Origin: a virus
Direction: 5' to 3' (one strand)
IMG/VR virus record: IMGVR_UViG_640753038_000002
Length of the DNA stretch: 64,000 nucleotides
Both the position numbers and the translations under genes were made by a program. Position 1 is the first letter of the stretch; every line of letters begins with the position of its first letter. Shown piece by piece: positions 1 through 64,000 of this stretch. The notes beneath the pieces were generated by a model. That model saw only the letters and a program-made list of their open reading frames with translations, did not search any database and was not told the origin of the DNA.

Positions 1-974
1 GTGGTCCAGCCGCTATTCGAATAGCTGTGGCTGACCTCTTCGATGCGATAAGAGCCATCGACACCAGCCCGCGCGCCGGAGATTATGCAGGTTCCGCCGG
101 GCCGGGCTAAAGCCGTCCCGTCGATTTCGACCGTCCCGCCGCCCTTGTCGCGTTCAACTTCTTTGGCCTTGCCTTTCGAAGTTGATACGGCGTCGCCTTC
201 GTCCGATCCCGACTTCTTGCCGTAAGAGACAAGAACGTCGTCTTCATTTTGAACCGATGCTTCGGCTTCTTTCCACTTTGCTTCTTTGCGGTCGTAGTAG
301 CGTGCCTTTACAGTCTTGTGCCGAGGGCGACCCGTAACCGGACGGATATCCCAAGCGATCAGATTAACGCCCCACGCTGCCGTAATAGTCGGCATCGCTG
401 CGCCAGACGCCGCGCCGCCGGTCTTTGAAACCATTGCCGCCTTATTGCCTTGGATTTTGAAAATCCCGCCGACTTCCCGTGCGGTACGTTCGGCAAAGGC
501 GATAAAGCTTTCGCCGTCCAAACCCCACCAATCGCGTTCAATACCGGCTAGCTCATCATCGACCTTGATATCGGTAATGCCCGCTTGCTCGCCCGCCTTT
601 TTCAAAGCGGTTTCGAGGTTGGCTTTGTCGATATTTAAATGCTGATGTTGCTTGACCTTGCTTTGCGTATCGATCCCCTTTGCGGAGATTGACAGAACGC
701 GGCCACCGCCGCGCGAGCCGGACGATTGAACTTCATCAACGGTGCCCGTGAAGACAACGCTTAAACCTTCGCCCTCCCAACCGAACGACACCGACATTGG
801 GTCGCCCGTCTTGGGAAACCGAATTACCTGATCCTTGTCGTCAATCGATATTGACGCGGTATCGGAAGAAGAGCCTTCCTTGTCAGTCGTTTCGAGTGAA
901 ATAAGGATCGGAAGAAGTTTTGATGAAATGTCTTGTCCGGCGACCTTAACTTGATAGATCGCACGCCGCGCCAT
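1..974 (-). CDS. Late control protein D / tail hub (P2 gpD-like), partial; runs off the left edge
   Basis: My translation from ATG at 974: MARRAIYQVKVAGQDISSKLLPILISLETTDKEGSSSDTASISIDD...; canonical position after gpU-gpX. Confidence 0.85.
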   Translation of the reverse strand, partial: MARRAIYQVKVAGQDISSKLLPILISLETTDKEGSSSDTASISIDDKDQVIRFPKTGDPMSVSFGWEGEGLSVVFTGTVDEVQSSGSRGGGRVLSISAKGIDTQSKVKQHQHLNIDKANLETALKKAGEQAGITDIKVDDELAGIERDWWGLDGESFIAFAERTAREVGGIFKIQGNKAAMVSKTGGAASGAAMPTITAAWGVNLIAWDIRPVTGRPRHKTVKARYYDRKEAKWKEAEASVQNEDDVLVSYGKKSGSDEGDAVSTSKGKAKEVERDKGGGTVEIDGTALARPGGTCIISGARAGVDGSYRIEEVSHSYSNSGWT

Positions 975-979
975 ATTGG

Positions 980-1219
980 CTAATCCCAAAGTGAAGTGAT
1001 TTCGACGTTTTGCGCGTCGCGTTCGTTCGGAATAGGAATGGTGACTACAGTTCCGACCGGAATAAATGCGCCCAATTCAGCCAAGTCTTGATTTTGAGGC
1101 AATTCATAAGTCGCCTCAATTAAACCAATCATTGGGCGTTGGAACCTCTGCCAAATGATAAGGTCGAGCGTCATCAAGTCGGACATGACTGTTACGCGCT
1201 CAAAGCCGAGAATATTCAT
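980..1219 (-). CDS. Tail protein X (P2 gpX-like)
   Basis: 79 aa, TLDLIIWQRF...NQDLAELGAFIPVGTVVTIP pattern; lies between gpU and gpD. Confidence 0.85.
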   Translation of the reverse strand: MNILGFERVTVMSDLMTLDLIIWQRFQRPMIGLIEATYELPQNQDLAELGAFIPVGTVVTIPIPNERDAQNVEITSLWD

Positions 1220-1638
1220 CCGAGCAGCCCCGACATAATTGAAAAAATTCCGGTTTTCGCAGGCGGATCGGAGCGCTTGACTGACACGGTGAATTCAATA
1301 ACCCTGCCCAAACCCTTAGCGTCGATGTAGCTGGACTGTTCCGAAATTTTTTCGATTACTACCCATCCAAGCGGCGTTCCATCTCCGCGCATATAGGGTA
1401 GTGGTTTCCCCGCTCTGCGCTGCTGATGAAGCCCCTCAAGGTTCGACAGACCTCCGAATTTGTGCGGGAAAAGCCGTCCTTGAATTGACCAGTTTTCGGA
1501 ACTTTCACCAACCCATTCGAGCGTTGGGCGGCGACCCATAACGGATTTCTCCGCAAAGTCGCCGCCCGTTTCGTGGCTGGTTTCGTGAAAGTTGAGAGGG
1601 CTTACTTCGAAAAGCGTTGAACCTAAAGCCGCAAGCAT
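1216..1638 (-). CDS. Tail protein U (P2 gpU-like)
   Basis: MLAALGSTLFEV...RPTLEWVGE...IQGRLFP motif; directly after the tape measure gene. Confidence 0.85.
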   Translation of the reverse strand: MLAALGSTLFEVSPLNFHETSHETGGDFAEKSVMGRRPTLEWVGESSENWSIQGRLFPHKFGGLSNLEGLHQQRRAGKPLPYMRGDGTPLGWVVIEKISEQSSYIDAKGLGRVIEFTVSVKRSDPPAKTGIFSIMSGLLG

Positions 1639-1659
1639 CTTGAAACTTCCTTTTTCGGC

Positions 1660-4005
1660 TTAGTCCCAATCGCTATGAATTCCGCGAAGTTGGGCTTCGA
1701 TAGCGTCGTTAAGTTTCCGCCCGACGCTTTCTGGATTGCTGACGCCGTGGATATGAATGTCGCCAAACTGAAAACGTGAACCGGCAGCAGAAGCACGCGT
1801 TGATCCGGCGAACCCGCCGGGCGCTTTCCCGTTTGGATGCACGTAACCATTCCTGCTAGGCGTAATAATTTCCGGCCCGTCTTCGCCCGTCAGGTACGTA
1901 CTTCCGGCAGAGATTGGCCCGCCCTTTGCACGCTTACCGTCCGGTACGATAGCTCCGCCCATGTACGAAGGCGTATTCACGCCGCCAGAACCATCGGAGC
2001 CACCAGTAACGGTATAAGGAAGGCCGCTAGGGCCAACGGGTCCGGACAGTGCAGACATAAGCTTGCCTGCCGCTTCAACGCCCGACCGAAGCCAGCCTAC
2101 AAGCGTGCTGATCTTTTCGATTATAGTTGATACGGCACCGCCGACGACGCCGCCGACCGTTTCACCCCATGACTTCCATTCGGCGTTTGTTGCGCCCAAC
2201 GGTCCAAGGAGATTGCTAATCGAATTGAAGATATCCGTCGAAAACTTCGCGATAGGTTCAATGATCGGTTTTACCGGCTCAAGTGCTTTGACGAAGCCTT
2301 CCCCGACACCAACGAAGAAGGATTTCAATCCTTCCCAATTGTTGTAGATCAGCGTACCTGCCGCCGCGATCCCGGCTAGGACAGCGCCGACGCCGGTAAA
2401 CATCAGAGCGCCACGAAGCGCTACCGCTGCCCCGCGTAGGATGGAGAAGCCACCGCGCAAGAGATTGAGCGGATTTAGCATCCTCAGAAGGCCGCGACCG
2501 GCAACAATACCGGCATCGGCGAGCCGGGCAAAAACGCCCGGCGCTTTGCCGGTTGCAGCCGTAGCAAGCCTTGAGCGAAGAGCGAGAGTACCGAAGTAGC
2601 CGGATGCAACGGACAAGCTTTTGCGAAGTGGCCCCATAAGAACCTTGCTTGCCACGAACGCCGCAGGTGCGATACCGCGCAACCCAAGAGAAAGCACAGA
2701 AAGCGCGCCGCCCTTCGCCATTAGGCCGACGAAATTAAGGGCCGTCAGTGCAATGCGGAGGCCGATCAGCGCCGACGTAACCAGAACGATCGAACGGGTT
2801 AGCTTCGGATTGGCTTCGGCAAATTCAGCCAGCTTCGTCGCCGCAAGCGATACCGCATCAGCGATATCGTTGAACGCCGGAAGAAGTGCAACGCCTAGCG
2901 AAGCATTGAGGTTTTCAATAGTAGCGCGCAGGCGATCCGCGAAGCCGCGCGAAGTTTTAAGACGGCGCTGATAATCTTCTTCAACGACGCCCTGCGCTTT
3001 CATCGCTTCGGCGCGAATGCGGCGGTATTCAAGAATGTTTTGGATTAGAGGGCGCAAGCCCTTCTGTACCTGAGCATCTTGGAAAAGGTCGCCGAGCTTG
3101 CCGAGGTCGCCTTTAAGTGTGCGGTTCGTGATTTCGGCAATGGCTTCAATAGGCGTCATGCCTTTGTCCATTGCCTTCTTCATCGACTTTTCAAGATCGA
3201 CGCCCATTTTGTCAAAGGCTTTACGCGTCTGTGGTGCGTTGATCTTTTGAAGGACGTTGGCGAGGTTGGTTGCCGCTTCTTCGCTATCTCCTGCGCCTTT
3301 GCGCACGATCTGCAAAGCTGCCGAAAGATCAGCGACGGCGGGAACACCCTTTTGCTTCAAGCCCTGATAGGCAGCGCCGAGCGACGGGAAATATTGAGCC
3401 ATATCGCGAAGCTCAAAAGCGCCTTCCTTACCGGCCTGCGCCATGGCGTCGAGCGCCTTGCCGAAGTCCGTAGCGGGCACCTTGAGATTGTCCAAGGCGG
3501 CAAAGCCAGCCTTAGCAAGATCGTCAACTTCGGCACGATAAGCGGTCGCGGCTCGACCAATTGGCTTGAGAAGGCCGAGCGCGTCATTTTCATTCGCGCC
3601 GAAGCCGACAAGGGTATCCATACCCTGCGCCATCTTCGATGTTGCCTGATTGGTTTCGCGGGCAACTTGGCGAAGCTGCTTGCCAAGAGCGCCAAGACGC
3701 TCTTGCGGGATATTGGCCTTCTGACCGATATCCTCAAGCTGCGTTTCTAGGTTCATTGCCGCGTCTAACGGCGCGGACAGTGCCGACTTGAGCGTATAGA
3801 ACGCCGCGACAGCATCGACCATTCGACCGCGCGCGTTGTCGAGCGCTTTGTTATTGCGGTCTATCGCCGAATTTAATCGGGACTGCATACCGTTGATATC
3901 GGTTGCAGCCTTGCCAATGCTGCGAAGAGCAGTAGCAGCCTTTGTCGCTGGCTTGGAAACGCCGTCGATAAGCCGGACGAGCAGGGATGACGTCAGGTTC
4001 GCCAC
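1660..4005 (-). CDS. Tail tape measure protein
   Basis: 781 aa, Ala/Gly/Leu-rich helical protein with TP901-like core (GKEGAFELRDMAQYFP); follows the tail chaperone gene. Confidence 0.93.
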   Translation of the reverse strand: MANLTSSLLVRLIDGVSKPATKAATALRSIGKAATDINGMQSRLNSAIDRNNKALDNARGRMVDAVAAFYTLKSALSAPLDAAMNLETQLEDIGQKANIPQERLGALGKQLRQVARETNQATSKMAQGMDTLVGFGANENDALGLLKPIGRAATAYRAEVDDLAKAGFAALDNLKVPATDFGKALDAMAQAGKEGAFELRDMAQYFPSLGAAYQGLKQKGVPAVADLSAALQIVRKGAGDSEEAATNLANVLQKINAPQTRKAFDKMGVDLEKSMKKAMDKGMTPIEAIAEITNRTLKGDLGKLGDLFQDAQVQKGLRPLIQNILEYRRIRAEAMKAQGVVEEDYQRRLKTSRGFADRLRATIENLNASLGVALLPAFNDIADAVSLAATKLAEFAEANPKLTRSIVLVTSALIGLRIALTALNFVGLMAKGGALSVLSLGLRGIAPAAFVASKVLMGPLRKSLSVASGYFGTLALRSRLATAATGKAPGVFARLADAGIVAGRGLLRMLNPLNLLRGGFSILRGAAVALRGALMFTGVGAVLAGIAAAGTLIYNNWEGLKSFFVGVGEGFVKALEPVKPIIEPIAKFSTDIFNSISNLLGPLGATNAEWKSWGETVGGVVGGAVSTIIEKISTLVGWLRSGVEAAGKLMSALSGPVGPSGLPYTVTGGSDGSGGVNTPSYMGGAIVPDGKRAKGGPISAGSTYLTGEDGPEIITPSRNGYVHPNGKAPGGFAGSTRASAAGSRFQFGDIHIHGVSNPESVGRKLNDAIEAQLRGIHSDWD

Positions 4006-4057
4006 GGCGTTTCCTTCCTAGATCGACATAAGTTCTTTTGGATGGTTTGAGCAGCGG

Positions 4058-4231
4058 TTAGCCGCGTGTATTTTTCGCTATGCGAGCGGCTTGCGCCCAC
4101 CATTCAAGGAACTCTAGGGGTTCCATGTCGAGGAAATTAGGGATTGGCGTATTGAGGATATGCGAAGTATCCGCAACCGCTACGCGCCAGTCTTTTCCTC
4201 GCCATCCGACGCTTCCGGCTCCCCCAAAACT
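4058..4231 (-). CDS. -1 frameshift extension of the tail chaperone (gpE'-like)
   Basis: -1 frame is open from the slippery site to TAA at 4058-4060 and reads ...WRVAVADTSHILNTPIPNFLDMEPLEFLEWWAQAARIAKNTRG, resembling the gpE' pattern (AD...M...E...W...A). Confidence 0.75.
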   Translation of the reverse strand, partial: SFGGAGSVGWRGKDWRVAVADTSHILNTPIPNFLDMEPLEFLEWWAQAARIAKNTRG

Positions 4232-4512
4232 TCGGTAGCCTCTTCGACGCCTTTGATAAGGTCTTTGAAGTCGAGTTCCATTGCAGCGACTTCACCGATA
4301 TCTGAAAGCGTTCCGACGAAAGCGACCATTGCACGGAACATATCGGCATTCATATTCGCCGCATTGTCTTCGTCGCCGTCCTTGAGCGCCATAATCTTCG
4401 GAAGATGGTCGCCGATAGCGATCATATCCTTAGCCTTTGGCCGGTGAAGCACCAGCGCGTCGATCCGCTTCCCGTCGATTTCGATAGGGTAATCAAGCTG
4501 AATTGTTTTCAT
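4180..4512 (-). CDS. Tail assembly chaperone (P2 gpE-like)
   Basis: IQLDYPIEIDG...LVLHRPKAKDM...MELDFKDL pattern; between tube and tape measure genes. Confidence 0.85.
   Translation of the reverse strand: MKTIQLDYPIEIDGKRIDALVLHRPKAKDMIAIGDHLPKIMALKDGDEDNAANMNADMFRAMVAFVGTLSDIGEVAAMELDFKDLIKGVEEATEVLGEPEASDGEEKTGA
4222..4228 (-). other. Programmed -1 ribosomal frameshift slippery heptamer T TTG GGG
   Basis: X XXY YYZ heptamer in frame near the 3' end of the chaperone gene (GTT TTG GGG GAG). Confidence 0.65.
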
Positions 4513-4518
4513 GATCTA

Positions 4519-5055
4519 TTAGCCTGCGCGCGGGATGCGGAGAATTTGATTGGTGGTTTCGTTCTGATCAATGCCGTTGATGCGCCATTGATTGGTCCAG
4601 AAGTCCCAAAAGATTTTCTCGGTTCCGTTCCACCACAGTTGATAGCTAGTGAGTTCGTTGATTGCGTACTCATTGGCGGAAACTTCGCCGCGCTGAAACG
4701 CGTCAGGAGCCACGCGGCCAAGACGCCCTTCCATGATGGCTTTAAGTTCAATCGAAGCGCCGGTTCGGCGATCCTTCAATTCACCGTAGCCGGTATAAAT
4801 ATGCTTGTTTTTGGAACCCAAACCGAATTGAGCAAGCAGGTCGGGATCATACCCGGCGAGCTTAAAAGTTGGCTCAAACTTCTGAATGCCGACTTCAAGT
4901 TCGATTTGGACGCGAGCGCCGCCCGCATGATGGTCCTGATAGATAGCCTGCAAGTCAGGAAGCTTGAATTCCTGAATAGCAAGGTGCTTCGAATTCGACG
5001 GATCGTCGTCGCCGCAAAACAGGTTTGCAGCCTCCAAAATATAAAGCGTGGACAT
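4519..5055 (-). CDS. Major tail tube protein (P2 FII-like)
   Basis: LEAANLFCGDD...EFKLPDL...IFWDFWTNQWRINGIDQ; follows the sheath gene. Confidence 0.9.
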   Translation of the reverse strand: MSTLYILEAANLFCGDDDPSNSKHLAIQEFKLPDLQAIYQDHHAGGARVQIELEVGIQKFEPTFKLAGYDPDLLAQFGLGSKNKHIYTGYGELKDRRTGASIELKAIMEGRLGRVAPDAFQRGEVSANEYAINELTSYQLWWNGTEKIFWDFWTNQWRINGIDQNETTNQILRIPRAG

Positions 5056-5108
5056 ATCTTGCCCGCTCCTAAACCAGATTGTGAGGGAATAGCGGAAGGA
5101 CGCGGCGG

Positions 5109-6614
5109 CTAAGCCGCCACGTCGATCTGTGCGAGAAGATCATTGAGAAGCGCATCAAGTGCCGCGCGATAGCGCGACGAACGCAGACCGAGATAACGGA
5201 GTACTGGCGCTTCTTCGGCAGCGAAGTCGATCTTGAAGCGACCGAGCCGCAATTCTTCCGGGCTATTCTGATCGCGGGTAAAGCCGACCTTGTAATCAAG
5301 AATGTCGCCCTGCGCCTTGAGGTCGCGAAGCGCGAAATTCATCGTGTTCAAGACAGCTTGGATCGTCTGGCCGTTCAAATTGAACTTGCCGAGGTAATAG
5401 CGAAGCGTCCGCAAAAACAGCAGGTGAATATAATCGCGACCGCGCGTCACGTTGTAGAAGCGCCACAATTCGTCTTGCCCGGCGTTATCGGTGCCGATGT
5501 AGACGAAGCCGCCGGAAGCGATTGCGCTTTCGACACCCATTTCGCCGCGAACAATAATGCCGCCGTTTGCAGCAAGGATCGATTGACCCTCGGTCGCGCC
5601 ATCGGTCAGGCTGAAATTGATGGGGCGATTTGGACCAACGATACCTTGCATCGGCTGATTGGCCCAAGAGTGGAACGGGCGACCATTCTTTTCGTGGTCG
5701 CGACGCACAGCGATGCCAACAACGCGCGGTGCGCCTGGACGAACGACGCCATCAACGCCAACCTTCACAGCCGTTTCAACCGGGATTAGGCGTTCGCTAT
5801 TGAGCGTTTCGCGCCAGTCATTGAAAGCCTGCAAAGTCGAAGCCGGTCCATCAACGACGCCGTGAGCCAAAATACGATTGAGGATCGAAGGAAGAGCCGC
5901 GCAAACTGGATTTGCCAGCGTCTCAATAGCTGCCGATGCGGTAGGCATTACCTTGTCCGCTTCCGTGCCACCGCCTGAAAACGTTACGGTCAAAGTCCCT
6001 GAAAGGTTTTGACCCGCGCTGTCGATTACGAGCGACGTAACCTTGCCAGCATCCGCGCCTGTGCCAAGCACAGCGTGAGCGGTAGGCATTACCTTGTCCG
6101 TGCTATCGCCACCGCCAGTAAAGACGATGATCGGAGCTTCCGTTAGGTTTTCGCCTTGAATGCCGAGCGTCAGCGAACCGAGGCCGCTACGCTGTTGGCT
6201 GGTATAACCCGGAACGGTGATTAGGCGCGGGATGAAGCCAGTTACCGGCCCCGCTTCGAGAAGTGCGAACAAGCCAGACTTTTCGGCTTCACTGCCGATA
6301 AGGTTGAGCATCGTCGCATTAACGTCTACGCCTTCGTCTACACGAATAACGACTACCTTGGCGGAAACTGAGAACTCGCCAAGCTGGTCATTGATGCCGG
6401 TCAGCGCATCAGCGATAGTTCCGCTTGCACCAAGGGCCAGAAGCTTAGCCGCATCATCCGAGTACATGAAGACCGGAGTATTCAAGGGGAACAACGTGGC
6501 ATTTGCCAAAGGAGCCGTCCCAACAATACCCACAATAGACATATCGGACGCAACGGCGGGACGCGCTTCGTTATCGACGCGCGTAATGGAAATGCCGAAT
6601 ACTGGATCAGCCAT
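5109..6614 (-). CDS. Tail sheath protein (P2 FI-like)
   Basis: MADPVFGISITRVD start with GGAG RBS; C-terminal FVYIGTDN...FYNVTRGRDYIHL...LRLGRFKIDF sheath motifs. Confidence 0.93.
   Translation of the reverse strand: MADPVFGISITRVDNEARPAVASDMSIVGIVGTAPLANATLFPLNTPVFMYSDDAAKLLALGASGTIADALTGINDQLGEFSVSAKVVVIRVDEGVDVNATMLNLIGSEAEKSGLFALLEAGPVTGFIPRLITVPGYTSQQRSGLGSLTLGIQGENLTEAPIIVFTGGGDSTDKVMPTAHAVLGTGADAGKVTSLVIDSAGQNLSGTLTVTFSGGGTEADKVMPTASAAIETLANPVCAALPSILNRILAHGVVDGPASTLQAFNDWRETLNSERLIPVETAVKVGVDGVVRPGAPRVVGIAVRRDHEKNGRPFHSWANQPMQGIVGPNRPINFSLTDGATEGQSILAANGGIIVRGEMGVESAIASGGFVYIGTDNAGQDELWRFYNVTRGRDYIHLLFLRTLRYYLGKFNLNGQTIQAVLNTMNFALRDLKAQGDILDYKVGFTRDQNSPEELRLGRFKIDFAAEEAPVLRYLGLRSSRYRAALDALLNDLLAQIDVAA
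5938..6100. repeat. Two exact 22-bp direct repeats (GCGGTAGGCATTACCTTGTCCG) inside the sheath gene
   Basis: Copies at 5938-5959 and 6079-6100, 141 bp (47 codons) apart; both encode DKVMPTA. Confidence 0.85.
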
Positions 6615-6627
6615 TCCTCTTCTCCAT

Positions 6628-6655
6628 AAAAAAAGCCCGGCGCGAGGGCCGGGCT
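6628..6655 (-). terminator. Intrinsic terminator-like hairpin just upstream of the sheath gene
   Basis: AGCCCGGC/GCCGGGCT stem followed by 7 T on the minus strand. Confidence 0.75.
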
Positions 6656-6669
6656 GAAAACGTGGAAAT

Positions 6670-6693
6670 AAAAAAGCCGCCCGAAGGCGGCTT
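6670..6693 (-). terminator. Intrinsic terminator-like hairpin downstream of the glycosyltransferase-like gene
   Basis: AAGCCGCC/GGCGGCTT stem followed by a T run on the minus strand. Confidence 0.75.
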
Positions 6694-6723
6694 AGTGAAG
6701 TCAAGTAGCTTCCGTGGAAGCTT

Positions 6724-7605
6724 TTACGTCCTGATTATGCCGAGATAGTATCCCGCCAAGATCATCGCCGAGGCGAGCGCACCGCGCCCCTCGAATTTTA
6801 GTCGCTTCGCGACATATGTAAGGTTTCTGCGTTTGCGCTTTCCCTTCGCCGTCCAGACTTGAGAGGACGGGCTGAATTTCCAGTCCAACCAACCCTTTTC
6901 AGCGATATCGAACGTGCGTACGTCGCGATGCGCGAGATAGGTTTCGTAAAGTGCTCGCTGATCGACATAGTAAAGCCGGATATGTTTATCCAAGAAAAGA
7001 ACGACGTTGCGGAAAAAATGAATAGCTTTTGGGTCTGCATAAACCATCGCTCCCAATATCTTCATTCCAAGCCGTTCAAACTCGGTGCTGCCCTTATCCT
7101 CTTCTAATCGCATAAAAAGACCGACTTCACCGTCGTTTACGGAAGGAATAGGCTGGTTTACCAGACTATCAATATCAAGAACGACAATCGGCCTTTGGTA
7201 TCGGTTTAGTAGTTCGGGCAGTAAGAAAAACCGAAGAGACTGATAGAAAACGATACACTCGGTATCATCCATTGGTTTTTGTGCGCGGACGTCAGCCACA
7301 AATTCTATGGTCAGGCGGCGCTTTTCGTCGTCCGAAAACCTTTGAAGAAAAGTCGAAAGCAGCACGCTTGCTAAAGTATGGGCGCGGTATGACAATCCTT
7401 CGCCGGGGCGAGGACTTACGGCAATGTGAACATGATGCCCGGATTTCAGTGCGGACTTACAAAATCCTAATGCGTGCTTGCGAAAATAGCCTTCATCGCA
7501 TGCGGCGAAAATCACCGGCAATGCGATGGCAGTTCTTGCCCCGTCCATAGCCCAATCCCCAAAGTCAATTAAGCCTTTGTTAACGGGACGAATTTGCACA
7601 CGCAA
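6724..7605 (-). CDS. Putative GT-A fold glycosyltransferase-like moron protein
   Basis: IFAACDEGYF...RFFLLPELL...IVVLDIDSLV (DxD motif)...VDQRAL...WTAKGKRK; start uncertain (TTG at 7605). Confidence 0.55.
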   Translation of the reverse strand: MRVQIRPVNKGLIDFGDWAMDGARTAIALPVIFAACDEGYFRKHALGFCKSALKSGHHVHIAVSPRPGEGLSYRAHTLASVLLSTFLQRFSDDEKRRLTIEFVADVRAQKPMDDTECIVFYQSLRFFLLPELLNRYQRPIVVLDIDSLVNQPIPSVNDGEVGLFMRLEEDKGSTEFERLGMKILGAMVYADPKAIHFFRNVVLFLDKHIRLYYVDQRALYETYLAHRDVRTFDIAEKGWLDWKFSPSSQVWTAKGKRKRRNLTYVAKRLKFEGRGALASAMILAGYYLGIIRT

Positions 7606-7642
7606 CTAGAATTCAGGATTTACGCAACGGAATTACTGTCCG

Positions 7643-8269
7643 CTAAGCCTTTGAAAACGCCATCCATACCGGATCGACTTCTTCGTCGGTCAGTCCGAGG
7701 ATCGGTATAAGCTGAACGATCAAAGGGTGAAGGCGGCGAAACTCGCTGGCGAAATCCCATTCAATCTCGGCTTCCGTGCGATCCTCGTCAGGGAGTGCAG
7801 CAATAGCGGCTTTCACGGCGTTCAATTTGCCGAGATAGTTTAAGCCAAGGCGAAGCTGCCGTTGCGAGAGGTTCGGCATTTGGCTGCGTTTCTCTTCCGA
7901 CGACATTACGTCAACTGGATTGATTATCTCAATTCCAGTCCAGAGCATTCCGTAGACATTGCCACCGGGGCCAAAGGTGAAACCGTAGTTTTGATCGATA
8001 CCGATTATGTCGTAGCCAGAAATTTGAGACTGTTGAAAGTCATCGGTCATGGAGACAATGCGGCCCTGACCATCCACCGCTATATAAAATGGATGGGGAA
8101 ACTTTTTGGCGAGGTCAAACCAATCCTTACCGTTCCTATCCCGAAAGATTAGAACGCTTTGTTTTGTAGGCGAACCGAATATCGGCTCGCCGTTTTCATC
8201 TTCGCCAATTTTGATGCCGGGGATATCGATAATTTCTGACGTTGCGATGAATTTACCGAAGTTCTTCAT
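7643..8269 (-). CDS. Tail fibre assembly/chaperone-like protein
   Basis: TAATG-coupled to the fibre gene; NGKDWFDL N-terminal part and LSQRQLRLGL...AEIEWDFASEFRR C-terminal part are typical of fibre-adjacent chaperones. Confidence 0.65.
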   Translation of the reverse strand: MKNFGKFIATSEIIDIPGIKIGEDENGEPIFGSPTKQSVLIFRDRNGKDWFDLAKKFPHPFYIAVDGQGRIVSMTDDFQQSQISGYDIIGIDQNYGFTFGPGGNVYGMLWTGIEIINPVDVMSSEEKRSQMPNLSQRQLRLGLNYLGKLNAVKAAIAALPDEDRTEAEIEWDFASEFRRLHPLIVQLIPILGLTDEEVDPVWMAFSKA

Positions 8270-9411
8270 TAGAAAGCTCCAAAGGCACGCCACCCCTGAT
8301 AGGGGATATAGACCTGCAATTGCCGGGCATAGAACGTGTACTGATCGCCGCTATTTCGGCCCGCTGCCGTAAAGACATAACCACTTGGCGCGCTCCAAGT
8401 CGTGTCCTTTGCCATCGTGTTTGAAACGTAGCCTGCGAACCGAGTGTCAATTACGCACCCATTCTTTCGGTCATCGGCAAAAGCAGCAGCACGGCTTTCG
8501 ATTTGGTTGATGATGGCCTGCGCTGTCCATCCGCCAACTGATGCAACGTTGAAGTTTGCAGGGTTGTAGACGAACATATTATAGCCGTCATTACCGCCCC
8601 AAATCCAACTTGGCTGACCACCTTGACCGGACCAATTAAGGGTAATTCCCGCGCCGTCCGATCTGCGCGGATAAGCGCGACCGGCCATGTTACCAGCAAC
8701 GATAGAGTTTACTTCCGCCTTAGTATAAAACGTCGCTTTGACGGCAGTCGTCATTCTATTGACCAAGCCTGACCAAGTAGCGCGTTTAAACACGCCGGTC
8801 GCAAGGTCCATCCAAGGAAAACGGCTGTCTGCGTTATCGACCGCATCGTCATAAACCGCACTCAAAAGAGCCGAATACATCGTCTCTTTTGTCGTAAGTG
8901 TGGGCAGGTAATCTGCTGGAACCTTGCTATCCGTACCCAAGGGAGCAACGCCACCAGCGCGGCCCTTGTCACCCGTTCCTAGAGCGTCGATGTTGGTGCG
9001 GGCCTGAGCCTTTTGCGCCAACGTAAAGGCTTGTGTACCTAGTGCAGACACACGCCCATCAAGCGCCGTATTTAACGTTACGTGGAACTCAGGGTTATTG
9101 TTGATCGCTGTTGCGATCTTTTTGAGCGTGTCGAGTTCAGGTGAGACGCCGCCGCGAAGATCATCAAGGACCGATTGAACGGTTTCAATAAATTCAGCGT
9201 CGGTTACGCCGTCTTCGATACCGTAACCGGCAAGCGTCTTGGGCTTGCCGGTTAGGTTTGCAAAGGCGTGCGTGTGGGTATTGTAAGCCTGTTCGAACGC
9301 GCTGAAAGTACCATCAATCGCCGACAGAGCGTCGGCGATTTTATTAATCTCAGCAATTTGGATGGCCTCGCCATCAGGCAAAGGCCAACCATATTTAGGC
9401 GTCGTAGCCAT
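8269..9411 (-). CDS. Tail fibre protein
   Basis: HTHAFANLTGKP and LDTLKKIATAINNNPEF fibre motifs; C-terminal PSGYVFT...RQLQVY...GW tip domain. Confidence 0.85.
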   Translation of the reverse strand: MATTPKYGWPLPDGEAIQIAEINKIADALSAIDGTFSAFEQAYNTHTHAFANLTGKPKTLAGYGIEDGVTDAEFIETVQSVLDDLRGGVSPELDTLKKIATAINNNPEFHVTLNTALDGRVSALGTQAFTLAQKAQARTNIDALGTGDKGRAGGVAPLGTDSKVPADYLPTLTTKETMYSALLSAVYDDAVDNADSRFPWMDLATGVFKRATWSGLVNRMTTAVKATFYTKAEVNSIVAGNMAGRAYPRRSDGAGITLNWSGQGGQPSWIWGGNDGYNMFVYNPANFNVASVGGWTAQAIINQIESRAAAFADDRKNGCVIDTRFAGYVSNTMAKDTTWSAPSGYVFTAAGRNSGDQYTFYARQLQVYIPYQGWRAFGAF

Positions 9412-9414
9412 TGA

Positions 9415-12400
9415 TTACACCTTTGAGAGCAACATGCGGAGCGCGGATATCTCAGGGCGCGCCGCAGGCGTTCCCGTGATTGTAATCAGCGCCCGTGCAT
9501 CAAGGTTTGCCGCCGGGTAGGCGGAACGAATAAAGGTTTGCTCAACCAGTCCATCGCCAAGCTGCGTTGCGCTCGAAACCGGAATTTCCGGGTAATCTCC
9601 CGACACGCCGATTTGCACCTTTGCCGACGATCCGGCAGGAAGGAGAGCGTCTAGAGTGACCAGAACCCGGTTTGTATCCAAGGCATCGATTGCTCGCGTC
9701 GCGTAGTTCGCCGTTGTCTGCAATTCGCCTTCCACGATTTGGATATCGGGAAAGATAAAAGGTGTTACCCGCTCTGTGCCGCGAAGAACCGCTTCAACCT
9801 GAATATTCTCATTCTGAAAATACTCATCGAAGCGGATCGTTTGCGACGGCGAAGAGGTAATTACTTCCCCGTTGGGGCGTGTCAGGCGGATTGAGACGTC
9901 AACCGAGGGATCGGGATATTCGACCCCGGCCCGGACGATGACGTCGGACATTTTTGTCGCCTTAAACGTCCCGATAGGGACAACCTTTTCGACTGGATCG
10001 AAACGGCAACCAAGCAACTCGAACCACAGGTCGGCTTCGTTGTGCACGGTCCATGTAGAAGCGTTGGACGATGACAACAGAACGCCAATGGTGAAAGGCT
10101 GCTCAGTGATGACAGCATTTAAATCGAGGTCGATCTTGCCGATTTCTGCGATAAACAGCGAATGTTCCGCATCGTCGGTAAGAACAACGAACGAGAATTC
10201 GCGCCCACCTTGCAAGAACACCGGGTAGCGGAAACGAGCGGTAAACACTTCACCCTCGTTGAGTTCCGTACCTGCTACAAACGCTTCGGCGAGAACGGTC
10301 GAGGTTGGAAGGCCAACGTCAACAGTTCGGATTTGGACAAGGATTGAATTCGAACGCGAGCCAACCTTTGCACACATCAAACGAATTCCAGACAAGCACC
10401 ACGACTGCGCAAGCGTGAAGGTTTGCGCAAGCGGGTCATGACCGCCGCCGCCGTCACTGCCGCCATCGCGCCTATTCGGCGTGACAGGGGTAGCGTTGTT
10501 CACCTGATTAACCGTTACGTTGGTGACGTTCGTTACGTTGTTGATAACGGTATTGTTGACGACCGGCTGCGGAAGGCTTTCGGTTGACGTCTCCATTGCG
10601 GACGTGAGGCGATATTCTTCAACAGTGATAGTTCCGCGAGCAACATAGCTGCACCCGGCAACCGTGCCGACCGATCCTTCGAAATAGATCGATTTAGCGC
10701 CGGTCGGCACATTCGCTGGAATATTGAAGCTTCCAGTTATGACGCCGTTTTCATCAGCCGGGCCGGAAACCGTTGGGGCAACTTCGATACCATCGAACTC
10801 CATATATTCGAGTACTTCGGCCTCAATGAAACCTTCCAGTCGGAACTTAACGTCACGCTGTCGAACGAACTGTGCTTCGACAATGTGTTCGCCGATTTTT
10901 TCGACCTGCTGTTCAAGCGAAATCCCGGTGATGTATTCACCTTCCGCCGCTTCAAACGCTTGTGTTTCTGGCGAAGTCCAGACGGTTTGCTTGTCGGTCC
11001 AAATGTCGGTTGAAGGCTCGACGCTCGCGCGTCCGGGCATTGGCGTAAAGGTTTGGTACGGATTGATCTTCTTCGACCCGCTGCGCCTGTTTTGGCGAAT
11101 GACCGGCACTTCCACGAAATCAAGGTGCTTGATGCCATTAAAGGTAGGGAACGAATGCAGAGTTGCTTTGATCGGCAAGCGGAGCTTGCCACCAAATACA
11201 GCGCCATTCTGTTCGATACCTTGATCGCGCATCGCATCATTGCGAAGCGGATCGACAAAGAGGCCGCGCTTTGCGCCAACGTCGCGAGCAGTCACGTCGT
11301 TTTTCAGACGTTCTTGCGCAACCAGATCGTACACGTCGATCAGCATTTTGCGCATGTCTTGGATTTCGTTGTACGGCACGTTGCGGACGCCAGTCGGTTC
11401 TACAACAGGCTTGCGACCCCAATCATTTGCGATACGGGCAAGCTCAATCATAGTGGAAGAAATGACCGGAGGTCGGGGCCGCGAAACGGCGGAAACACCA
11501 GCCACGTACACAAGTGCGCCGGTCGTATCCATGCACAAAGCATCGATACGCGGAAGCTTGTACGCGTAGTCAATCAGAACATTCGTGTTCTTAGCGGCAC
11601 CTGTGACGGTAACTTCATCACGCGTAACCGCATCAGGTTCAACGTTCTGATTGTAACGGTATTTGACGGTGTACGTGCTTCCGGGCGACGGTTCCGCGCC
11701 GCCGGGCGACCAATCAATTTGTCCCTGCGAAAGAAGCCAGCTAGCCGGTGAAGTATAAACGGTAGAACCTTGTTTCACTTCAAGTACGGCAGTGACGGAA
11801 GGGTGTTGAAGCGGATCAACGGCACCCGTATAGGGGCCATGTACTACCGTTTCGATTATTTCCTTTTCAATCGTTACGCGCCGAATGCTGCTGATCGGCG
11901 ACTTGGCCACTTTAAAAGTTTGAGTTCCACCAGTATCAGCAGTGAATGGATGCGGTTCCGCATCCACATTCCGAAGGTCCGGCTTTTCTTCAACTTCGAA
12001 CCGCATCGCTTGTTTGCGGACGATACGACGACCGTTTACGTAGGCAGTTCCTTCCGATAGGGAAAATACTTGCTTACCTTCGCCACTTGGACCGAGCGAC
12101 GTCACAAGAAAGCCGTTGTTCACGAACGATCCGTTGCTTTCGCCTGAATAGGTTTCAATTGCGCGGTAGATTTCCGAGAAATCGATATTCGTAGACGTCG
12201 TAAGGATCACGCCGTCACGCACCTGAAAGACCGAAAGAAGTGGTCCCGCTAGACCATCCTGCGAATGGCCCCAATCTACATAGATTTCAACGCGAGCCGG
12301 ACCCTCTTCCATATAGGCTTCGGTGCCGGGAATTGAGCCCTTTAGGCTCTCATCCTGAATATCCGTGACCAGTATTTCGGTTGAACGGACACCAATCGTC

Positions 12401-12738
12401 AAATCGCCTTTGTTCGGAAGAACGAAAGTCGCGGCGGCAACATCGTGAACGATACCGCCGATGTAGATTGGACATGCGGGAAGTTGAACACGAATATTAT
12501 CTTCGTCTTCAACTTCGACAACGGGGTCTTGGCCGTCCATGATACGGCCATCTTGCAAAATGTAGTCCAAGCCACGACGGGTTTGATCCATCGCGCGCGA
12601 CTGCATTTCGTTAAGGTCGGCAGACTGCAAGTAGACGCCCTGACCATCACGCGCCAAATCCTGAAAGGCAATAGCGTGCTGGCGACGCGAGCGGTCGTAG
12701 CGGTCGCTAAAACCGACGCGCTTGATGATGCTGTTCAT
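9415..12738 (-). CDS. Large baseplate/tail structural protein (DUF4815-like)
   Basis: 1107 aa; YLQSADLNEMQ, LSEGTAYVNG, GLFVDPLRND, DPLAQTF, LSSSNASTW motifs; between gpI and the fibre gene. Confidence 0.75.
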   Translation of the reverse strand: MNSIIKRVGFSDRYDRSRRQHAIAFQDLARDGQGVYLQSADLNEMQSRAMDQTRRGLDYILQDGRIMDGQDPVVEVEDEDNIRVQLPACPIYIGGIVHDVAAATFVLPNKGDLTIGVRSTEILVTDIQDESLKGSIPGTEAYMEEGPARVEIYVDWGHSQDGLAGPLLSVFQVRDGVILTTSTNIDFSEIYRAIETYSGESNGSFVNNGFLVTSLGPSGEGKQVFSLSEGTAYVNGRRIVRKQAMRFEVEEKPDLRNVDAEPHPFTADTGGTQTFKVAKSPISSIRRVTIEKEIIETVVHGPYTGAVDPLQHPSVTAVLEVKQGSTVYTSPASWLLSQGQIDWSPGGAEPSPGSTYTVKYRYNQNVEPDAVTRDEVTVTGAAKNTNVLIDYAYKLPRIDALCMDTTGALVYVAGVSAVSRPRPPVISSTMIELARIANDWGRKPVVEPTGVRNVPYNEIQDMRKMLIDVYDLVAQERLKNDVTARDVGAKRGLFVDPLRNDAMRDQGIEQNGAVFGGKLRLPIKATLHSFPTFNGIKHLDFVEVPVIRQNRRSGSKKINPYQTFTPMPGRASVEPSTDIWTDKQTVWTSPETQAFEAAEGEYITGISLEQQVEKIGEHIVEAQFVRQRDVKFRLEGFIEAEVLEYMEFDGIEVAPTVSGPADENGVITGSFNIPANVPTGAKSIYFEGSVGTVAGCSYVARGTITVEEYRLTSAMETSTESLPQPVVNNTVINNVTNVTNVTVNQVNNATPVTPNRRDGGSDGGGGHDPLAQTFTLAQSWCLSGIRLMCAKVGSRSNSILVQIRTVDVGLPTSTVLAEAFVAGTELNEGEVFTARFRYPVFLQGGREFSFVVLTDDAEHSLFIAEIGKIDLDLNAVITEQPFTIGVLLSSSNASTWTVHNEADLWFELLGCRFDPVEKVVPIGTFKATKMSDVIVRAGVEYPDPSVDVSIRLTRPNGEVITSSPSQTIRFDEYFQNENIQVEAVLRGTERVTPFIFPDIQIVEGELQTTANYATRAIDALDTNRVLVTLDALLPAGSSAKVQIGVSGDYPEIPVSSATQLGDGLVEQTFIRSAYPAANLDARALITITGTPAARPEISALRMLLSKV

Positions 12739-12746
12739 AGAACGCC

Positions 12747-13265
12747 TCACGTTGTCAGAATAAAGCTAAAGGTCTGGCCGATAGAGCCGTCGCGGATAAT
12801 CGGCGCGAAGCGATCTACTTCGATCATGCTACCGAGTTGCGTGATTTGAGATGCGGGAATGTAGGTCTGACCGCCGGGAACGGCGCTATCAAGAACCGTA
12901 TTAATGTAAATTCCAGCCTCGCGAAGTGTCGTTCCGCTAGCGTCAGCAAGATCAAGCTGAAACCGAACATAAACGAATTGGGTGGCTTCGCTGCTCTGCG
13001 AATAACGCGCACCATCCGCCATTAGGATTGCGCCGTCCGGGTCGGGAGCTACAAAATATTTGTCCCGTGTACGTGTTACTCCGACGAATTCGTCAAGGCC
13101 AACCAGTACAGACATGGCCGCGTCAAGCGCGGCCTGTTCTTCCGGTGTGGCTGGCGGCGGAACGCTATCCCAAGCGGGGTCGCCCTGACCAATCGCGAGA
13201 AAGAAGGTCATATCGAGAAGCGCTTTTGCGAGGGCAACGCGTCCGCCCTGTGTAAACACAGCCAT
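12747..13265 (-). CDS. Baseplate/fibre-attachment structural protein
   Basis: MAVFTQGGRVALAK...LREAGIY...DRFAPIIR pattern; position in the baseplate module. Confidence 0.6.
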   Translation of the reverse strand: MAVFTQGGRVALAKALLDMTFFLAIGQGDPAWDSVPPPATPEEQAALDAAMSVLVGLDEFVGVTRTRDKYFVAPDPDGAILMADGARYSQSSEATQFVYVRFQLDLADASGTTLREAGIYINTVLDSAVPGGQTYIPASQITQLGSMIEVDRFAPIIRDGSIGQTFSFILTT

Positions 13266-14072
13266 TTAAGAAATTCTCGTCTGAACACGCGGCACAGGAG
13301 AGCCGAACGGTTGATGAACAAAGGGCGCGTTTTGGAATTTAACGGTTGCCCGGTTCTGATAATCGACACGTACAGCGGCGGTCGCAGCAAAGCGGGCGGA
13401 CGGCTGATTGACCGGCACCTTTGCTTCAACTGTGCGAACCATAAGAATATGCTGTGTGTCATGAACGACGACGCCACCCGGAGGCACGTCCAATGTAACT
13501 TTGCGGTTTACGCGCAGGGACGCGACGGGTCCGCCCGGTTCAAGCCGTTTTCCCGACCAGTTATTCAGCCCTGCGCTGCCATTGAGACGATGAGTATTGA
13601 GCCGAAAGGCGCGAACGTCCCATCCCGCAGTAACGCGAGCGAATTCGGAACGAAGAGGCTTAGAAGCCTTTACCAATTGGGTAATCGGTAGAACTACATT
13701 CGCATCACGCACTTCAAATGGTAGATGGACTTGAAACCACCACCATTTTTGCGCCTTAGCAGGAAATTCCTCTATGTCGCCGTCGTGGCTAATCCATTGC
13801 AAAGCCTTGTGAATGGCTGCTGGCGTTCCGATTAGTCGTTGCCACTGGATACCTTCGCGAAGTACGTCGCGAAGATTGGGCAGATAGCCCGCAATTTCGG
13901 CAAGACCATATTCCGAAACAAGGTAAGGAATAACTTTGTCGTTTGGATCAAACTTGAACCCTCGCAACGAGACGATGCCGGGCGACAATTCAGGGGTGCG
14001 GTCTGCCGCTTCTGAAAGCGCAATCTCAAGCGCCGTCGCATTGCTTGGTAGCAACGCTTTACGGTCTGCCAT
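13266..14072 (-). CDS. Tail protein I (P2 gpI-like)
   Basis: LLPSNATALEIAL...LREGIQWQRLIGTPAAI; follows gpJ. Confidence 0.85.
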   Translation of the reverse strand: MADRKALLPSNATALEIALSEAADRTPELSPGIVSLRGFKFDPNDKVIPYLVSEYGLAEIAGYLPNLRDVLREGIQWQRLIGTPAAIHKALQWISHDGDIEEFPAKAQKWWWFQVHLPFEVRDANVVLPITQLVKASKPLRSEFARVTAGWDVRAFRLNTHRLNGSAGLNNWSGKRLEPGGPVASLRVNRKVTLDVPPGGVVVHDTQHILMVRTVEAKVPVNQPSARFAATAAVRVDYQNRATVKFQNAPFVHQPFGSPVPRVQTRIS

Positions 14073-14944
14073 TAGTAGTCACGCCCTTTAAAATTGAGTT
14101 TGATATCACCGAGCGCGATAGCGGTTCCCGGCGGCACTATGACGGCTTGAGCAGGCTTTACGACTTGAACCCGTTGCACGCCGGAAAGGTGAAGCCGTGC
14201 TTCGATCCAAGACGGGATAAGGTCAAATCCGATCCCCGTTTCGGCGTTCCAAGCCTTCCGAAGTGCCGGTTCGAGAGTGTCCATCACAGTGTTAGGTGCG
14301 GATGGCAGGAGCCAGATATTAGCTTCGATATCCGTTCCAGTTGAAACAGCAGCTTCAACGATAACAGTGTCATTGAGCGGGCGAACTTCATCGCTAGTAA
14401 CAATAGCTCGCACTGCGCCAAGCATCTCTTCGTCAGGGATGCCGCCGTTAAGTTGTGAGAGGATTGCGATATGGATAATCGGCCAAAATTCTTCACGATA
14501 AACGGCAACGTCACGAATGCGGACGTCTGCTCGCTTTGCAGCGGCAGCGTACCAGTAAGCGCCGCCCGCTGGCGAGCGAGCTTGAATAGCCAAGACTACC
14601 CGGCTTCGAAGGGCCTCATCCGTTTCACCTTCTAGACGAACGACGTCATAGAAGGCGGCAAGCTGATCCAAATCACCGCCCAATGCGAAAGAGACAAGGT
14701 TCGCTCTTGCCGCATCGTTTACACGCGCCCGGAGAAGGAACTCGCGATATGCCGACGCTTGAAGCACGATCATCACCGGATCGGTTTCAAGAATTTGCAC
14801 GTCATAATCGGGAAGAGCCGGATTTTTCTGTCGCGCTACCGCCCAATATTGTTGAAAGTTTTGGATTTGCTGACGAAGGATTTCTTCGTAGTCGAGTTCT
14901 TCAATAACGTCGGGCGGCGGAAGCGCCGTTAAGTCCATTGCCAT
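14072..14944 (-). CDS. Baseplate assembly protein J
   Basis: LPPPDVIEELDYEEI...RARVNDAARANL...DLDQLAAFY...ETDEALRSR. Confidence 0.93.
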   Translation of the reverse strand: MAMDLTALPPPDVIEELDYEEILRQQIQNFQQYWAVARQKNPALPDYDVQILETDPVMIVLQASAYREFLLRARVNDAARANLVSFALGGDLDQLAAFYDVVRLEGETDEALRSRVVLAIQARSPAGGAYWYAAAAKRADVRIRDVAVYREEFWPIIHIAILSQLNGGIPDEEMLGAVRAIVTSDEVRPLNDTVIVEAAVSTGTDIEANIWLLPSAPNTVMDTLEPALRKAWNAETGIGFDLIPSWIEARLHLSGVQRVQVVKPAQAVIVPPGTAIALGDIKLNFKGRDY

Positions 14945-15028
14945 TCTAGCGCCTCATTGGAAACCGCACAGACGCGCAGGCGCGATGCGGCAAAAGCCGC
15001 TTCAAGCGCCTGTCGTGAGTTTCTGTGC

Positions 15029-15442
15029 CTACAGACTTGAAAGAGAGACGAAGCCGCCCGATCCAGCTTCAACGACGACACGTTTCGCGCCTTGAACGGT
15101 GAAATCGCCAAGGTGGCCGCGTGGTCGGTACTGACCTTCAATCACCAAGCGAAGTTCACCTTGGCGAAGTTCGTCGGGTGTCGAAGCAACGTGAATTTGG
15201 GTTAGCGAAAATCGAGGTTCGAATTCGAGCGCGGCATAAATTGACACCATCAACCGCAATACGACGGCTGAGGAAATGTTCTCACCAAGGATCGCCGGGA
15301 TTAGTGAACCAAACCAGCGCCGCATAACCCGTGCGCTAAATGCCGTCGTAAAGATAACTTCAAGCGATTGTTCGACATGGAGCCAACCACCCAACGGCTT
15401 GCCGGTAATTCGATCAACGCCGTAGCCTGCTCCATTATCCAT
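15029..15442 (-). CDS. Baseplate wedge protein (GPW/gp25 family)
   Basis: GVDRITGKPL..W.HVEQS...IFTT...RVMRRWFGS...EPRF. Confidence 0.9.
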   Translation of the reverse strand: MDNGAGYGVDRITGKPLGGWLHVEQSLEVIFTTAFSARVMRRWFGSLIPAILGENISSAVVLRLMVSIYAALEFEPRFSLTQIHVASTPDELRQGELRLVIEGQYRPRGHLGDFTVQGAKRVVVEAGSGGFVSLSSL

Positions 15443-15670
15443 TTACTTTCGCCGCCTCTTTCTTGGCGCGCTTGATATCGCCATATTGGACGGCGACGAC
15501 GCGATAACTTGGACATTTGGTGTAGCTTCGACGGGGCAAATAATGCCGCGCATCAGTTCGTATTCGGCTTGCTGTAATGACAATTCGAGTATGTCACCGG
15601 GCCGAACTTTGCGACCCGCAACCCACAAGCCCGCGCGTTCGGTCACGCGATAGCGTTTCCGTTCAGACAT
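15443..15670 (-). CDS. Hypothetical protein
   Basis: 75-aa ORF abutting both neighbours within the baseplate operon. Confidence 0.6.
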   Translation of the reverse strand: MSERKRYRVTERAGLWVAGRKVRPGDILELSLQQAEYELMRGIICPVEATPNVQVIASSPSNMAISSAPRKRRRK

Positions 15671-15688
15671 TTTAGCCTCGCAGATTGG

Positions 15689-15952
15689 TTAAGGGATACG
15701 GAAGAAGGGACGGCCAGAAGTGGTATGGCCGCACGAAGCGGCGTGTCCTTCGCGGCAGACCGGAATTCCTTTTATTCGGAACTTAGCGGTTCCTTGCGCC
15801 ATTACCGGCGCGTTATGCGGAAACAAGCCATGTCCCGCTACCGCGTCACCAACGACAACAGCCGGAGCGCCACGTACTTTGAACTTTGCGGCCTGCATTC
15901 CAAGCTGCTTGCCCCCGGCGCTGTCGATACCAACGCAAGCTATTCCAGGCAT
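15689..15952 (-). CDS. PAAR-domain spike tip protein
   Basis: GAPAVVVGDAVAGH...H...GIPVCREGHAASCGH metal-binding PAAR pattern. Confidence 0.88.
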   Translation of the reverse strand: MPGIACVGIDSAGGKQLGMQAAKFKVRGAPAVVVGDAVAGHGLFPHNAPVMAQGTAKFRIKGIPVCREGHAASCGHTTSGRPFFRIP

Positions 15953-16167
15953 TTGAATACCTCGCGCGCGCGATCAAGCGCGTTCTTGTCGAGCGGATTT
16001 AGTAGAACCGCGTTTTCGCCCTTGACCATGAACGTTGAACTATTCTCGCGGTCAGTGACGATTAGAAGTTCGTCGCCGTATCGGTTGATGCCGAACGTCA
16101 GACAAGAACCGCCCGTGTCCGAAGCGCCGTTCCGCGCTTCGGTAATAATCTCTGACAGTGCTTTCAT
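15940..16167 (-). CDS. Hypothetical protein between the spike and PAAR genes
   Basis: 75-aa ORF, TAATG-coupled to gpV. Confidence 0.55.
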   Translation of the reverse strand: MKALSEIITEARNGASDTGGSCLTFGINRYGDELLIVTDRENSSTFMVKGENAVLLNPLDKNALDRAREVFKCLE

Positions 16168-16640
16168 TAATCGAACTCGAAATCATCCGACGAAGCGCGG
16201 AAACTGCCGCCCTTCATTTCAAGCGTGGTTCCATCGCACTTAAAAAAAACGCGAGGCGCGGTTATGATGATTTCAGTTCCGCGCAGTTCCACCTTGATAC
16301 TTCCAAAGGTCAACACGTTTTCGTCGCCCTTTGAACTCGGCGAAGCGTTTTGATTACTCCATGTCATCGGTAGGGCGACGGCTTGCCGGAAATCCCCGGA
16401 AGGCGACAGCAAGGTCATTTGCTGGCCGACACTTGGCGGCGAATGAACCTTTAGCGCACCTGCAATCTGTCCGTATGGAACCCACGGCGATATGAATGGC
16501 TTTTCGTCCGTACCGCCGATGCTAATCCTTGCCGTTCCGGCTTCGGGATCAACTTCGGCAACAGTTCCATGGCGCATCATACCGTCAAGCCTTCGCTCAA
16601 GATCGGCAATACGCGAAGCCATTTCGATAATGGTTTTCAT
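16167..16640 (-). CDS. Baseplate spike protein V (gpV)
   Basis: RHGTVAEVD...SPWVPY.QIAG...PPSVGQQMTLLSPSGD. Confidence 0.92.
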   Translation of the reverse strand: MKTIIEMASRIADLERRLDGMMRHGTVAEVDPEAGTARISIGGTDEKPFISPWVPYGQIAGALKVHSPPSVGQQMTLLSPSGDFRQAVALPMTWSNQNASPSSKGDENVLTFGSIKVELRGTEIIITAPRVFFKCDGTTLEMKGGSFRASSDDFEFD

Positions 16641-17488
16641 GTTCCGTCCGGCCCCAAAGCTTCGTTGATTGCATTTGCGTCAAGGTTCCAGTTTCCGTTG
16701 TCGGTTTGGATTTCTGCGCCTGCTACCGTCGTCGGAACGTCATTAGGCGATAGTGGATTGACGACCGGGGCGAAGCCCATTGCGTCAGCAGTTTCGGCAT
16801 TCACACCGAGCGAAGCCATAGCACTGCGCCACGCTGGAAGATCGGGCACTTCAATTTCGTTCCGAATGATTTTCGCAAGCTTTTGTATCCCCGGATCGGG
16901 GTCGTCTTCAAAGGCGGCGAGCAGTTCAGCCCACGCACCTTCGACCGGCTGTCCGAACTCCGGCTCTGATAGCGTTTCAGTCGTAATAATCGACTGTTGC
17001 GCTGCGTAGCGAACGCCTTTTTCCGCGCTCGCTCCGCGCCGCGAAAGCACAGAACTAACCGACAAGGCAAATTTCCGCCAAAGGCGGGGCCATTTTCCTT
17101 GATCGGAAAGCAGAACACGAAATGTCTGCCTACGGATCAGGTTCAAGGTAGCCTCAAGTCCAGCATCCGTATGCGGGATTTCATAAGAGACTAATTCTTC
17201 TTCGCCTTCTTCGCCGTTTTCCTTTTCGACCTTAACTTTAACCGACACGGCAGTCGCGGCGGCGAATTCTAGCGTCAACTGTAACTCACGCGAGGCATTC
17301 AGAAGGTCGCGACCTGCGACCGTTTGTTTATCATCGTCGGTATAAACGAGGATTACCGGCTGAGCTTCTTGTTTGATCCGCTGGTCAATAGGATCAATCG
17401 CGCTATCGAACACGCAAGCACCGGCAAGCGTGCTGTTTTGCAATGCCCTGACGGTGATAATGCGAAGCGCAAGCGGAATTAGGCTCAC
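16637..17488 (-). CDS. Putative tail completion/terminator protein
   Basis: GTG start with GGAGA RBS; SLIPLALRIITVRAL...VFDSAIDP...ILVYTDDD; between the head-tail joining gene and gpV. Confidence 0.6.
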   Translation of the reverse strand: MSLIPLALRIITVRALQNSTLAGACVFDSAIDPIDQRIKQEAQPVILVYTDDDKQTVAGRDLLNASRELQLTLEFAAATAVSVKVKVEKENGEEGEEELVSYEIPHTDAGLEATLNLIRRQTFRVLLSDQGKWPRLWRKFALSVSSVLSRRGASAEKGVRYAAQQSIITTETLSEPEFGQPVEGAWAELLAAFEDDPDPGIQKLAKIIRNEIEVPDLPAWRSAMASLGVNAETADAMGFAPVVNPLSPNDVPTTVAGAEIQTDNGNWNLDANAINEALGPDGT

Positions 17489-17490
17489 TT

Positions 17491-17895
17491 CTAAATCTCC
17501 CGAACGAGGATAACGTGAAGGTCGCCGTGGTCCAAATGACGCGGTTCGACAACAGAATAAGCGGGCGATCCTGTGCGAGAAGAGAGGCGCACAAGATCGC
17601 CCTTGCGCGGGAGCCACAGCATTGCGGCCACGTCAGAGGCCATAATCTGGATGCTCACCGCGCCATTGGTTAAGCGGGTCACGCCGGGCAGGCTATTGCC
17701 GGAACGCTGTCCGCCGATATCGTCGGCGTCCGGTTCGTCGGCAAACACTGCGCGGACATTGATCGCCGGTCGGTCAGGATCGGCGGTTCGGCCTGAATAC
17801 TGACTATCGATCCGGCCAGTAATGGAAACTTCTTCGCCGTAAAGGCGGTCAACCGCTCGACCAGCGACGCGGCTCAAGCGGTCAAACGCGGGCAT
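17491..17895 (-). CDS. Head-tail joining protein
   Basis: 134 aa; position after the capsid decoration genes; PRKGDLV...YSV pattern. Confidence 0.6.
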   Translation of the reverse strand: MPAFDRLSRVAGRAVDRLYGEEVSITGRIDSQYSGRTADPDRPAINVRAVFADEPDADDIGGQRSGNSLPGVTRLTNGAVSIQIMASDVAAMLWLPRKGDLVRLSSRTGSPAYSVVEPRHLDHGDLHVILVREI

Positions 17896-18078
17896 TTACT
17901 TGTCCTTGGTCTTCGGTTCCGGCTTCGCGGTTTCCTTGGTCGCCTTGTTCGGGTCTTCAAGAAGCCCGGCGGCGATATAGCGCTTCGCCTGCTCAGCATC
18001 CGCGAGCGGGACCGTCGAACCTGCTGTCACCGGCTTACCGTCAATCCAAGTGTCGCAGGTAACTTTGTAGTCTGGCAT
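17896..18078 (-). CDS. Small head-module protein (lambda gpFI-like position)
   Basis: GGAGG RBS; 60 aa with Lys/Glu/Pro-rich tail. Confidence 0.55.
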   Translation of the reverse strand: MPDYKVTCDTWIDGKPVTAGSTVPLADAEQAKRYIAAGLLEDPNKATKETAKPEPKTKDK

Positions 18079-18092
18079 AGCATCCTCCAACG

Positions 18093-18118
18093 AAAAGCCC
18101 GCCGGTTAGGGCGGGCTT
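18093..18118 (-). terminator. Intrinsic terminator-like hairpin
   Basis: AAGCCCGCC/GGCGGGCTT stem plus TTTT on the minus strand. Confidence 0.7.
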
Positions 18119-18136
18119 GGTCTGGTTTGTCAGTGA

Positions 18137-18475
18137 TTAAGCTGCAAACGAGGAATTAAGGCGGACCTGACCTGAGCCAGACGGATTTGCGGCGGCAGCG
18201 GCGGCAACGCCTGCAAGGGTGTTCTCACCTGCGGTAGCGGTAAGAACCTTGTTAGTCGCATCGAAATAGATCGGCGCACCAACGGTCCAAGCTTCTGCGG
18301 CGTTTTTGGCGTATTCGTACACGCCGCCAATCTTGGCTTCGAACTCAGCGCCAGCGACAGCAGACGTTGCGGCAACGGCAACAATGGAACCCTGAACGAC
18401 AATTTCGCCGCTCTTAACGCCACCGGCACCGGCTACAAGCGTCAGAACGTCGCCGGGCTGAATGTAATTCTTCAT
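18137..18475 (-). CDS. Capsid cement/decoration protein (DUF2190-like)
   Basis: MKNYIQPGDVLTLVA...VKSGE...GAPIYFD...GQVRLN. Confidence 0.88.
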   Translation of the reverse strand: MKNYIQPGDVLTLVAGAGGVKSGEIVVQGSIVAVAATSAVAGAEFEAKIGGVYEYAKNAAEAWTVGAPIYFDATNKVLTATAGENTLAGVAAAAAANPSGSGQVRLNSSFAA

Positions 18476-18499
18476 TTTCGCGTCCTTTCACGAAATCTC

Positions 18500-18530
18500 A
18501 AAAGAAAAGCCGCGCTCAATGGCGCGGCTT
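18500..18530 (-). terminator. Intrinsic terminator-like hairpin after the capsid gene
   Basis: AAGCCGCGC/GCGCGGCTT stem plus TTTTCTTTT on the minus strand. Confidence 0.75.
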
Positions 18531-18547
18531 GATCGGGGTAGTTTGGA

Positions 18548-20638
18548 TTAACCGGCGAACGGGTTCTTTTGCAGGCCGCGCCAATCGAGCGTTTTCGCGC
18601 CGACGTCGAGACGAACCTTTACTTCAACACCATCGACGTCGAAGCCCATGCGGGTTTCAGTGTAGACGCCCTGCTGACCTTCAAGGTAGGCAAGTTCAAC
18701 CACATCAACCAAGCTGTTATCAGCGGCGAAGTAATAGTTCGTTGCCGACCCGGTGATGCCGTAACGAGCGATACCGCCGTCAAGGCGAGGTTCGGAAATC
18801 ACCGTCAGATTTTTGAGCGAAGCCGGAACCTGATCGCCATCCTTGGCCGGATAGATCGTGGTCAGGAACGTTTCGGCGTCCGTCTGCAATGCCTTGGGCA
18901 CAAGAATGTAAGAAGGAGACAGGTTCAGAACGGTTTTTCCGTCAAGGCCGGTCTGCAAGCTCATGCGCAAGCGTGCATTGGAAACAGTCGCCTTGCCGAT
19001 TGCGCCAGCAGTCAGAAGGTTCTTATGGTCAGCGTGGAAGAGGGCCTTGCCGTCACCCATAACCGGATTAGCAAGGATTTGCGCCCAAACTACATCGCTT
19101 TCAAGCTGTGCAGCCTGAACGCCGAAGGCACGCGGAATGCGAGTGAAAGCGCCAAGGTCGTCGTTGATAATGGTCTGGCGGGTGATGCCGATAACCTTAC
19201 CATAAGTTTCGATGCGGTACTTTTCACCAGCTTCGCCGACCGTTCCGCGCTTGAACTCGCCATGTTCGTTCACCTTATCGAACTGCGGAGCTTCGCCAAG
19301 CTGGACGCGGCTAACGTCCTTGAAGTCCGGCACGGTCGAGATACGAGTAAACGGACGGAAGGTCTGTGGCGCGGCTTCGTAGCCGGTCTTCAACGTTTTG
19401 TTCAGAACGTTTTCAAGAATGACCGGGAAATCGGAAGTCGAGTGAAGGCCACCGGAGCGCTGCGAAAGAGCGGAAGCGGCAAGTTCCATCTTCGACATAC
19501 CACGGGTACGAACCCCACGGCTTTCAAGGCATTCGCGGGCTACTTCCAGAAGGGACATTCCCATGAAGTCGCGAGCGCCATCAACAGTCAATGGATAAGC
19601 GCCGGGGTCCGCGCGGTGCAGGAGAGCGGCGGCAACAGCTTCGCCACGCGCTTCTTCGCGAGTATTGTCGATCACGGTTGCTCCGATCAGATGACCCGCA
19701 CCAAGCGGGCTATTTTTGCGTTCTTCGGTCACAAGCTTTTCAAGAAGAAGCTCGCGGAATTCTTCGACCGAAGTTCCGGCGGTGGCGTGTTCTGCTCCGA
19801 AATCTGCAACACCTGCGCGGGTGGCGAGGTCACGGATTTCCGAAGAGCGCTTGCGTTCACGTTCAACGGCTTCGCGAGCGGCTACTTCTGCGGCGCGAGT
19901 AACGTCAGCCTGCGAAATACCGGCCTGAGTGGCAACTGGAGCCGCGCCGCGCTGTTCGGTCGTTACTTCGGAATTATCCTTTACTTCGCTGCCGGTAGTT
20001 TCGTCCGCGCGAGCGTTATTCTTGTCAGCCATTTCAATGTCTCCATTGGCGTTTTCAGGGGCAGGGGCATCGCGCGTGACGACGATGCAGGGATAAGTTT
20101 GCTGGCCGTTCGCCTTATCGGCGGAACGGATTTGAGCGTCGGGGTCTGCGGGGATTGGCACTGCCGAAACTTCAAGCGGTTCCCAATCGACCACGCGGTG
20201 CAAGGGAACGTCGCCTTCCTGCCCTTCGGTCTTTACGACCTTGTGGACGCGGTAGCCGACAGACACGTTTCGGATGATGCCGTCGCGGATTTTTTGAACG
20301 GCGTCGGCGTCGCCCGGCGCACGCGAAAGCAAAACGCGGGCGGTTCCAACACCGTTTTCGATTTTGGCGGAGCCGGGAACGATTGAACCGAGAACGCGCG
20401 AGATATCGTAGCTATCGTGCGTATCGAGGAACGGTGCGCCAGCATTTAGGCGCTCAAGACGAATTGCCTGCGGCGTAACCTCAAGTTCTTCGTCATATGG
20501 GCCGTCCCACCAGCTATTGCGGCGAACACGCGCGCCGGTAGTCCAGACGATTTCGATTGTGTTTTCGTTTTCGTCAAAACTTTGCGCGCGAAAGCTCGCA
20601 TCCCGCCTTACGGCAGGAACAAGAATTTGCTGCTCCAT
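18548..20638 (-). CDS. Prohead protease-major capsid protein fusion
   Basis: N-terminal PFLDTH...RNVSVGY...EVSAVPIPAD protease; C-terminal STSDFP...VPDFK...ETYGKVIGITRQ...VEVKVRLD capsid. Confidence 0.93.
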   Translation of the reverse strand: MEQQILVPAVRRDASFRAQSFDENENTIEIVWTTGARVRRNSWWDGPYDEELEVTPQAIRLERLNAGAPFLDTHDSYDISRVLGSIVPGSAKIENGVGTARVLLSRAPGDADAVQKIRDGIIRNVSVGYRVHKVVKTEGQEGDVPLHRVVDWEPLEVSAVPIPADPDAQIRSADKANGQQTYPCIVVTRDAPAPENANGDIEMADKNNARADETTGSEVKDNSEVTTEQRGAAPVATQAGISQADVTRAAEVAAREAVERERKRSSEIRDLATRAGVADFGAEHATAGTSVEEFRELLLEKLVTEERKNSPLGAGHLIGATVIDNTREEARGEAVAAALLHRADPGAYPLTVDGARDFMGMSLLEVARECLESRGVRTRGMSKMELAASALSQRSGGLHSTSDFPVILENVLNKTLKTGYEAAPQTFRPFTRISTVPDFKDVSRVQLGEAPQFDKVNEHGEFKRGTVGEAGEKYRIETYGKVIGITRQTIINDDLGAFTRIPRAFGVQAAQLESDVVWAQILANPVMGDGKALFHADHKNLLTAGAIGKATVSNARLRMSLQTGLDGKTVLNLSPSYILVPKALQTDAETFLTTIYPAKDGDQVPASLKNLTVISEPRLDGGIARYGITGSATNYYFAADNSLVDVVELAYLEGQQGVYTETRMGFDVDGVEVKVRLDVGAKTLDWRGLQKNPFAG

Positions 20639-20643
20639 ACGGA

Positions 20644-22194
20644 TCAGTCCTTTGAGTTTTGAGAAGGGACGCCGCCGCCGTCGCCGGGCGGATCGGGTTC
20701 CATTTGGAACATACCCTGTTTGGTGACGTTACGCGGATCGGTGTCCAGAATGACCTTGCCCGCATCAAGCTTCGCGTTCCAGCCGATGGTTTCTTTCAAC
20801 ACAACGTCTGGATTGCGTCCGGTCGAGGAAATGGCATCAGGCATTGACCGAAGCCCGGCGCGAACCTCTGCGATAATTGCTTCCGCATCCTTCTTAGGAT
20901 CAGCCGAATAGAATTTCGGCGGGGTCCATTCTACAGGAACGTAAGGCGTATCGATCTTGCCGTCAGAGTAGGCCGCTTCGCAGAACCAATCCCATATTGG
21001 TTCGCAGAGCATCGGAATAACCATTTGCCACTGAACGGCTGAAACAAGCCGGGCAAATGGTTCGATGCCGATCTTTGAAGAAGCGTAACTTGCCTGCGAA
21101 AGATCGCCGGTCAGTAGGAAATAAGGAATACGGAAGCCAGCCGCGATAGTGTGCAGCATGGCCCGCTTGTATGCCTCATATTGGCTATTCGCGGCGGGCG
21201 TGTTGAACTTGATATCGTCCGCGCCTTCTGCGAACGCAAACATACCGGGTTCAAAGCGCTCGACCGGATAACCAGAGCCGTCGTAGACGCCGGGCTTGCG
21301 CACAACATCGTCAGCCTTAACCGGAATGCCTAAGCCTTCATCCTCATTCTTGCGAACGAGGATACCGACCATGCAGCTTTCAATCTTTTTGCGGACGATT
21401 TCAGCGCCTTCATATTCGCCTAGATCGTGGATAGGCGACATGACGGGCGATCCCCACGGGACGCCGCGCACCTGTGTTCGCTGCTTTTCGAACACATGGG
21501 CGATATCTTTGGCCGCAACAGGCTTGGAAATCAGTGCGGAGCGAGGATCAAGGTAAGTGTTTCCGGGGTGCGATTGGAAAAGCCAATAGTTGGCTCGCCT
21601 TCCTTCGGCATCGAATTCGATACCTTGAACAGCGATATTACCAGCGGAAAGCGGTCCTTCCTTCGCGCTATCGATCATGTCGGTTTCAAGGACTTGCAAT
21701 TGCAAGGGAACCGGCAATTTATCTTTGCGCGTCCGGCGGCGGCGACGAATAATACCGTCGCCACTCTCAATCATCCCGCGAATAGCGAGCGTTTGAAGCC
21801 CATAGAAATCAAGCCCGCCGTCCGCGTCGGCTTTCTTCGACCATTCGTCAAAAAGGTCATTGACCTTCTTGTCTTTTGCGTCGTCGCCCGTTTTGGCGCG
21901 TGGCATGATGCCGTCGCCGACAATATGCGTCACAAGCTGCGTTACTGCATTCGCAGCGTGCGGGTTATTTCGGACTAGCTCACGCATTCGATTGCGAAGG
22001 CGAGCGCCAGCACTTCCGATTTCGGCATCGGCGGACGTACCAGACGACCGCCAATTCCCATTCAGTCGCGAGCTTGTCGCACCATCGTAGCCCCGTGAAA
22101 GGACTTCAAGGACGGCACGCTGACGAACACGGCGCGCGGCAGCGCCGGGGGCAACCCATCCGATTGCCCGATCCAGAAAATTTAGCTTCGTCAT
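20644..22194 (-). CDS. Portal protein, lambda family
   Basis: RLRNRMRELVRNNPHA...RTQVRGVPW...LTGDLSQASYAS. Confidence 0.95.
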   Translation of the reverse strand: MTKLNFLDRAIGWVAPGAAARRVRQRAVLEVLSRGYDGATSSRLNGNWRSSGTSADAEIGSAGARLRNRMRELVRNNPHAANAVTQLVTHIVGDGIMPRAKTGDDAKDKKVNDLFDEWSKKADADGGLDFYGLQTLAIRGMIESGDGIIRRRRRTRKDKLPVPLQLQVLETDMIDSAKEGPLSAGNIAVQGIEFDAEGRRANYWLFQSHPGNTYLDPRSALISKPVAAKDIAHVFEKQRTQVRGVPWGSPVMSPIHDLGEYEGAEIVRKKIESCMVGILVRKNEDEGLGIPVKADDVVRKPGVYDGSGYPVERFEPGMFAFAEGADDIKFNTPAANSQYEAYKRAMLHTIAAGFRIPYFLLTGDLSQASYASSKIGIEPFARLVSAVQWQMVIPMLCEPIWDWFCEAAYSDGKIDTPYVPVEWTPPKFYSADPKKDAEAIIAEVRAGLRSMPDAISSTGRNPDVVLKETIGWNAKLDAGKVILDTDPRNVTKQGMFQMEPDPPGDGGGVPSQNSKD

Positions 22195-22397
22195 TAGAAC
22201 GCCGCCAAAATTCCGCGACGCCTGCGACCAGATAAGGCGGCTTTTTCGCCTTCTAACCAGTCAAGACGGGCCTTGAGGTCAGCAAAAGACGGGTATTCGG
22301 TTCGCTTAACGACGCCATTCGTGCGCGTTTCGACCACCTTGACCCCTAACGTGATTGCCTCACGAATTGCCGCGATTTCTTCGTCAAGTGTGGACAT
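22194..22397 (-). CDS. Head-completion protein (lambda gpW-like)
   Basis: 67 aa between terminase and portal; AIREAITLG...RTEY.S..DL. Confidence 0.8.
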   Translation of the reverse strand: MSTLDEEIAAIREAITLGVKVVETRTNGVVKRTEYPSFADLKARLDWLEGEKAALSGRRRRGILAAF

Positions 22398-22405
22398 AGC
22401 GACCT

Positions 22406-24541
22406 TTACCAGATGCTTTTTCGTCTTCCGCCGTCCGGGCGCATCCAGTCATCCCGGCGCGGTTGCGCGGGTGGCGGTGGCTGCGGCTGTTGAGGCGGGG
22501 TTTGGTTGACGTCCTCCCGCACAGCAGGGGGCACGACCGGGGCAGGTTGCACCGGCTCAATAGTCACAAGGTCCGCGCCTTCACCGACGCGAACTGTTCC
22601 TTCGGGGATCGTATGGACGCGAAGCATATAGGCCGCTGCCGCTGCCATGCTTTCGCAGTCCAAGAAGTGGTTGTCCTTGTGACGCGGTATCCATTGCGCC
22701 TTACCGTTGGCGGGATTGATCTTCCGACCTTCGGAAACGATCTGGCGCGCGTAATCTTCCGTCACGCCGCCAAAGATCGCACCGTCAGGCTCGACCAACC
22801 CCATAGGCAGATGAAAACTGCCGGGCCTGCCGATTTCCAAACGGACGCGGCTATGAACAAGCGACTTGAAATAGTCGGTGTCCAAGTGGATCAGCGTAAG
22901 CGAGCTTTTATGCCGCTTGCCGGTATGAGCTACTTCGACCTTGGAAGGTCGTAGCGGCGTCGTTTGCGTGTCTTTACCTTTGGTGGCGAAAATCCATCGT
23001 GGATAGCGCAAGGCGAACTCATAAACGCGGTGTTCATCGCCTGCGCCTGTCTTGTTCGGACGGAAACCGCTGTCGATGAAAACGCAGTCGATCATGCGCC
23101 CGTGGATTGGCGTTAGAAGGTACGTTTCGAGTTCATCCCATACGTTGCGATCCGACGTCGGGCCGTAAATCTGGCCGAAGTCGAGCAACCATGACGAACC
23201 GCGAGCGCCGAAGCCGCGAACGACATAGATCAGCGAGCGCTTTTGAACGTCCACGCCTGCGGTAATCCGAATGACTTCACGAGGAAGGTCGCCGATGCGG
23301 TATGGTAGCCGCTTCGTCATAACCTCTTGCCATTCAGGCGTTTCACCCAAGCCGCCGAGCGTATAACACTCACCGAAACCGGCGTTCATAGCGGTTTGGA
23401 TTTCGTTGTCGTCGCCGCTCGCTAGAGCGGACAGGTAGCGTTCGGCACGCTGACCCCATGTCCGAAAAGGACTGGCAAGACCCGATACCCAAAAGCTTAG
23501 CGTCGTACTGTCCGGCGGTGCGCCTTCGACTTCGCCGTCGCGATTGATTGTCTGACCGGGCGCGATGTACCGGCCACGATCATTCATCCAGCGCTTGGCG
23601 CTCAAATTCGACTTAACGACAGTTACGTTTTCGTCTTCATTGATTGTGCATCCGCAATGCGGGCACACAAGATAGGCGTCGCGGCGCGCTTGCGCTGGTG
23701 TGGCGTGTTTCGGCCAATGAAGGCACGAAAAGCGCGGCACGAAGTAATCTCCGCAATGCGGACAGGGCCAAGCCCAATGATACCGCGTACCTGACTGAAA
23801 AAGGGACCAGATAGGGCTTTGAACCGCTTCCGGGTCCGCGACCTTCCAGAATTCAAGCCCGGACACAGGGTCAATCTCCGTTTCGATATGGCCCTGCGAA
23901 GGCGTCGAAGTAACGACCGTAACGAAGTCGGCGTAAGTGTCGCCGCGCGCTTCCACAAGGCCGAGCGGATCGCCTTGCCCCTTAATGTTGGCAAGCATTT
24001 CATCGTATTCATCGACAATCGCAAGCGCTGCGGGGTCGGACTTGAGCGCCGATGAAGAGCCTGCATGAGCTAGGCGGATCGGAACGCCAGCGACGATTTT
24101 GCGCGTCTTCTTCATGCGCTTGCCGCGCTGCACCTTGCCAGAAAGGCGAGGCGCTTCATCGAGCAAGCCCATAAGGCGAGGTTCAAACTGTTCGGTTAGA
24201 AACTCTTTCGTTGGCGCGACCCACAAAATAGGTGCGGGCCGCTGGTCGAGCCGGTGGCCGACGATATCAAGTTCGCTGTCCGTCTTGCCCATCTGAGCGC
24301 CGAAGACGCCAACGACACGGCTTGCGCCGCTGCTATCGACTGCGCGTTCAAATGGGATGACGTAAGGCGTTAGACTAGGTTCGCGTGGACCGGGGACGCC
24401 CGCGCTTGCGGGGTATTGCCTGTTCTCCCTCGCCCACTGATCCGGTGTCAGCTTCGGCGGCACTTCCAAAAACGTCGCCGCCCGTTCGAAGAGTTGCGAC
24501 GGATGACCGGAGCGCGGACGCCATGCGGTTGCGGCTTGCAT
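22406..24541 (-). CDS. terL: Terminase large subunit (lambda gpA family); exact start uncertain
   Basis: GAQMGKT Walker A, IVDEYDE, STPS, WPCPHCG, AGVDVQK, FIDSG, NHFLDCE motifs. Confidence 0.95.
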   Translation of the reverse strand: MQAATAWRPRSGHPSQLFERAATFLEVPPKLTPDQWARENRQYPASAGVPGPREPSLTPYVIPFERAVDSSGASRVVGVFGAQMGKTDSELDIVGHRLDQRPAPILWVAPTKEFLTEQFEPRLMGLLDEAPRLSGKVQRGKRMKKTRKIVAGVPIRLAHAGSSSALKSDPAALAIVDEYDEMLANIKGQGDPLGLVEARGDTYADFVTVVTSTPSQGHIETEIDPVSGLEFWKVADPEAVQSPIWSLFQSGTRYHWAWPCPHCGDYFVPRFSCLHWPKHATPAQARRDAYLVCPHCGCTINEDENVTVVKSNLSAKRWMNDRGRYIAPGQTINRDGEVEGAPPDSTTLSFWVSGLASPFRTWGQRAERYLSALASGDDNEIQTAMNAGFGECYTLGGLGETPEWQEVMTKRLPYRIGDLPREVIRITAGVDVQKRSLIYVVRGFGARGSSWLLDFGQIYGPTSDRNVWDELETYLLTPIHGRMIDCVFIDSGFRPNKTGAGDEHRVYEFALRYPRWIFATKGKDTQTTPLRPSKVEVAHTGKRHKSSLTLIHLDTDYFKSLVHSRVRLEIGRPGSFHLPMGLVEPDGAIFGGVTEDYARQIVSEGRKINPANGKAQWIPRHKDNHFLDCESMAAAAAYMLRVHTIPEGTVRVGEGADLVTIEPVQPAPVVPPAVREDVNQTPPQQPQPPPPAQPRRDDWMRPDGGRRKSIW

Positions 24542-24947
24542 CGATTTCCTTTTCGATAAGCCTGCGCGTCGGCACATCGCGCGTTACTCGCGCTGGCAGG
24601 CCGCTAAGTTCGGCAACCACCACACCAAGAAGGAAATCTTGGGCGGCTGTTGCGTCGTCGGTTGGGATAAGCTCGCGTTTCTTTTCCGCGATACGAATTT
24701 GAATTTCCTCTGCGCGGGCATCGCGCACGCGGTTATCGGCAGAGGTTTTGTTCTGGTTCTTATTGTCTTCGCGTAGGGACTTGATGTAGCCCTGCACCAC
24801 GCCGACGAACGGAACCTTCCCGCGTGAAGGACGGGGGAAATACCCGGCCTTCGATAGTTGCCGGATACGCTCTTCGGAAATCATAAGAAGGCGCGCGGCC
24901 TGTCCAATGGAAATCAGGCCGCTACCCGGTTCGGTTTCGTCTGCCAT
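24375..24947 (-). CDS. terS: Terminase small subunit
   Basis: N-terminal HTH (ISIGQAARLLMISEERIRQL) plus coiled coil; directly upstream of terL. Confidence 0.85.
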   Translation of the reverse strand: MADETEPGSGLISIGQAARLLMISEERIRQLSKAGYFPRPSRGKVPFVGVVQGYIKSLREDNKNQNKTSADNRVRDARAEEIQIRIAEKKRELIPTDDATAAQDFLLGVVVAELSGLPARVTRDVPTRRLIEKEIDASRNRMASALRSSVATLRTGGDVFGSAAEADTGSVGEGEQAIPRKRGRPRSTRT

Positions 24948-25633
24948 TAGATTGCGGGTCGCTCATAGATAAATCCGGCAAAGTCACCAAAGCGGAAGAT
25001 CGGATCGAAGCCGGGAAGCTCCGCTTCCGTCATCGGTCTTTGGACGCCTGCCAGAGACAGTTCTTTTTGAATAATTTCGTCCGCCGGAGCGCCGTTTTCG
25101 TACTTTGCCGCAAGCGTAAGACGATAGATCACTGAGCCTAAATGACCGGCGCGCGCGGCCATCTTGTCGAAGACAAGAACAGCACCGCCCGGCTGGATCG
25201 CATTGACCATCCGACGAACTACGCCCGCGCGATCCGCAACAGGAACGAACATCAAAGCCAAGAAGGCGACGATCAAATCAGGCTTGTAAGGTTGGAAATC
25301 GAACGCCAAAACGTCGGAAACGATCATTTCGCCGGGGGCTTGATAACGCTCCGCCATATCGGCAGCATTGTCGATAGCAATCAACCGAGCTTGACGATCC
25401 GAAAGGGTCTTCGCAATGGCGCGACCGACATTGCCGGTTGAAGCTCCAACGTCAATTACCGTACCGTTTTCAGGCACATAATGGCGGGCGACGTGAGCGA
25501 CAATACCCGTTGCGATATCGTACCACGGCAGTTGTTCGCGCACATGGCTATCAAATGCCGCTGCTACTTCTGGCGTCTTGAAAGTCCAGTTCTCCGGTAT
25601 CTCGAATGTTTTTCCATGCGAATTGCTGGACAT
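24947..25633 (-). CDS. cmoA: CmoA (carboxy-SAM synthase)-like class I SAM-dependent enzyme
   Basis: WTF..VA..F..H...P.Y / D.G.S.G / IAIDN..M.ER / PGGA.L..DK / K..NG...EI.QK segments match CmoA as I recall it; stop overlaps the terS start (TAATG). Confidence 0.75.
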   Translation of the reverse strand: MSSNSHGKTFEIPENWTFKTPEVAAAFDSHVREQLPWYDIATGIVAHVARHYVPENGTVIDVGASTGNVGRAIAKTLSDRQARLIAIDNAADMAERYQAPGEMIVSDVLAFDFQPYKPDLIVAFLALMFVPVADRAGVVRRMVNAIQPGGAVLVFDKMAARAGHLGSVIYRLTLAAKYENGAPADEIIQKELSLAGVQRPMTEAELPGFDPIFRFGDFAGFIYERPAI

Positions 25634-25636
25634 ATT

Positions 25637-25665
25637 TTTCCAACCACTTTTTAGTCATTTCCAAC
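25637..25665. promoter_or_regulatory. Two TTTCCAAC direct repeats, 21 bp apart (putative operator)
   Basis: Copies at 25637-25644 and 25658-25665 in the divergent gap between the cmoA-like and DUF3489-like genes. Confidence 0.5.
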
Positions 25666-25693
25666 GGCGCTAGGCGTCGGGATTTGATGGAGA

Positions 25694-26260
25694 TTGAAAA
25701 TGACGAATTTGACTTCCGTAGAAGTGTCCAAGCTCACAGCAATTGTTACCGGCGGCGTATTCCACCGCTCCGCAACTCGTACCGAAGCGGTTAATCGCTT
25801 CCAGCGCGTTTGCGACGAAGCAAAGATCGCTTCACCGCTGATCTTTCTCGAAAAGCCGTTTGATATCGCTTCCGCCGAATTGTCGGTCGCGGTTAGCACT
25901 TGCAAGTCGCAGGTCGCCGAGGCTCCGCAGTCGCAATTGTCGTTCGAAGAGAACGAAGCGGAGGTCGTCAATTTCAGCGCTGCACGCAGCCTTATTCGTT
26001 CATCCGCTATCGATCTGGCTATCGCGACCAAGCCGCAGCCAAAGAAAGAAGCCAAAGAGCCGAAGGAACCGACCAAGCGCGAAGTTATGCTTGATATGGT
26101 ATGTAGTCCGGAAGGCGCTACCGAAGCCGAAATCTGCGAGCGGATCGGCTGGAAAGCCTGCGCGACGACGCTCAAGCGAGCCGCAAAGGCCGCTAACGTT
26201 ACTCTTCGCCTTGAGCGCCAGAAAGGCGCGAAATCACGCTTCTTCGGCACGCGGCCATAA
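25694..26260 (+). CDS. DUF3489-like protein with C-terminal winged HTH
   Basis: PTKREVMLDMVCSPEGATEAEICERIGW resembles DUF3489 (K...LI.ML.RPEGAT..EI...TGW). Confidence 0.6.
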   Translation: MKMTNLTSVEVSKLTAIVTGGVFHRSATRTEAVNRFQRVCDEAKIASPLIFLEKPFDIASAELSVAVSTCKSQVAEAPQSQLSFEENEAEVVNFSAARSLIRSSAIDLAIATKPQPKKEAKEPKEPTKREVMLDMVCSPEGATEAEICERIGWKACATTLKRAAKAANVTLRLERQKGAKSRFFGTRP

Positions 26261-26269
26261 CCCGCGTGC

Positions 26270-27343
26270 TTACCTGCCGATCTTGGCTAGAATTTCATCG
26301 CGAACGGTTGCCGCTATATGGCTCATCATTACCGGCGGCACCGCTCTTCCAATCCGTTCCCATTGCTGCGCATAGGTTCCGGTTAGCTTGAAGTCGTCGG
26401 GAAAACCGCCGATCCGCCGAAGCTCCGCGATACTGAACTTTCTCTTTTCAGTCGGATGCGTCACACCAGCGAGTGAAGCCGTCCCGCCCGCCGCCGTAAT
26501 TGTCGGCGACGGTTCGTTAGGGTCGGGCCGTACAAGCTGAAAATAGCGATCTGATTGACCGCCGGGATTTAGCTTGTCCCATTCTTCACCGATAGCAAAA
26601 CGCCCGATATCGGCTTCCGCTTCGACCGTAACTGCTATTCCGTTCGTCAACCATGGCAGCGCGTCGCTGATCGAATAGCGATACGAAAGAGGCTTAGGAA
26701 AGACCGGATTTAGGCCAAGGTCTTCGCGAACGCCCATAAAGATTAGACGCTGCCGCGCCTGCGGTACGCCAAGCCATTGAGCGTCAAGCAAACGCGCTTC
26801 AACCCGATATCCGCACGCCTTGAGCGCTGCAAGGATTTCGAGGAAATAGCCCTTTGCCGTGCCTTTGATTAGGCCGCTGACGTTCTCCGCAACGAAGACC
26901 TTCGGCTTGAGTTGGCGCAGAAGCCGAGCGTATTCGAAGAATAGATCATCGACGCGCTGTTCACTGTCGGAATACTTCTTTACCTGCCCCCACGCCTTTT
27001 CGCGCTTGCCTGCCGTCGAGAAAGACGCGCAAGGAGGCGAGCCGTCGAAAACGTCAAGTTCGCCCGGCTTGAGGCCGGTCGCTGCAAGGATTTCGTCTGC
27101 CGTGACCTGCCGGATATCGCGACCGTCAACAATCGTTCCGGGCCGCGCGTTGGCAAGGTACGTTTCGCGAGCGGCTTCGATAAACTCGGAAGCGAAAAGT
27201 ACACGAAAGCCCGCCATGCGATAGCCGGTTGAAGAGCCGCCACAGCCTGCAAAAGTCGAGATTACGTTATAGCCGTTCCACGGCATCGCGCTGACGTCGC
27301 TCATGAGCGGTACTTGATACGGCGGCTTGTCCAAGCTGGTCAT
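26270..27343 (-). CDS. C5-cytosine DNA methyltransferase-fold enzyme with motif-X Arg (putative carboxymethyltransferase, CmoX-like); ORF can extend to GTG at 27514
   Basis: Motif I FAGCGG, IV GSPPC, VI ENV, VIII QARQR, X ERIGRAVPP; AAGGA RBS before ATG 27343. Confidence 0.9.
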   Translation of the reverse strand: MTSLDKPPYQVPLMSDVSAMPWNGYNVISTFAGCGGSSTGYRMAGFRVLFASEFIEAARETYLANARPGTIVDGRDIRQVTADEILAATGLKPGELDVFDGSPPCASFSTAGKREKAWGQVKKYSDSEQRVDDLFFEYARLLRQLKPKVFVAENVSGLIKGTAKGYFLEILAALKACGYRVEARLLDAQWLGVPQARQRLIFMGVREDLGLNPVFPKPLSYRYSISDALPWLTNGIAVTVEAEADIGRFAIGEEWDKLNPGGQSDRYFQLVRPDPNEPSPTITAAGGTASLAGVTHPTEKRKFSIAELRRIGGFPDDFKLTGTYAQQWERIGRAVPPVMMSHIAATVRDEILAKIGR

Positions 27344-27515
27344 AGGTCGATCCTTGCCGTCGCGCTCAATAACGATATGGACCGGGCGACCGGCAACAAT
27401 CGCAGGTGACGGCGTATCGGTGCAGTCAATAAATTCATGAGCGGTGCCGGGGAACTTACGCGCGCCCGGCGTGTCCTTGAGCAAGCCTACTTGGCGCTCA
27501 ATCCAAATCCGCACT

Positions 27516-28052
27516 TCACTTTACCTTGCCTGACCATTGATACCCGCATTTCGGGCACTGGTGTTCGGTTGCAATATCCTCGCCGTAAGATGGAAACTCT
27601 TCCGGCGCGGAAGGCGCTTTCGCCTCTGCGAAAAGCTTGCCGATTTCCTTATCGTCAAAGCCCATCATGTCGGCGCTGAATTCACCTTCGGAAAGAAGGT
27701 TATCAAGCTCGATTTTGAGAAGCTCTTCATCCCAACCGCCGCCAATCTCGGAAAGCTTGTTATCGGCAATGGTGTAAGCGCGTCTTTTCTCTTCCGACCA
27801 ATCGCGAGCCACAACGACCGGCACTTCTTCAAGAGCAAGATACTTCGCAGCAAGCACGCGGCCATGACCTGCAATGATCGTACCGTCTTCCGCTACAAGA
27901 ACCGGCATTGTGAAGCCGAATTCTTCGATAGATTTCGCTAGTTTTTTGACCTGATTATCCGAATGCTTCTTAGCGTTTCGAGCATACGGAATAAGGTCTT
28001 CAACAGCCCACATTTCGGCGCTTGCAGCGAGGTTATTGACGGCGCTTGTCAT
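27516..28052 (-). CDS. ParB/Srx N-terminal domain protein with C-terminal Zn ribbon
   Basis: LIPYARNAKKH...SIEEFGF..PVLV...IIAGHGR...ADNKL; CPKCGY at the C-terminus. Confidence 0.88.
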   Translation of the reverse strand: MTSAVNNLAASAEMWAVEDLIPYARNAKKHSDNQVKKLAKSIEEFGFTMPVLVAEDGTIIAGHGRVLAAKYLALEEVPVVVARDWSEEKRRAYTIADNKLSEIGGGWDEELLKIELDNLLSEGEFSADMMGFDDKEIGKLFAEAKAPSAPEEFPSYGEDIATEHQCPKCGYQWSGKVK

Positions 28053-28165
28053 GCGTTCTCTTCCTAAAACAAAATCCGAATTGCAAAATCGGAAATACGC
28101 TCAAAAACCGGGGCCGTGTTGCCCGCTAGGGTTGGCCCCTTTCGAAAGATCGTTCACACCCCGGA

Positions 28166-28575
28166 GGGGGCGGGCGGGGTCGGGGCGGGGGTCGAAAAGC
28201 AGGGCCGCGCGTCAGTCGTGCCAGCACGCAGTAGGTACACGGTCGGTTGCGGACGGGTCGCTATAGGTGACGTCGCTATAGGTAGGGGCCTTGATCAAAT
28301 AGGCATAGACGCAAGGCGAATAGGCGGACGGGCTTACGAAGGCACGGTCTACTTGCCTATAGCTAGCGGTACGCAAGGCAAGAGGTTCTTGCTTTGGCTC
28401 CGCGCGCGTCGCGCGCCTGCGGCGCGCCGCGCTTTGTTCTACCTATAGCGATTGTTCTTATAAGTGTTGGTTCTCTTCCTATAGGCGAAAGGGTCAACGG
28501 TCTTCTTGCGGCTAAGGTTCGCCGCAACATTTTCCCGTGGACTTTTTGCCTATCGGGGCACAGGGGCAAATAGGC
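28166..28575. repeat. Non-coding region with a G-run cluster and nine ATAGG/CCTAT motifs; candidate cos/pac region
   Basis: CGCTATAGG at 28259 and 28274; inverted CCTATAGCG at 28442; GCCTATAGC 28355; CCTATAGG 28478; ATAGGC 28299, 28320, 28570; GCCTAT 28548. Confidence 0.5.
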
Positions 28576-28587
28576 CCCCCCCTTTTT

Positions 28588-28827
28588 TTAGCTGAGGCCC
28601 GCGCGTACCGCCGCATCCTTGGCTTCAAGGAGCTTGCGCAAGGCAACGGTACGTTCGGGATTGCGGGGCGTCGTTTCTACGATCTGGTGCGCAAGGTCAC
28701 AGAATGGCTTGGAACGGTTCCGAAGGACTTCCGGCAGGTGTGCATAATGGAAGTAGCGCAAGATATGATCCTGCGCGATTTGCTCTTCGGTAAACTCAGC
28801 GGGCGCAGGATGGATTGCTTCGGACAT
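28588..28827 (-). CDS. Small helical-hairpin protein resembling the Acb2/Tad1-like family
   Basis: F.Y.H...LA..I.E..P...E.T.AL.KL.EA...A..A pattern, recognised from memory. Confidence 0.55.
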   Translation of the reverse strand: MSEAIHPAPAEFTEEQIAQDHILRYFHYAHLPEVLRNRSKPFCDLAHQIVETTPRNPERTVALRKLLEAKDAAVRAGLS

Positions 28828-28941
28828 AGGTTTTCTCTCTTCTTAGACTGGATTGGTTGCGGGGGCGTGGATCGAACACGCGTTCATTCCGGGCATGAGC
28901 CGGTCGCCAAGTCCACTTGACATTCCCCGCGTCGCCGCGCG

Positions 28942-29187
28942 CTACGCGCGCTTGATTGTCGAAGTATTGATATGCGCCATACCGAAGCCGAGCCATTCGA
29001 TTGTCAGGGACATAACGGTATGAGTGCCGTTGGTATCTCCCGTTGCCGGATCGTGGTCGGCTGGTTCGCCGTCGAAGTGGCAAGGGATACGCTCGTATCC
29101 GATAAAAGGCAGGATATGGCCGAATAGCAGACAGCCGCCAAACATAGGCCCGCGACCGGGGAGCCATTCGTAAAACTTCGTTTTCAT
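28942..29187 (-). CDS. Hypothetical protein
   Basis: 81-aa ORF coupled to the upstream gene. Confidence 0.55.
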   Translation of the reverse strand: MKTKFYEWLPGRGPMFGGCLLFGHILPFIGYERIPCHFDGEPADHDPATGDTNGTHTVMSLTIEWLGFGMAHINTSTIKRA

Positions 29188-29633
29188 CCGTGCGATCCTA
29201 GCTCAATTGCAGCGTCAATCTGACGGTACGGCATACGAAGGAGCGACGCGATTTCCGTCCGCGTTCGTCCGAGGCGATGCAGGCGAACAACTTCCGATAT
29301 CGTCTTTGGATAGACGATCAAGGCAACCTGCGGAACGCTACGGGACACTTTCGCCCTGGACTTCGGTTCGCTCTTCGGTTTTTCGGCCTTTGCGATGGGC
29401 TTTGCGGCCTTCGCTTGTGCTTCTATCGCTTGCTCGAATAGGCGCTTCTGTTTCGCCCGCGCTTCGCGCGCGGCCTTGCCGCCCCACGATAGACCGAGCC
29501 GCTTAGCGCGCTGGTGAAGCGCTGCCGGAGATATGCCGAAGTCTTTCGCAATCTGCCGAACGCCGTCACCCCGCGTATAGCGGATCATGGCTTTTCGAAA
29601 TTCGGTATTTGAAAGCTTATTCGGACGAACCAT
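29184..29633 (-). CDS. Basic HTH-containing protein
   Basis: GVRQIAKDFGISPAALHQRAKRLG HTH; second HTH-like C-terminus (RTEIASLLRMPY). Confidence 0.65.
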   Translation of the reverse strand: MVRPNKLSNTEFRKAMIRYTRGDGVRQIAKDFGISPAALHQRAKRLGLSWGGKAAREARAKQKRLFEQAIEAQAKAAKPIAKAEKPKSEPKSRAKVSRSVPQVALIVYPKTISEVVRLHRLGRTRTEIASLLRMPYRQIDAAIELGSHG

Positions 29634-29634
29634 T

Positions 29635-30213
29635 TTAATAGCCCCGCAATACTGTAGCGATTTCTTTTCCGACGCGATCAACGATGCGCGGCATATTTCC
29701 GTAGAAGGTCTGCGCCGATTGGTCTTTGACCAACTCATTCGCGATGCCGGGGCCATATAGCCGTTCAATTGGAAAACGATCCGATCCGGTACGATGGAAT
29801 ACATTGCCATTGAGCTTCGGCGCTAAGACGCCGGGACGCGGCCCCATAAAAGCGCCGGAAAACGATTGACGCCGCCCCCACACCGTTGCCTTGGTTCCCG
29901 CCTTGAATTGGCGCGGCTTGAAATATTTGAGCGAAAGAGGCCGACCCGTTCCGATGATCGCAAATTCGAGGGTATCAAGGCCCTTTGCCGAAGCGCGCCG
30001 GGTCCTTACTCCGCGATTGATAGCGGCGCTTGGAATGGACGTCTGGATGCGCAATGCTCGTTTGACCTGCACGAATGCCCGGCCACCTTCGTAATTGAGC
30101 GCCCGCGACATAACCTTTCGAGCCTTACCTTTTCCAAGGCTTTTCAGGTTGTCGCCGTAGCGGCTCATGATTTCATCAAGTGGCTTAGCGACTAGATAGG
30201 AAGCCATATCCAA
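29635..30213 (-). CDS. Lambda gpZ-like minor tail/tail-completion protein
   Basis: RALN...QVKRAL...RPLSLKYF..RQ...G....VW...GAF...VF.RTG..RFPIERLYGP. Confidence 0.75.
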   Translation of the reverse strand: MDMASYLVAKPLDEIMSRYGDNLKSLGKGKARKVMSRALNYEGGRAFVQVKRALRIQTSIPSAAINRGVRTRRASAKGLDTLEFAIIGTGRPLSLKYFKPRQFKAGTKATVWGRRQSFSGAFMGPRPGVLAPKLNGNVFHRTGSDRFPIERLYGPGIANELVKDQSAQTFYGNMPRIVDRVGKEIATVLRGY

Positions 30214-30222
30214 ACCAATCAG

Positions 30223-30252
30223 AAAAAGAAAAGCCGCGACGAAGCGCGGCTT
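30223..30252 (-). terminator. Intrinsic terminator just before the first late gene (tR'-like position)
   Basis: AAGCCGCG/CGCGGCTT stem plus TTTTCTTTTT on the minus strand. Confidence 0.75.
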
Positions 30253-30550
30253 GAATGTGAGACTTTAACAGCAAGGGTATCCGTGGGGGATAACGATTGG
30301 ATATCGTTCTTATAATACAATCACTGGTGGGATTTGTAAGAGCGAAGTCCGACGCTATCTGCGCATGAGAAATCAGCCGATTTGTCTCAATCGTCAAGCG
30401 TGATTTTTCGCTTTGTTTTGATTGAGCTACTAACAGGCTTATCATTTATGATGGAATATCTGTTAGTTAGGCCGTTTTCGAACCTAGTTATTTTTTTGTC
30501 TCACTTGCGTTTTGATTTGAGGTTTTGACGCGGATTGCAGCGTTAACAGT

Positions 30551-30601
30551 TTTCCAACTTTTTGTTGGATTTAATATGGAATTGCGATTGCATTTTCCAA
30601 C
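30551..30601. promoter_or_regulatory. Operator-like palindrome TCCAAC-TTTTT-GTTGGA plus a further TTTTCCAAC
   Basis: 30553-30569 and 30593-30601, upstream of the plus-strand cluster starting at 30669. Confidence 0.55.
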
Positions 30602-30668
30602 CGCTTTGTATAGCGTTCTTCTCAAGCCGCTTCGCAGTGGTCGATTTGACGATTGAAGGACAAGCGAA

Positions 30669-30860
30669 ATGCAAAGCTATTTCGAAATTTACGTCTCCCT
30701 TAACGGTACACACTTCTTCGCTACGGCTCCGCGCTCTTGCATTACGCAGGATGCGGCAGAAGGCGTTGCCAAAGAAATTCGCAGCCGTTTTCCCGAAGCT
30801 GATGGCTTCAAGGTTTCGGTCACGCATTATCGGTGCAGTGGTCACACCTGCGACTTTTGA
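30669..30860 (+). CDS. Hypothetical phage protein
   Basis: 63 aa, GAAGG RBS. Confidence 0.65.
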   Translation: MQSYFEIYVSLNGTHFFATAPRSCITQDAAEGVAKEIRSRFPEADGFKVSVTHYRCSGHTCDF

Positions 30861-30892
30861 TCATTCAACAAACGAGTTGGGAGACACCCGAA

Positions 30893-31087
30893 ATGAACAC
30901 CAAGCACAACCTTAAAGTCGGTCAGTTCGTTCGCCTGATTTCAAATCATGAGCGCTCCGGCGAGTGCGGGACGATTGAAGAAATCAACAGCGCAACTGCT
31001 CGATTTAAGTTCCACTTCGACGGTGTTGAGACTGTCCGGCCCCTTAACGCTTTCTCCGCCGATACGCTGATCTTTCACGGCCTTTAA
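30893..31087 (+). CDS. Small SH3/KOW-like protein
   Basis: LKVGQFVRLI...GECGTIEEI pattern; GGGAG RBS. Confidence 0.55.
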   Translation: MNTKHNLKVGQFVRLISNHERSGECGTIEEINSATARFKFHFDGVETVRPLNAFSADTLIFHGL

Positions 31088-31135
31088 GCCTTCCGGTTTC
31101 CGCCCGGAAGGGCGGTTTCCCGAACGCTTGGAAGG
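31088..31135 (+). other. Structured intergenic element, copy 1
   Basis: GCCTTCCGGTTTCCG-[CCGCCC/GGGCGG hairpin]-CGGTTTCCC immediately after a stop codon. Confidence 0.55.
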
Positions 31136-31144
31136 AGCAAGAGA

Positions 31145-31423
31145 ATGAATAAGCAGTCAGATCAACTTGAAGCGGCCTGCGAAGTGGCGCGCGAGATAGC
31201 AAATTCCATGTCTGAGGCAGGTATGTCGCCGAGCGTAATTTCTTGCGCACTATGGCGAACCGCCGCCCAAGTGATCGGCACGGTTGCACCTTATGACGCA
31301 ATCGACCCGCTTATCGATGACGCGGCCCGGCTTATGAAGACAGAAGCCTATTCCATATACCAGTTCGCCGCCGAGTTTAGGAAAGCGGAAGAAAGCAAGC
31401 AAACCGACCACAAGCCACATTGA
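31145..31423 (+). CDS. Hypothetical protein
   Basis: 92 aa, GGAG RBS. Confidence 0.65.
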   Translation: MNKQSDQLEAACEVAREIANSMSEAGMSPSVISCALWRTAAQVIGTVAPYDAIDPLIDDAARLMKTEAYSIYQFAAEFRKAEESKQTDHKPH

Positions 31424-31468
31424 GCCTTTCGGTTTCCGGCGACTAGCCTCGCCGGTTTCCCAAAGCCT
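31424..31468 (+). other. Structured intergenic element, copy 2
   Basis: GCCTTTCGGTTTCCG-[CCGGCGA/TCGCCGG hairpin]-CGGTTTCCC immediately after a stop codon. Confidence 0.55.
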
Positions 31469-31542
31469 CACCGATCTTCGAAAAGCGCCTTGAGCGCCAC
31501 GGCGGAGCTTTGCCTAAGCAACGCAACATAAGGATATCTGGA

Positions 31543-31959
31543 ATGAAAACGATTGCCTTGGACCTTGGCGAACTCCTTGCCGGACATATGCCCGGCGCAC
31601 GACACGACCACGAGGACGAAGCCGCAAAGCTTCCGATCCCCGAAGCGCAGGTCGCGACTTTGGGCGAATTGTTTGTCAGGTACGCGAAAGGCTGCGAATT
31701 CGCGGAAGGCGATATCGTTACGCCGCGCGCTGGTTCCATGTATCGGGGTCGCGGTTTGCCCCATGTGGTCTTGGACGCACCGGACGAACCGCACTTCCAC
31801 TTTTCCAAGGAAGATAATTCTTCGCCAAGCTTCGGTGCGCGGCTCGACGTTCGCGTCGCTTGCTTCGTACCCGGCGGGCAAATCATGGCCTATTGGATGG
31901 AAAGCTATCAGCTTGAGCCATGGGACGCCGACGCGACCTATTCCACCGAAAAGGAATAA
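31543..31959 (+). CDS. Hypothetical phage protein
   Basis: 138 aa; F.EGDIVTPR pattern; AAGGA RBS. Confidence 0.65.
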   Translation: MKTIALDLGELLAGHMPGARHDHEDEAAKLPIPEAQVATLGELFVRYAKGCEFAEGDIVTPRAGSMYRGRGLPHVVLDAPDEPHFHFSKEDNSSPSFGARLDVRVACFVPGGQIMAYWMESYQLEPWDADATYSTEKE

Positions 31960-32015
31960 CCGATTAAGCGACCGATCCGCTGGCAATGCCAGCGGACAGG
32001 CCGGAGGGCCTTCCT

Positions 32016-32702
32016 ATGCTTCACGACACGACACGCCTGCCTCCCTATATCACCAAAGCCAAAATGAAGCTTTTGTCAGATATGGAGCCGGATGACGCTC
32101 TTGAAGAAGTGCGCCGCCTGCGCGCTGAGTACGATGAAAAGCAGAAAAAGCAGCGGGAAAAGTATGATCGTCGGGAATACCGGCAGGCTTATTATGCTGC
32201 CAACAAAAAGAAAATTCTGAAAAAGCAGCGTGTCTATAACAGGCAATGGCGCATCTTGAAGAAGTCGGACCCCGATTGGCAGGAGGCGAACCGAGCGCGT
32301 AAGCGGGCATGGGCTAAAGCTGACCGGGATCGCGCAAGGGCCGCTGGCGAGAAGGCCCCACGGACTGATGCTATACGGGAAAAGGACCGCCGCAAGCGCA
32401 GCCGAATGAAAACACAAAGGCTAGCCCGGAAAGACCCGGACGCGTTGCGGAAAATGATTTCCGCCCGTCTGCCGGGTTATCTAGACGTGGCGGCGCGCGG
32501 GGACGTTATCGCAGCCGTTATGACGGCGGCTCTTGAACGGAAGGTTCTATTTGACGAACTGAACGAGGCCATCAAAGCCCACGTCACCGCCTACAACCGG
32601 CAGTTTGATCACTTCAAGAACGTGTCAATTGACGCCCCGATTGCAGGGACGGACGGACTAACGCGCGCTGACACGTTCGATACCGAAACATTCCATTTTT
32701 GA
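32016..32702 (+). CDS. Basic coiled-coil protein, possible DNA-binding or transcription factor
   Basis: GGAGG RBS; Arg/Lys-rich helices; C-terminal VSIDAPI motif reminiscent of sigma-like factors. Confidence 0.55.
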   Translation: MLHDTTRLPPYITKAKMKLLSDMEPDDALEEVRRLRAEYDEKQKKQREKYDRREYRQAYYAANKKKILKKQRVYNRQWRILKKSDPDWQEANRARKRAWAKADRDRARAAGEKAPRTDAIREKDRRKRSRMKTQRLARKDPDALRKMISARLPGYLDVAARGDVIAAVMTAALERKVLFDELNEAIKAHVTAYNRQFDHFKNVSIDAPIAGTDGLTRADTFDTETFHF

Positions 32703-32711
32703 GGAAGTGTC

Positions 32712-33245
32712 ATGGAAGAAGCAATCTCGCATTTCAGGACTACTATCGAACCGGAATTACATTCGCTGGCTTTGCTCTGTGCTGAACTCAAAATCGGCTT
32801 CCAAGCTTCGGCGACGTTCGGCCCTGACGCCGAAGGGCATAGCCCAACGTTCTATATCTATACGCAAGTAACAGGGGCTTTTCCCCCGATTGTCGGTTCG
32901 GCTGAGTTCATGCCTGCCGTTATTGATCCGCAATGGATCGACGGCTTTGCGAAGTGGAACTTTGCGACTTTCGGCCCCGGCCTTCGTACCGAAGGCACTA
33001 TCGATCATATCCGCGAAGAGCTAGTCGAAATCGAAGCAGCGCCGACAGACCCGGAAGAGTGGGTTGACGTTCTTATGCTCTCGTTGAACGGCCTAACGCG
33101 GCTCGGCCTGAGTGGCAGCGAAATCATCGACGCGATCAACGCGAAGTTTCAGAAGAACTTGGCTCGGAATTGGCCGGACTGGCGAATAGCCCCGCGCGAC
33201 AAGGCTATCAAGCACCAACGGGCCGACGATGAAGCTCAACGATAA
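32712..33245 (+). CDS. dATP/dGTP pyrophosphohydrolase-domain protein (DUF550/MazG-like)
   Basis: FGPG.R..G..DHIREEL.EI...P.D..EW.DV..L...G..R...K...N.AR.WPDWR. Confidence 0.8.
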   Translation: MEEAISHFRTTIEPELHSLALLCAELKIGFQASATFGPDAEGHSPTFYIYTQVTGAFPPIVGSAEFMPAVIDPQWIDGFAKWNFATFGPGLRTEGTIDHIREELVEIEAAPTDPEEWVDVLMLSLNGLTRLGLSGSEIIDAINAKFQKNLARNWPDWRIAPRDKAIKHQRADDEAQR

Positions 33246-33495
33246 GCGCGTAGTTTTCAAACGGATCGCCGCCGTTCGCGAAATTCTCAAGAACGAGATT
33301 TCAGCCAACGCGCGCGGCGGCAAGTACGCATCCGGCTTGGCAAGTGAAGGCTTCGCCGGAGGCTACCTAATGGCACTTGATGACGTTGAAGCCGCGCTTA
33401 CGCACGGCCTGCCGTCAGATCACCGTGGCTACTGGTATCGGGCTACGGAAGCGATGATCAGGAAAGGACGAACCAATGGCAATGAACAAGACTGA
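33229..33495 (+). CDS. Hypothetical protein
   Basis: 88 aa, overlap-coupled within the operon. Confidence 0.6.
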   Translation: MKLNDKRVVFKRIAAVREILKNEISANARGGKYASGLASEGFAGGYLMALDDVEAALTHGLPSDHRGYWYRATEAMIRKGRTNGNEQD

Positions 33496-33880
33496 GAAAG
33501 CCGAAATGGAGCGGCTCCGGCACGACCTTGCGCTTTCGCGTGCGCTCCGCTGGCCGTCGTATCCATCGCCATCGCCGATGACTAGAGACGACATAGAAGC
33601 ATCAAAGTGCGATGTGGTCGCGCGTTTTGGTACGTCAAGCAAAGTCGCGCGGGGCTACTTCGCGAACGTGCACAGCATCCGCGTCGATAAAGGATGGTCG
33701 GACGGATTTCGCCACGGTTATAGCGACAATAGTTCAACCCAAGGAATGGGCCGCTTGTTTCGAACCGACGTCGAAGCTTGGCAGTATCTCCGACACGAAG
33801 TTACTGTTCGTTATGCCGGAGAACTCGCCTTTATCGACCGGATGATTGCGGAAGCGGAGGGCGGCACCGATGGCATTTGA
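33476..33880 (+). CDS. Hypothetical protein
   Basis: 134 aa, AGGA RBS, overlap-coupled. Confidence 0.6.
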   Translation: MAMNKTEKAEMERLRHDLALSRALRWPSYPSPSPMTRDDIEASKCDVVARFGTSSKVARGYFANVHSIRVDKGWSDGFRHGYSDNSSTQGMGRLFRTDVEAWQYLRHEVTVRYAGELAFIDRMIAEAEGGTDGI

Positions 33881-34541
33881 GCTAACGCCTGTAAAGGTCG
33901 CCTACACCAACTATCGCGGCGAAACGTCCGTTCGGACGATTACGCCGCAACGGCTCTGGCACGGTTCAACCGAATGGCACCCGGAGCCACAATGGCTTGT
34001 TACGGCTTATGATCACGATAAACAGGCGGTACGTGATTTCGCGTTCAAGGATTTAGGCTATCCTGAACCGACCGACGCCCGCGATCTGCCTTTCCGGCAG
34101 CGTGATATAGAGCGCGGCCTAATTCTCTTCCGAACAAGCAACAACGCTCACGATTTTATCAATTTCGTTTCGTTGTCGGGCAAGGTTGACGCGCTGCCTC
34201 AGATTGCGAAGGACGAACTTGCTTCGCTCATGCGGAATATCGCGAATGAACTCTCACCAGAACCGAACCATTTTGCCGAAGCCGGCATATTGGTCGATGG
34301 TGATGGGTGGCTCGACATAAACGATGCACCGCACGACGGCACCGTCGTTGATCTTTGGTGTGATCGCTTGTCAGAACGTGTCCCAAACTGCCGCTGGAAC
34401 CACGATTTTAATATCGGCTACCCCGAAGACGGTCCCGGTTTTTGGGAACAGCTTACGGGTACTGAATGGCGTCCGTCATACGACGAAAAATGGTTCTCAC
34501 ATTATCGTTTGGTGCCAGCCGCACCGACGTTGGAGCGGTAG
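33870..34541 (+). CDS. WYL-like N-terminal domain fused to a DUF551-like C-terminal part
   Basis: YTNYRGETSVRTITP...W....WHPEPQW...A.D.DK.AVRDF; later W..I..AP.DGTVVDLW. Confidence 0.65.
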   Translation: MAFELTPVKVAYTNYRGETSVRTITPQRLWHGSTEWHPEPQWLVTAYDHDKQAVRDFAFKDLGYPEPTDARDLPFRQRDIERGLILFRTSNNAHDFINFVSLSGKVDALPQIAKDELASLMRNIANELSPEPNHFAEAGILVDGDGWLDINDAPHDGTVVDLWCDRLSERVPNCRWNHDFNIGYPEDGPGFWEQLTGTEWRPSYDEKWFSHYRLVPAAPTLER

Positions 34542-34543
34542 CT

Positions 34544-35905
34544 ATGATCAACAATAGACAGATTTTCCCACCTATCAAATGGAAGCAAACGAGCGAACGC
34601 GTTTGGGATGCCGTTATAGCTGAAGGATGGAAAGCGCGGGTCGTTCATGCTTTGGGCGATGATACTTGGTCATACGTCGTCAACCATTCTGGCCGTTGTT
34701 TCCTATCATCCAAAGAAGACGCTATGCGCCAAGCCGAAGACAATGCAAAGGATCGGATTTGGAGTGAAATTATTGCGGCTCGCAAGACGATAGCGGCCTT
34801 TCCGAATGCGTTCGAAAACGCACTAACCGGCGGAGGCCGGACGTCGTTTGACGATGCCGCCAAATGGCACGACGAAGAAGCGAAACGGCTGGAAGGTGTC
34901 GAAACCTTCAATAAGCGTATTCGCCACAAGCTTGCCTTCCACCAGATTTGCGCGGCCCAATTCCGGGCGATGAAAAATTCATCGCCGCAGGAATTCCCTT
35001 ATAACCGGACATTCAACGCTATTGCAGCGGCGACGCGCGTAGAGGGCGGCAACGTCGCTATTTCAGTCCATAAGTTTGTGAAGGCTTTCGGTGGGAGCGT
35101 CGTTGAAGATCAAACACCGACCGCGGGGCCAGTTGAAAGCAGTGATCAAAGTCCTGAATGGATTTGGTACGGTGAAGACGACGACGGAAACAGCCGCGTC
35201 TCAACAGGTCGTTGGGCCAAACACTCTTGTCAGAAGCGTTACAAGCTGGCCGAAATCCAAGCAACGGAACACGACCACAAACGCCCTACGCCTGCCGCTA
35301 CAGATACGGGACTAGATTACTACACCGCCGCAGATGTTATGTGGTCTTTGGAAGGTAATAATCCTGCGCCATCCAAGAACGGGCAATGGGTCAAACGCAC
35401 GCAGGCCGATGAGCTATTCGCGGAAAATGCCGAATTGAAAAAGGATAGGCGTTTTAAGCAGCACGTCATTGATGGTCTAGCTGTCGATAAAGAGAGCCTG
35501 AAAGCCGACAACTTGGCGAAAGGTGCGGAAGTCGAGAGAATGCGCGGCGTCTTCCAGCGGATGACAGAGCAGTTTGCTATCGATCCCAACCATTCAATTA
35601 CAATCCGCTCTATGGTGTATGACGGACTTCATGGGGTTGCGAATGAACAATCGACAGCAGATTTTCAAGCATGGAAAGAGTTGCGCGAACTCACGTTCGC
35701 AATCCAGCACAACCCGAACTGCCCTGACAGGTTTCTTATCCGACTGCCGGGCAGAAGTGGCCGCATCGATCTAAAGCCTTACGCCGATCAATTGGGCTTC
35801 CGCAAAAGCGAGACGGAAGACGTAATCGGCTTTGGCAAAACTCTGGCCGAGGCTTTGGCGACCGCTTTAAAGCGCCAAGAGGGAGGGAACGGCAATGGCG
35901 AATGA
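34544..35905 (+). CDS. Mosaic hypothetical protein (ead/Ea22-like modules)
   Basis: 453-aa ORF built from several short unrelated-looking segments (RPTPAATDTG, QADELFAENAELK). Confidence 0.55.
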   Translation: MINNRQIFPPIKWKQTSERVWDAVIAEGWKARVVHALGDDTWSYVVNHSGRCFLSSKEDAMRQAEDNAKDRIWSEIIAARKTIAAFPNAFENALTGGGRTSFDDAAKWHDEEAKRLEGVETFNKRIRHKLAFHQICAAQFRAMKNSSPQEFPYNRTFNAIAAATRVEGGNVAISVHKFVKAFGGSVVEDQTPTAGPVESSDQSPEWIWYGEDDDGNSRVSTGRWAKHSCQKRYKLAEIQATEHDHKRPTPAATDTGLDYYTAADVMWSLEGNNPAPSKNGQWVKRTQADELFAENAELKKDRRFKQHVIDGLAVDKESLKADNLAKGAEVERMRGVFQRMTEQFAIDPNHSITIRSMVYDGLHGVANEQSTADFQAWKELRELTFAIQHNPNCPDRFLIRLPGRSGRIDLKPYADQLGFRKSETEDVIGFGKTLAEALATALKRQEGGNGNGE

Positions 35906-36308
35906 TCGTAAAGAAGCCTTCCTTAGATCATGGTTTGACGTGCCAGAAGGTGTCCATTGGGCGCACGGTATGTCGAACGAGATAGAACAGAATGTTAGCG
36001 CTTGCTTTGATCGAGCTATCGACGCTTGGAACGCGCGCCCCTCTACGGACGTCAGGCTTGTAGTGGTTGGCGAAGTCTCGACCGTTAGGGAAAGCGTCGC
36101 GGTATTCGCCGGTCATATCCTGAGCCGTCAAATTAAACCGGGCGATTTGCTCTGCCTGCATTTGCAGGCTGAGAAGCTATTAGCAGCTGAGCGCGCGGAG
36201 AAGGAAAAGATTGAAGCCGCTTGGTTGGAAGCGGAAGGCATTATCTCCGACCTTAAAGCCGAACTTGCGACTTGCTTGGCGAAATTAAGGGGCAAAAATG
36301 AGCAATAG
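35895..36308 (+). CDS. Hypothetical protein (ead/Ea22-like coiled coil)
   Basis: QAEKLLAAERAEKE coiled-coil segment. Confidence 0.55.
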   Translation: MANDRKEAFLRSWFDVPEGVHWAHGMSNEIEQNVSACFDRAIDAWNARPSTDVRLVVVGEVSTVRESVAVFAGHILSRQIKPGDLLCLHLQAEKLLAAERAEKEKIEAAWLEAEGIISDLKAELATCLAKLRGKNEQ

Positions 36309-36792
36309 CGGACAGTCACTTCCAACGCTTTTTGTCGATATGGACGGCGTTCTTGCCGACTTCGATCAAGGGTACGCCGACCGCTTCGGAATTCGGCCAA
36401 GCAAGACTGACGATAACGTCGATTGGGGCTTAGTAAGGGGTACGGAGGGCTTCTACGCTGGATTGCCGCCTATGCCTGATTTTGACCAGCTATGGCGGGG
36501 CGTAGCCCCATACAATCCGATCATCCTGACCGGCGTTCCGCGTTCGGTGCGAGAAGCCGCCGACAATAAGCGCGCTTGGGTTGATCGCTGGATCGGCAAA
36601 GATCAGCCGATGATCGCTTGTCAGTCGAAAGACAAGAGCCTGCATATCAGGAAGCCCGGCGATATTCTGATCGATGATTGGGAAAAGTACCGCTCGGTTT
36701 GGATTGGTCGAGGCGGTAGATGGATAACGCACACTTCCGCCGAAGCTTCGCTTGCCGGTTTGGCCGCGCTCCTTGCCGGAGGATCGCAATGA
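36298..36792 (+). CDS. HAD-family 5'(3')-deoxyribonucleotidase-like protein
   Basis: FVDMDGVLADF (DxD), ILTG, K..W, LIDD, W...GG..I.H. Confidence 0.85.
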   Translation: MSNSGQSLPTLFVDMDGVLADFDQGYADRFGIRPSKTDDNVDWGLVRGTEGFYAGLPPMPDFDQLWRGVAPYNPIILTGVPRSVREAADNKRAWVDRWIGKDQPMIACQSKDKSLHIRKPGDILIDDWEKYRSVWIGRGGRWITHTSAEASLAGLAALLAGGSQ

Positions 36793-37049
36793 ATACCAAA
36801 GAGATTTTCGACCGCGACAAAATCGTCTTAGACGGTCTGGAAGATATCGCACGCCGGTACGTTACCGACGAAGCCGTCAACGCCGCAAACAATGCGGCGG
36901 AAGCCTATTCGCGGCGGCATATGCTTGGCCTTGTGCAAACCGGCAAGGGTGATCCCGATACGCTTCGCCATGAACGAATGCGGTATGCCGTCGCCGCCGG
37001 AATGCTCCTTTGCGCTACCGGACTAAATGGAGGCAATGGCGATGGTTGA
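36789..37049 (+). CDS. Hypothetical protein
   Basis: ATGA-coupled 86-aa ORF. Confidence 0.55.
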   Translation: MNTKEIFDRDKIVLDGLEDIARRYVTDEAVNAANNAAEAYSRRHMLGLVQTGKGDPDTLRHERMRYAVAAGMLLCATGLNGGNGDG

Positions 37050-37245
37050 TTACATCGATTTTAACGTCCGTTCGCGCGTTCTTGCCCTTGCCGCGAGCAG
37101 ACTTCTTGAAACGCTTCGCTCGTTTAGAATTCGTGCGAAGTATCAGGGCATGACCCATGAGCAGCTAAAAGCGGAAGTTTCTGCGCTCGGTATCCGTATC
37201 GAAAAGGCTCGCGCGGCGTCGCGCGTTGAAGGGGGAAAATTATGA
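37027..37245 (+). CDS. Hypothetical protein
   Basis: GGAGG RBS, 72 aa. Confidence 0.55.
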   Translation: MEAMAMVDYIDFNVRSRVLALAASRLLETLRSFRIRAKYQGMTHEQLKAEVSALGIRIEKARAASRVEGGKL

Positions 37246-37481
37246 CCCCTTGGACATGGCACGCCGGTAGCCTTGGCGAAGACGTTTACGATTTGGCCGA
37301 AGAGCCGACACGCGAACGCGTCATTGAAGAAGCGAGCAGATATCTTGCTGCCGGTGACAAATTCCAAATCATTGAAGCCCGATCCAGCACGGACGTAAAA
37401 TATGAGGGCGCGGATTTCGTTCCGTTTCTTCGAACCCGAAACCACGAAATTATAACGGTCGAAGCCGTTAACGAGGACTAG
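37242..37481 (+). CDS. Hypothetical protein
   Basis: ATGA-coupled 79-aa ORF. Confidence 0.6.
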   Translation: MTPWTWHAGSLGEDVYDLAEEPTRERVIEEASRYLAAGDKFQIIEARSSTDVKYEGADFVPFLRTRNHEIITVEAVNED

Positions 37482-37492
37482 AGGAATTCAAG

Positions 37493-37951
37493 ATGACAAT
37501 CCTTTCGGCTCAATCTATCCGCACGCGCGGGATCTTCAAACCCTTCCATGAGCGAACCCTAAGCAACGGCATGACCTTCGGTCTTGGCCCGGCAGGCTAC
37601 GACGTTCGGATCGCGGAAACTCTAACTCTTGAACCGGCGCGCCGCGCCGTTCTAGCAAGCACCATGGAACACTTTACCATGCCGGTCGATTGCGCGGCAT
37701 ACGTCAAAGACAAATCGACATGGGCGCGGCGGTTCGTTCTTGTCCAGAATACGGTTATAGAACCGGGTTGGCGCGGCTTTCTTACGCTCGAAATCTCTTA
37801 CGAAGGACAAGAGCCGATCACGATTGAGCAAGGTTCGCCGATTGCGCAAATCATCTTTCACAAGCTGGATGAACCTACCGAAAGCCCTTATGCCGGTAAG
37901 TATCAAGACCAGTCGGAAGGCGCGCAACCGGCACGCTTAGAAGGCCAATAA
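37493..37951 (+). CDS. dcd: dCTP deaminase
   Basis: GLGPAGYDVRI...STMEHF..P......KSTWAR...VIEPGWRGFLTLEI...IAQIIF...Y.GKYQ.Q. Confidence 0.9.
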   Translation: MTILSAQSIRTRGIFKPFHERTLSNGMTFGLGPAGYDVRIAETLTLEPARRAVLASTMEHFTMPVDCAAYVKDKSTWARRFVLVQNTVIEPGWRGFLTLEISYEGQEPITIEQGSPIAQIIFHKLDEPTESPYAGKYQDQSEGAQPARLEGQ

Positions 37952-37997
37952 TCGCCTGTGGAATTCGGTAACAATGCGAGCGGCAAAGGTCACGGGA

Positions 37998-38031
37998 TTG
38001 ACCTTTGCCGTTTTTTGTTCTCATGATGTTC
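37998..38031 (+). promoter_or_regulatory. Promoter (TTGACC -35, CATGAT -10) overlapped by an alphaproteobacterial LexA box GTTC-N7-GTTC
   Basis: GTTC TCATGAT GTTC at 38017-38031, 2 bp before ATG 38034. Confidence 0.75.
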
Positions 38032-38033
38032 TC

Positions 38034-38330
38034 ATGGAGATTGAGACTTTAGGCGATGCTTGGATTAATCGCGTGCGGCTAAAAATGCGCTGCGCGTGGG
38101 GTAAACACGACGGTATGAAGAGCATTCGCGAATGCAATTTCAGCGCAGATTTGGACGTGTTAACGCTGGTATGTACGCGTGGCCGCGCAATGCCGCTTAC
38201 GTTCTTGCAAGAGCGGATGCGCTGCCCCTTATGTGGTTCGACGCGCGTTCGCCTGAGCTTCGACTTTCCGAGCAATACGGGCCACGGACAATTTACTGTT
38301 ATGGTTCCGAAGGCCGCGAGCGGCGCTTAA
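38034..38330 (+). CDS. Small Zn-ribbon protein, probably SOS-regulated
   Basis: RC...REC and RCPLCGS Cys pairs; LexA box upstream. Confidence 0.7.
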   Translation: MEIETLGDAWINRVRLKMRCAWGKHDGMKSIRECNFSADLDVLTLVCTRGRAMPLTFLQERMRCPLCGSTRVRLSFDFPSNTGHGQFTVMVPKAASGA

Positions 38331-38336
38331 ACAAAT

Positions 38337-38582
38337 CTATTGCAGGCTTTTTCGTATAGTAAGGCAAGAAGCTTTTGCAGCCTTGATAAATGAGGATCGG
38401 GCCGTGTTCGGCAAGCCTTCCAAATCGGCGAGGCAGGCTTGAAGCGCGCCTTGGTATTCTTGGCCGCGACTATTTTCGGGCCACTCATAAAGTAGGCTTT
38501 CCGCCGCCCGCTCGGTCGTAGTGACGATAAGATACTTTCCAGTCCCGTATAGCTGGACGTCAACGGGTTTTCCCCACGCCAT
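38337..38582 (-). CDS. DUF982-like protein
   Basis: W.KPV.V..G......V.T.E.AAE.LL..WP......Y..A..AC.......AR..FI.AA. Confidence 0.75.
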   Translation of the reverse strand: MAWGKPVDVQLYGTGKYLIVTTTERAAESLLYEWPENSRGQEYQGALQACLADLEGLPNTARSSFIKAAKASCLTIRKSLQ

Positions 38583-38645
38583 CGAACTATCCTCCAAACG
38601 CAAAAGCCCTGCCGAATTCAAGCGGCAGGGCTGACTAACGGGTAA

Positions 38646-38660
38646 GAACGGGGTTTGTTC
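38646..38660. promoter_or_regulatory. Possible variant LexA box GAAC-N7-GTTC
   Basis: GAAC GGGGTTT GTTC about 65 bp upstream of the DUF982-like gene; not the canonical direct-repeat form. Confidence 0.35.
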
Positions 38661-38876
38661 CTATTCGTCCGGGTCTTTGCCCTGCAAGCCGACAAAAAGG
38701 CCGCGTGAGACTTCATTTATAGCCCGTGCGGCTTCAACCGCACCCCAACCGGCATTTTCGGCGGTTTCGATCAGGTCAATAATTCCGCTCGCAACGGCTT
38801 CCTGACAATCGATATTTCGGTCGGGATAATTCCCGTCTGCTTTGGGCTTGATCGCGGATTTAGATTGAACTGCCAT
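38661..38876 (-). CDS. Hypothetical protein
   Basis: 71 aa, GGAG RBS; YPDR.IDCQEA...AGW pattern. Confidence 0.6.
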   Translation of the reverse strand: MAVQSKSAIKPKADGNYPDRNIDCQEAVASGIIDLIETAENAGWGAVEAARAINEVSRGLFVGLQGKDPDE

Positions 38877-38919
38877 GGCCTATCTCCCGTTTTATACAGG
38901 AAGTAGGGCGGCGCAAATT

Positions 38920-39597
38920 TCAGACCAGTGTACCGATTTCGGCGATAGGCTGCATCGTGTCGTCGCCTTGATATCGGCTCGAATTCACGTTCGTAGAGAC
39001 ACGCCAAGCCTGCAAGTCGTCACCGGGCGCTGGCTTCAAAAGATCGATGCGCGGTTCAGCCAGCCATTCGCGCCAATTTTTTTCTTGCAGGATAACCGGC
39101 ATACGGGTGTGAATTCCCCGCATGAAGGAATTCGCATCGCAGGTTATAATTGCGCAACTTGTGATTTCGTCGCCCGTCTCGCGATCCCGCCAGCGGTCAT
39201 AAATTCCGGCAAACGTTAGCGGGCGACCGTCCTTTGCGGATATGAACCAAGGCAATTTGTCGCCTTTCTGGCCGGTCCATTCGAAGAAGCCCGTTGCCGG
39301 AATTAGGCACCTTTGACGCTGTAGCGGTACTTTAAACATGCCGCTTGTGGCGACACCTTCCGCGCGGGCGTTGTGACCAAAGGGCGCTTTCTTGATGCTG
39401 TCCTTGAACCACGACGGCACCAATGACCAGCGCATTTCTGAATAGGTAAGATCGTTGCCCGCTTGCGTGACAACGCCGATTTGCGTTGTCGGCGCGATGT
39501 TATAGCGGGGCTGCAAGTTTCGAGGCGTTGCCGGAACTAGGTTATACATCGCGTGGATTTCGGCCCAAGTGTACGTTTGCGTAAATCGTCCGCACAT
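38920..39597 (-). CDS. SOS response-associated peptidase (SRAP/YedK/HMCES family, abasic-site protection)
   Basis: MCGRF N-terminus (Cys2), PRYNIAPT, NARAE, RCLIPATGFFEW, IHTRMPVIL. Confidence 0.95.
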   Translation of the reverse strand: MCGRFTQTYTWAEIHAMYNLVPATPRNLQPRYNIAPTTQIGVVTQAGNDLTYSEMRWSLVPSWFKDSIKKAPFGHNARAEGVATSGMFKVPLQRQRCLIPATGFFEWTGQKGDKLPWFISAKDGRPLTFAGIYDRWRDRETGDEITSCAIITCDANSFMRGIHTRMPVILQEKNWREWLAEPRIDLLKPAPGDDLQAWRVSTNVNSSRYQGDDTMQPIAEIGTLV

Positions 39598-39603
39598 CGC
39601 CTT

Positions 39604-39837
39604 TTAATCCCCGTTTGGCTTCAACTGTTCCTCTATAACGTTGCGGGCTAATTCGTACAACGGGCCGCAATCAGGCTCATCGGCCTGACTAGTTTCGAGC
39701 ATCAAAAGGGCTTGCTCGTACATTTCCCGTTCGTCCTGATCGCTTAGTACGCCTTTGCGTTTGAGCAATGATACAAGCGCTGCAAAACTGGCAGTGGATG
39801 AAAGAAGCGTCGCGGCAAGTCCATCCAGCCTATCCAT
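39604..39837 (-). CDS. Hypothetical protein
   Basis: 77 aa in a tightly packed operon. Confidence 0.55.
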   Translation of the reverse strand: MDRLDGLAATLLSSTASFAALVSLLKRKGVLSDQDEREMYEQALLMLETSQADEPDCGPLYELARNVIEEQLKPNGD

Positions 39838-39838
39838 A

Positions 39839-40066
39839 TCAGTCGCCCTTTAAACCAAGTTTCCCGGCGATTGTCTTAAAGTGCGCGCGGGTCAACACTT
39901 CTGCCGTATCCCTGTCAACGTGCAAGGCGATGGGCTTTTCCCGGTCTTCGTCGTCAAGATCATAGACCGAAAACGTACCGGCGTATTCCTTTTCCACTGC
40001 ATACGGCGCTTCGACGCCATTATGCTCCATGCACCAATCACCGTTGCGGCGCTGCCGGATTTTCAT
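39839..40066 (-). CDS. Hypothetical protein
   Basis: 75 aa, GAGG RBS, ATGA-coupled. Confidence 0.55.
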   Translation of the reverse strand: MKIRQRRNGDWCMEHNGVEAPYAVEKEYAGTFSVYDLDDEDREKPIALHVDRDTAEVLTRAHFKTIAGKLGLKGD

Positions 40067-40260
40067 GCATCCTCTCTCTGGCGCTCAACCGCCGATATTT
40101 CTTTCCACGATACCACAAAATCAGAATAACCATGTGCGCGGACTGTAGGGCTACCATCAGGCCAAAATCCGTTGACTACTCGCGTCAACTTCGGATCGCC
40201 GCCACGCGTCACGGCCTTAAAGGTAATGCGGTCGCCAATTTCGAGTTTTCTAGGTCTCAT
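40063..40260 (-). CDS. Small SH3-like hypothetical protein
   Basis: LEIGDRITFKAVTR pattern; GGA RBS. Confidence 0.55.
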   Translation of the reverse strand: MRPRKLEIGDRITFKAVTRGGDPKLTRVVNGFWPDGSPTVRAHGYSDFVVSWKEISAVERQREDA

Positions 40261-40272
40261 TCGATTTTCCTC

Positions 40273-40578
40273 CTATGCGGCCCGGTTCGGAAGCTTCTTT
40301 GCCTTGCGGAGCGCTTCGTTGACCCGGCCTTGCCAGCCGGGGCCGTCTGCCTTGAAGGCTTCTACGACGTCCGGGTCGAGCCGAAGCGTGACCGTTTCTT
40401 TCGGAGCTTTCTTGCCGGGGCCACGTGTGCGCCGAACCGCCTCTGCGAACGTCATGCGCTGCGTGGCCTGTTCGTCCGTCAATTCCGGCGCGTCGGGATC
40501 AGCGGCGATTTCCCGCTGAATTTCCGCTTCCTCCGCATCTGTCAGCGGTCGGATCGCCTTTCGCTTATTGTTCGTCAT
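40273..40578 (-). CDS. brnA: BrnA antitoxin
   Basis: DPDAPELTDE...RGP.K.PKETVTLRLDPDVVEAFKADGPGWQGRVNEALR. Confidence 0.93.
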   Translation of the reverse strand: MTNNKRKAIRPLTDAEEAEIQREIAADPDAPELTDEQATQRMTFAEAVRRTRGPGKKAPKETVTLRLDPDVVEAFKADGPGWQGRVNEALRKAKKLPNRAA

Positions 40579-40825
40579 ATAACTTCCTTTCCTTCCGGCT
40601 GGCGCGGCGCATCGAAATTACCGAAAGCGCCTCAGTTCCAAGTAGGACGAAAATCGTCGCTATAATTGTCTCGCCCCGGAACTCTCCGACCGCCATCAAG
40701 CGGCCTTGCTTCGCGGGGTAAATCGCCGCGTTGTCAAAAAATTCTGTGGTCAGGTCGGCAAAGTCAAACCCCTTGTGTTTTTCAAGGTTCGTAAGCCGCT
40801 TCGTTTCGTCCCAAATGATCTTCAT
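40565..40825 (-). CDS. brnT: BrnT ribonuclease toxin
   Basis: IIWDETKRLTNLEKH.GFDFAD...SVISMRRASRKERKLY. Confidence 0.93.
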   Translation of the reverse strand: MKIIWDETKRLTNLEKHKGFDFADLTTEFFDNAAIYPAKQGRLMAVGEFRGETIIATIFVLLGTEALSVISMRRASRKERKLYDEQ

Positions 40826-40869
40826 GTCGAGAAATTGCAATGTAGCTCGAAATATGTCCACAGGCAAAA

Positions 40870-40879
40870 TGTAAATACA
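40870..40879. promoter_or_regulatory. TGTA-AA-TACA inverted repeat, putative BrnA operator
   Basis: Palindrome in the AT-rich stretch upstream of brnT. Confidence 0.4.
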
Positions 40880-40895
40880 AAATAATAATTCAGGC

Positions 40896-40924
40896 GAAAG
40901 AAAAGCCCCGGAAAACCGGGGCTT
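40896..40924 (-). terminator. Intrinsic terminator ending the replication operon
   Basis: AGCCCCGG/CCGGGGCT stem plus TTTTCTTT on the minus strand. Confidence 0.8.
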
Positions 40925-40927
40925 CTG

Positions 40928-41446
40928 TCAGTCTAAGGGTATGCCGTCCGAGTTCAATCCTTGGGCGATCAGGGATAGCGCTTTATCCCTTGCGCGGTAG
41001 GCCGTCGCTCGCGGCCAGCCGAGGCGCTTGCAGGCTTGGCCGAAAGGCTTCCGGTATGCTTTGCAGCGGAGATAGACGGAAAGGACGTTTCGCGGCCCGT
41101 CATGCTCCTTGAGATAGTGCATAGGCCATTGAATGGCGGCTTCCATCTGCGAAATCTTCCGAGCCGGAATATAGGGCATTTTCTTTTCCGGTTCGCCTGT
41201 TTGAACGTGCCCGATGATATTGCCGAATTCGTCTTTGATTTCGTCGTACCAGTCGAGAAATTCGCGTTGGAACTTCGGCCACGCATTGCCGTCTTCTCGC
41301 GGTCCTGTCGGTCCCGCTGTTCTTTGTGCGAGCTTCGCCGCTTCGACAAGACGTTCGTCAACGATCTTTGGAAGCCATAGGCCGTCAAAGTTATGGAAGG
41401 CTTGTTTCCTGTCACGGGCACCGAAAAATTCGTCACGTTCGGTCAT
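40928..41446 (-). CDS. Putative late-gene regulator/antiterminator (DUF6362-like, C-terminal HTH)
   Basis: W.P..V..RL.EA...; C-terminal ACKRLGWPRATAYRARDKAL..IA..LN; lambda-Q-like position after the replication genes. Confidence 0.55.
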   Translation of the reverse strand: MTERDEFFGARDRKQAFHNFDGLWLPKIVDERLVEAAKLAQRTAGPTGPREDGNAWPKFQREFLDWYDEIKDEFGNIIGHVQTGEPEKKMPYIPARKISQMEAAIQWPMHYLKEHDGPRNVLSVYLRCKAYRKPFGQACKRLGWPRATAYRARDKALSLIAQGLNSDGIPLD

Positions 41447-41474
41447 TGCCGGTTCCTTTGATAGAAAATTCTTG

Positions 41475-43745
41475 TCATCCGCCGACTAACGCCGTCACGT
41501 CGTCATCTGCGATTTCGTTGTTTGTTGCGGGATCAGGCAGGGGTGAAACGTAGGTCGGTTCGGAGGCATTAACGCCGCGAATACGGAAGCCTTGCACTTC
41601 TTTGCCGGTGAACCAAAGCCACGGCTTTTTGCTGCCGACGATCTTCCATTTGAGCATTTGCTTTGTCGCGCGTGACCAGCGTTGGCGAAGGCGTGTTTCG
41701 ATCTGTTCGTCGTCGCCGTCTTCGGTCGCTGCAAGTTGTTCCTTGTAAAGCGTTCGGACGTCTTCAACGCTCGCCACAAGAACAACATCTTTCGGTACGG
41801 CCAAATCAGGCGGGGGCATAACGCCTTTCTTGTCGATTGTTTCGGCCAAGGCGGACAGGAATTCGCGTTCGTGGTCGCGAACTTTGAAGCCCTTCGGCTT
41901 TTCCTTCTCGCCCGACGCGGCGTTCGTATGCTCCTGATTGATGACGATGCAGGAAGTTATAGGATCGCCGTCGTTGTCGTTGCCTACGGTCGTTTGGCGA
42001 AGCCGGAAGCGATGCGTCCCGCCTGCTGGACCTGCCTTGAGCTTCCGAACGGCCCAAGTGTTCGGCGTGTCCGGCGTTGCTGCCGCTACTTCGATTTCGA
42101 AGTCGGCAGCGCCGTGCAAGGCTTCGTGCCCGCGTGGTCCGCGTCCGGCTTCCTTGCCGCCGTGGTGAACGCCTGCGACCGCCGCGCCGGTCAGTTCCTT
42201 GAGCTTGTCGCAGTTAATGACGAAAGCGCCCATGACGGCGCTATCGTTTTCATTGCCACCTGCAAGCGCACGGGCGACGGTATCAATGACGATCATTTCG
42301 ACTTTGACACCGCAGCGCTCTTGCATTTCCGCCGAAAGGCCGTGGATTTCTTCGGCGAGCTTCTTCATATCCGCATCATTCGAACGCATGTCGATTGACG
42401 TAGGCAGGAAGACGAACGGCAGAACAGCATCTTCGGGTATCTGGTGTTCTTGCCGCCAAGCGTGAAGGCGAATTTCAAAATCCTCGCGACCTTCCGCGAC
42501 CACATAGACGACACCGAAAGGACGCCCCTTGTAGCTGAACCATTCGGGCCTTTTGGTTGCGTCAATCGCCGCCGCTGAACACGTCAACATGAGATCGGAA
42601 GTAAGGAAGGACTTACCGCAACCGGGCGGGCCGTAAATGATGCCGAAGGACTTGGCGAGGATCAGATTTTTAATCAGCCAATCACGAGTAGGCTTTTGGT
42701 TTCCGATCTGGTGAAACCACACCGCGCCAAATTTCGACTGATAGGCCGGAAGCTCCGGCGCTTTGGCGGCGTTTGCAAGATCATAAAGAGTTTCGGCGTT
42801 CCCGCCCGCTTCGATCCAGTCAAAGGCGTCACCCTTAAGCGGCAAGTCTGGCAAAGACAGGAGGCGGACCCGCTTCGCGGCTCCTTTGATCTTCCTCGCA
42901 ACTAACAGCGCATGATCTAGCCCGGCAAACTTCGGCCTCCCGTCTTCGTGGAAAAGCTTTTCGCCGGTCTGCTTATTGACGGTCTGGGGATCGTTATCCG
43001 GCAGGATTACGACGTCAGCATCTTTGAAGTACGGCGTTAGCTCTTCCCACCATTTACCGGCACCCATCGGATTACATGTCGCCGGAACGCCAAGTTCATC
43101 GATCAAGCGGTCGGCGGTCTTTTCGCCTTCGACAAAAAATACGGTATAGCCGTTCGAAATTGCTTCGATCAGTTCCGGCAGGCGGTAAGGAACAACACGA
43201 GTATCCTTGAGGCTGTAGACCCATCCGTCGCGCGTTTGCTCACCGTCAACCGGCTTGCGGCGCTGGCTATATGTCTTGGCTGGTTTGTCGTCGTCGCCCA
43301 TCCGCCATCCACCGTCCGGCAGACGGAACTGATAGCGCATCGTTTGGAATAGGACGGCCCCATTTTCATCTACATAGTCCCACGCCTTAACGAGTTCTTT
43401 TTTTGCGCCGTCAATCGGGGTTTCGTCTTTCTTCTGTCCCGCTGGCCTTGCATTCCTGTTGCTGCCTGCCTGCGCCTGCGGCTGGCGGTCTTCGACGTCA
43501 AAGCCATTCTTGCGAAGCCACTCAATGGCGTCGCGGCCCTTACTGCCCGTTTCGCGTTCAATTAGAGCAAGGACGCCGCCGCCGGTCTGTTCGCCGTGGA
43601 CGAACCAAGTACCCTTTTGCGGATTGACCGTCCGACCGTCACCGAAGCGAACTTCGGTCTTTGTACCGCCAGCGCGAGGATTACCCCAAAGTATCCCCGC
43701 AACAGGAACGATAAAGCGACCTAGATCATCGTTCCCTTGAGCCAT
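41475..43745 (-). CDS. Primase-helicase (TOPRIM plus AAA_25/RepA-type helicase)
   Basis: FFVEGEK.AD...VILPDND TOPRIM; YGPPGCGKS, YVVAE, IVIDTVARA, VHHGGK...RGH.AL helicase motifs. Confidence 0.9.
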   Translation of the reverse strand: MAQGNDDLGRFIVPVAGILWGNPRAGGTKTEVRFGDGRTVNPQKGTWFVHGEQTGGGVLALIERETGSKGRDAIEWLRKNGFDVEDRQPQAQAGSNRNARPAGQKKDETPIDGAKKELVKAWDYVDENGAVLFQTMRYQFRLPDGGWRMGDDDKPAKTYSQRRKPVDGEQTRDGWVYSLKDTRVVPYRLPELIEAISNGYTVFFVEGEKTADRLIDELGVPATCNPMGAGKWWEELTPYFKDADVVILPDNDPQTVNKQTGEKLFHEDGRPKFAGLDHALLVARKIKGAAKRVRLLSLPDLPLKGDAFDWIEAGGNAETLYDLANAAKAPELPAYQSKFGAVWFHQIGNQKPTRDWLIKNLILAKSFGIIYGPPGCGKSFLTSDLMLTCSAAAIDATKRPEWFSYKGRPFGVVYVVAEGREDFEIRLHAWRQEHQIPEDAVLPFVFLPTSIDMRSNDADMKKLAEEIHGLSAEMQERCGVKVEMIVIDTVARALAGGNENDSAVMGAFVINCDKLKELTGAAVAGVHHGGKEAGRGPRGHEALHGAADFEIEVAAATPDTPNTWAVRKLKAGPAGGTHRFRLRQTTVGNDNDGDPITSCIVINQEHTNAASGEKEKPKGFKVRDHEREFLSALAETIDKKGVMPPPDLAVPKDVVLVASVEDVRTLYKEQLAATEDGDDEQIETRLRQRWSRATKQMLKWKIVGSKKPWLWFTGKEVQGFRIRGVNASEPTYVSPLPDPATNNEIADDDVTALVGG

Positions 43746-43746
43746 T

Positions 43747-44058
43747 TCAATTTTTCTTCCTGCTATTGGATTGCAGCAATTTGCGGATTTCTGGAAATAC
43801 CGGGATCAGCCGTTCCAGTAAGATCGCGCACGCCCATTTGACTTCGTTCGACCGGATTGCATCGGGGCTTATCGGGAACCCTTGGCGCTCATAGACGCGG
43901 AAATCAGCACGGCGGTTAACGACGTCATTCGTAAGAACTTCGACCATTTCGGAAACGGTAATGGGCTTCTTTTCTTCCGGTGGCGGCGCTTGGTCCGGCT
44001 CTCTTTCGGCTTCCTGATTGTTTGGTGCGTCGTTAATTTCGTTGGCTTCCGCGTCCAT
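43747..44058 (-). CDS. Hypothetical protein
   Basis: 103 aa between ssb and the primase-helicase. Confidence 0.6.
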   Translation of the reverse strand: MDAEANEINDAPNNQEAEREPDQAPPPEEKKPITVSEMVEVLTNDVVNRRADFRVYERQGFPISPDAIRSNEVKWACAILLERLIPVFPEIRKLLQSNSRKKN

Positions 44059-44071
44059 CGTTCGCTAGCCC

Positions 44072-44527
44072 CTAGAACGGAATTTCGTCGTCAAGATCGC
44101 GAACGCCAGCCGATTGCTGCTGGCGGCTTCCACCGCCGCCTGACGAACGGCCTTCGCCTTCGTCGTCGCTATCTCGACCGCCGCCGAGCATGACAAGCTC
44201 GCCGCGAAATTGCTTCATGACGATTTCGGTTGAATAGCGGTCGTTTCCGTTCTGGTCCTGCCATTTGCGCGTTTGCAACGCGCCTTCAATGTAGACCTTC
44301 GAACCCTTCTTCAAATACTGTTCGGCAACCTTGCCGATGTTCTCATTGAAGATTGCGACCGTGTGCCATTCGGTCTTTTCTTTACGTTCACCTGAATTCT
44401 TATCGCGCCAGCTTTCAGACGTGGCGATACGCAGATTGACGACCATATCGCCGGAGTTAAGACGGCGGACGTCCGGATCAGCGCCCAAATGCCCGACCAA
44501 GATTACCTTATTGACGCTACCTGCCAC
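44072..44527 (-). CDS. ssb: Single-stranded DNA-binding protein
   Basis: [18 protein letters not shown]...EKTEWHTV...DLDDEIPF. Confidence 0.97.
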
Positions 44528-44538
44528 GGCAGTTCTCC

Positions 44539-44805
44539 TTATTGGCGCTTGCCGTGCAGCGCTTCGCTTACACGGCCCGGATTGACGTTGAAGTGGGAGG
44601 CAATTTCGACGTGGCTCGCGTCTGGATTGCCGGTCTTGTATTTTCGAATTTGGCGAGCGAGCGTGGGGGTCATAGGACTGCTCTTAACTGCCGAGCGGTT
44701 GGCGCTTGTCCGGCGGCACAATTCCTTCGCGAGTACAGCTAGTTCGGGATCGTCATATTTCTTCGATTTTTCGAGAAGACGCCTTCGGATTTCGGGGATG
44801 CGCAT
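44539..44805 (-). CDS. Small HTH protein
   Basis: [20 protein letters not shown]. Confidence 0.7.
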
Positions 44806-44962
44806 CCTTCATCAATTCCTTGAGTTCCGCCGCGCGCTGCCGGATTGCGAAAAGGTTTTCGTAAATCGTCTTTTCAGGCAGATGGAGTTCACCGGCTATT
44901 TGAAGTGTGTCCCGACCGTCGAGCCAAAGAAGGGCCGCATGGTCGAAATCGTCGCCGCTCAT
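44753..44962 (-). CDS. Small HTH protein
   Basis: MSGDDF...LWLDGRDTLQIAGELHLPEKTIYENL; ATGA-coupled to the upstream ORF. Confidence 0.55.
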   Translation of the reverse strand: MSGDDFDHAALLWLDGRDTLQIAGELHLPEKTIYENLFAIRQRAAELKELMKDAHPRNPKASSRKIEEI

Positions 44963-45129
44963 ATGGTCAGGACGACAAGGCACGCGACTGCACACGTCAT
45001 GTAATAGGAAGCCTGACCCCACCGCTCTTCGCGGGCGCGTTTGAATGCGGTCAATGCGAAGCAAGTCGCAGCAACCGCAAAAAAGAGGGCCGATAGCAGC
45101 GTTAGCGAAAACGAATATGAGAAGGTCAT
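44959..45129 (-). CDS. Small two-helix membrane protein (56 aa, below the ORF-track cutoff)
   Basis: MTFSYSFSLTLLSALFFAVAATCFALTAFKRAREERWGQASYYMTCAVACLVVLTI; ATGA overlaps at both ends. Confidence 0.55.
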   Translation of the reverse strand: MTFSYSFSLTLLSALFFAVAATCFALTAFKRAREERWGQASYYMTCAVACLVVLTI

Positions 45130-45677
45130 TTCTTCTTACCTCCAAACAGCGGGGATTTTGCGCCGGACGTGCGAAGCTCTGGAACCTTGACGGCGCACAT
45201 GTAGGACCAGATTGCGCAGGCATCACCTTCGTCGTCGTTTTGGACATTCCAGCCGCGCCTATGGCATTCGGCGACGACTTCGCGCTTCGCTGGTTCGCGC
45301 TTGAGATTTCGCTGACCGATAAAGTATCCGCGCACGTCGTTCGTCGCCGCTTCTTGGACGTCATAGACGCCCATACGATAGGCGACGCCTTGCATTACCG
45401 CTGGAAGGCCGAAGAGGACTTCGATTGTTTCACGCGTCGCCCTGCCAGAGCGAAGGCGGAAGAGTTCGGGCGCTTCGAATACGATGGTGCGCGGCTTAAA
45501 CGCTTGCAGACGCGTTCCAATGAAACCGATCATGCCGCCGAATACGGCGGCTTGACTTGAACCATCAGGAGCAAGGCGAAGGCTTCCAAAGCGTGGTTCG
45601 CTGCCCGGCTCACCTTCGCACCAACCGAGATTAGTAGCGATATCGAGCGCAAGGATCGTTCCTTTGAAGCCGGTCAT
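45126..45677 (-). CDS. RuvC-like Holliday junction resolvase
   Basis: ILALDIATNLGW...IVFEAP...NDDEGDACAIW catalytic acidic residues. Confidence 0.8.
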   Translation of the reverse strand: MTGFKGTILALDIATNLGWCEGEPGSEPRFGSLRLAPDGSSQAAVFGGMIGFIGTRLQAFKPRTIVFEAPELFRLRSGRATRETIEVLFGLPAVMQGVAYRMGVYDVQEAATNDVRGYFIGQRNLKREPAKREVVAECHRRGWNVQNDDEGDACAIWSYMCAVKVPELRTSGAKSPLFGGKKK

Positions 45678-46405
45678 TTCGACACCGCGCTTTCCAGCGC
45701 TTCAATCTGGCGAACGATATCGCCATGGCAGGCAAGAAGCGGTTTCGTCTTCTTTTCAAGAAGGTCAGCCCGTGCGCGCATAAGGGCAGCTTCTTCGCGC
45801 GACGATTTGACGAGTTCAGCAATTTCGTCGCGAAGCTTTATCGCTTCTGCGAGCGCTGTCTTGATCGCTTCGTCGCTGCGCTCCGGCCCGAAATTGGCAT
45901 CGCGCATAACTTCGACCCACTTACGCGGGACACCCAAATCGTCGGCGACGCGCTGGTCGCTCCAATCACTGGAATAGCCGGTGCGGTGGTCAAGATAGAC
46001 CTCTTCCAACTTGGCGAAGATTATACGCTTCTCTTCAAAAGTCGGCTGGCTTGGCGGCTCAGCGCCATTGACTGAAACGGTAGGTTCAACAACTGGCATT
46101 GCTTCGGTGTCCGGGGAGTTTGATGGGATCGTTTCAACGGCTTCGGCGGTGAAGCCGCCGGAGCCTCTTCGGCGCTTGGCCGAATAGCAGGTCGGGCAAA
46201 GGTCGCGATTACGGCGTGATCCAACAAGCCAACCGGCGCGCTTCCAGCCTTTAAGGAGGTCGTCAATATTCCGTGTTCCGCTGATCGTGTTCGCCGATAC
46301 GTCCGAATATGCCGGACATTGGGAACACTGAATTCTATGAACGCGTCGGCGACCACCTTCCGCCTGAATGGAAATCGGCGGGAAAATGCGTTCCTTCGGA
46401 TGCAT
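45674..46405 (-). CDS. Zn-finger plus HTH hypothetical protein
   Basis: CSQC and CPTC pairs; WSDQRVADDLGVPRKWV HTH; C-terminal coiled coil. Confidence 0.6.
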   Translation of the reverse strand: MHPKERIFPPISIQAEGGRRRVHRIQCSQCPAYSDVSANTISGTRNIDDLLKGWKRAGWLVGSRRNRDLCPTCYSAKRRRGSGGFTAEAVETIPSNSPDTEAMPVVEPTVSVNGAEPPSQPTFEEKRIIFAKLEEVYLDHRTGYSSDWSDQRVADDLGVPRKWVEVMRDANFGPERSDEAIKTALAEAIKLRDEIAELVKSSREEAALMRARADLLEKKTKPLLACHGDIVRQIEALESAVSK

Positions 46406-46665
46406 CAGCTTTCCGCTTCGTGAAGTTCCATATGCAGGGGCGTAATGGTGATGATGGCATTCAAGCCGACGATGACGTCTTCGCGGGAAATAATCTGCCT
46501 GGAATGCGGGCCTGTTGCGGTCGTCGTCAGCCGAGTGCAGATAAGCGAGCCGTCTTCGGAAATGCGCTCATGAAGATCATCAAGGGTTTCTTCCGGTACT
46601 TCGACCGTGAACCAGACAAAGCCGGACTTGCTAGGGATCGTTGTCGTCAGAGCAAAGTATGCCAT
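46405..46665 (-). CDS. Hypothetical protein
   Basis: 86 aa, coupled to the downstream gene. Confidence 0.6.
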   Translation of the reverse strand: MAYFALTTTIPSKSGFVWFTVEVPEETLDDLHERISEDGSLICTRLTTTATGPHSRQIISREDVIVGLNAIITITPLHMELHEAES

Positions 46666-46740
46666 GGGGGAGGTTCCCTTTCGGGGAGAGTAAGCAACAA
46701 AAAGGGGAGGCGGCGCGCTAATCGCGCGCCGATTGGTGGC

Positions 46741-47139
46741 TTAGTGAACCAGTTCGGCGATAACGGCGTCGGTCTTGCCTTTGCCGTCGTTTCCATCGGC
46801 TTCGGCCACGATGGCGCGCATCAATTCGATAAGATCGCTAAAGGCGTCGAGTTGCGCGAAGAAGCCAAGCTTGCTCCAATACTCGATGCTTGACCGAATG
46901 ATCGCCTGCCGTTTGCCATCTTCCATGTCGCTAAGGCGACGGGAGAAGGTAAGGGCGTTCTTTTCAAGGCCGTACTGTTCAACGGCGTTCTGCGTTGCCT
47001 TGCCCGCAAGGCCAGCGTATTCCGACGCGTGTTTCTTCTGCCGACCAATTTCGGCGATTACCCGCTTCAAGTCTTCGGGCGCGACACCGCCTTTTGCGGC
47101 GGTCGCCGAAGCGGTATCCATTTTCGCTTTCTTTGCCAT
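46741..47139 (-). CDS. GapR/DUF2312-like nucleoid-associated protein (distant)
   Basis: VAPEDLKRVIAEI.R.K...A...GLEKNAL...RL..M pattern. Confidence 0.45.
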   Translation of the reverse strand: MAKKAKMDTASATAAKGGVAPEDLKRVIAEIGRQKKHASEYAGLAGKATQNAVEQYGLEKNALTFSRRLSDMEDGKRQAIIRSSIEYWSKLGFFAQLDAFSDLIELMRAIVAEADGNDGKGKTDAVIAELVH

Positions 47140-47174
47140 TGGCTTGTTTCCAACTTGGATAGATTAACCGGGGA

Positions 47175-47492
47175 TCATTCTGCCGCGTTGGCCTGCGTGG
47201 GTTTCTTTGGAGCGTGGGAACGGATACGAACTTGCGACCGACTAAAGCGCGGAACGCCTTCCGGCCACGGAAGATCGTCCGGCCAGACGTCGGATAGGCC
47301 AGACAACGCCCAATCAAAGGAATGGGAAGAAAAACTACTCTCTCCAAGTTTGAGGCTTTCAAGCAAAGTCGGCTTTGCACCGCACACGCGGCTAACTACG
47401 ACCCGTTCCGGCAAGCCGGTGTGCGCGATGAAAAGCTCAAGCAGGTTGATGAGCCATCCGCGCATTTGCGGCTCAAGGGGGGCGCTAATCAT
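47175..47492 (-). CDS. Cro-like regulator
   Basis: Divergent from the repressor; L..L...F...TGL....S......L..G.S.S...FD....LSD.WP.DLPWP..VPR pattern. Confidence 0.65.
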   Translation of the reverse strand: MISAPLEPQMRGWLINLLELFIAHTGLPERVVVSRVCGAKPTLLESLKLGESSFSSHSFDWALSGLSDVWPDDLPWPEGVPRFSRSQVRIRSHAPKKPTQANAAE

Positions 47493-47500
47493 AGGAAATC

Positions 47501-47553
47501 TCCAACGATCCAAATCAAATCGGTTGGACTGTACCTAAATTTCGATTGGAAAA
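47501..47553. promoter_or_regulatory. Immunity-region operators: TCCAAC-N16-GTTGGA plus ATTGGAAAA
   Basis: 47501-47528 and 47545-47553, between the divergent cro-like and cI-like genes. Confidence 0.55.
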
Positions 47554-47626
47554 GTCAATAGCCATTCTGAAAAAAGTAGGTTATAAGTTTTCTACCGTTT
47601 TAATCGGCTGAAGGAACACAGTTGCA

Positions 47627-48319
47627 ATGTCTTCAAATGATAGTCTTCGTTCGCGTATTGAAGAGCGTGTAAATACCCTTGGTATATCGCCGATTACGCT
47701 AGCAAAATCCGCTGGCTTAGAGCGGGGATACATTAATGATCTTTTAATAGGCAGAAAGAAGTCTATACGTGGCGACAAGCTAAATATTGTTGCTAAGGCT
47801 CTTCAATGCGACCCGGAATATTTACTATTAGAACAAGATGAAGTTCGAAAACACAAGGTGATTGAAAAGATAGAGTTTGGTGGCGTTTGTGAGGCTGGCG
47901 TATGGCGTTCCGCTAGTCTTTCCAATCAGAATAGCGGAAAATCCGTTCCAATCGAACCTGATCCGCGATTTCCTCATCTTCGGAATATTGCTTTCGATGT
48001 TCGCGGCAACAGCTTTGCCGCAGAGGGAATTAGCGATGGAATGACGGTTGCTGGTATTGCCTTAGATGAGTGGACGCAAACTATAGGCCCACTAAGCACA
48101 GGAATGATTGTCGTCGCACACGCAAATCGTGCTGATGGAAGCGAGTTTGAACTAAGCCTTCGCCGCGTTAGCGTTAAGCCAAACGGCATTAGCCTTTCGG
48201 TTCGTCCAACCGACCCAACGCTTGAATTTCCGTCAATCGACGTCGGTAACGATGTGAAAATCGTTGCCGTAATCACTCGCGCAGTTCGGCTTTTCCTTGA
48301 CGTCGAAGCTCCGCTTTAA
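47627..48319 (+). CDS. CI-like repressor (XRE HTH plus degenerate S24 domain)
   Basis: ISPITLAKSAGLERGYINDLLIGRKK HTH; EAGVW Ala-Gly site; VRGNSF Ser; LSLRRV where KR is expected. Confidence 0.85.
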   Translation: MSSNDSLRSRIEERVNTLGISPITLAKSAGLERGYINDLLIGRKKSIRGDKLNIVAKALQCDPEYLLLEQDEVRKHKVIEKIEFGGVCEAGVWRSASLSNQNSGKSVPIEPDPRFPHLRNIAFDVRGNSFAAEGISDGMTVAGIALDEWTQTIGPLSTGMIVVAHANRADGSEFELSLRRVSVKPNGISLSVRPTDPTLEFPSIDVGNDVKIVAVITRAVRLFLDVEAPL

Positions 48320-48334
48320 GCTAGTTCGCCAAGC

Positions 48335-48378
48335 TTGCGCGTAGCGCGCTTTTGCGCGCTTACGCGCGTTTTATATAA
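48335..48378 (+). terminator. Probable repressor-gene terminator
   Basis: GCGCGTAGCGCGC-TTTT-GCGCGCTTACGCGC hairpin followed by GTTTTATAT. Confidence 0.6.
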
Positions 48379-48408
48379 TCTTATCAAACATATAAGCTTG
48401 ATATATAC

Positions 48409-48430
48409 GGATACGGCTATAGCCGTATCC
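48409..48430. repeat. Perfect 22-bp palindrome GGATACGGCTATAGCCGTATCC flanked by (AT)n tracts
   Basis: Read directly; lies inside an AT-rich intergenic island. Confidence 0.85.
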
Positions 48431-48501
48431 TAGATATATATATTTAAAATTATAACTACTACGCGCGCGAGCGAAGGGATCGTTAACCATCCGGTCCAGA
48501 A

Positions 48502-48571
48502 GTTGGAAAAAAGTTGGAAAAGTAAAAAAATCTTAAAAATTTCCAACTACGGGGTTGCAAACGGTTGGAAA
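48502..48571. promoter_or_regulatory. Operator array: GTTGGAAA at 48502, 48513 and 48564; TTTCCAAC at 48540
   Basis: Includes a second TCCAAC-N16-GTTGGA (48542-48569), upstream of the rightward early operon. Confidence 0.6.
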
Positions 48572-48623
48572 GCAGCGCAAGTATTCTCTCACGACGGCAA
48601 CGAACCGTCAGTTGGAGAATTGA

Positions 48624-49835
48624 TTGATGGACGCTATTACGACGGTCGAAGCTCGCGCGACCAATACCGCGAACAACTCCTTCAAAGTTGGAAATCTCGA
48701 CAAGGGCGAGGTCCGCACGGACCTGCAAAAGCAGTGGATCGCACGTCCGCATGACCAGCGTTTTCTATCTCTTACCGACCTGCATACGTCGGTTAAGGCC
48801 CGCGCGGATCGCACGACGGAAATTCGTATCGATACCAGCAAGATTGAATTTGTTGCCCCCGAACCGAAGACCAAAGAAGACCTTTCGCGCCTGTCGCTTG
48901 GCCTTCCAACTGGCGAAACCGTCGCCCCGACGCATTGGTCGTTCGGTCAACTCGCCTCGCTGGCTCAGGCCCCGGCGGGCTACCTTCGCAAGCTTCCGTC
49001 GCAGATTGTTGCCGACGCGTTGACCTACGGCTTGCGCTACAATCGTAGCAACGAAGCTGTGAAGCTCTATGACACCACGGACGAGTTGCTTGCCGCTACA
49101 GGCCCGGATTATGGCCGTATCTATGACGCGGAAGTCGTTGAAGCCGTGCAGCAAATTGCCGGAAACGGTACGGGCGATTTCCGTTGGAAAGTTCCGGGTG
49201 TCCTTGACTGGAACACGATGCGCTACAACCCGGAAAGCCCGGTAACGCTCGACACTACGACGCTTTACGCAAGCGACCGCGACGTCTTTATTTTCTTGGT
49301 CGATGATCGCAACCCAATTGAAATCGGCAAGCTGCCAAGCGGCGACCCCGATCTTGTTTTCCGTGGTTTCTATATCACGAATTCGGAAGTCGGCTCTTCG
49401 GCCTTGAAGGTCGCTGCGTTTTACCTTCGCGCGGTATGCTGCAATCGCCTTATGTGGGGCGTCGAAGGCTTCCAAGAAATTTCTATGCGCCATAGCAAGT
49501 ACGCGCCGAGCCGATTTATCGAAGAAGCTCGTCCGGCTCTGGAAGGCTTCGCGGATGGGTCAACGCAACGCCTTTTGGATGGCGTCAAAAAAGCGCGTGC
49601 TACTAAAGTCGCCTCTAATGACGAAGAAATGATCGAATTTCTTCGCGGACGGAAATTCTCGCAAAAACAAGCGATTACGATCCTTGAGTATGTCGAAAAG
49701 GAAGAAGGCGCGCCCGCACGCACGATTTGGGACGTCGCGCAGGGAATTTCCGCTTCGGCTCGTAACATTCCGCATACCGATGACCGTGTTGAGTTCGAAC
49801 GGGAGGCACGCCGCCTTTTAGATCAGGTGGCGTAA
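48624..49835 (+). CDS. DUF932-like protein
   Basis: RP.D.RF.SL..L...PTHWSFGQL...APAGYLR.LP...LYASDRDVF.FLVD...RGF...NSEVG...R.VC.NR..WG. Confidence 0.8.
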   Translation: MMDAITTVEARATNTANNSFKVGNLDKGEVRTDLQKQWIARPHDQRFLSLTDLHTSVKARADRTTEIRIDTSKIEFVAPEPKTKEDLSRLSLGLPTGETVAPTHWSFGQLASLAQAPAGYLRKLPSQIVADALTYGLRYNRSNEAVKLYDTTDELLAATGPDYGRIYDAEVVEAVQQIAGNGTGDFRWKVPGVLDWNTMRYNPESPVTLDTTTLYASDRDVFIFLVDDRNPIEIGKLPSGDPDLVFRGFYITNSEVGSSALKVAAFYLRAVCCNRLMWGVEGFQEISMRHSKYAPSRFIEEARPALEGFADGSTQRLLDGVKKARATKVASNDEEMIEFLRGRKFSQKQAITILEYVEKEEGAPARTIWDVAQGISASARNIPHTDDRVEFEREARRLLDQVA

Positions 49836-49901
49836 CGGGCGATTGCGCGGCTTGGGGGCCGCGCGCCTCTCTTCAATTCTACATATCGAAGGTAAGGCAA
49901 C

Positions 49902-50162
49902 ATGACCCTTGAATTTATTGCACCTGACGCAAAGCTTGTAGCGTATCAGCGCATTACCGCTATCCAGAATATGGCTGACGTTCTCATTCAAAAGGGAACA
50001 TCGCTGGACGATCAATCGGAAGTATTGAGCGCGCTCGCCGCCGCCGATTTTGACCCCCGACTTATTTCGGCTCTTCACGAAGAAGCGACGGACGCCGCTA
50101 AGGCGACCATATCCAACACAAAAACACTGCCCTGCTCGGCGGAGCCGGGAGGCGGAACGTGA
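49902..50162 (+). CDS. Hypothetical protein
   Basis: 86 aa, AAGG RBS. Confidence 0.6.
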   Translation: MTLEFIAPDAKLVAYQRITAIQNMADVLIQKGTSLDDQSEVLSALAAADFDPRLISALHEEATDAAKATISNTKTLPCSAEPGGGT

Positions 50163-50392
50163 GCGACCAAAGATACGGCTATTTCCGGTCTGAAAGGCCG
50201 GACGCACTCAAGAAGATCACGCGGCAAATAATCCTCATGCCGCGATGGGGAAGCAAGACGATCATCGTCAAAGAGCAAGCCATTCTTCTTCCGCGCGTAT
50301 CCATTCTCGAAAGCGACGGCGGCTTCGGCGAAGACAACGGACCTTCGCCAAGCTTCCAAGGGAGCGGCAGAAATGAACCTTCAAATTCATAG
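50159..50392 (+). CDS. Hypothetical protein
   Basis: GTGA-coupled 77-aa ORF. Confidence 0.5.
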   Translation: MSDQRYGYFRSERPDALKKITRQIILMPRWGSKTIIVKEQAILLPRVSILESDGGFGEDNGPSPSFQGSGRNEPSNS

Positions 50393-50576
50393 CGATTTTG
50401 CAGCGGTTCAAACCCAAATCGCACGATCCGCAGACGCGGTTATGGCGATCCCAACAGGCAGCGAAAGCGGCACCGTAGCGTGCCCAACCTGCCGCCGTCC
50501 TCTTCACTACGCATACACGGCAAAGGGCCGTCTCAAGGCCCATTGCGAAACACCCTATTGCACAAGTGTCTCCTAA
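50373..50576 (+). CDS. Small Zn-finger protein
   Basis: CPTC...HCETPYC. Confidence 0.6.
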   Translation: MNLQIHSDFAAVQTQIARSADAVMAIPTGSESGTVACPTCRRPLHYAYTAKGRLKAHCETPYCTSVS

Positions 50577-50645
50577 CGCGGGTGGGCTTGCTGCGAACAC
50601 CGAGCGGGGGCGGAACCCCCGTATCTTCAAAAGGAAACTCTTCGC

Positions 50646-52211
50646 ATGAACGCTTTGACGAACATTACCGCCGCACCGACCGCTGAAAAGGTCGATTGGA
50701 CCCGCATTGATACGCAGGTCAAGCATGAGGGCAAGGAAATCAAGCTTCCCGCCGAGCCGGGCAAGATGGATTACGACGAAGCAATCAATACGATTGCGCG
50801 CGTTCGCGATGAAGAAAATCAAGAATTCGACGTGCACGAAATCGTCAAGGGCGCACCTTGGGATACGCTAGTCGCAGTTTACCGCGCGATGCAGGAAATT
50901 TACGGCGTGGTGATTTCCGAAGGCATCAAGACGTTTTTCGGCGAAATCAAGCCGGATTTCGTCACCGTTCACACGGGGCCGGGTAATGATGATCGCATTC
51001 AGGTTCCTATGGGCGCGATGGGTCTTCCGGGCGTAAGCAAGCACGTCTTTATTAAAATGTTTAGCGGCGGCACCGTCATTCAGGGAACAGTGCGCAAGTG
51101 CGACCGTGCCCGTTTGGTTGAAATCGCTAATAAGGCGCGCGAAATCATCCGTTCGGCTTCGGTTTACAAGGGCAAGGCTATTCGCCTGAACGTCGATAGC
51201 GATGGCGACCTTGAGCTTGATGCGCAGCCTGAATTTCTTGATCTGGCGCGGGTCAACGAAACTGACATGATCCACACCAAGGAAACCGGCGCGCTTATCC
51301 GCACGAATATACTCGCGCCGCTCAAGTTTACTCAGGAATGCCGAAACAAGCGCATTCCGCTCAAGCGCGGTATCCTGTTGGAAGGCAAGTACGGCACGGG
51401 CAAGTCGCTGACCTCGCGTGTTACTGCCAAGGTTGCGACGGATAACGGTTGGACGTTTATCATGCTCAATCGTTCGCAGGGCTTGAAAGCGGCTATCGAA
51501 TTCGCCCGGACCTATCAGCCTTGCGTCATCTTTGCGGAAGATATCGACCGCGCGGCGGATCGCGACGACGAAGATGTTAACGACCTCGTTAACCTGCTCG
51601 ACGGCCTGATTTCGAAGGAAATGGAAATGATGGTCGTCTTGACGACCAATCACATCGAAAAAATCGACCGCGCTTTGCTTCGCCCCGGTCGCTTCGACGC
51701 CGTTATTTCTATCGATGCGCCGGACGCCGAAACCGCTGAACGCATCATCCGAACCTACGCAGGTAATCTGCTCGACGTGAACGCCGATCTTTCGCCGGTG
51801 GGCGACGTAACGGCAGGCATGATCCCGGCTTCGATCCGCGAAGTTGTCGAACGCGCCAAGCTTTCGATGCTTACGGAAGGCCGCGTCAATCTGACGGCTG
51901 ATGACCTCTATATCAGCGCCGTCGGTATGAAGCGCCACGTCGCACTTCTTGAGCCGAAAAAGGATGAAAAGACCCATGCGGAAATGTTCGCGGAAGGTCT
52001 GATCGGATTGCTCGGCGACGGATTGGCGGTGGACGTCAATGCTGCTTCGCCGGAGGACGTTCTTGACGCCCGTAACAAGGTTATCAAGCGTCTTGTCGGT
52101 CAGGAAAACCAGCTTGCGGAAATCGGCAATACGACCAAGGGCGGCGCTCACGCCGCAACAATCGCGGCTGAAACCGGGCTTCGCATCTTGAAGCAGGTCG
52201 GCGGCGAATAA
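50646..52211 (+). CDS. AAA+ ATPase (FtsH/Cdc48-type module)
   Basis: GILLEGKYGTGKS Walker A, IFAEDID Walker B, TTNH.EKIDRALLRPGRFD second region of homology. Confidence 0.9.
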   Translation: MNALTNITAAPTAEKVDWTRIDTQVKHEGKEIKLPAEPGKMDYDEAINTIARVRDEENQEFDVHEIVKGAPWDTLVAVYRAMQEIYGVVISEGIKTFFGEIKPDFVTVHTGPGNDDRIQVPMGAMGLPGVSKHVFIKMFSGGTVIQGTVRKCDRARLVEIANKAREIIRSASVYKGKAIRLNVDSDGDLELDAQPEFLDLARVNETDMIHTKETGALIRTNILAPLKFTQECRNKRIPLKRGILLEGKYGTGKSLTSRVTAKVATDNGWTFIMLNRSQGLKAAIEFARTYQPCVIFAEDIDRAADRDDEDVNDLVNLLDGLISKEMEMMVVLTTNHIEKIDRALLRPGRFDAVISIDAPDAETAERIIRTYAGNLLDVNADLSPVGDVTAGMIPASIREVVERAKLSMLTEGRVNLTADDLYISAVGMKRHVALLEPKKDEKTHAEMFAEGLIGLLGDGLAVDVNAASPEDVLDARNKVIKRLVGQENQLAEIGNTTKGGAHAATIAAETGLRILKQVGGE

Positions 52212-52288
52212 GCCTAAGTCGGTAACGATAGGCGGCGCGCTGGTCGCGCCGCCAACCATCCCCAAAAACCCAATTGGAGCGCTCCCCC

Positions 52289-52429
52289 ATGTGGATCGCA
52301 GTCGTCAACAATTTGCCGACGCTCATCCTTGGCACGTTCTGGTCAATCGGCCTTTTCGCTGCCGGATGGTTTCTCGGCGCTCGGTTCGCCCGCTGGCGGA
52401 TTAACCGGGAAACAAAGTCGCGAGGCTAA
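52289..52429 (+). CDS. Small single-pass membrane protein (46 aa)
   Basis: MWIAVVNNLPTLILGTFWSIGLFAAGWFLGARFARWR...; GGAG RBS. Confidence 0.55.
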   Translation: MWIAVVNNLPTLILGTFWSIGLFAAGWFLGARFARWRINRETKSRG

Positions 52430-52430
52430 A

Positions 52431-53321
52431 ATGAATATCAAGAAGCTTTCCTTTGCTATCGCCGCCGTCCTTCTAAGCGCGGCAGGGGCACACGCTGAAC
52501 CGAAAGTCGTCAATCTCTGCACCGGCACCGATGGCGGTCCCTATGCCGTAGCCGGAAAGATGATTGCCGATATGGCGAAGGGCGATCCCAATGTCCGCGT
52601 TAACGTCATCGTTGATACCGGCGGGACGTGGGCCAATATCCAAAAGACGGTTCTCGGCGACGAATGCGACGCCATGATCGGCCAGCCGGACGGTGCGGCA
52701 TATCTCAAGCGCCAGAACCCCGGCGCGGCTGGTAGCCTCAAGCCAGTCGCCGACTTGCACCGCGAATACCTCCATGCGCTTTGCTCGAAAGATAGCGGCG
52801 TGTCCGATATCGGCGACCTTGAAAGCGATCCAAAGGGCCACGGCTATTCTATCGCTCTTGGCGATCAAGGTTCGGGCGCGTGGCTTATCTGGCAGAACTT
52901 CGTCGCCGAGGATAGCGATTACGGCGAAGTGCCAGTCAAGACCGAAGGCGACGTTATCGCGCTTGCTGCCGTTGCTTCGAACGAAACGACTTGCGTTCTC
53001 CAACCGGCGGCAATCGGCAATAGCCTTATTCGGCAGGCCGACGAACAATTCGGCGACGGCCTTACGCTTGTCGGTGTCAACGACCGTGATTTCGATAACG
53101 CGACCGATCCGCAGGGCAAGCCGCTTTACACCTACGCGAAAATCCCAAGCGGCACCTATCCGAAGAGCCTGCAAGGCTGGTTTTCCGGCAAGTCAACGCT
53201 GACTTGGTTCGCGAAAGTCTACGTCAATAGCGACCGCTTCACCGACAAGAAGAGCCTGTCGGCATTTATCACCGCCGTATCGCGCGCCAAGCCCGCAATT
53301 CAAGCGCAGTACGGAAAGTAG
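52431..53321 (+). CDS. TAXI-family TRAP solute-binding protein-like exported protein
   Basis: Signal peptide (KKLSFAIAAVLLSAAGAHA); TG..GG.Y...G, T.G...N, LHREYLH, S...DL, GSG motifs. Confidence 0.75.
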   Translation: MNIKKLSFAIAAVLLSAAGAHAEPKVVNLCTGTDGGPYAVAGKMIADMAKGDPNVRVNVIVDTGGTWANIQKTVLGDECDAMIGQPDGAAYLKRQNPGAAGSLKPVADLHREYLHALCSKDSGVSDIGDLESDPKGHGYSIALGDQGSGAWLIWQNFVAEDSDYGEVPVKTEGDVIALAAVASNETTCVLQPAAIGNSLIRQADEQFGDGLTLVGVNDRDFDNATDPQGKPLYTYAKIPSGTYPKSLQGWFSGKSTLTWFAKVYVNSDRFTDKKSLSAFITAVSRAKPAIQAQYGK

Positions 53322-53404
53322 GTCGGTAGCGCACCCCTCACGCTACCCGACAGTGAAGGGGGTCGCCGACCCCAAGCCCCCCCGCCCAATGGCGATCCCC
53401 TTCA
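53322..53404 (+). ncRNA. Candidate two-hairpin small RNA with C-rich loops
   Basis: GTCGGTAGCG/CGCTACCCGAC stem (loop CACCCCTCA) and TGAAGGGGGTCGCC/GGCGATCCCCTTCA stem (C-rich 23-nt loop). Confidence 0.4.
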
Positions 53405-53440
53405 TTTCCTCTTTAGGCAATCAAACGCAGGGCCTGAAAA

Positions 53441-53644
53441 ATGGGAACGCTCGAATTCCACTTTAGCAACAGCGACCGGACCTTGATCGAAAGAGCGCAG
53501 CGCGGCGACGCCCTTTCGCCGAACGATGAAGAACGCCTTTCGCTCTTGAACGCCTTCGCGGCGCTCAATTCCGAACTTTCGGAAAAACCAGACCAGCAAA
53601 TTAGCCGTGATGGATACGGCGTTGAAGACGGTTCAAAGCAATGA
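53441..53644 (+). CDS. Hypothetical protein
   Basis: 67 aa, coupled to the next gene. Confidence 0.5.
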   Translation: MGTLEFHFSNSDRTLIERAQRGDALSPNDEERLSLLNAFAALNSELSEKPDQQISRDGYGVEDGSKQ

Positions 53645-53874
53645 ATACGAACGCATTCGCCATCAAAGAAGGTGGTCAAATCAAGATCGAAACTGTTTCG
53701 CCGAACGAACGCGGCGCAAAGGTAAACTGGCTTTGCGTTAACGGTTGGATGGTCTATGCGCGCGTTTCTGACGCCGAAATCGACCAAGCATTCGGCCAGT
53801 TCCAGAAAGCGCGCGATGGCAAGCCCAATTGCCCGCAGTTGGTCCCGGTCGCCGTACTTGAAGGTGCGGCATGA
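53641..53874 (+). CDS. Hypothetical protein
   Basis: 77 aa, ATGA overlaps. Confidence 0.6.
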   Translation: MNTNAFAIKEGGQIKIETVSPNERGAKVNWLCVNGWMVYARVSDAEIDQAFGQFQKARDGKPNCPQLVPVAVLEGAA

Positions 53875-54797
53875 TCTACGAACACGCGGACGGACTATAT
53901 TTCGGCCTTGAGGACGCGATCTATCACGCCGATCCGGCGTTAGGATCGACCAACCACAAGATGCTTGCCGTTTCACCGGAAGGCTATTGGCACGGCTCGA
54001 ATTACAATCCGGCGCGTCCGTCCGATAAGGACACCGACGCCCGCGCTCTTGGGCGCGGCGTCCATAAGGCGGCGCTAGAAGGTCTTTCCGAGTTTCGAAA
54101 GAACTTCGTCCGTAGGCCGGAGAACTTCGAACGCCTGACGGAAAAGTCGAGGGCGCTCCTTGCGCCGCGCGGCGAAACAATTCTTTCCGGCGCGAATTAC
54201 GACCGCGCGCTTTTGGCATCAGCAATGATCCGGGCGCATCCCGATCTTGTAAATTCGCTGGACGGCGGTGCGCCGGAAGTTTCGATCTTCTGGACTATTG
54301 AAGTCGATGGAAAACCTGTTCGATGCAAAGGTCGCTTCGACTTCCTCAAGCCGCGAGCAATCGTTGACCTCAAGTCGATTTCGATAACGCAACCGCATCC
54401 TTTTCAGGTGCTTTGCATCCGGGCAATTCGCCGTTTCCGGTATCTGGTTCAAACCGGGCTTTATCTTGAGGGGCGAAAGCTGGTCCGCCAATTCATTCGC
54501 GAAGGCCGAGTTTACGGCGACGCGCCGCCTGAATTGGTCGAGCGGCTTGGCGAGGAAAAGGAATTCGCCTTCGTCTTTATCTTTTGGGCTTCGGACGGCC
54601 CGCCTCTGGTTTGGTCTACTCAAATCTCACCGGGCAATCCGATCCTTGCCGATAGCTACAGCATCATCGAGCAAGCCCGCATCAACTTCGTCAACTATCG
54701 CGAACGTTTCGGCACCGAAGCCCTTTGGCTGGATTACCAGCCGCTTGCGGAGCTTACCGCAAGCGACTTCGAAGGCGCTTACGGCGGCAACTGGTAA
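53871..54797 (+). CDS. RecE/exonuclease VIII-like PD-(D/E)XK nuclease (DUF3799-like)
   Basis: YHADPALGST...LGRGVH...PEVSIFW...CKGRFDFL...IVDLKS...Y.VQ..LY. Confidence 0.85.
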   Translation: MIYEHADGLYFGLEDAIYHADPALGSTNHKMLAVSPEGYWHGSNYNPARPSDKDTDARALGRGVHKAALEGLSEFRKNFVRRPENFERLTEKSRALLAPRGETILSGANYDRALLASAMIRAHPDLVNSLDGGAPEVSIFWTIEVDGKPVRCKGRFDFLKPRAIVDLKSISITQPHPFQVLCIRAIRRFRYLVQTGLYLEGRKLVRQFIREGRVYGDAPPELVERLGEEKEFAFVFIFWASDGPPLVWSTQISPGNPILADSYSIIEQARINFVNYRERFGTEALWLDYQPLAELTASDFEGAYGGNW

Positions 54798-54813
54798 AAA
54801 GGAGAAAACAAGA

Positions 54814-55560
54814 ATGGAAGTGACTGCTAAGCACAACGAACCGCCGCTTTCGGATCGTCTGGCAATCGACCATGAAACTCTGACCGAACGTGTCGCCGAC
54901 CTTCTCACTTTGGCGCGAGAAACGATCCCGGCAGAAATCACAACCGACGATGAAAACAGTAAAATCGGCGATGTTGTGAAGGGAATTCGCAAGCTCCTGA
55001 CGGAAATTGCTAATGCGAAGGACACCGAAAAGCGTCCGCATCTCGACGCTAACAAAATCATCGAAGACTTCTTCAAAACGCTAACCGAACGGCTGACAAA
55101 AGGCCGCGACGTGATTGAGGCGCGCGGAAAGAAGTTTCTCGACAAGAAGGCGGCGGACGAACGCCAGCGCCGCGAAGATGCCGCGCAGGCAGCGCGTGAA
55201 GAAGCGGAACGCAAGCTTCAAGAAGCGCAGGTTGCCGAAGATCAAGGCAAAGACGTTCATGCTGAAATCAAGCTGGAACAGGCCACGCAAGCCGACCGGC
55301 GAGCGCAGATTATTGAGAAGGCAGTAGACGAAAGCGCCGCCGACATGGCCCGCACTCGGCTTGCTGGCGGCGGTGTATCGACGCTCCGCACGACGTGGAA
55401 TTTCACTGTCGAAGACCACGCGAACGTCGATTTGAACGCTCTGCGCTCCTTCTTCTCAAACTCCGATATCGAAAAAGCAATTCGGGGCTTCGTTCGCTCC
55501 GGTGGTCGGCAACTTCGCGGGGTCAAAATCTATGAAGACACCGCCGCTTCCTACAGGTGA
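54814..55560 (+). CDS. Coiled-coil recombination-module protein (Gp157/Gam-like C-terminus)
   Basis: Long coiled coil; W.FTVED...DIEKAIR.FVR.G.RQL.GVKIYE end; AGGAG RBS. Confidence 0.55.
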   Translation: MEVTAKHNEPPLSDRLAIDHETLTERVADLLTLARETIPAEITTDDENSKIGDVVKGIRKLLTEIANAKDTEKRPHLDANKIIEDFFKTLTERLTKGRDVIEARGKKFLDKKAADERQRREDAAQAAREEAERKLQEAQVAEDQGKDVHAEIKLEQATQADRRAQIIEKAVDESAADMARTRLAGGGVSTLRTTWNFTVEDHANVDLNALRSFFSNSDIEKAIRGFVRSGGRQLRGVKIYEDTAASYR

Positions 55561-55563
55561 TTA

Positions 55564-56205
55564 ATGGAACCGCAGGCAAAATATTTGACGTTCGACACTG
55601 AAACGAACGGCCTTTTCAACTTCAAGCTTCCGGCGGACGCCGAAGGTCAGCCGCGCCTTGCGCACCTTGCTATGATTTGGGCCGACGAAGACGGCAACGA
55701 AATCAAGCGCAAGGATTATTATATCCGGCCCGATGGCTGGACCATGCCGCAGGGGCCGGGATCAGCAGGCGCGGTCAATGGTTTGACTGACGAATTCCTT
55801 ATGGAAAACGGCGGTCATATCGATGCGGTTCTTCACGCCTACACTCGTGAAATTGAGCGCGGCTTGATCGCGGTAGCCTTCAACGCACAATACGACCTCA
55901 AGATCATGCGCGGCGAATTGCGCCGCGCCGGTATGCCTGACCTCTTCGAAAAGACGCTGAATATTTGCGTCATGCGTCCGATGACCGGCCTTTGCCAACT
56001 GCCTAAGCGGAACGGTTTTGGCTTCAAGTTTCCGAAGCTCTCCGAAGCCCTGGAATATTTCGGACATTCGCTGGAAGGCGCTCACCAAGCGATCAATGAC
56101 GCCGAAGGCGCTCTTATCGTCATGCGGGAATTGATGCGTATCGGTCGCCTACCCGAACCGGCGGTTCACTACGCGAAGAACCGGCCCGACGAAGCCGCCG
56201 CTTAA
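55564..56205 (+). CDS. DEDDh 3'-5' exonuclease (DnaQ-like)
   Basis: FDTETNG, VAFNAQYD, PKLSEA, AH.A..DA. Confidence 0.9.
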   Translation: MEPQAKYLTFDTETNGLFNFKLPADAEGQPRLAHLAMIWADEDGNEIKRKDYYIRPDGWTMPQGPGSAGAVNGLTDEFLMENGGHIDAVLHAYTREIERGLIAVAFNAQYDLKIMRGELRRAGMPDLFEKTLNICVMRPMTGLCQLPKRNGFGFKFPKLSEALEYFGHSLEGAHQAINDAEGALIVMRELMRIGRLPEPAVHYAKNRPDEAAA

Positions 56206-56234
56206 TCCGAAATCGACAGACAGGAGGCCCCGAA

Positions 56235-57410
56235 ATGTCGGGACAGGAAATAACTACCCAAGATGGTGAGATTGTTGAAAGCACGACGGTTTCCGTTGCT
56301 GCCGAAGGCTCAAATCTTAGCCTTATCGTTCGCGCAGAAATTGACGCGCAAATCGTCACGGCAAAGCGCTTTCCGCGCGTCCTTAGCCGAGTGATTAGCA
56401 ATATCACGACACTTGCGACGCTGGACGAAGAAACCGCGTCCGAAATGCTTTACGCGCTCGTTCGCAAGAAAAAGCAGAAGAACAAGAACGCGCAGGCGAA
56501 GGACGAAGAGAACAAGCCCATTGAAGGGCCTAGCATTCGTCTGGCGGAGGTCGCCGCGCAACAATGGGGCAACTGCCGCATTGAAGCCCGCGTTATCGAC
56601 GTCAACCGCACGGAAAAATATGTCGAAGCGGAAGGCATATTTATGGACCTTGAAACGAACATGGCGTCGAAAGCCACTGTTCGCCGCAGGATTTCGACAA
56701 GCAGCGGGTTCCTGTTTTCCGATGACATGATCAACGTTACGTCGAACGCAGCCTGCGCCATTGCCAAGCGTAATGCGATCTTGGCGGGCATTCCGCGCGG
56801 CGTATATCGGCAGGCGTATATCGAAGCCCGGAAGCTTGTCGCCGGAACGGCTGAAACGCTGTCTTCGAACCGCGAGAAGGCAATCAAGGCGTTTGCTACC
56901 TTCGGTGTAACGCCGGAACAGATTTTCGAAGTCCTTGGCGTCGAAGGCGAGCGCGATATCAAGACGGATCATATCGCAACGCTCCGCGCGTTGTTCGCCA
57001 CGCTCAAGAGCGGCGAAGCGACGGTCGAAGAAACCTTCGGCAAGGCGGAGCCGGACCACAAGGCGGTTACAAATCCTCTTGACGACAAGCCGTCCGACGA
57101 TGCTGCCGCGAACGGCAACGAAGAAGCCGCGACGGCTGAAAAAGCCAGTTCTGACGCTAAGGAAGAACAGCAGGGCGACGCCAAGGACGCCGAAGCCTCT
57201 GTCGAAACTGCCGCCGCTAAGACACCGGAAGAAATTGCCGCCGAAACCGACGCCGCCTATGCGCGCGGCGAAGAGGCAAAGGCGAAAGGTATGCCGCCCA
57301 AAGCTATGCCTTCCGATTTCAAAAAGGCCGGGCATGAACATCAAGCCGAAGCTTGGACCGCTGGCTATGAGGGCCGCGATCTTCGCGAAGCCGGATCGGA
57401 AGAGGAATAG
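56235..57410 (+). CDS. Putative single-strand annealing protein/recombinase of unassigned family
   Basis: EIDAQI.TAKRFPR...IEGPSIRLAE....WGN core plus acidic low-complexity tail; in the recombination module. Confidence 0.55.
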   Translation: MSGQEITTQDGEIVESTTVSVAAEGSNLSLIVRAEIDAQIVTAKRFPRVLSRVISNITTLATLDEETASEMLYALVRKKKQKNKNAQAKDEENKPIEGPSIRLAEVAAQQWGNCRIEARVIDVNRTEKYVEAEGIFMDLETNMASKATVRRRISTSSGFLFSDDMINVTSNAACAIAKRNAILAGIPRGVYRQAYIEARKLVAGTAETLSSNREKAIKAFATFGVTPEQIFEVLGVEGERDIKTDHIATLRALFATLKSGEATVEETFGKAEPDHKAVTNPLDDKPSDDAAANGNEEAATAEKASSDAKEEQQGDAKDAEASVETAAAKTPEEIAAETDAAYARGEEAKAKGMPPKAMPSDFKKAGHEHQAEAWTAGYEGRDLREAGSEEE

Positions 57411-57413
57411 GCC

Positions 57414-57758
57414 ATGAAGATCGCTGCCAGAATAGACAAGGGAACTTACCTTGTGGAAATGACGACTATCGAAGTCGCCCGCGCTGCTGGTTTCACTGAC
57501 GATTGGGATAGTGAATTCAACAAAGCAGCAGGTCAGTACGTTCGCGAAAATGGTTTGCGGATAGGCACGCAAATTGAAGTGAACGCAGCCTATACGTTCC
57601 ACCGCAGGATTTCGGAGAATTCCGAAAAGGCAAAGAACTCCGCGAATGTTCTACGGGCGCTTGCGGAAATGCTCGAAAGTGGATTGCCGCACGTAGTTCT
57701 TCCGCCTGCCGAAGAAACGCCAAAGCCCGAAGGGGCTGGCGGGGCTGGTGTCGAATGA
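57414..57758 (+). CDS. Hypothetical protein
   Basis: 114 aa, GAGG RBS. Confidence 0.6.
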   Translation: MKIAARIDKGTYLVEMTTIEVARAAGFTDDWDSEFNKAAGQYVRENGLRIGTQIEVNAAYTFHRRISENSEKAKNSANVLRALAEMLESGLPHVVLPPAEETPKPEGAGGAGVE

Positions 57759-58099
57759 CGGCCAACGCAAAGCCAGCGGAAGCAATCGAGTTTTCGACGC
57801 GCGCTTCCGAAGTCCTTGATCGGTCGATTTCAATCCACCGCGCCGCGATCCGGCGCAACGCTGACAGGCTTCGGACGATCCAGACGGATCGGGCCGAAGC
57901 GGTCGCCCGGATTGACGACGAACTCTTCGAAGCGGAACGCGCCTTCATTGAAAAGAAAAAGCGGCTCTTGGGCGAAAAGGCGGACTTCTGCGCTCACGCA
58001 GACAAGGAAATCGCCGCGCTTACTCGCCTGACGGAAGCGAGCAAACTTGCCCTTGGTGAGCTTGTCCGCGCGGAAGGGGATAGCGATGCAAAAGTCTGA
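57755..58099 (+). CDS. Hypothetical coiled-coil protein
   Basis: ATGA-coupled 114-aa ORF. Confidence 0.6.
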   Translation: MTANAKPAEAIEFSTRASEVLDRSISIHRAAIRRNADRLRTIQTDRAEAVARIDDELFEAERAFIEKKKRLLGEKADFCAHADKEIAALTRLTEASKLALGELVRAEGDSDAKV

Positions 58100-58370
58100 C
58101 TGCTTGCATTGCCGTCTTCTCCAAACGGTCAATGATTTCGCCGAAGAATTCGGAAGTGAGGAACAGCCGCTTAACCTGTCCGAAATTCTGACCGACGTCG
58201 CGATTTTTGCGGTTGACCTCATTTGCATGACGGTCAGCGAGCCGGAGCATCGATCCGCAGCGAGCAACGATCTGATGCTTCGGTACGCACACACGTTGCA
58301 TCACCGCTTGAACAATTCGGATGCAAGCGACGGCGAAGAAACGCCGCCGCCGTCAGCGGTCCATCACTGA
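58086..58370 (+). CDS. Hypothetical protein
   Basis: MQKSDCLHC...; GGGA RBS. Confidence 0.55.
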   Translation: MQKSDCLHCRLLQTVNDFAEEFGSEEQPLNLSEILTDVAIFAVDLICMTVSEPEHRSAASNDLMLRYAHTLHHRLNNSDASDGEETPPPSAVHH

Positions 58371-58400
58371 TCCCAAAGCCATAAAAAGGAGTTCTAGAAC

Positions 58401-58614
58401 TATGGCGAACGAAAAAGGCATCGCAGTAACGATCAAGGGCTTTATCCCGGTCAATCCGCAAGACCTTGAGGGCCACAGCAAGGCTATTGCGGTCGCGTTG
58501 CAGGCCAAGAACGGTGATTTCGCCGCTTTGAAAAGCCCGGATATCGAATTCCGCGTTGAAGAATTCAGCGCTGACCCGGTGACACGCCGTTCGAAAGATA
58601 CGGCTTCCGAATAA
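58401..58614 (+). CDS. Hypothetical protein
   Basis: MANEKGIAVTIKGFIP...; AGGAG RBS; start read as about 58402. Confidence 0.55.
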
Positions 58615-58665
58615 CCAGAAACGGCGACCGCGCTATGCGGTCGCCAATACATCGGGGCGAATTGA

Positions 58666-58872
58666 ATGGAACGGTTTAGCGCGCAGGAAAAGCTTGCGGA
58701 GTTAGAACGCGAAATCACCTTCCGGCACAGAACCTATAGCCGGTTGGTCAAAGCGGGGAAAATGAAGCTTCCCGAAGCGCAGCGCCGAATTCAACTCTTG
58801 ACCGATATCGCCAACGACTACCGGAACGCGGCTTCGAATGAGCCGGACCTTTTCAAGAGGAAGATCACATGA
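58666..58872 (+). CDS. Hypothetical phage protein
   Basis: EKLAELEREI.FR...Y.RLV..GKM pattern. Confidence 0.7.
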   Translation: MERFSAQEKLAELEREITFRHRTYSRLVKAGKMKLPEAQRRIQLLTDIANDYRNAASNEPDLFKRKIT

Positions 58873-59180
58873 GCGATGCAATGAACAAGTTTGCCGGAAA
58901 AGAAGACGCGATGAAACTTGTCATGGATGAAGTTCGAGGCGAACTGGAAGAGCTTTACGAGCGTTTTGCCGCCCGTCTCAAGGTTGCCCTTGGAGATAAG
59001 TTTCACCACAACGACCCCGTTGTCGGCTTGGGTATGGCGTTTGGGATCGCTCTTGGCGGTCAGATTTATAAACAACAGGAAGTGCCAGAATTGATGCGAG
59101 CGCTTTTCGCCGAGCGCATCTTTTCCGATACGAAACAATTTGGCGTGTCCGCCGCAGCGTTCGGGCTGAAAAATGGTTGA
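58869..59180 (+). CDS. Hypothetical protein
   Basis: ATGA-coupled 103-aa ORF. Confidence 0.6.
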   Translation: MSDAMNKFAGKEDAMKLVMDEVRGELEELYERFAARLKVALGDKFHHNDPVVGLGMAFGIALGGQIYKQQEVPELMRALFAERIFSDTKQFGVSAAAFGLKNG

Positions 59181-59760
59181 AGTCGCTGCTTATCCGCTCA
59201 ACTGGCCGGAAACGATGCCGCGCGCAAAAAACCGCGAAAAAGGCCAGTTTCGTACAACACTATCGGCGGCGCTCAAAAATGTAGAGACGGCCTTGAGCGC
59301 CTTCGGTCGCGACAGTGGTAGGGCGATAGCCGATCTTGTCATTTCGTCCAATGTTACGCTTGGCGTAAGCAGACCCGCCGATCCGGGTGTCGCAATCTGG
59401 TTTCGTTGGGATGGGGAAATGCGCTGCATTGCAGTGGACCGTTACCAGACGGTCGAAGCCAATTTGCAAGCTATTTTCCACGTCCTTGACGCACGCCGAA
59501 CCGAGCTTAGGCACGGCACGCTTGCGCTCGTTCGCGCGACTTTCCAAGGCTTCAAGGCCCTTCCGTCGCCGGGAAAGAGAGAATGGCGCGCCGTATTCAG
59601 CTTCGCGCCGGGGAAGAACCCGCCGGAGGACGAAATAGAAGCGCGTTATCGTGCGCGCGCAAAGCAATTCCATCCTGACGCGCCGGGCGGATCGCATGAG
59701 GCTATGGCCGAACTCAATCGAGCGCGTGAAGAAGCCCTTGCGGAAATTCGGGGTGAATAA
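59173..59760 (+). CDS. Phage protein with a C-terminal DnaJ (J) domain
   Basis: AYPL.WP...R; DPGVA.WF...CIAVDRY; Y...AK..HPD..GGS.EAM.ELN.A. Confidence 0.88.
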   Translation: MVEVAAYPLNWPETMPRAKNREKGQFRTTLSAALKNVETALSAFGRDSGRAIADLVISSNVTLGVSRPADPGVAIWFRWDGEMRCIAVDRYQTVEANLQAIFHVLDARRTELRHGTLALVRATFQGFKALPSPGKREWRAVFSFAPGKNPPEDEIEARYRARAKQFHPDAPGGSHEAMAELNRAREEALAEIRGE

Positions 59761-59937
59761 ATGGGAGCCGCGCGTCACTATCTCTTGATCGAAGTTGAAG
59801 GATCGGAAGCCGCTATCGGCGAACTTTGGCGCGAAACTAAAACAATACTCGACAAGCACAAAGTCAGCTTGCGCCGCGCATCACGCGGCGAAATCCCCGA
59901 CCATAAAACGACTTTGAAAGGCGGCTCTAATGCCTAG
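59761..59937 (+). CDS. Hypothetical protein (58 aa)
   Basis: Own translation; fills the gap between flanking genes exactly. Confidence 0.45.
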   Translation: MGAARHYLLIEVEGSEAAIGELWRETKTILDKHKVSLRRASRGEIPDHKTTLKGGSNA

Positions 59938-60181
59938 GGTTTCGCTGCTTACCTTACCTTTTCTCGCGGTGTCGCTTTCCGCTTGTGGTGACGGGGATAT
60001 TCAATCGCCGCGCCAAGTTTGTTCTGAGCGTGGACCCGAAAAGTACGTCTATTCGCGAGGCGGTGGCTACCGCTATTCCGACTGTGTGCGCTACGAAATC
60101 CGCTGTCTTGCACCGCTCAAGCTTTTTGAACGGCAGGACGGCAAGCTTGTTTGCCGCCTTGATCCGGGGGTAAGTCAATGA
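59930..60181 (+). CDS. Putative lipoprotein
   Basis: LLTLPFLAVSLSAC lipobox; four further Cys. Confidence 0.65.
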   Translation: MPRVSLLTLPFLAVSLSACGDGDIQSPRQVCSERGPEKYVYSRGGGYRYSDCVRYEIRCLAPLKLFERQDGKLVCRLDPGVSQ

Positions 60182-60987
60182 CGAAAGTAACTGCCGCAGC
60201 AATCAAGGCTGCGCTTCGTCGGTCCTATTCGGAACCTGAATGGGCGATCCTGTTCGAAGTCGGGGACGCTACCGGCGCGCGACATACGCGCTTTGCGGAT
60301 GCGGTCGTAATGTCCTTGTGGCCTTCACGCGGATTGACCGTTACCGGCATGGAAATCAAGGTTTCGCGTAGCGATTGGAACAAGGAACGTTCGCAGCCGG
60401 AGAAGGCCGAAACTATCGCCGCCTTCTGCGATTACTGGACACTGGTTACAGGTCCGGGCGTTGTCCAAGACCTTAGCGAAATACCGCCCGCGTGGGGCTG
60501 GATCGAATACGACGGTACGCGCTTTGCTACGCGGAAGACACCACAGCGAACCGATGCAAAGCCGGTTACACGCGAATTTCTTGCTGCCCTCCTTCGCCGT
60601 GCGTCGAAAGCCGATCAAGCGGAAATTGAAAACGAAATAGCCCGTCGAATGGCAGACAAGGAAGCCCGATTTGAAGAAAGGGTTGAATTGGCGGTTAAGC
60701 GAAGGACGGCGGCGAACGAAAACGCCTTGGCTATTGTCGAACAGTTTGAAGCGGAAAGCGGCATTACGTTCGGTGAATATTCTGCCTTCACCAGCAAGGG
60801 CACCGAAGTAGGCCGGATTACGAAGGCCATTATGGAAAGCGGCATTGATCGTTCTTACAACGGCCTGCACGCTATCGCGGATATGCTTCGCAAAATGTCT
60901 GACCAGCTTGAAAAGGTGATGATCGAACAGGGCCTTGAGCGCAAATCGTCGCCGCCGGAAGCCGCCATTCGTGGTCGCAGAAGATGA
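60178..60987 (+). CDS. MmcB-like PD-(D/E)XK-fold protein
   Basis: W..LFEV...TG....R.ADA....LWPSRG....G.EIKVSRSDW..E...P.K. Confidence 0.75.
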   Translation: MTKVTAAAIKAALRRSYSEPEWAILFEVGDATGARHTRFADAVVMSLWPSRGLTVTGMEIKVSRSDWNKERSQPEKAETIAAFCDYWTLVTGPGVVQDLSEIPPAWGWIEYDGTRFATRKTPQRTDAKPVTREFLAALLRRASKADQAEIENEIARRMADKEARFEERVELAVKRRTAANENALAIVEQFEAESGITFGEYSAFTSKGTEVGRITKAIMESGIDRSYNGLHAIADMLRKMSDQLEKVMIEQGLERKSSPPEAAIRGRRR

Positions 60988-61076
60988 AAAGGCGAGCGTC
61001 AACGCCTGTTCGCTTCCCTTGGTGGTTACTGACCGCCGCCGTTTTCCTATTCTTATTCTGGCAGGTTTTCCAATGA
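60984..61076 (+). CDS. Very small membrane peptide (30 aa)
   Basis: MKRRASTPVRFPWWLLTAAVFLFLFWQVFQ; ATGA overlaps at both ends. Confidence 0.4.
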   Translation: MKRRASTPVRFPWWLLTAAVFLFLFWQVFQ

Positions 61077-61327
61077 GTGAAGATCGCATCAATTGTTCCG
61101 TGCCGTTCTGCCGTCGAACAATCGCCAAGAAGGCATTGCCGCAAGAGCATAACGAATGGATTTGCATGAAGCATTGGCCGCTTGTCCCGGCGGCTCTTCG
61201 CCGCCGTAAGCGGCAGGCCGAAAAGATCGCCAAGCGCAAGAATACCGAAGCGGCATGGCGTCTTGCTTCAATGGTCTGGCAGCATTGCAAACGTGTCGCG
61301 ATTGAGCGCGCAGGGGGCTTGCTGTGA
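61073..61327 (+). CDS. Small Zn-finger protein
   Basis: CSVPFC.RT...WIC.KHW.LVP. Confidence 0.65.
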   Translation: MSEDRINCSVPFCRRTIAKKALPQEHNEWICMKHWPLVPAALRRRKRQAEKIAKRKNTEAAWRLASMVWQHCKRVAIERAGGLL

Positions 61328-61740
61328 AGCGGAAGAAAATGCCTGACCGGGTAAAGCTGATTGCAGCGCTCAAGCGTTTCGGCCTTACGGTCGAACAGGT
61401 CGAGTTCGATCATTCGCCACCGCTCGCATTGCGCGAGGTCGATCCGGCGACGGGCGATACTATCCCACCACAGAATGACCCGAACCACATTTATATGCTG
61501 ACCTTGGACGAACACCGGGAAAAGACATTTGGTCGCGGCGGCACCAAGCGAGCAACGGTAGCAGACGGCGACGTACACAAGATCGCGAAAGCGAAACGCT
61601 TGAATGAAGAACAGCAAACGTTTCGCCGCCGGTTGCTTGAGAGAGACGAAAGCGAGCAACCGAAGCGAACCAGCAAATGGCCGAAGCGGCCTATGGGCAG
61701 GAAAAAGCCGACAAAGGTAAAAGGTCGCAGCCATGAATAA
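61324..61740 (+). CDS. HNH-like protein
   Basis: VEFDH.PPL...NDP.....L....H..KT...D...IAK.KR. Confidence 0.55.
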   Translation: MKRKKMPDRVKLIAALKRFGLTVEQVEFDHSPPLALREVDPATGDTIPPQNDPNHIYMLTLDEHREKTFGRGGTKRATVADGDVHKIAKAKRLNEEQQTFRRRLLERDESEQPKRTSKWPKRPMGRKKPTKVKGRSHE

Positions 61741-62140
61741 AGGTGTCTGGATTGTTTGCGGCGGCAGAAGTTATTTCAACGAAGCGCGCGTCTATCAAAT
61801 CCTTGATGCGGCCCGCGAGCGGCTTGGCTTGGTCTTTGTCGTTGAAGGTGGCGCAACAGGCGCGGACGCCCTTGCGCGTCAATGGCGCGGGGCAAAGTTC
61901 GTAGACGGCGAAACGTTTCCCGCGCATTGGACCGACTTGTCGCATCCTGACGCGGTAATCCGCGAACGGTCAGACGGCACGAAATATGACGCGCTCGCCG
62001 GAGCGCGCAGAAACCAGAAGATGCTTGAAGAGGCGCAACCCGAAGGCGTCATCGCCTTTCGGGGCGGGCCGGGAACGCACGATATGATTAAGCGCGCAGA
62101 GAAGGCGGGCTTGCGCGTAATTCGGATCGATTGGGAATAG
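61733..62140 (+). CDS. SLOG-family protein (DUF2493/YspA-like)
   Basis: VCGGRSY...EGGATGAD.LA..W...AG.RRNQ.ML......VIAF.GG.GT.DMI.RA..AG. Confidence 0.85.
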   Translation: MNKGVWIVCGGRSYFNEARVYQILDAARERLGLVFVVEGGATGADALARQWRGAKFVDGETFPAHWTDLSHPDAVIRERSDGTKYDALAGARRNQKMLEEAQPEGVIAFRGGPGTHDMIKRAEKAGLRVIRIDWE

Positions 62141-62142
62141 AA

Positions 62143-62505
62143 ATGACGGAAGACGAAGACAAAATCACAAAGCTGCCGATCAAGTTCAAATCCCCACCGG
62201 GCGAAGACGAACCGATGTTAAAAATCGTCAGCCATGAACCCGGCGTTTGCAACCACGCTTGGCAATTCCGCAACGGGCGACAAATCCATGCCACTTACTT
62301 TATTCGCGAGGGCGAAACCGAAGTCGAATGCAGCCTTTGCGGAACCCGTCTCGACCCCATGTTCGTACTGCGCAAATTGGCCCAAGCGGAAAACAGGTGG
62401 CAGGCGTCAAGGGAGCGATATCAAGATGAAATGAAACGGCTAAGCGAGCGGACCCGCACTAAATGCAAACACTGCGGACAGATGACGCCGATTAGCCGCA
62501 AATAG
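62143..62505 (+). CDS. Zn-binding hypothetical protein
   Basis: C.H, CSLC and CKHC motifs. Confidence 0.65.
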   Translation: MTEDEDKITKLPIKFKSPPGEDEPMLKIVSHEPGVCNHAWQFRNGRQIHATYFIREGETEVECSLCGTRLDPMFVLRKLAQAENRWQASRERYQDEMKRLSERTRTKCKHCGQMTPISRK

Positions 62506-62518
62506 AAAGCGCGAAAAA

Positions 62519-62665
62519 ATGTCCGAAAAAGAAGATTTTATGCGGATTATTCGTGAGCTTGCTTATTCCGCTGCGCGCCGTGACCACGATAAGGTATCGC
62601 GCGAATGCGACGAAGACTTATTGAAGGACGAAGGAACCCATGCGGAAGGCAGCGATATACGCTAG
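62519..62665 (+). CDS. Small ORF overlapping the integrase start, candidate recombination directionality factor
   Basis: MSEKEDFMRIIRELAYSAARRDHD... 48 aa; overlaps the integrase by 26 bp. Confidence 0.4.
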   Translation: MSEKEDFMRIIRELAYSAARRDHDKVSRECDEDLLKDEGTHAEGSDIR

Positions 62666-64000
62666 ATTTTCGACTGAACTACAGTCGCCGCGCTCTATTG
62701 ATGACCAGATAGCGCTTTGCAGCAAATTTGCACAGGCAAACGGATTTCAGGTTGTCGGAACCTACAACGATAAAGCGAAGTCCGGGTCGTCAATGCTTGA
62801 GCGTGACGGCCTTCTTCGTTTGCTCAATGACGCGAAGAACGGGCAGTTCGATGCCGTCATAGTCGAAGCCCTTGATCGCGTTTCGCGCGATCAGGAAGAC
62901 ATGGCCGCAATCTATAAGCGGCTCAAGTTTCTCGGCATCGATATTATCGCAGTCCATGACGGCAAGGCCGACACCATTCAAATCGGTATCCGTGGCCTGA
63001 TCGGCGCGATTTATCTTGAAGACCTAAAGCATAAGGTTCGGCGCGGTATGTCTGGCCGCGTCCGCGACGGCTTATCGGCAGGTGGCAAGGCTTATGGCTA
63101 TAAGCCTGTTCTCGGCAAACCGGGCGAATTGGTCATTGACGAAGAAGAGGCGGTCGTAGTTCGGCGCGTCTTTCGTGAATACGCTGATGGGAAAAACCCG
63201 CGTGAAATCGCATTGGGCTTGAACCGCGACGGCTTCAAGCCGCCGCGCGGTCTTGTTTGGAACCCTTCAACTTTGATCGGATCGAAGAAGCGAACAAATG
63301 GCATTCTTCGAAATCCGCTTTACGGCGGCGTGCTGATTTGGAACCGGGTAACAATGGTCCGCGATCCTGAGACGGGCAAGCGCGTGAGCCGGAATAATCC
63401 CGAAAGTGAATGGCAGCGCAAGAATGTGCCCGAACTTCGGATCGTAGACGAAGAGACAGCGGCGATGGTTGCGGCGCGAGTAGAAGAGCGGACATTTGAA
63501 ACAACGATTGAAAGATCGCCGAAGCGTCCGCGAATGCTGTCTGGTCTTCTCAAATGCGGAAAGTGCGGCGGTGGCATGACGCTTGATGGCTATAATAATG
63601 GAAAGCCGCGCATCCGGTGCGTTAGAACCCGTGAAACCGGCACTTGCGATCACACGCGGAAATATCAGGTCGAAGCTATCGAATTTTCCGTCGTTGAAGC
63701 GATGCGGGAACAACTTTCCGACCCTGATTTGCTCAAGGCTTATATCGATAGCTACATTCAGGAGCGCCGCCGCCTTGCGACGGAAATCAATCGGAACCGT
63801 GCGACAATCGAACGCAATCTTTCGAAGGCTCAAGGCGAACTGGATAGGATGCTAACGCTTTGTATCAAGGGGCTGATGACCGACGAAGAATTCGGCGAAC
63901 GTCGCGGCGCTCTTGACGAAGAAATCGCGCACTTGAAAGCCGACCTTCTTGTCGCGCCTACGGTCGATAACGTCGAACTTCATCCGGCGGCAATCGAAAA
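62640..64000 (+). CDS. Large serine recombinase (integrase), partial; runs off the right edge
   Basis: MRKAAIYARFST..Q...SI.DQ, EALDRVSR, recombinase domain (AYGY, ILRNP.Y.G), LSGLLKCGKCG Zn ribbon, coiled coil. Confidence 0.95.
   Translation, partial: MRKAAIYARFSTELQSPRSIDDQIALCSKFAQANGFQVVGTYNDKAKSGSSMLERDGLLRLLNDAKNGQFDAVIVEALDRVSRDQEDMAAIYKRLKFLGIDIIAVHDGKADTIQIGIRGLIGAIYLEDLKHKVRRGMSGRVRDGLSAGGKAYGYKPVLGKPGELVIDEEEAVVVRRVFREYADGKNPREIALGLNRDGFKPPRGLVWNPSTLIGSKKRTNGILRNPLYGGVLIWNRVTMVRDPETGKRVSRNNPESEWQRKNVPELRIVDEETAAMVAARVEERTFETTIERSPKRPRMLSGLLKCGKCGGGMTLDGYNNGKPRIRCVRTRETGTCDHTRKYQVEAIEFSVVEAMREQLSDPDLLKAYIDSYIQERRRLATEINRNRATIERNLSKAQGELDRMLTLCIKGLMTDEEFGERRGALDEEIAHLKADLLVAPTVDNVELHPAAIE

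Follow-up and report, generated by a model that had tools for sequence, protein, structure and literature searches.

The closest described counterpart of the locus analysed here is the CmoA-CmoX-CmoY system of Synechococcus phage S-B43, for which the CmoX structure has been solved (PDB 8YF3; Yang et al., Nat Commun 2025, PMC12783734). In 2025, 5-carboxymethylcytosine (5cxmC) was reported to be written into phage DNA by a CmoX/CmoA pair (PMC12783734). The wild-type S-B43 enzyme (SpCmoX) accepts only carboxy-SAM (Cx-SAM), its R350N variant is dead, and its activity in E. coli needed cmoA; in the crystal structure, Arg350 binds the carboxymethyl carboxylate (PMC12783734). S-B43 is so far the sole native phage analysed, and its virion DNA contains the glycine amide only and no 5cxmC (PMC12783734). 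In total, 5,615 candidate CmoX sequences were published, most of them accompanied by CmoA and many by ParB; a ParB-domain (ParBc) neighbour is present in 1,660 candidate contigs (PMC12783734). A related activity has been engineered in M.MpeI N374K, a laboratory point mutant with a Lys at the motif-X Asn, which is CpG-specific and relies on the CmoA of the host (PMC12783734). In the E. coli CmoA/CmoB pathway for tRNA cmo5U, Arg199 of CmoA is the sole side chain that contacts the Cx-SAM carboxylate (PMC3663124, PMC4482062) and is tied to tight product binding.

The window, a 64,000-nucleotide stretch of viral DNA (IMG/VR record IMGVR_UViG_640753038_000002), belongs to a large myovirus-like prophage in an alphaproteobacterial chromosome, and carries a CmoX-type and a CmoA-like gene just ahead of the packaging genes (Table 1). 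The host genome is complete and comprises two chromosomes and four plasmids; the prophage borders are approximate, with host-type genes left of ~1.571 Mb and right of a tRNA-Met. We consider, with a probability of roughly 0.8, that these genes form a CmoX/CmoA-type DNA carboxymethylation module with 5cxmC as its product. The module is a further, ligase-less member of the published system rather than a new discovery.

Table 1. Features of the carboxymethylation module and its neighbours (positions in the window)
Feature	Position	Strand	Evidence
Terminase large subunit, gpA type	22406..24577	-	PF05876 E 6e-49, PF20454 E 1e-52
Terminase small subunit (terS)	24375..24947	-	phrog_57, E 6e-20
TAATG stop/start overlap, CmoA-like / terS	24945..24949	-	sequence read directly
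228-aa CmoA-like protein of a divergent clade, putative carboxy-SAM synthase	24947..25633	-	phrog_4752, CmoA fold
DUF3489 gene, 188 aa, convergent with CmoX	25694..26260	+	Pfam PF11994, E 1e-14
CmoX-type DNA cytosine-C5 carboxymethyltransferase (predicted), 357 aa	26270..27343	-	PF00145, 8yf3_A match
AGA codon, Arg333, motif-X Asn position	26345..26347	-	sequence and alignments
Cys105-Ala106, motif IV (PPC-A)	27026..27031	-	compared with Arg-type and Asn-type relatives
171 nt between ParB stop and CmoX ATG; N-terminal extension or untranslated	27344..27514	-	frame and homologue starts
ParB N-terminal-domain protein, 178 aa, C-terminal CxxC zinc-ribbon-like tail	27516..28052	-	PF02195 E 4e-7, phrog_620 E 3e-54

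The transferase gene is intact, its 357 residues being counted from the ATG. The product matches PF00145 of Pfam (182 bits, residues 25-346) and TIGR00675 of NCBIfam (160 bits), and possesses the C5-methyltransferase fold with the motifs I, IV (PPC), VI (ENV) and VIII (QxRxR) that define membership in this family; direct reading gives FAGCGG, SPPC (Cys105), ENV (Glu153) and QARQR. Motif X reads E-R-I-G-R-A-V-P-P, in which the Arg is residue 333. The preliminary description had placed this Arg at the motif-X Asn of an intact enzyme and deemed a miscall unlikely, and alignment bears this out: in HMMER alignments Arg333 lies opposite both the motif-X Asn of M.HaeIII and Arg350 of SpCmoX. The AGA codon is two changes away from AAT or AAC, and Arg occupies the same column in 38 homologues from other genomes and in 73 viral contigs, which excludes a sequencing slip.

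Search against the PDB returned SpCmoX (8yf3_A) as the top match, with an E-value of 3e-72 and 45% identity. Global alignment showed that residues F31, E53, F54, D76, C105 and R333 correspond to F25, E47, F48, D69, C98 and R350 of SpCmoX, i.e., all six reported Cx-SAM-contacting or catalytic residues are kept. The segment S102-P-P-C105 pairs with S95-C98, and R333 with R350; these are the features by which CmoX candidates were searched in the published work. In addition, A, S or C follows the catalytic Cys in the Arg-type homologues, as opposed to the usual Gln of the Asn-type relatives. Similar to M.MpeI N374K, the prophage enzyme combines a C5-methyltransferase scaffold with a basic side chain in place of the motif-X Asn, and is predicted to use Cx-SAM and yield 5cxmC; however, it is a natural enzyme with an Arg, differs at a second site by having Ala instead of Gln behind the catalytic Cys, and is accompanied by its own putative synthase. 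Judged from sequence, a CmoX-type enzyme, predicted to form 5cxmC in a Cx-SAM-dependent manner, is supported, in agreement with the earlier proposal of an Arg-type transferase served by a phage Cx-SAM synthase.

The CmoX frame stays open upstream to a GTG at 27514. The ATG at 27343 is favoured as the start because AAGGA lies 7 nt ahead of it, and the homologues mostly start 2-6 residues ahead of a KPPY(R/Q)VP motif; contrary to this start, the stretch between the ParB stop and the ATG shows 38% protein similarity to one Terriglobia locus (L051). Over its first half, the target-recognition region is unalignable with that of SpCmoX, thus the GC specificity of SpCmoX is not transferable to the prophage enzyme.

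The ParB gene sits directly upstream of CmoX, as does a ParB homologue in nearly all related loci, resembling the ParB-domain neighbours of the published candidate contigs. The CmoA-like ORF begins 637 bp past the transferase stop, close to the 640 bp estimated before; this interval, however, is not a spacer and contains the opposite-strand DUF3489 gene, which also occurs in the relatives L062, L065, L066, L071 and L073 and adjoins the slot occupied by an amide ligase in relatives. At its other end, the TAA of the CmoA-like gene (24949-24947) overlaps the ATG of terS (24947-24945), exactly as first read, and the downstream gene is indeed a terminase small subunit by its PHROG match. The true start of terL probably lies downstream of the longest-ORF start at 24577. 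The preliminary description had the module wired into the packaging operon; the terS overlap stands, and the order ParB-CmoX-CmoA-terS-terL recurs in Moraxella phage Mcat8 and many verrucomicrobial proviruses, but with the opposite-strand DUF3489 gene lying between CmoX and CmoA, ParB-CmoX-CmoA-terS is not one uninterrupted operon. Over 24000-31500, promoter and terminator signals were no more frequent than in shuffled sequence, and we therefore claim no operon boundaries.

Compared to S-B43, a lytic cyanomyovirus, the module resides in a temperate alphaproteobacterial prophage, and its order differs, with CmoX before CmoA, the DUF3489 gene between them, and then terS. Two isolated phages carry comparable modules, whose genes are unannotated or only generically annotated. 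Moraxella phage Mcat8 (KR093632) shares the order of ParB, CmoX (47%), a CmoA-like protein of the same clade (45%), terS, terL and portal, but lacks the DUF3489 gene, and its terS is of another family. Streptomyces phage TurkishDelight (NC_073473) has ParB, a CmoX of 60% identity and CmoA; there, an AsnB-like ligase lies between CmoX and CmoA, and the CmoA belongs to another branch.

Genome search with the CmoX query yielded 47 loci. A CmoA homologue lies beside the Arg-type transferase in 38/38 genome loci, compared to 0/8 for the full-length Asn-type relatives, and is also absent at a ninth, distant one (L050). The reciprocal search for the CmoA-like clade found 427 IMG/VR contigs; a transferase is present in the locus in 73 of the best 80 of these contigs, and all 73 are of the Arg type. 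In viral contigs, a single-protein query retrieved 3 relatives only, and an alignment query was needed for the wider set. Among 300 other genomes of the same order, one had a match, a contig-end fragment without context. In the maximum-likelihood tree, the Asn-type clade branches from within the Arg types, as would be expected if Arg had reverted to Asn and CmoA had been lost; a single clade of all Arg types is not rejected by the AU test (p 0.36), and the change may have run in either direction. As the Arg/Asn contrast among the relatives reflects one evolutionary change, it is statistically weak.

A further difference from S-B43 lies in the amide ligase; the third component of the published pathway, CmoY, is an ATP-dependent ligase of the Asn_synthase family. 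Sequence queries together with Pfam and PHROG scans revealed no CmoY-type or AsnB-type ligase in the prophage: the SpCmoY query had no match in the whole host genome, and PF00733 had none in the window or in the prophage sequence flanking it. The closest relative found among the best 80 of the 427 contigs, the IMG/VR provirus IMGVR_UViG_2545824690_000009 (L062), shares ParB, CmoX, the opposite-strand DUF3489 gene, the CmoA-like gene (89% identical), terS and terL, with a DNA identity of 76-79% over the module. Its CmoX has ~265 nt more in the target-recognition region, and, unlike the prophage, L062 possesses an AsnB-like, glutamine-dependent amide ligase of 453 aa (GATase and Asn_synthase domains) right after CmoX. 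Used as a query, this ligase had a sole match in the host, 29% identical, on contig C2 and outside the prophage. Because the prophage has no amide ligase and L062 has one at exactly that spot, 5cxmC is the likely end product, and plain 5cxmC is probably the final mark in the prophage DNA, as opposed to the glycine amide of S-B43.

Alternatively, 5cxmC might be an intermediate that an unrecognised phage or host enzyme processes into another product, such as the amide of most relatives. Ligases lie beside CmoX in at least 43 of the best 80 related viral contigs (27 AsnB-like and 16 SpCmoY-like), the S-B43 virion DNA carries the amide alone, the host has an AsnB on its second chromosome, and three prophage ORFs of 430-479 aa (34466-35905, 56310-57602 and 60325-61734) have no function recognised in Pfam and PHROG scans. 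Nevertheless, we regard such a conversion as unlikely: neither Asn_synthase-family nor SpCmoY-like sequences occur in the prophage, DNA alignment shows that the 1.7-kb ligase segment of L062 is cleanly absent between the CmoX and DUF3489 stops, and a further relative, L066, matches neither ligase query and has only ~250 bp between CmoX and DUF3489.

The CmoA-like protein falls into phrog_4752 (E 2e-60), a PHROG that also contains SpCmoA and E. coli CmoA. Its AF2 model has a pLDDT of 87.8, and the six best Foldseek matches in the PDB are all CmoA (4GEK, 4IWN and 1IM8; TM 0.68-0.76, E ~1e-15), with a modest margin to the next fold family (E ~3e-13); the same entries are the best phmmer matches. 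The SAM-binding residues Y38, D61, G63, S65, D88, F129 and D156 are kept, corresponding to Y39, D62, G64, S66, D89, F137 and the acidic residue 164 of E. coli CmoA. Similar to the E. coli enzyme, it presumably converts SAM and prephenate to Cx-SAM; in contrast to the E. coli pathway, the host genome has no CmoB above the family cut-off, and the predicted acceptor is a DNA cytosine rather than tRNA ho5U. Neither CmoA nor CmoB was found above family cut-offs in the host genome, which fits a phage bringing its own cofactor synthase, as the preliminary description had proposed; the clade is divergent, and its synthase function putative.

This divergence gives rise to another reading, in which the clade would make a different, probably anionic, SAM derivative and the transferase would add an adduct other than 5cxmC. 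The protein shares only 21-24% identity with SpCmoA and E. coli CmoA and forms a separate clade with an invariant K-E-L-S-L-x-G-x-Q-R-P motif of its own and a shorter C-terminus; the QRP motif contains a clade-invariant Arg199 (own numbering). The best NCBIfam match, TIGR00740, scores 62 bits, far below the cut-off of 193.3 bits, and Arg199 of E. coli CmoA is replaced by Glu191. However, the biochemically validated SpCmoA, taken as a control, also stays below this cut-off (115.6 bits) and has a Glu (Glu188) at the same ungapped column, so neither feature excludes Cx-SAM synthesis. With other CmoX-linked CmoA homologues scoring 63-176 bits, the failure of SpCmoA indicates that the cut-off marks the bacterial tRNA-pathway enzyme and not Cx-SAM activity. 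Moreover, the partner transferases of this clade share their pocket residues (Arg; A/S after PPC) with those beside canonical Arg199-bearing CmoAs, both intermix on the tree, and the nearest folds are all CmoA. A different cofactor therefore appears improbable, and it is slightly less probable still that the clade as a whole, found on at least 427 viral contigs, produces another anionic analogue of SAM, which would lead to an undescribed cytosine modification in phages.

It is very improbable that the module is a silent relic of a defective prophage that modifies nothing. No tyrosine integrase (PF00589) was found in or near the window, nor any direct repeat of ≥13 nt between the tRNA-Met region right of the window and the left flank; the ligase of the relatives is missing; and a search of public runs found the stretch in DNA runs but in none of the RNA runs under the species label, all of which are tiny. 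Yet the module ORFs are full length with intact catalytic residues, the packaging, head and tail genes are complete and accompanied by replication genes and a CI-like repressor, and near-identical DNA recurs across several independent runs that carry the same species label. Least probable of all is an ordinary SAM-dependent C5-methyltransferase that makes 5mC, tolerates the Arg and has nothing to do with the CmoA-like gene: its canonical catalytic motifs are all intact and use of Cx-SAM has been described for engineered Asn-to-Lys enzymes, but SpCmoX took only Cx-SAM in vitro and needed cmoA in E. coli, both search directions showed strict co-occurrence of Arg-type transferases with CmoA, and the Gln usual after the catalytic Cys is replaced as well.

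Gene content, residue conservation and co-occurrence are shown for the CmoX/CmoA-type module; its chemistry, target motif, timing and protective role we infer as follows. The CmoA-like enzyme would convert SAM and prephenate to Cx-SAM, which the host presumably cannot make. CmoX would flip the target cytosine out, Cys105 would attack C6, and the carboxymethyl group of Cx-SAM would be moved to C5, with Arg333, in the place of the Asn of ordinary methyltransferases, holding the Cx-SAM carboxylate. This would yield 5cxmC at a short motif, probably as the final mark. The module opens the late/packaging block, and translation of CmoA may be coupled to that of terS, an arrangement that points to modification before or during packaging; the replicated phage DNA could thereby be protected from restriction in the next host.

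As the system has already been published, the value of this copy is practical and incremental. The prophage resides in a complete bacterial genome, which would make the 5cxmC prediction directly testable if the strain is cultured, and a ligase-less copy could show whether unligated 5cxmC is a terminal mark in virion DNA. The replacement of Gln by Ala, Ser or Cys after the catalytic Cys tracks the Arg, and could sharpen the prediction and engineering of carboxymethyltransferases. Finally, the CmoA-like protein represents a large clade that, like the fast SpCmoA, lacks Arg199, suggesting that phage CmoA enzymes may have given up this residue for faster release of Cx-SAM.

The CmoX-type gene of the window is complete and encodes a C5-cytosine methyltransferase homologue, with profile scores of 182 bits for PF00145 and 160 bits for TIGR00675. 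The catalytic motifs claimed in the preliminary description (FAGCGG, SPPC, ENV and QARQR) could all be read in this frame, and the coordinates given there proved right throughout. Motif X reads E-R-I-G-R-A-V-P-P, and HMMER alignments to solved structures place its arginine (codon AGA, 26345-26347, minus strand) opposite the motif-X asparagine of M.HaeIII, as had been proposed. The top match among PDB sequences is 8yf3_A (E 3e-72), which likewise has G-R at motif X. This structure is SpCmoX of Synechococcus phage S-B43 (Yang et al., Nat Commun 2025, December 2025, PMC12783734), which shares 45% identity with the window protein in a global alignment. The residues F25, E47, F48, D69, C98 and R350 of SpCmoX correspond to F31, E53, F54, D76, C105 and R333 of the window CmoX, and all are kept. 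With these residues conserved and a ParB_N-domain gene adjoining, every sequence criterion of the published CmoX family is found in the window. The first half of the target-recognition region does not align with SpCmoX in the HMMER alignment to 8yf3_A. In the closest relative, the IMG/VR provirus IMGVR_UViG_2545824690_000009 (L062), CmoX carries ~265 extra nt in this region (L062:2095-2360, against ~26645 in the window), so that the target motif may differ even between close modules.

Features of the CmoX/CmoA module, its surroundings and its closest relative
Feature	Coordinates	Strand	Remarks
ParB_N-domain gene	27516-28052		directly upstream of CmoX
Open in-frame 171 nt between ParB and CmoX ATG	27344-27514	-	
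CmoX-type C5-cytosine methyltransferase homologue	26270-27343	-	357 aa from ATG; PF00145, TIGR00675
DUF3489 gene	25694-26260	+	DUF3489 domain, E 1e-14
CmoA-like ORF	24947-25633	-	TAA overlaps ATG of next gene
dATP/dGTP pyrophosphohydrolase	32712-33245	+	PF04447
479-aa ORF without assigned function	34466-35905	+	
NT5C-like deoxynucleotidase	36298-36792	+	
dCTP-deaminase/dUTPase-like protein	37493-37951	+	
tRNA-Met (right flank)	L059:219-295		219 nt right of window end; apparent right border of prophage
AsnB-like ligase (L062)	L062:2717-4078		453 aa; glutamine amidotransferase and Asn_synthase domains; begins M-C-G; immediately after CmoX

The CmoX frame extends upstream without a stop to a GTG at 27514, one base past the ParB stop. 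The ATG at 27343 appears the likelier start, as most homologues begin two to six residues ahead of a conserved KPPY(R/Q)VP motif and an AAGGA precedes this ATG by 7 nt. The intervening stretch encodes T-P-S-P-A-I-V-A-G ... H-I-V-I-E, which resembles the transferase's own P-S-P-T-I-T-A segment, and is 38% similar to the region upstream at locus L051; this could be a remnant or an extended N-terminus.

In phage S-B43, SpCmoA converts SAM and prephenate to carboxy-SAM (Cx-SAM), SpCmoX attaches the carboxymethyl group at C5 of cytosines in GC motifs, and CmoY ligates glycine to the product (PMC12783734). SpCmoX takes Cx-SAM only; its Arg350 touches the carboxymethyl group of the cofactor, at the position of Asn304 in M.HhaI, and the R350N variant is inactive (PMC12783734). 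The same study retrieved 5,615 candidate CmoX proteins by SPPC plus Arg, whose contigs also encode 4,257 CmoA, 2,251 ligases and 1,660 ParBc-domain proteins (PMC12783734).

The interpretation of the window genes as an Arg-type transferase paired with CmoA is supported by the likeness to SpCmoX and by co-occurrence in both directions. A search started from CmoX, with one genome per species, yielded 47 loci from many phyla; 38 have Arg at motif X, and a CmoA homologue lies in the flank of every one. The eight full-length Asn-type relatives (L015, L018-L020, L041, L043, L051 and L052; mostly Acidobacteriota MAGs), whose transferases are 49-66% identical to the window CmoX, are each preceded by ParB, and none has CmoA in its flanks. 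In L050, a ninth and distant relative of the Asn type, both CmoA and ParB matches are missing. The reciprocal search from the CmoA-like clade gave 427 IMG/VR contigs, and among the best 80 a transferase is present in 73 loci, Arg-type in all of them; in five of the seven others, the contig provides under 1.4 kb upstream of CmoA. Because the Asn types form one clade on the tree, the contrast between Arg and Asn types counts as one evolutionary change and is statistically weak. The maximum-likelihood tree nests this clade among the Arg types, and the alternative, with all Arg types in one clade, is not rejected by the AU test (p 0.36).

The residue after the catalytic Cys also separates the two types among loci L006-L052 and L062-L141: all Arg types seen have Ala, Ser or Cys there, and the Asn types have Gln. 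The window CmoX has Ala106 (27026-27028) at this position, where PPC-Q is normal; PMC12783734 makes no mention of it as a second signature. Two distant homologues, in Flavobacterium phage tooticki6-1 (L142:2881-4008) and Bacillus phage BMBtp14 (L143:2977-4017), read G-M-S-V-P-P at motif X, with Met in place of Asn or Arg and Ser after PPC, and a CmoA match was not seen in these phage groups.

The CmoA-like protein is the weakest link of the CmoX/CmoA reading. CmoA is its best match in every library (TIGR00740; PDB sequences 4GEK, 4IWN and 1IM8; phrog_4752, to which E. coli CmoA and SpCmoA are also assigned). The six best PDB fold matches of its AlphaFold model (pLDDT 87.8) are CmoA, modestly ahead of the next family, and the residues binding the SAM moiety are kept in the alignment. 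That it makes a product other than Cx-SAM could be argued from its TIGR00740 score of 62 bits, far under the 193-bit cut-off, and from Glu191 (25061-25063), which occupies the column of Arg199, the sole side chain of E. coli CmoA contacting the Cx-SAM carboxylate (PMC3663124, PMC4482062). However, SpCmoA, whose activity is biochemically validated, does not reach the cut-off either (115.6 bits) and likewise has Glu (residue 188, locus L001) in the same ungapped column. Moreover, the transferases paired with the CmoA-like clade share their pocket residues with those paired with Arg199-bearing CmoAs and intermix with them on the tree. On these grounds a different product seems quite improbable, and Cx-SAM synthesis is retained as the likely function. 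The product is bound tightly by E. coli CmoA, which is reportedly inhibited by it, and SpCmoA works tenfold faster (PMC12783734); as both phage enzymes have Glu, loss of the product-clamping Arg199 might allow faster release.

At the TAATG (24949-24945) the stop of the CmoA-like gene overlaps the start of terS, as had been described; the latter was assigned as terminase small subunit by phrog_57 (E 6e-20), and the gene for a gpA-type large terminase comes next. The earlier figure of about 640 bp between CmoX and the CmoA-like gene was close to the actual 637 bp, but the opposite-strand DUF3489 gene filling this interval had been missed. It is convergent with CmoX, with 9 nt between the two stops, and an opposite-strand DUF3489 gene is kept in L062, L065, L066, L071 and L073; in L062 its position is just past the AsnB-like ligase. 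It might be a regulator of the module. Similar to the window, Moraxella phage Mcat8 has the order ParB, CmoX, CmoA-like, terS, terL and portal, and terS directly follows CmoA in many verrucomicrobial proviruses, so a location at the start of the packaging block is seen repeatedly.

No SpCmoY homologue was found in the whole genome, no PF00733 match in the prophage, and no amide-ligase likeness among the ORFs scanned. The CmoA-like protein of L062 is 89% identical to that of the window and the module DNA 76-79% identical, and the DNA alignment showed that the 1.7-kb ligase segment of L062 is cleanly absent from the window. This AsnB-like ligase, 41% identical to gp124 of Streptomyces phage TurkishDelight, probably belongs to the second ligase cluster of PMC12783734, and is predicted to make the primary amide of 5-carboxymethylcytosine (5cxmC). 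Such a ligase also follows CmoX in L013, L016, L017, L024 and L144; among the best 80 of 427 viral loci, 27 have an AsnB-like and 16 an SpCmoY-like ligase. Since the window prophage has no ligase, it most likely represents a ligase-less variant with plain 5cxmC as the final mark, although a further, hidden step is conceivable given three prophage ORFs without assigned function.

The window belongs to a genome of 5.2 Mb with six replicons and is phage-like throughout, with genes for tail (tape measure, sheath, baseplate-type), capsid/protease, portal and terminase, in addition to SSB, an AAA_25-domain ATPase, a CI-like HTH protein and exonucleases. A plus-strand run (31986-37951) mixes nucleotide-metabolism genes with unknowns, and might conceivably adjust the dNTP pool for a different modification. 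Genes of host type appear from ~5 kb to the left of the window and immediately beyond the tRNA-Met on the right; neither a tyrosine integrase (window and vicinity) nor an att repeat of at least 13 nt was found. A close CmoX match occurs in only one of 300 other genomes of the same order. In the host genome, neither CmoA nor CmoB scores above the family cut-off, the top CmoA match being the phage CmoA-like gene itself; hence the cofactor must come from the phage, which fits the earlier suggestion that it brings its own synthase.

Altogether, we propose that the CmoA-like protein would make Cx-SAM, from which the window CmoX would write 5cxmC late in infection. The mark may protect against restriction; in the S-B43 case, carboxymethylated DNA is resistant to HhaI (PMC12783734). 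The CmoX/CmoA system is already known, with thousands of candidates published, and the window module is a further member, of modest added interest in that it is part of a prophage in a complete bacterial genome, has no ligase and includes a member of a divergent putative CmoA clade.

Follow-up and report, generated by a model that had tools for sequence, protein, structure and literature searches.

A CmoA-like gene in the packaging region of a prophage

The window, a stretch of 64,000 nucleotides of viral DNA (IMG/VR record IMGVR_UViG_640753038_000002), carries a prophage of an alphaproteobacterial, Brucella/Ochrobactrum-like host. In the packaging region of this prophage lies a gene for a CmoA-like protein, P0001, whose nearest database protein comes from Brucella anthropi (97% identity). 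A gene for a DNA cytosine-C5 methyltransferase, P0002, is found on the same strand at a distance of 636 bp, with a ParB_N-domain gene ahead of it and a DUF3489 gene inserted before P0001 (Table 1). Terminase-like genes and an open reading frame in the portal position follow the CmoA-like gene. The ATG of the small-terminase-like gene overlaps the TAA of the CmoA-like gene in a TAATG (24947-24949), an arrangement that points to translational coupling between synthesis of the cofactor and the packaging operon.

Table 1 Features of the CmoA-like locus and of the prophage early region, in window coordinates (Ec, E. coli CmoA numbering).
Feature	Position	Strand	Evidence or remark
516-aa ORF, portal position	20644-22194	-	Position
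Large-terminase-like gene, downstream of the module	22406..24577	-	Role from length and place ahead of the portal gene
Small-terminase-like gene	24375..24947	-	Weak MerR HTH match only
CmoA-like gene P0001, predicted carboxy-SAM synthase, divergent phage clade	24947..25633	-	228 aa; ATG start at 25633, TAA stop at 24947-24949
KELSLAGVQRP of P0001, residues 190-200	25034..25066	-	Lys190 = Ec Lys198, Glu191 = Ec Arg199, Arg199 = Ec Leu207
AFLALMFVPV of P0001, post-beta4 motif	25238..25267	-	Over Ec LNFTLQFL; Asn132 to Phe, Gln136 to Met
His30 codon of P0001	25544..25546	-	Column of Ec Met31; His in 205/206 clade members
DUF3489 gene between methyltransferase and CmoA-like gene	25694..26260	+	PF11994, E 9.7e-15
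P0002, predicted CmoX-like DNA cytosine-C5 carboxymethyltransferase	26270..27514	-	PF00145, E 3.8e-53
ERIGRAVPP of P0002	26333-26359	-	Contains Arg390, at the SpCmoX Arg350 / HhaI Asn304 position
SPPC of P0002	27029-27040	-	Residue 159
ParB_N-domain protein, usual first gene of the module	27516..28052	-	Pfam match
dATP/dGTP pyrophosphohydrolase, early region	32712-33245	+	PF04447, E 1.6e-46
NT5C-like 5'-nucleotidase, early region	36298-36792	+	
dCTP-deaminase/dUTPase-like protein, early region	37493-37951	+	
SRAP (SOS-response-associated peptidase) gene, early-region edge	38920-39597	-	PF02586, E 1.2e-66

The early region of the prophage encodes a dATP/dGTP pyrophosphohydrolase, an NT5C-like 5'-nucleotidase and a dCTP-deaminase/dUTPase-like protein, and an SRAP gene is located at its edge. 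These nucleotide-pool genes might relate to DNA modification.

The Pfam matches of P0001 are limited to generic class-I methyltransferase domains (Methyltransf_25, Methyltransf_11 and Methyltransf_12). Its best NCBIfam family is CmoA, with scores below the cut-offs of the curated CmoA equivalogs (TIGR00740, 62.1 bits against a cut-off of 193; PRK15451, 53.9 bits against 285). The AF2 model of the protein (pLDDT 94.8) has the class-I Rossmann fold together with the cofactor-closing lid formed by alpha2, alpha6 and alpha7, and among PDB entries it matches E. coli CmoA best (4GEK, TM 0.83 over 230 columns). The alpha7 lid helix is down to one turn in the model, in a region about 9 residues shorter. 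When a profile built from 106 clade sequences was compared with the PDB, 4GEK was matched over its full length with an E-value of 4e-36, and the next family was CysG at 1e-14. The product of this gene is a CmoA-like class-I methyltransferase, in agreement with the first-pass annotation, which had called it a CmoA homologue.

The similarity to CmoA extends to the cofactor site. Of the 12 contacts listed for E. coli CmoA (PMC3663124), 10 are present in P0001, namely Tyr39, Asp62, Gly64, Ser66, Ala70, Asp89, Asn90, Asp117, Ile118 (as Val) and Phe137 (E. coli numbering is used throughout unless a residue is ascribed to another protein). The two changed contacts, Asn132 and Arg199, are also changed in SpCmoA, the homologue from Synechococcus phage S-B43, where they are Leu and Glu. 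Arg143, Lys165, Lys185 and Lys198, basic residues common to all the CmoA homologues compared, are kept. P0001 thus shares the fold and most SAM contacts with E. coli CmoA (P76290; 4GEK, 4IWN) and with H. influenzae YecO (1IM8), at an identity of about 20-24%; it differs from the E. coli enzyme in having Glu for Arg199, Phe for Asn132, Met for Gln136, Trp for Gly38 and His for Met31. The partners differ as well, being the tRNA-modifying CmoB in E. coli and a DNA methyltransferase in the window. The next-closest solved fold is that of the SAM-dependent enzymes CysG and BelI from Kitasatospora and Streptomyces (PDB 9FCD, 9FCE and related entries; TM about 0.76-0.78). However, their profile E-value is some 20 orders weaker than that of CmoA, their alignment ends before the alpha6 lid region, and unlike P0001 they show no synteny with a DNA methyltransferase.

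Active-site columns are altered across a large viral clade

Three comparisons, phmmer against 4GEK (whose chain residue Arg213 is native Arg199), MAFFT, and the clade profile against the PDB, agreed on the alignment register, with the invariant Lys198 as anchor. The phmmer alignment covers residues 15-197 of P0001 and is free of gaps at the disputed motif. EIIQKELSL lies over EISQKRSML, placing Glu191 of P0001 in the Arg199 column and its Lys190 in that of Lys198; IVAFLALMFV lies over VVLNFTLQFL, with Phe, Leu, Ala and Met at Asn132, Phe133, Thr134 and Gln136; and PWY lies over PGY, with Trp37 at Gly38. All three substitutions, which the first-pass annotation had proposed by eye, are upheld by the three methods, and the Arg199 column of the proper alignment is not Arg in P0001.

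These features belong to a large clade. At E <= 1e-5 it comprises 1,556 protein clusters at 90% identity, and its members occur in 538 stretches of IMG/VR. In a maximum-likelihood tree the clade is monophyletic (support 100/100) and set apart by a long stem. Of its 206 evaluable members, 204 have Glu or Asp in the Arg199 column; Gly204 is found in 205 and Gln206 in 201. The Arg of GVQRP is kept in 181 of 206 (88%), and hydrophobic residues occupy the position in the other 12%. Since the states of all four positions are conserved clade-wide, the changes are not due to chance. Near-invariance also extends to His30, Lys190, Glu191 and GxQRP of P0001, and to the motifs QLPWYD, LxLMF and KELSLxGxQRP. 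In the lid, the helix ends at Ser193 of P0001, position 203 is Ala or Ser, and the conserved GxQRP turn follows; the clade is without Arg203, which SpCmoA-type enzymes have one helical turn past the Arg199 column. KELSLxGxQRP is a conserved motif of this clade, whose genes lie beside a methyltransferase bearing GR[AS]VPP in 74 of 80 related viral loci; the first-pass annotation had raised such a co-occurrence as a question.

The closest GenBank phage relative of P0001 is a protein of Moraxella phage Mcat8 annotated as hypothetical (AKI27361.1, 45% identity). It shares KELSLSGIQRP and LTLMF, and the Mcat8 locus has the same order of ParB, SPPC/GR methyltransferase, CmoA-like and terminase genes. 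Mcat8 has a different host and no DUF3489 insert.

Arg199 varies among phage CmoA homologues

The loss of Arg199 would matter if it signalled a new cofactor. When Cx-SAM is bound to E. coli CmoA, this residue is salt-bridged to the ligand's carboxylate at a distance of 2.7 A, and Byrne et al. (2013) proposed it as a hallmark of the CmoA family (PMC3663124). Kim et al. (2015) described it as the only residue of the enzyme that contacts this carboxylate (PMC4482062). In the same work, Cx-SAM stayed on E. coli CmoA through purification, and the low activity of the enzyme was attributed to probable product inhibition (PMC4482062). Mutational evidence that Arg199 is essential for catalysis was not found in Byrne et al. 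2013, Kim et al. 2015 or a 2023 review. The residue had been called essential in the first-pass annotation, a description that goes beyond the salt bridge to the product carboxylate reported in PMC3663124 and PMC4482062.

A direct comparison is provided by SpCmoA (UniProt A0A514ABH6), the one phage CmoA with measured activity. Yang et al. (Nat Commun 2025, PMC12783734) showed that it converts SAM to Cx-SAM with prephenate, at a kcat of 2.33 s-1, against 0.23 s-1 for the E. coli enzyme (PMC12783734). Arg199 is not mentioned in the main text or the text supplementary files of that study (PMC12783734). In our BLASTP alignment of SpCmoA with E. coli CmoA, EEIMDKEKELRDM lies over LEISQKRSMLENV, with Glu in the Arg199 column; the Asn132 column is Leu. 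SpCmoA is active without Arg199, so the premise that an enzyme which has lost this residue does not make Cx-SAM fails. Since SpCmoA synthesizes Cx-SAM with Glu in this column, Arg199 appears to be a feature that defines bacterial CmoA and not Cx-SAM synthase activity. By analogy with SpCmoA, we do not read the absence of Arg199 from P0001 as evidence of new chemistry.

The column was surveyed with MAFFT in 15 phage lineages and E. coli. Arg is present in E. coli, Dickeya AD1, PaBG and Afa-NA1, Glu in S-B43, S-CRM01 and the window clade, Ser, Gln or Ala in Staphylococcus, gut, Gordonia and Streptomyces phages, and Thr or Asn in SM1 and HJ05. Lys198 is invariant throughout this set. The Arg199 types carry Met31 and Glu203, whereas most of the non-Arg types carry His31 and Arg203; all tested phage homologues that lack Arg199 and have Arg203, SpCmoA included, have His in the Met31 column. 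In a wider IMG/VR sample obtained with an alignment query (scans with single proteins, the SPbeta-like and AD1 homologues, returned only close relatives), the combination Met31, Arg199 and Glu203 was found in 74 of 80 loci, and the three loci with His31 were all non-Arg at 199 with Arg203. On the tree, the window clade groups with the other His31 phage homologues at 94/90, a support below the star thresholds of the tool, and the group with His31 and Arg203 needs two changes, the deep nodes also being below those thresholds.

The AF2 model of a relative 99% identical to SpCmoA places Glu188 and Arg192 on one helix (181-192), in i/i+4 spacing and on the same face, so that the E. coli pair Arg199 and Glu203 seems to be exchanged here. 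Loss of the Arg clamp may speed product release and so explain the ten-fold higher phage turnover, because product inhibition probably limits the E. coli enzyme (PMC4482062); this is an explanation of our own. The system itself has already been published. What appears modestly new, as judged from these alignments, is that Arg199 is variable and probably dispensable among phage CmoAs, its part being to hold the product in the bacterial tRNA enzyme as opposed to a requirement for Cx-SAM synthesis; the suggestion that its loss quickens product release is the second such point. An annotation rule that relies on Arg199 or on the TIGR00740 cut-off will overlook a phage clade of very large size.

These comparisons also bear on the proposal that the active site of P0001 is remodelled and that the Arg of its GVQRP compensates for the lost one. 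The remodelling fits, since phage homologues are active-site variants in which the loss of Arg199 goes with His in the Met31 column. Compensation is plausible and partly supported by this covariation; the candidate substitute, Arg199 in the numbering of P0001, is the residue that is hydrophobic in 12% of clade members. P0001 and SpCmoA share His at Met31, Glu at Arg199, Lys198, the absence of Asn132 and, at positions 207 and 208, a basic residue and then Pro. Both are phage-borne and lie beside a CmoX-type C5-methyltransferase. At 20-22% identity they also differ. In SpCmoA, FTLQF and a complete alpha7 helix are kept and position 203 is Arg (its Arg192); in the window clade the motif is LxLMF, position 203 is Ala or Ser, the GxQRP turn is present and the lid is shorter by about 9 residues.

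The module and its methyltransferase

In S-B43, the C5-methyltransferase homologue CmoX uses only Cx-SAM and makes 5-carboxymethylcytosine (5cxmC), and the phage also encodes CmoY, an amide ligase (PMC12783734). CmoX can be recognised by its SPPC motif and its Arg350; the latter takes the place of Asn304 in HhaI and is in contact with the carboxymethyl group. Many CmoX contigs carry CmoA and a ParBc protein (PMC12783734). P0002 matches SpCmoX with 42% identity (E 3e-86) and conserves F25, E47, F48, D69, C98 and R350. Gene content and these residues identify the window locus as a putative ParB-CmoX-CmoA module of the published 5cxmC kind (Yang et al. 2025).

The arrangement recurs among the best 80 related viral loci in IMG/VR. 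An adjacent C5-methyltransferase is present in 74 of them, and SPPC and GR[AS]VPP occur together in all 74. In five of the six remaining loci the contig starts no more than about 1.3 kb from the CmoA-like gene, so that an upstream methyltransferase would lie beyond its end. ParB is found in 66 of the 80 loci and the order ParB, methyltransferase, CmoA-like gene in 62; the frames of the methyltransferase and the CmoA-like gene abut or overlap in 47 of the 74 loci with a methyltransferase. A homologue of the large-terminase-like gene follows the CmoA-like gene in 32 of 80, and DUF3489 is present in 6 of 80. In a single related locus, IMGVR_UViG_3300008116_006614, ParB and the CmoA-like gene are about 1.9 kb apart and a C5-methyltransferase between them is undetectable; it may have been degraded or replaced.

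The window module has ParB and, in contrast to the S-B43 system, is without a CmoY ligase: a CmoY-type, Asn-synthase-like ligase (PF00733) has no match within the window. As no such ligase is encoded there, no hypermodification step is predicted. A CmoY-type ligase elsewhere in the prophage was considered and rejected, there being no PF00733 match inside the window.

In the host genome, neither CmoA nor CmoB was found above the family cut-offs. With a host that lacks CmoA and a CmoX-type enzyme that uses Cx-SAM only, the P0001 gene would be the only possible source of the cofactor. This bears on whether P0001 could be a plain SAM-dependent methyltransferase, with Cx-SAM coming from elsewhere. 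Such an enzyme might methyl-esterify 5cxmC, as CmoM does on cmo5U, or act on another phage or host target; its intact SAM-binding motifs and the generic methyltransferase domains returned by Pfam are what one would expect of it. We consider this quite unlikely, because a host without CmoA could not supply Cx-SAM, SAM is not a cofactor of CmoX-type enzymes, the likeness over the whole length is to closed-lid CmoA and not to substrate-binding methyltransferases, and the CmoA-specific Lys198 and Lys185 are conserved.

A predicted route to 5-carboxymethylcytosine

We consider it likely that P0001 is an ordinary Cx-SAM synthase of a divergent clade with a remodelled lid, serving 5cxmC modification of the prophage DNA. 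The analysis shows its fold, its SAM-site residues, the gene order and the Cx-SAM residues of P0002; substrate, product and the parts played by His30 and Arg199 of P0001 are predicted. P0001 would bind SAM in its CmoA-type Rossmann fold with lid and carboxylate the SAM methyl group, host prephenate presumably being the CO2 donor. The resulting Cx-SAM would be passed to the neighbouring CmoX-type C5-methyltransferase, whose motif-X Arg would bind the cofactor carboxylate, and this enzyme would write 5-carboxymethylcytosine on phage DNA at around the time of packaging. The phage would have to bring its own synthase because the host lacks CmoA. Arg199 of the E. coli enzyme would clamp the product without being needed for catalysis, and in the window clade the lid over the sulfonium would be remodelled, with the invariant Lys190 and His30, Glu191 and usually Arg199 of GxQRP (all in P0001 numbering) as its probable residues. 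The prophage, in a host without the cmo5U pathway, is thus predicted to carry 5-carboxymethylcytosine, which would extend the host range of the system to Brucella/Ochrobactrum-like bacteria.

Several observations count against this explanation, among them the low identity, the scores below cut-off, the long stem branch, the lack of Arg203, the change of Gln136 to Met and the short alpha7; a further one is that the candidate substitute Arg of GxQRP is not universal. Some of the same observations would fit a clade that makes another SAM derivative or uses a donor other than prephenate, its paired Arg-bearing methyltransferase installing an undescribed acidic cytosine modification, as the first-pass annotation had suggested. 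The clade stands on its fully supported long stem, falls below the CmoA family cut-offs, has near-invariant motifs of its own (QLPWYD, LxLMF and KELSLxGxQRP), is without Arg199 as well as Arg203, and has a lid whose alpha7 helix is truncated. However, the loss of Arg199 is equally true of SpCmoA, a proven Cx-SAM synthase that has Glu at this position and uses prephenate, and Arg143, Lys165, Lys185 and Lys198 are retained. A different acidic cofactor is further opposed by P0002, which at 42% identity to SpCmoX retains each of the Cx-SAM contacts named for that enzyme, and no further biosynthetic gene is conserved in the module. We therefore regard a new derivative or donor as unlikely. In a milder variant, the clade might represent a mechanistically distinct Cx-SAM synthase optimised for product release, with a His/Glu/Lys triad in place of the Arg clamp.

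SAM depletion by phage CmoA was raised as an open question by Yang et al. (PMC12783734), and P0001 could accordingly act mainly as an anti-defence consumer or sequestering protein of SAM, with its product incidental. The pairing with a Cx-SAM-type methyltransferase in 74 of 80 loci points instead to cofactor supply as the selected function, and we think SAM consumption most improbable as the main role, although the two roles are not mutually exclusive.

Other genomic settings of phage CmoA homologues

In Pseudomonas phage SM1, Aeromonas phage HJ05 and Gordonia phage Evaa, the CmoA homologue adjoins ParB-fused proteins of 500-600 aa and has no adjoining CmoX-type C5-methyltransferase. Among the Arg199-type viral loci, 63 of 74 are without a C5-methyltransferase within 3.5 kb. 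Cx-SAM may have other acceptors in phages. In an SPbeta-like Staphylococcus phage locus (L006:3663-4676) and in L196:5482-6498, the C5-methyltransferase beside the CmoA homologue has GSPCQSF and VGGVINQ, with neither SPPC nor an Arg at the motif-X position; if these two enzymes are Cx-SAM users, they recognise it differently.
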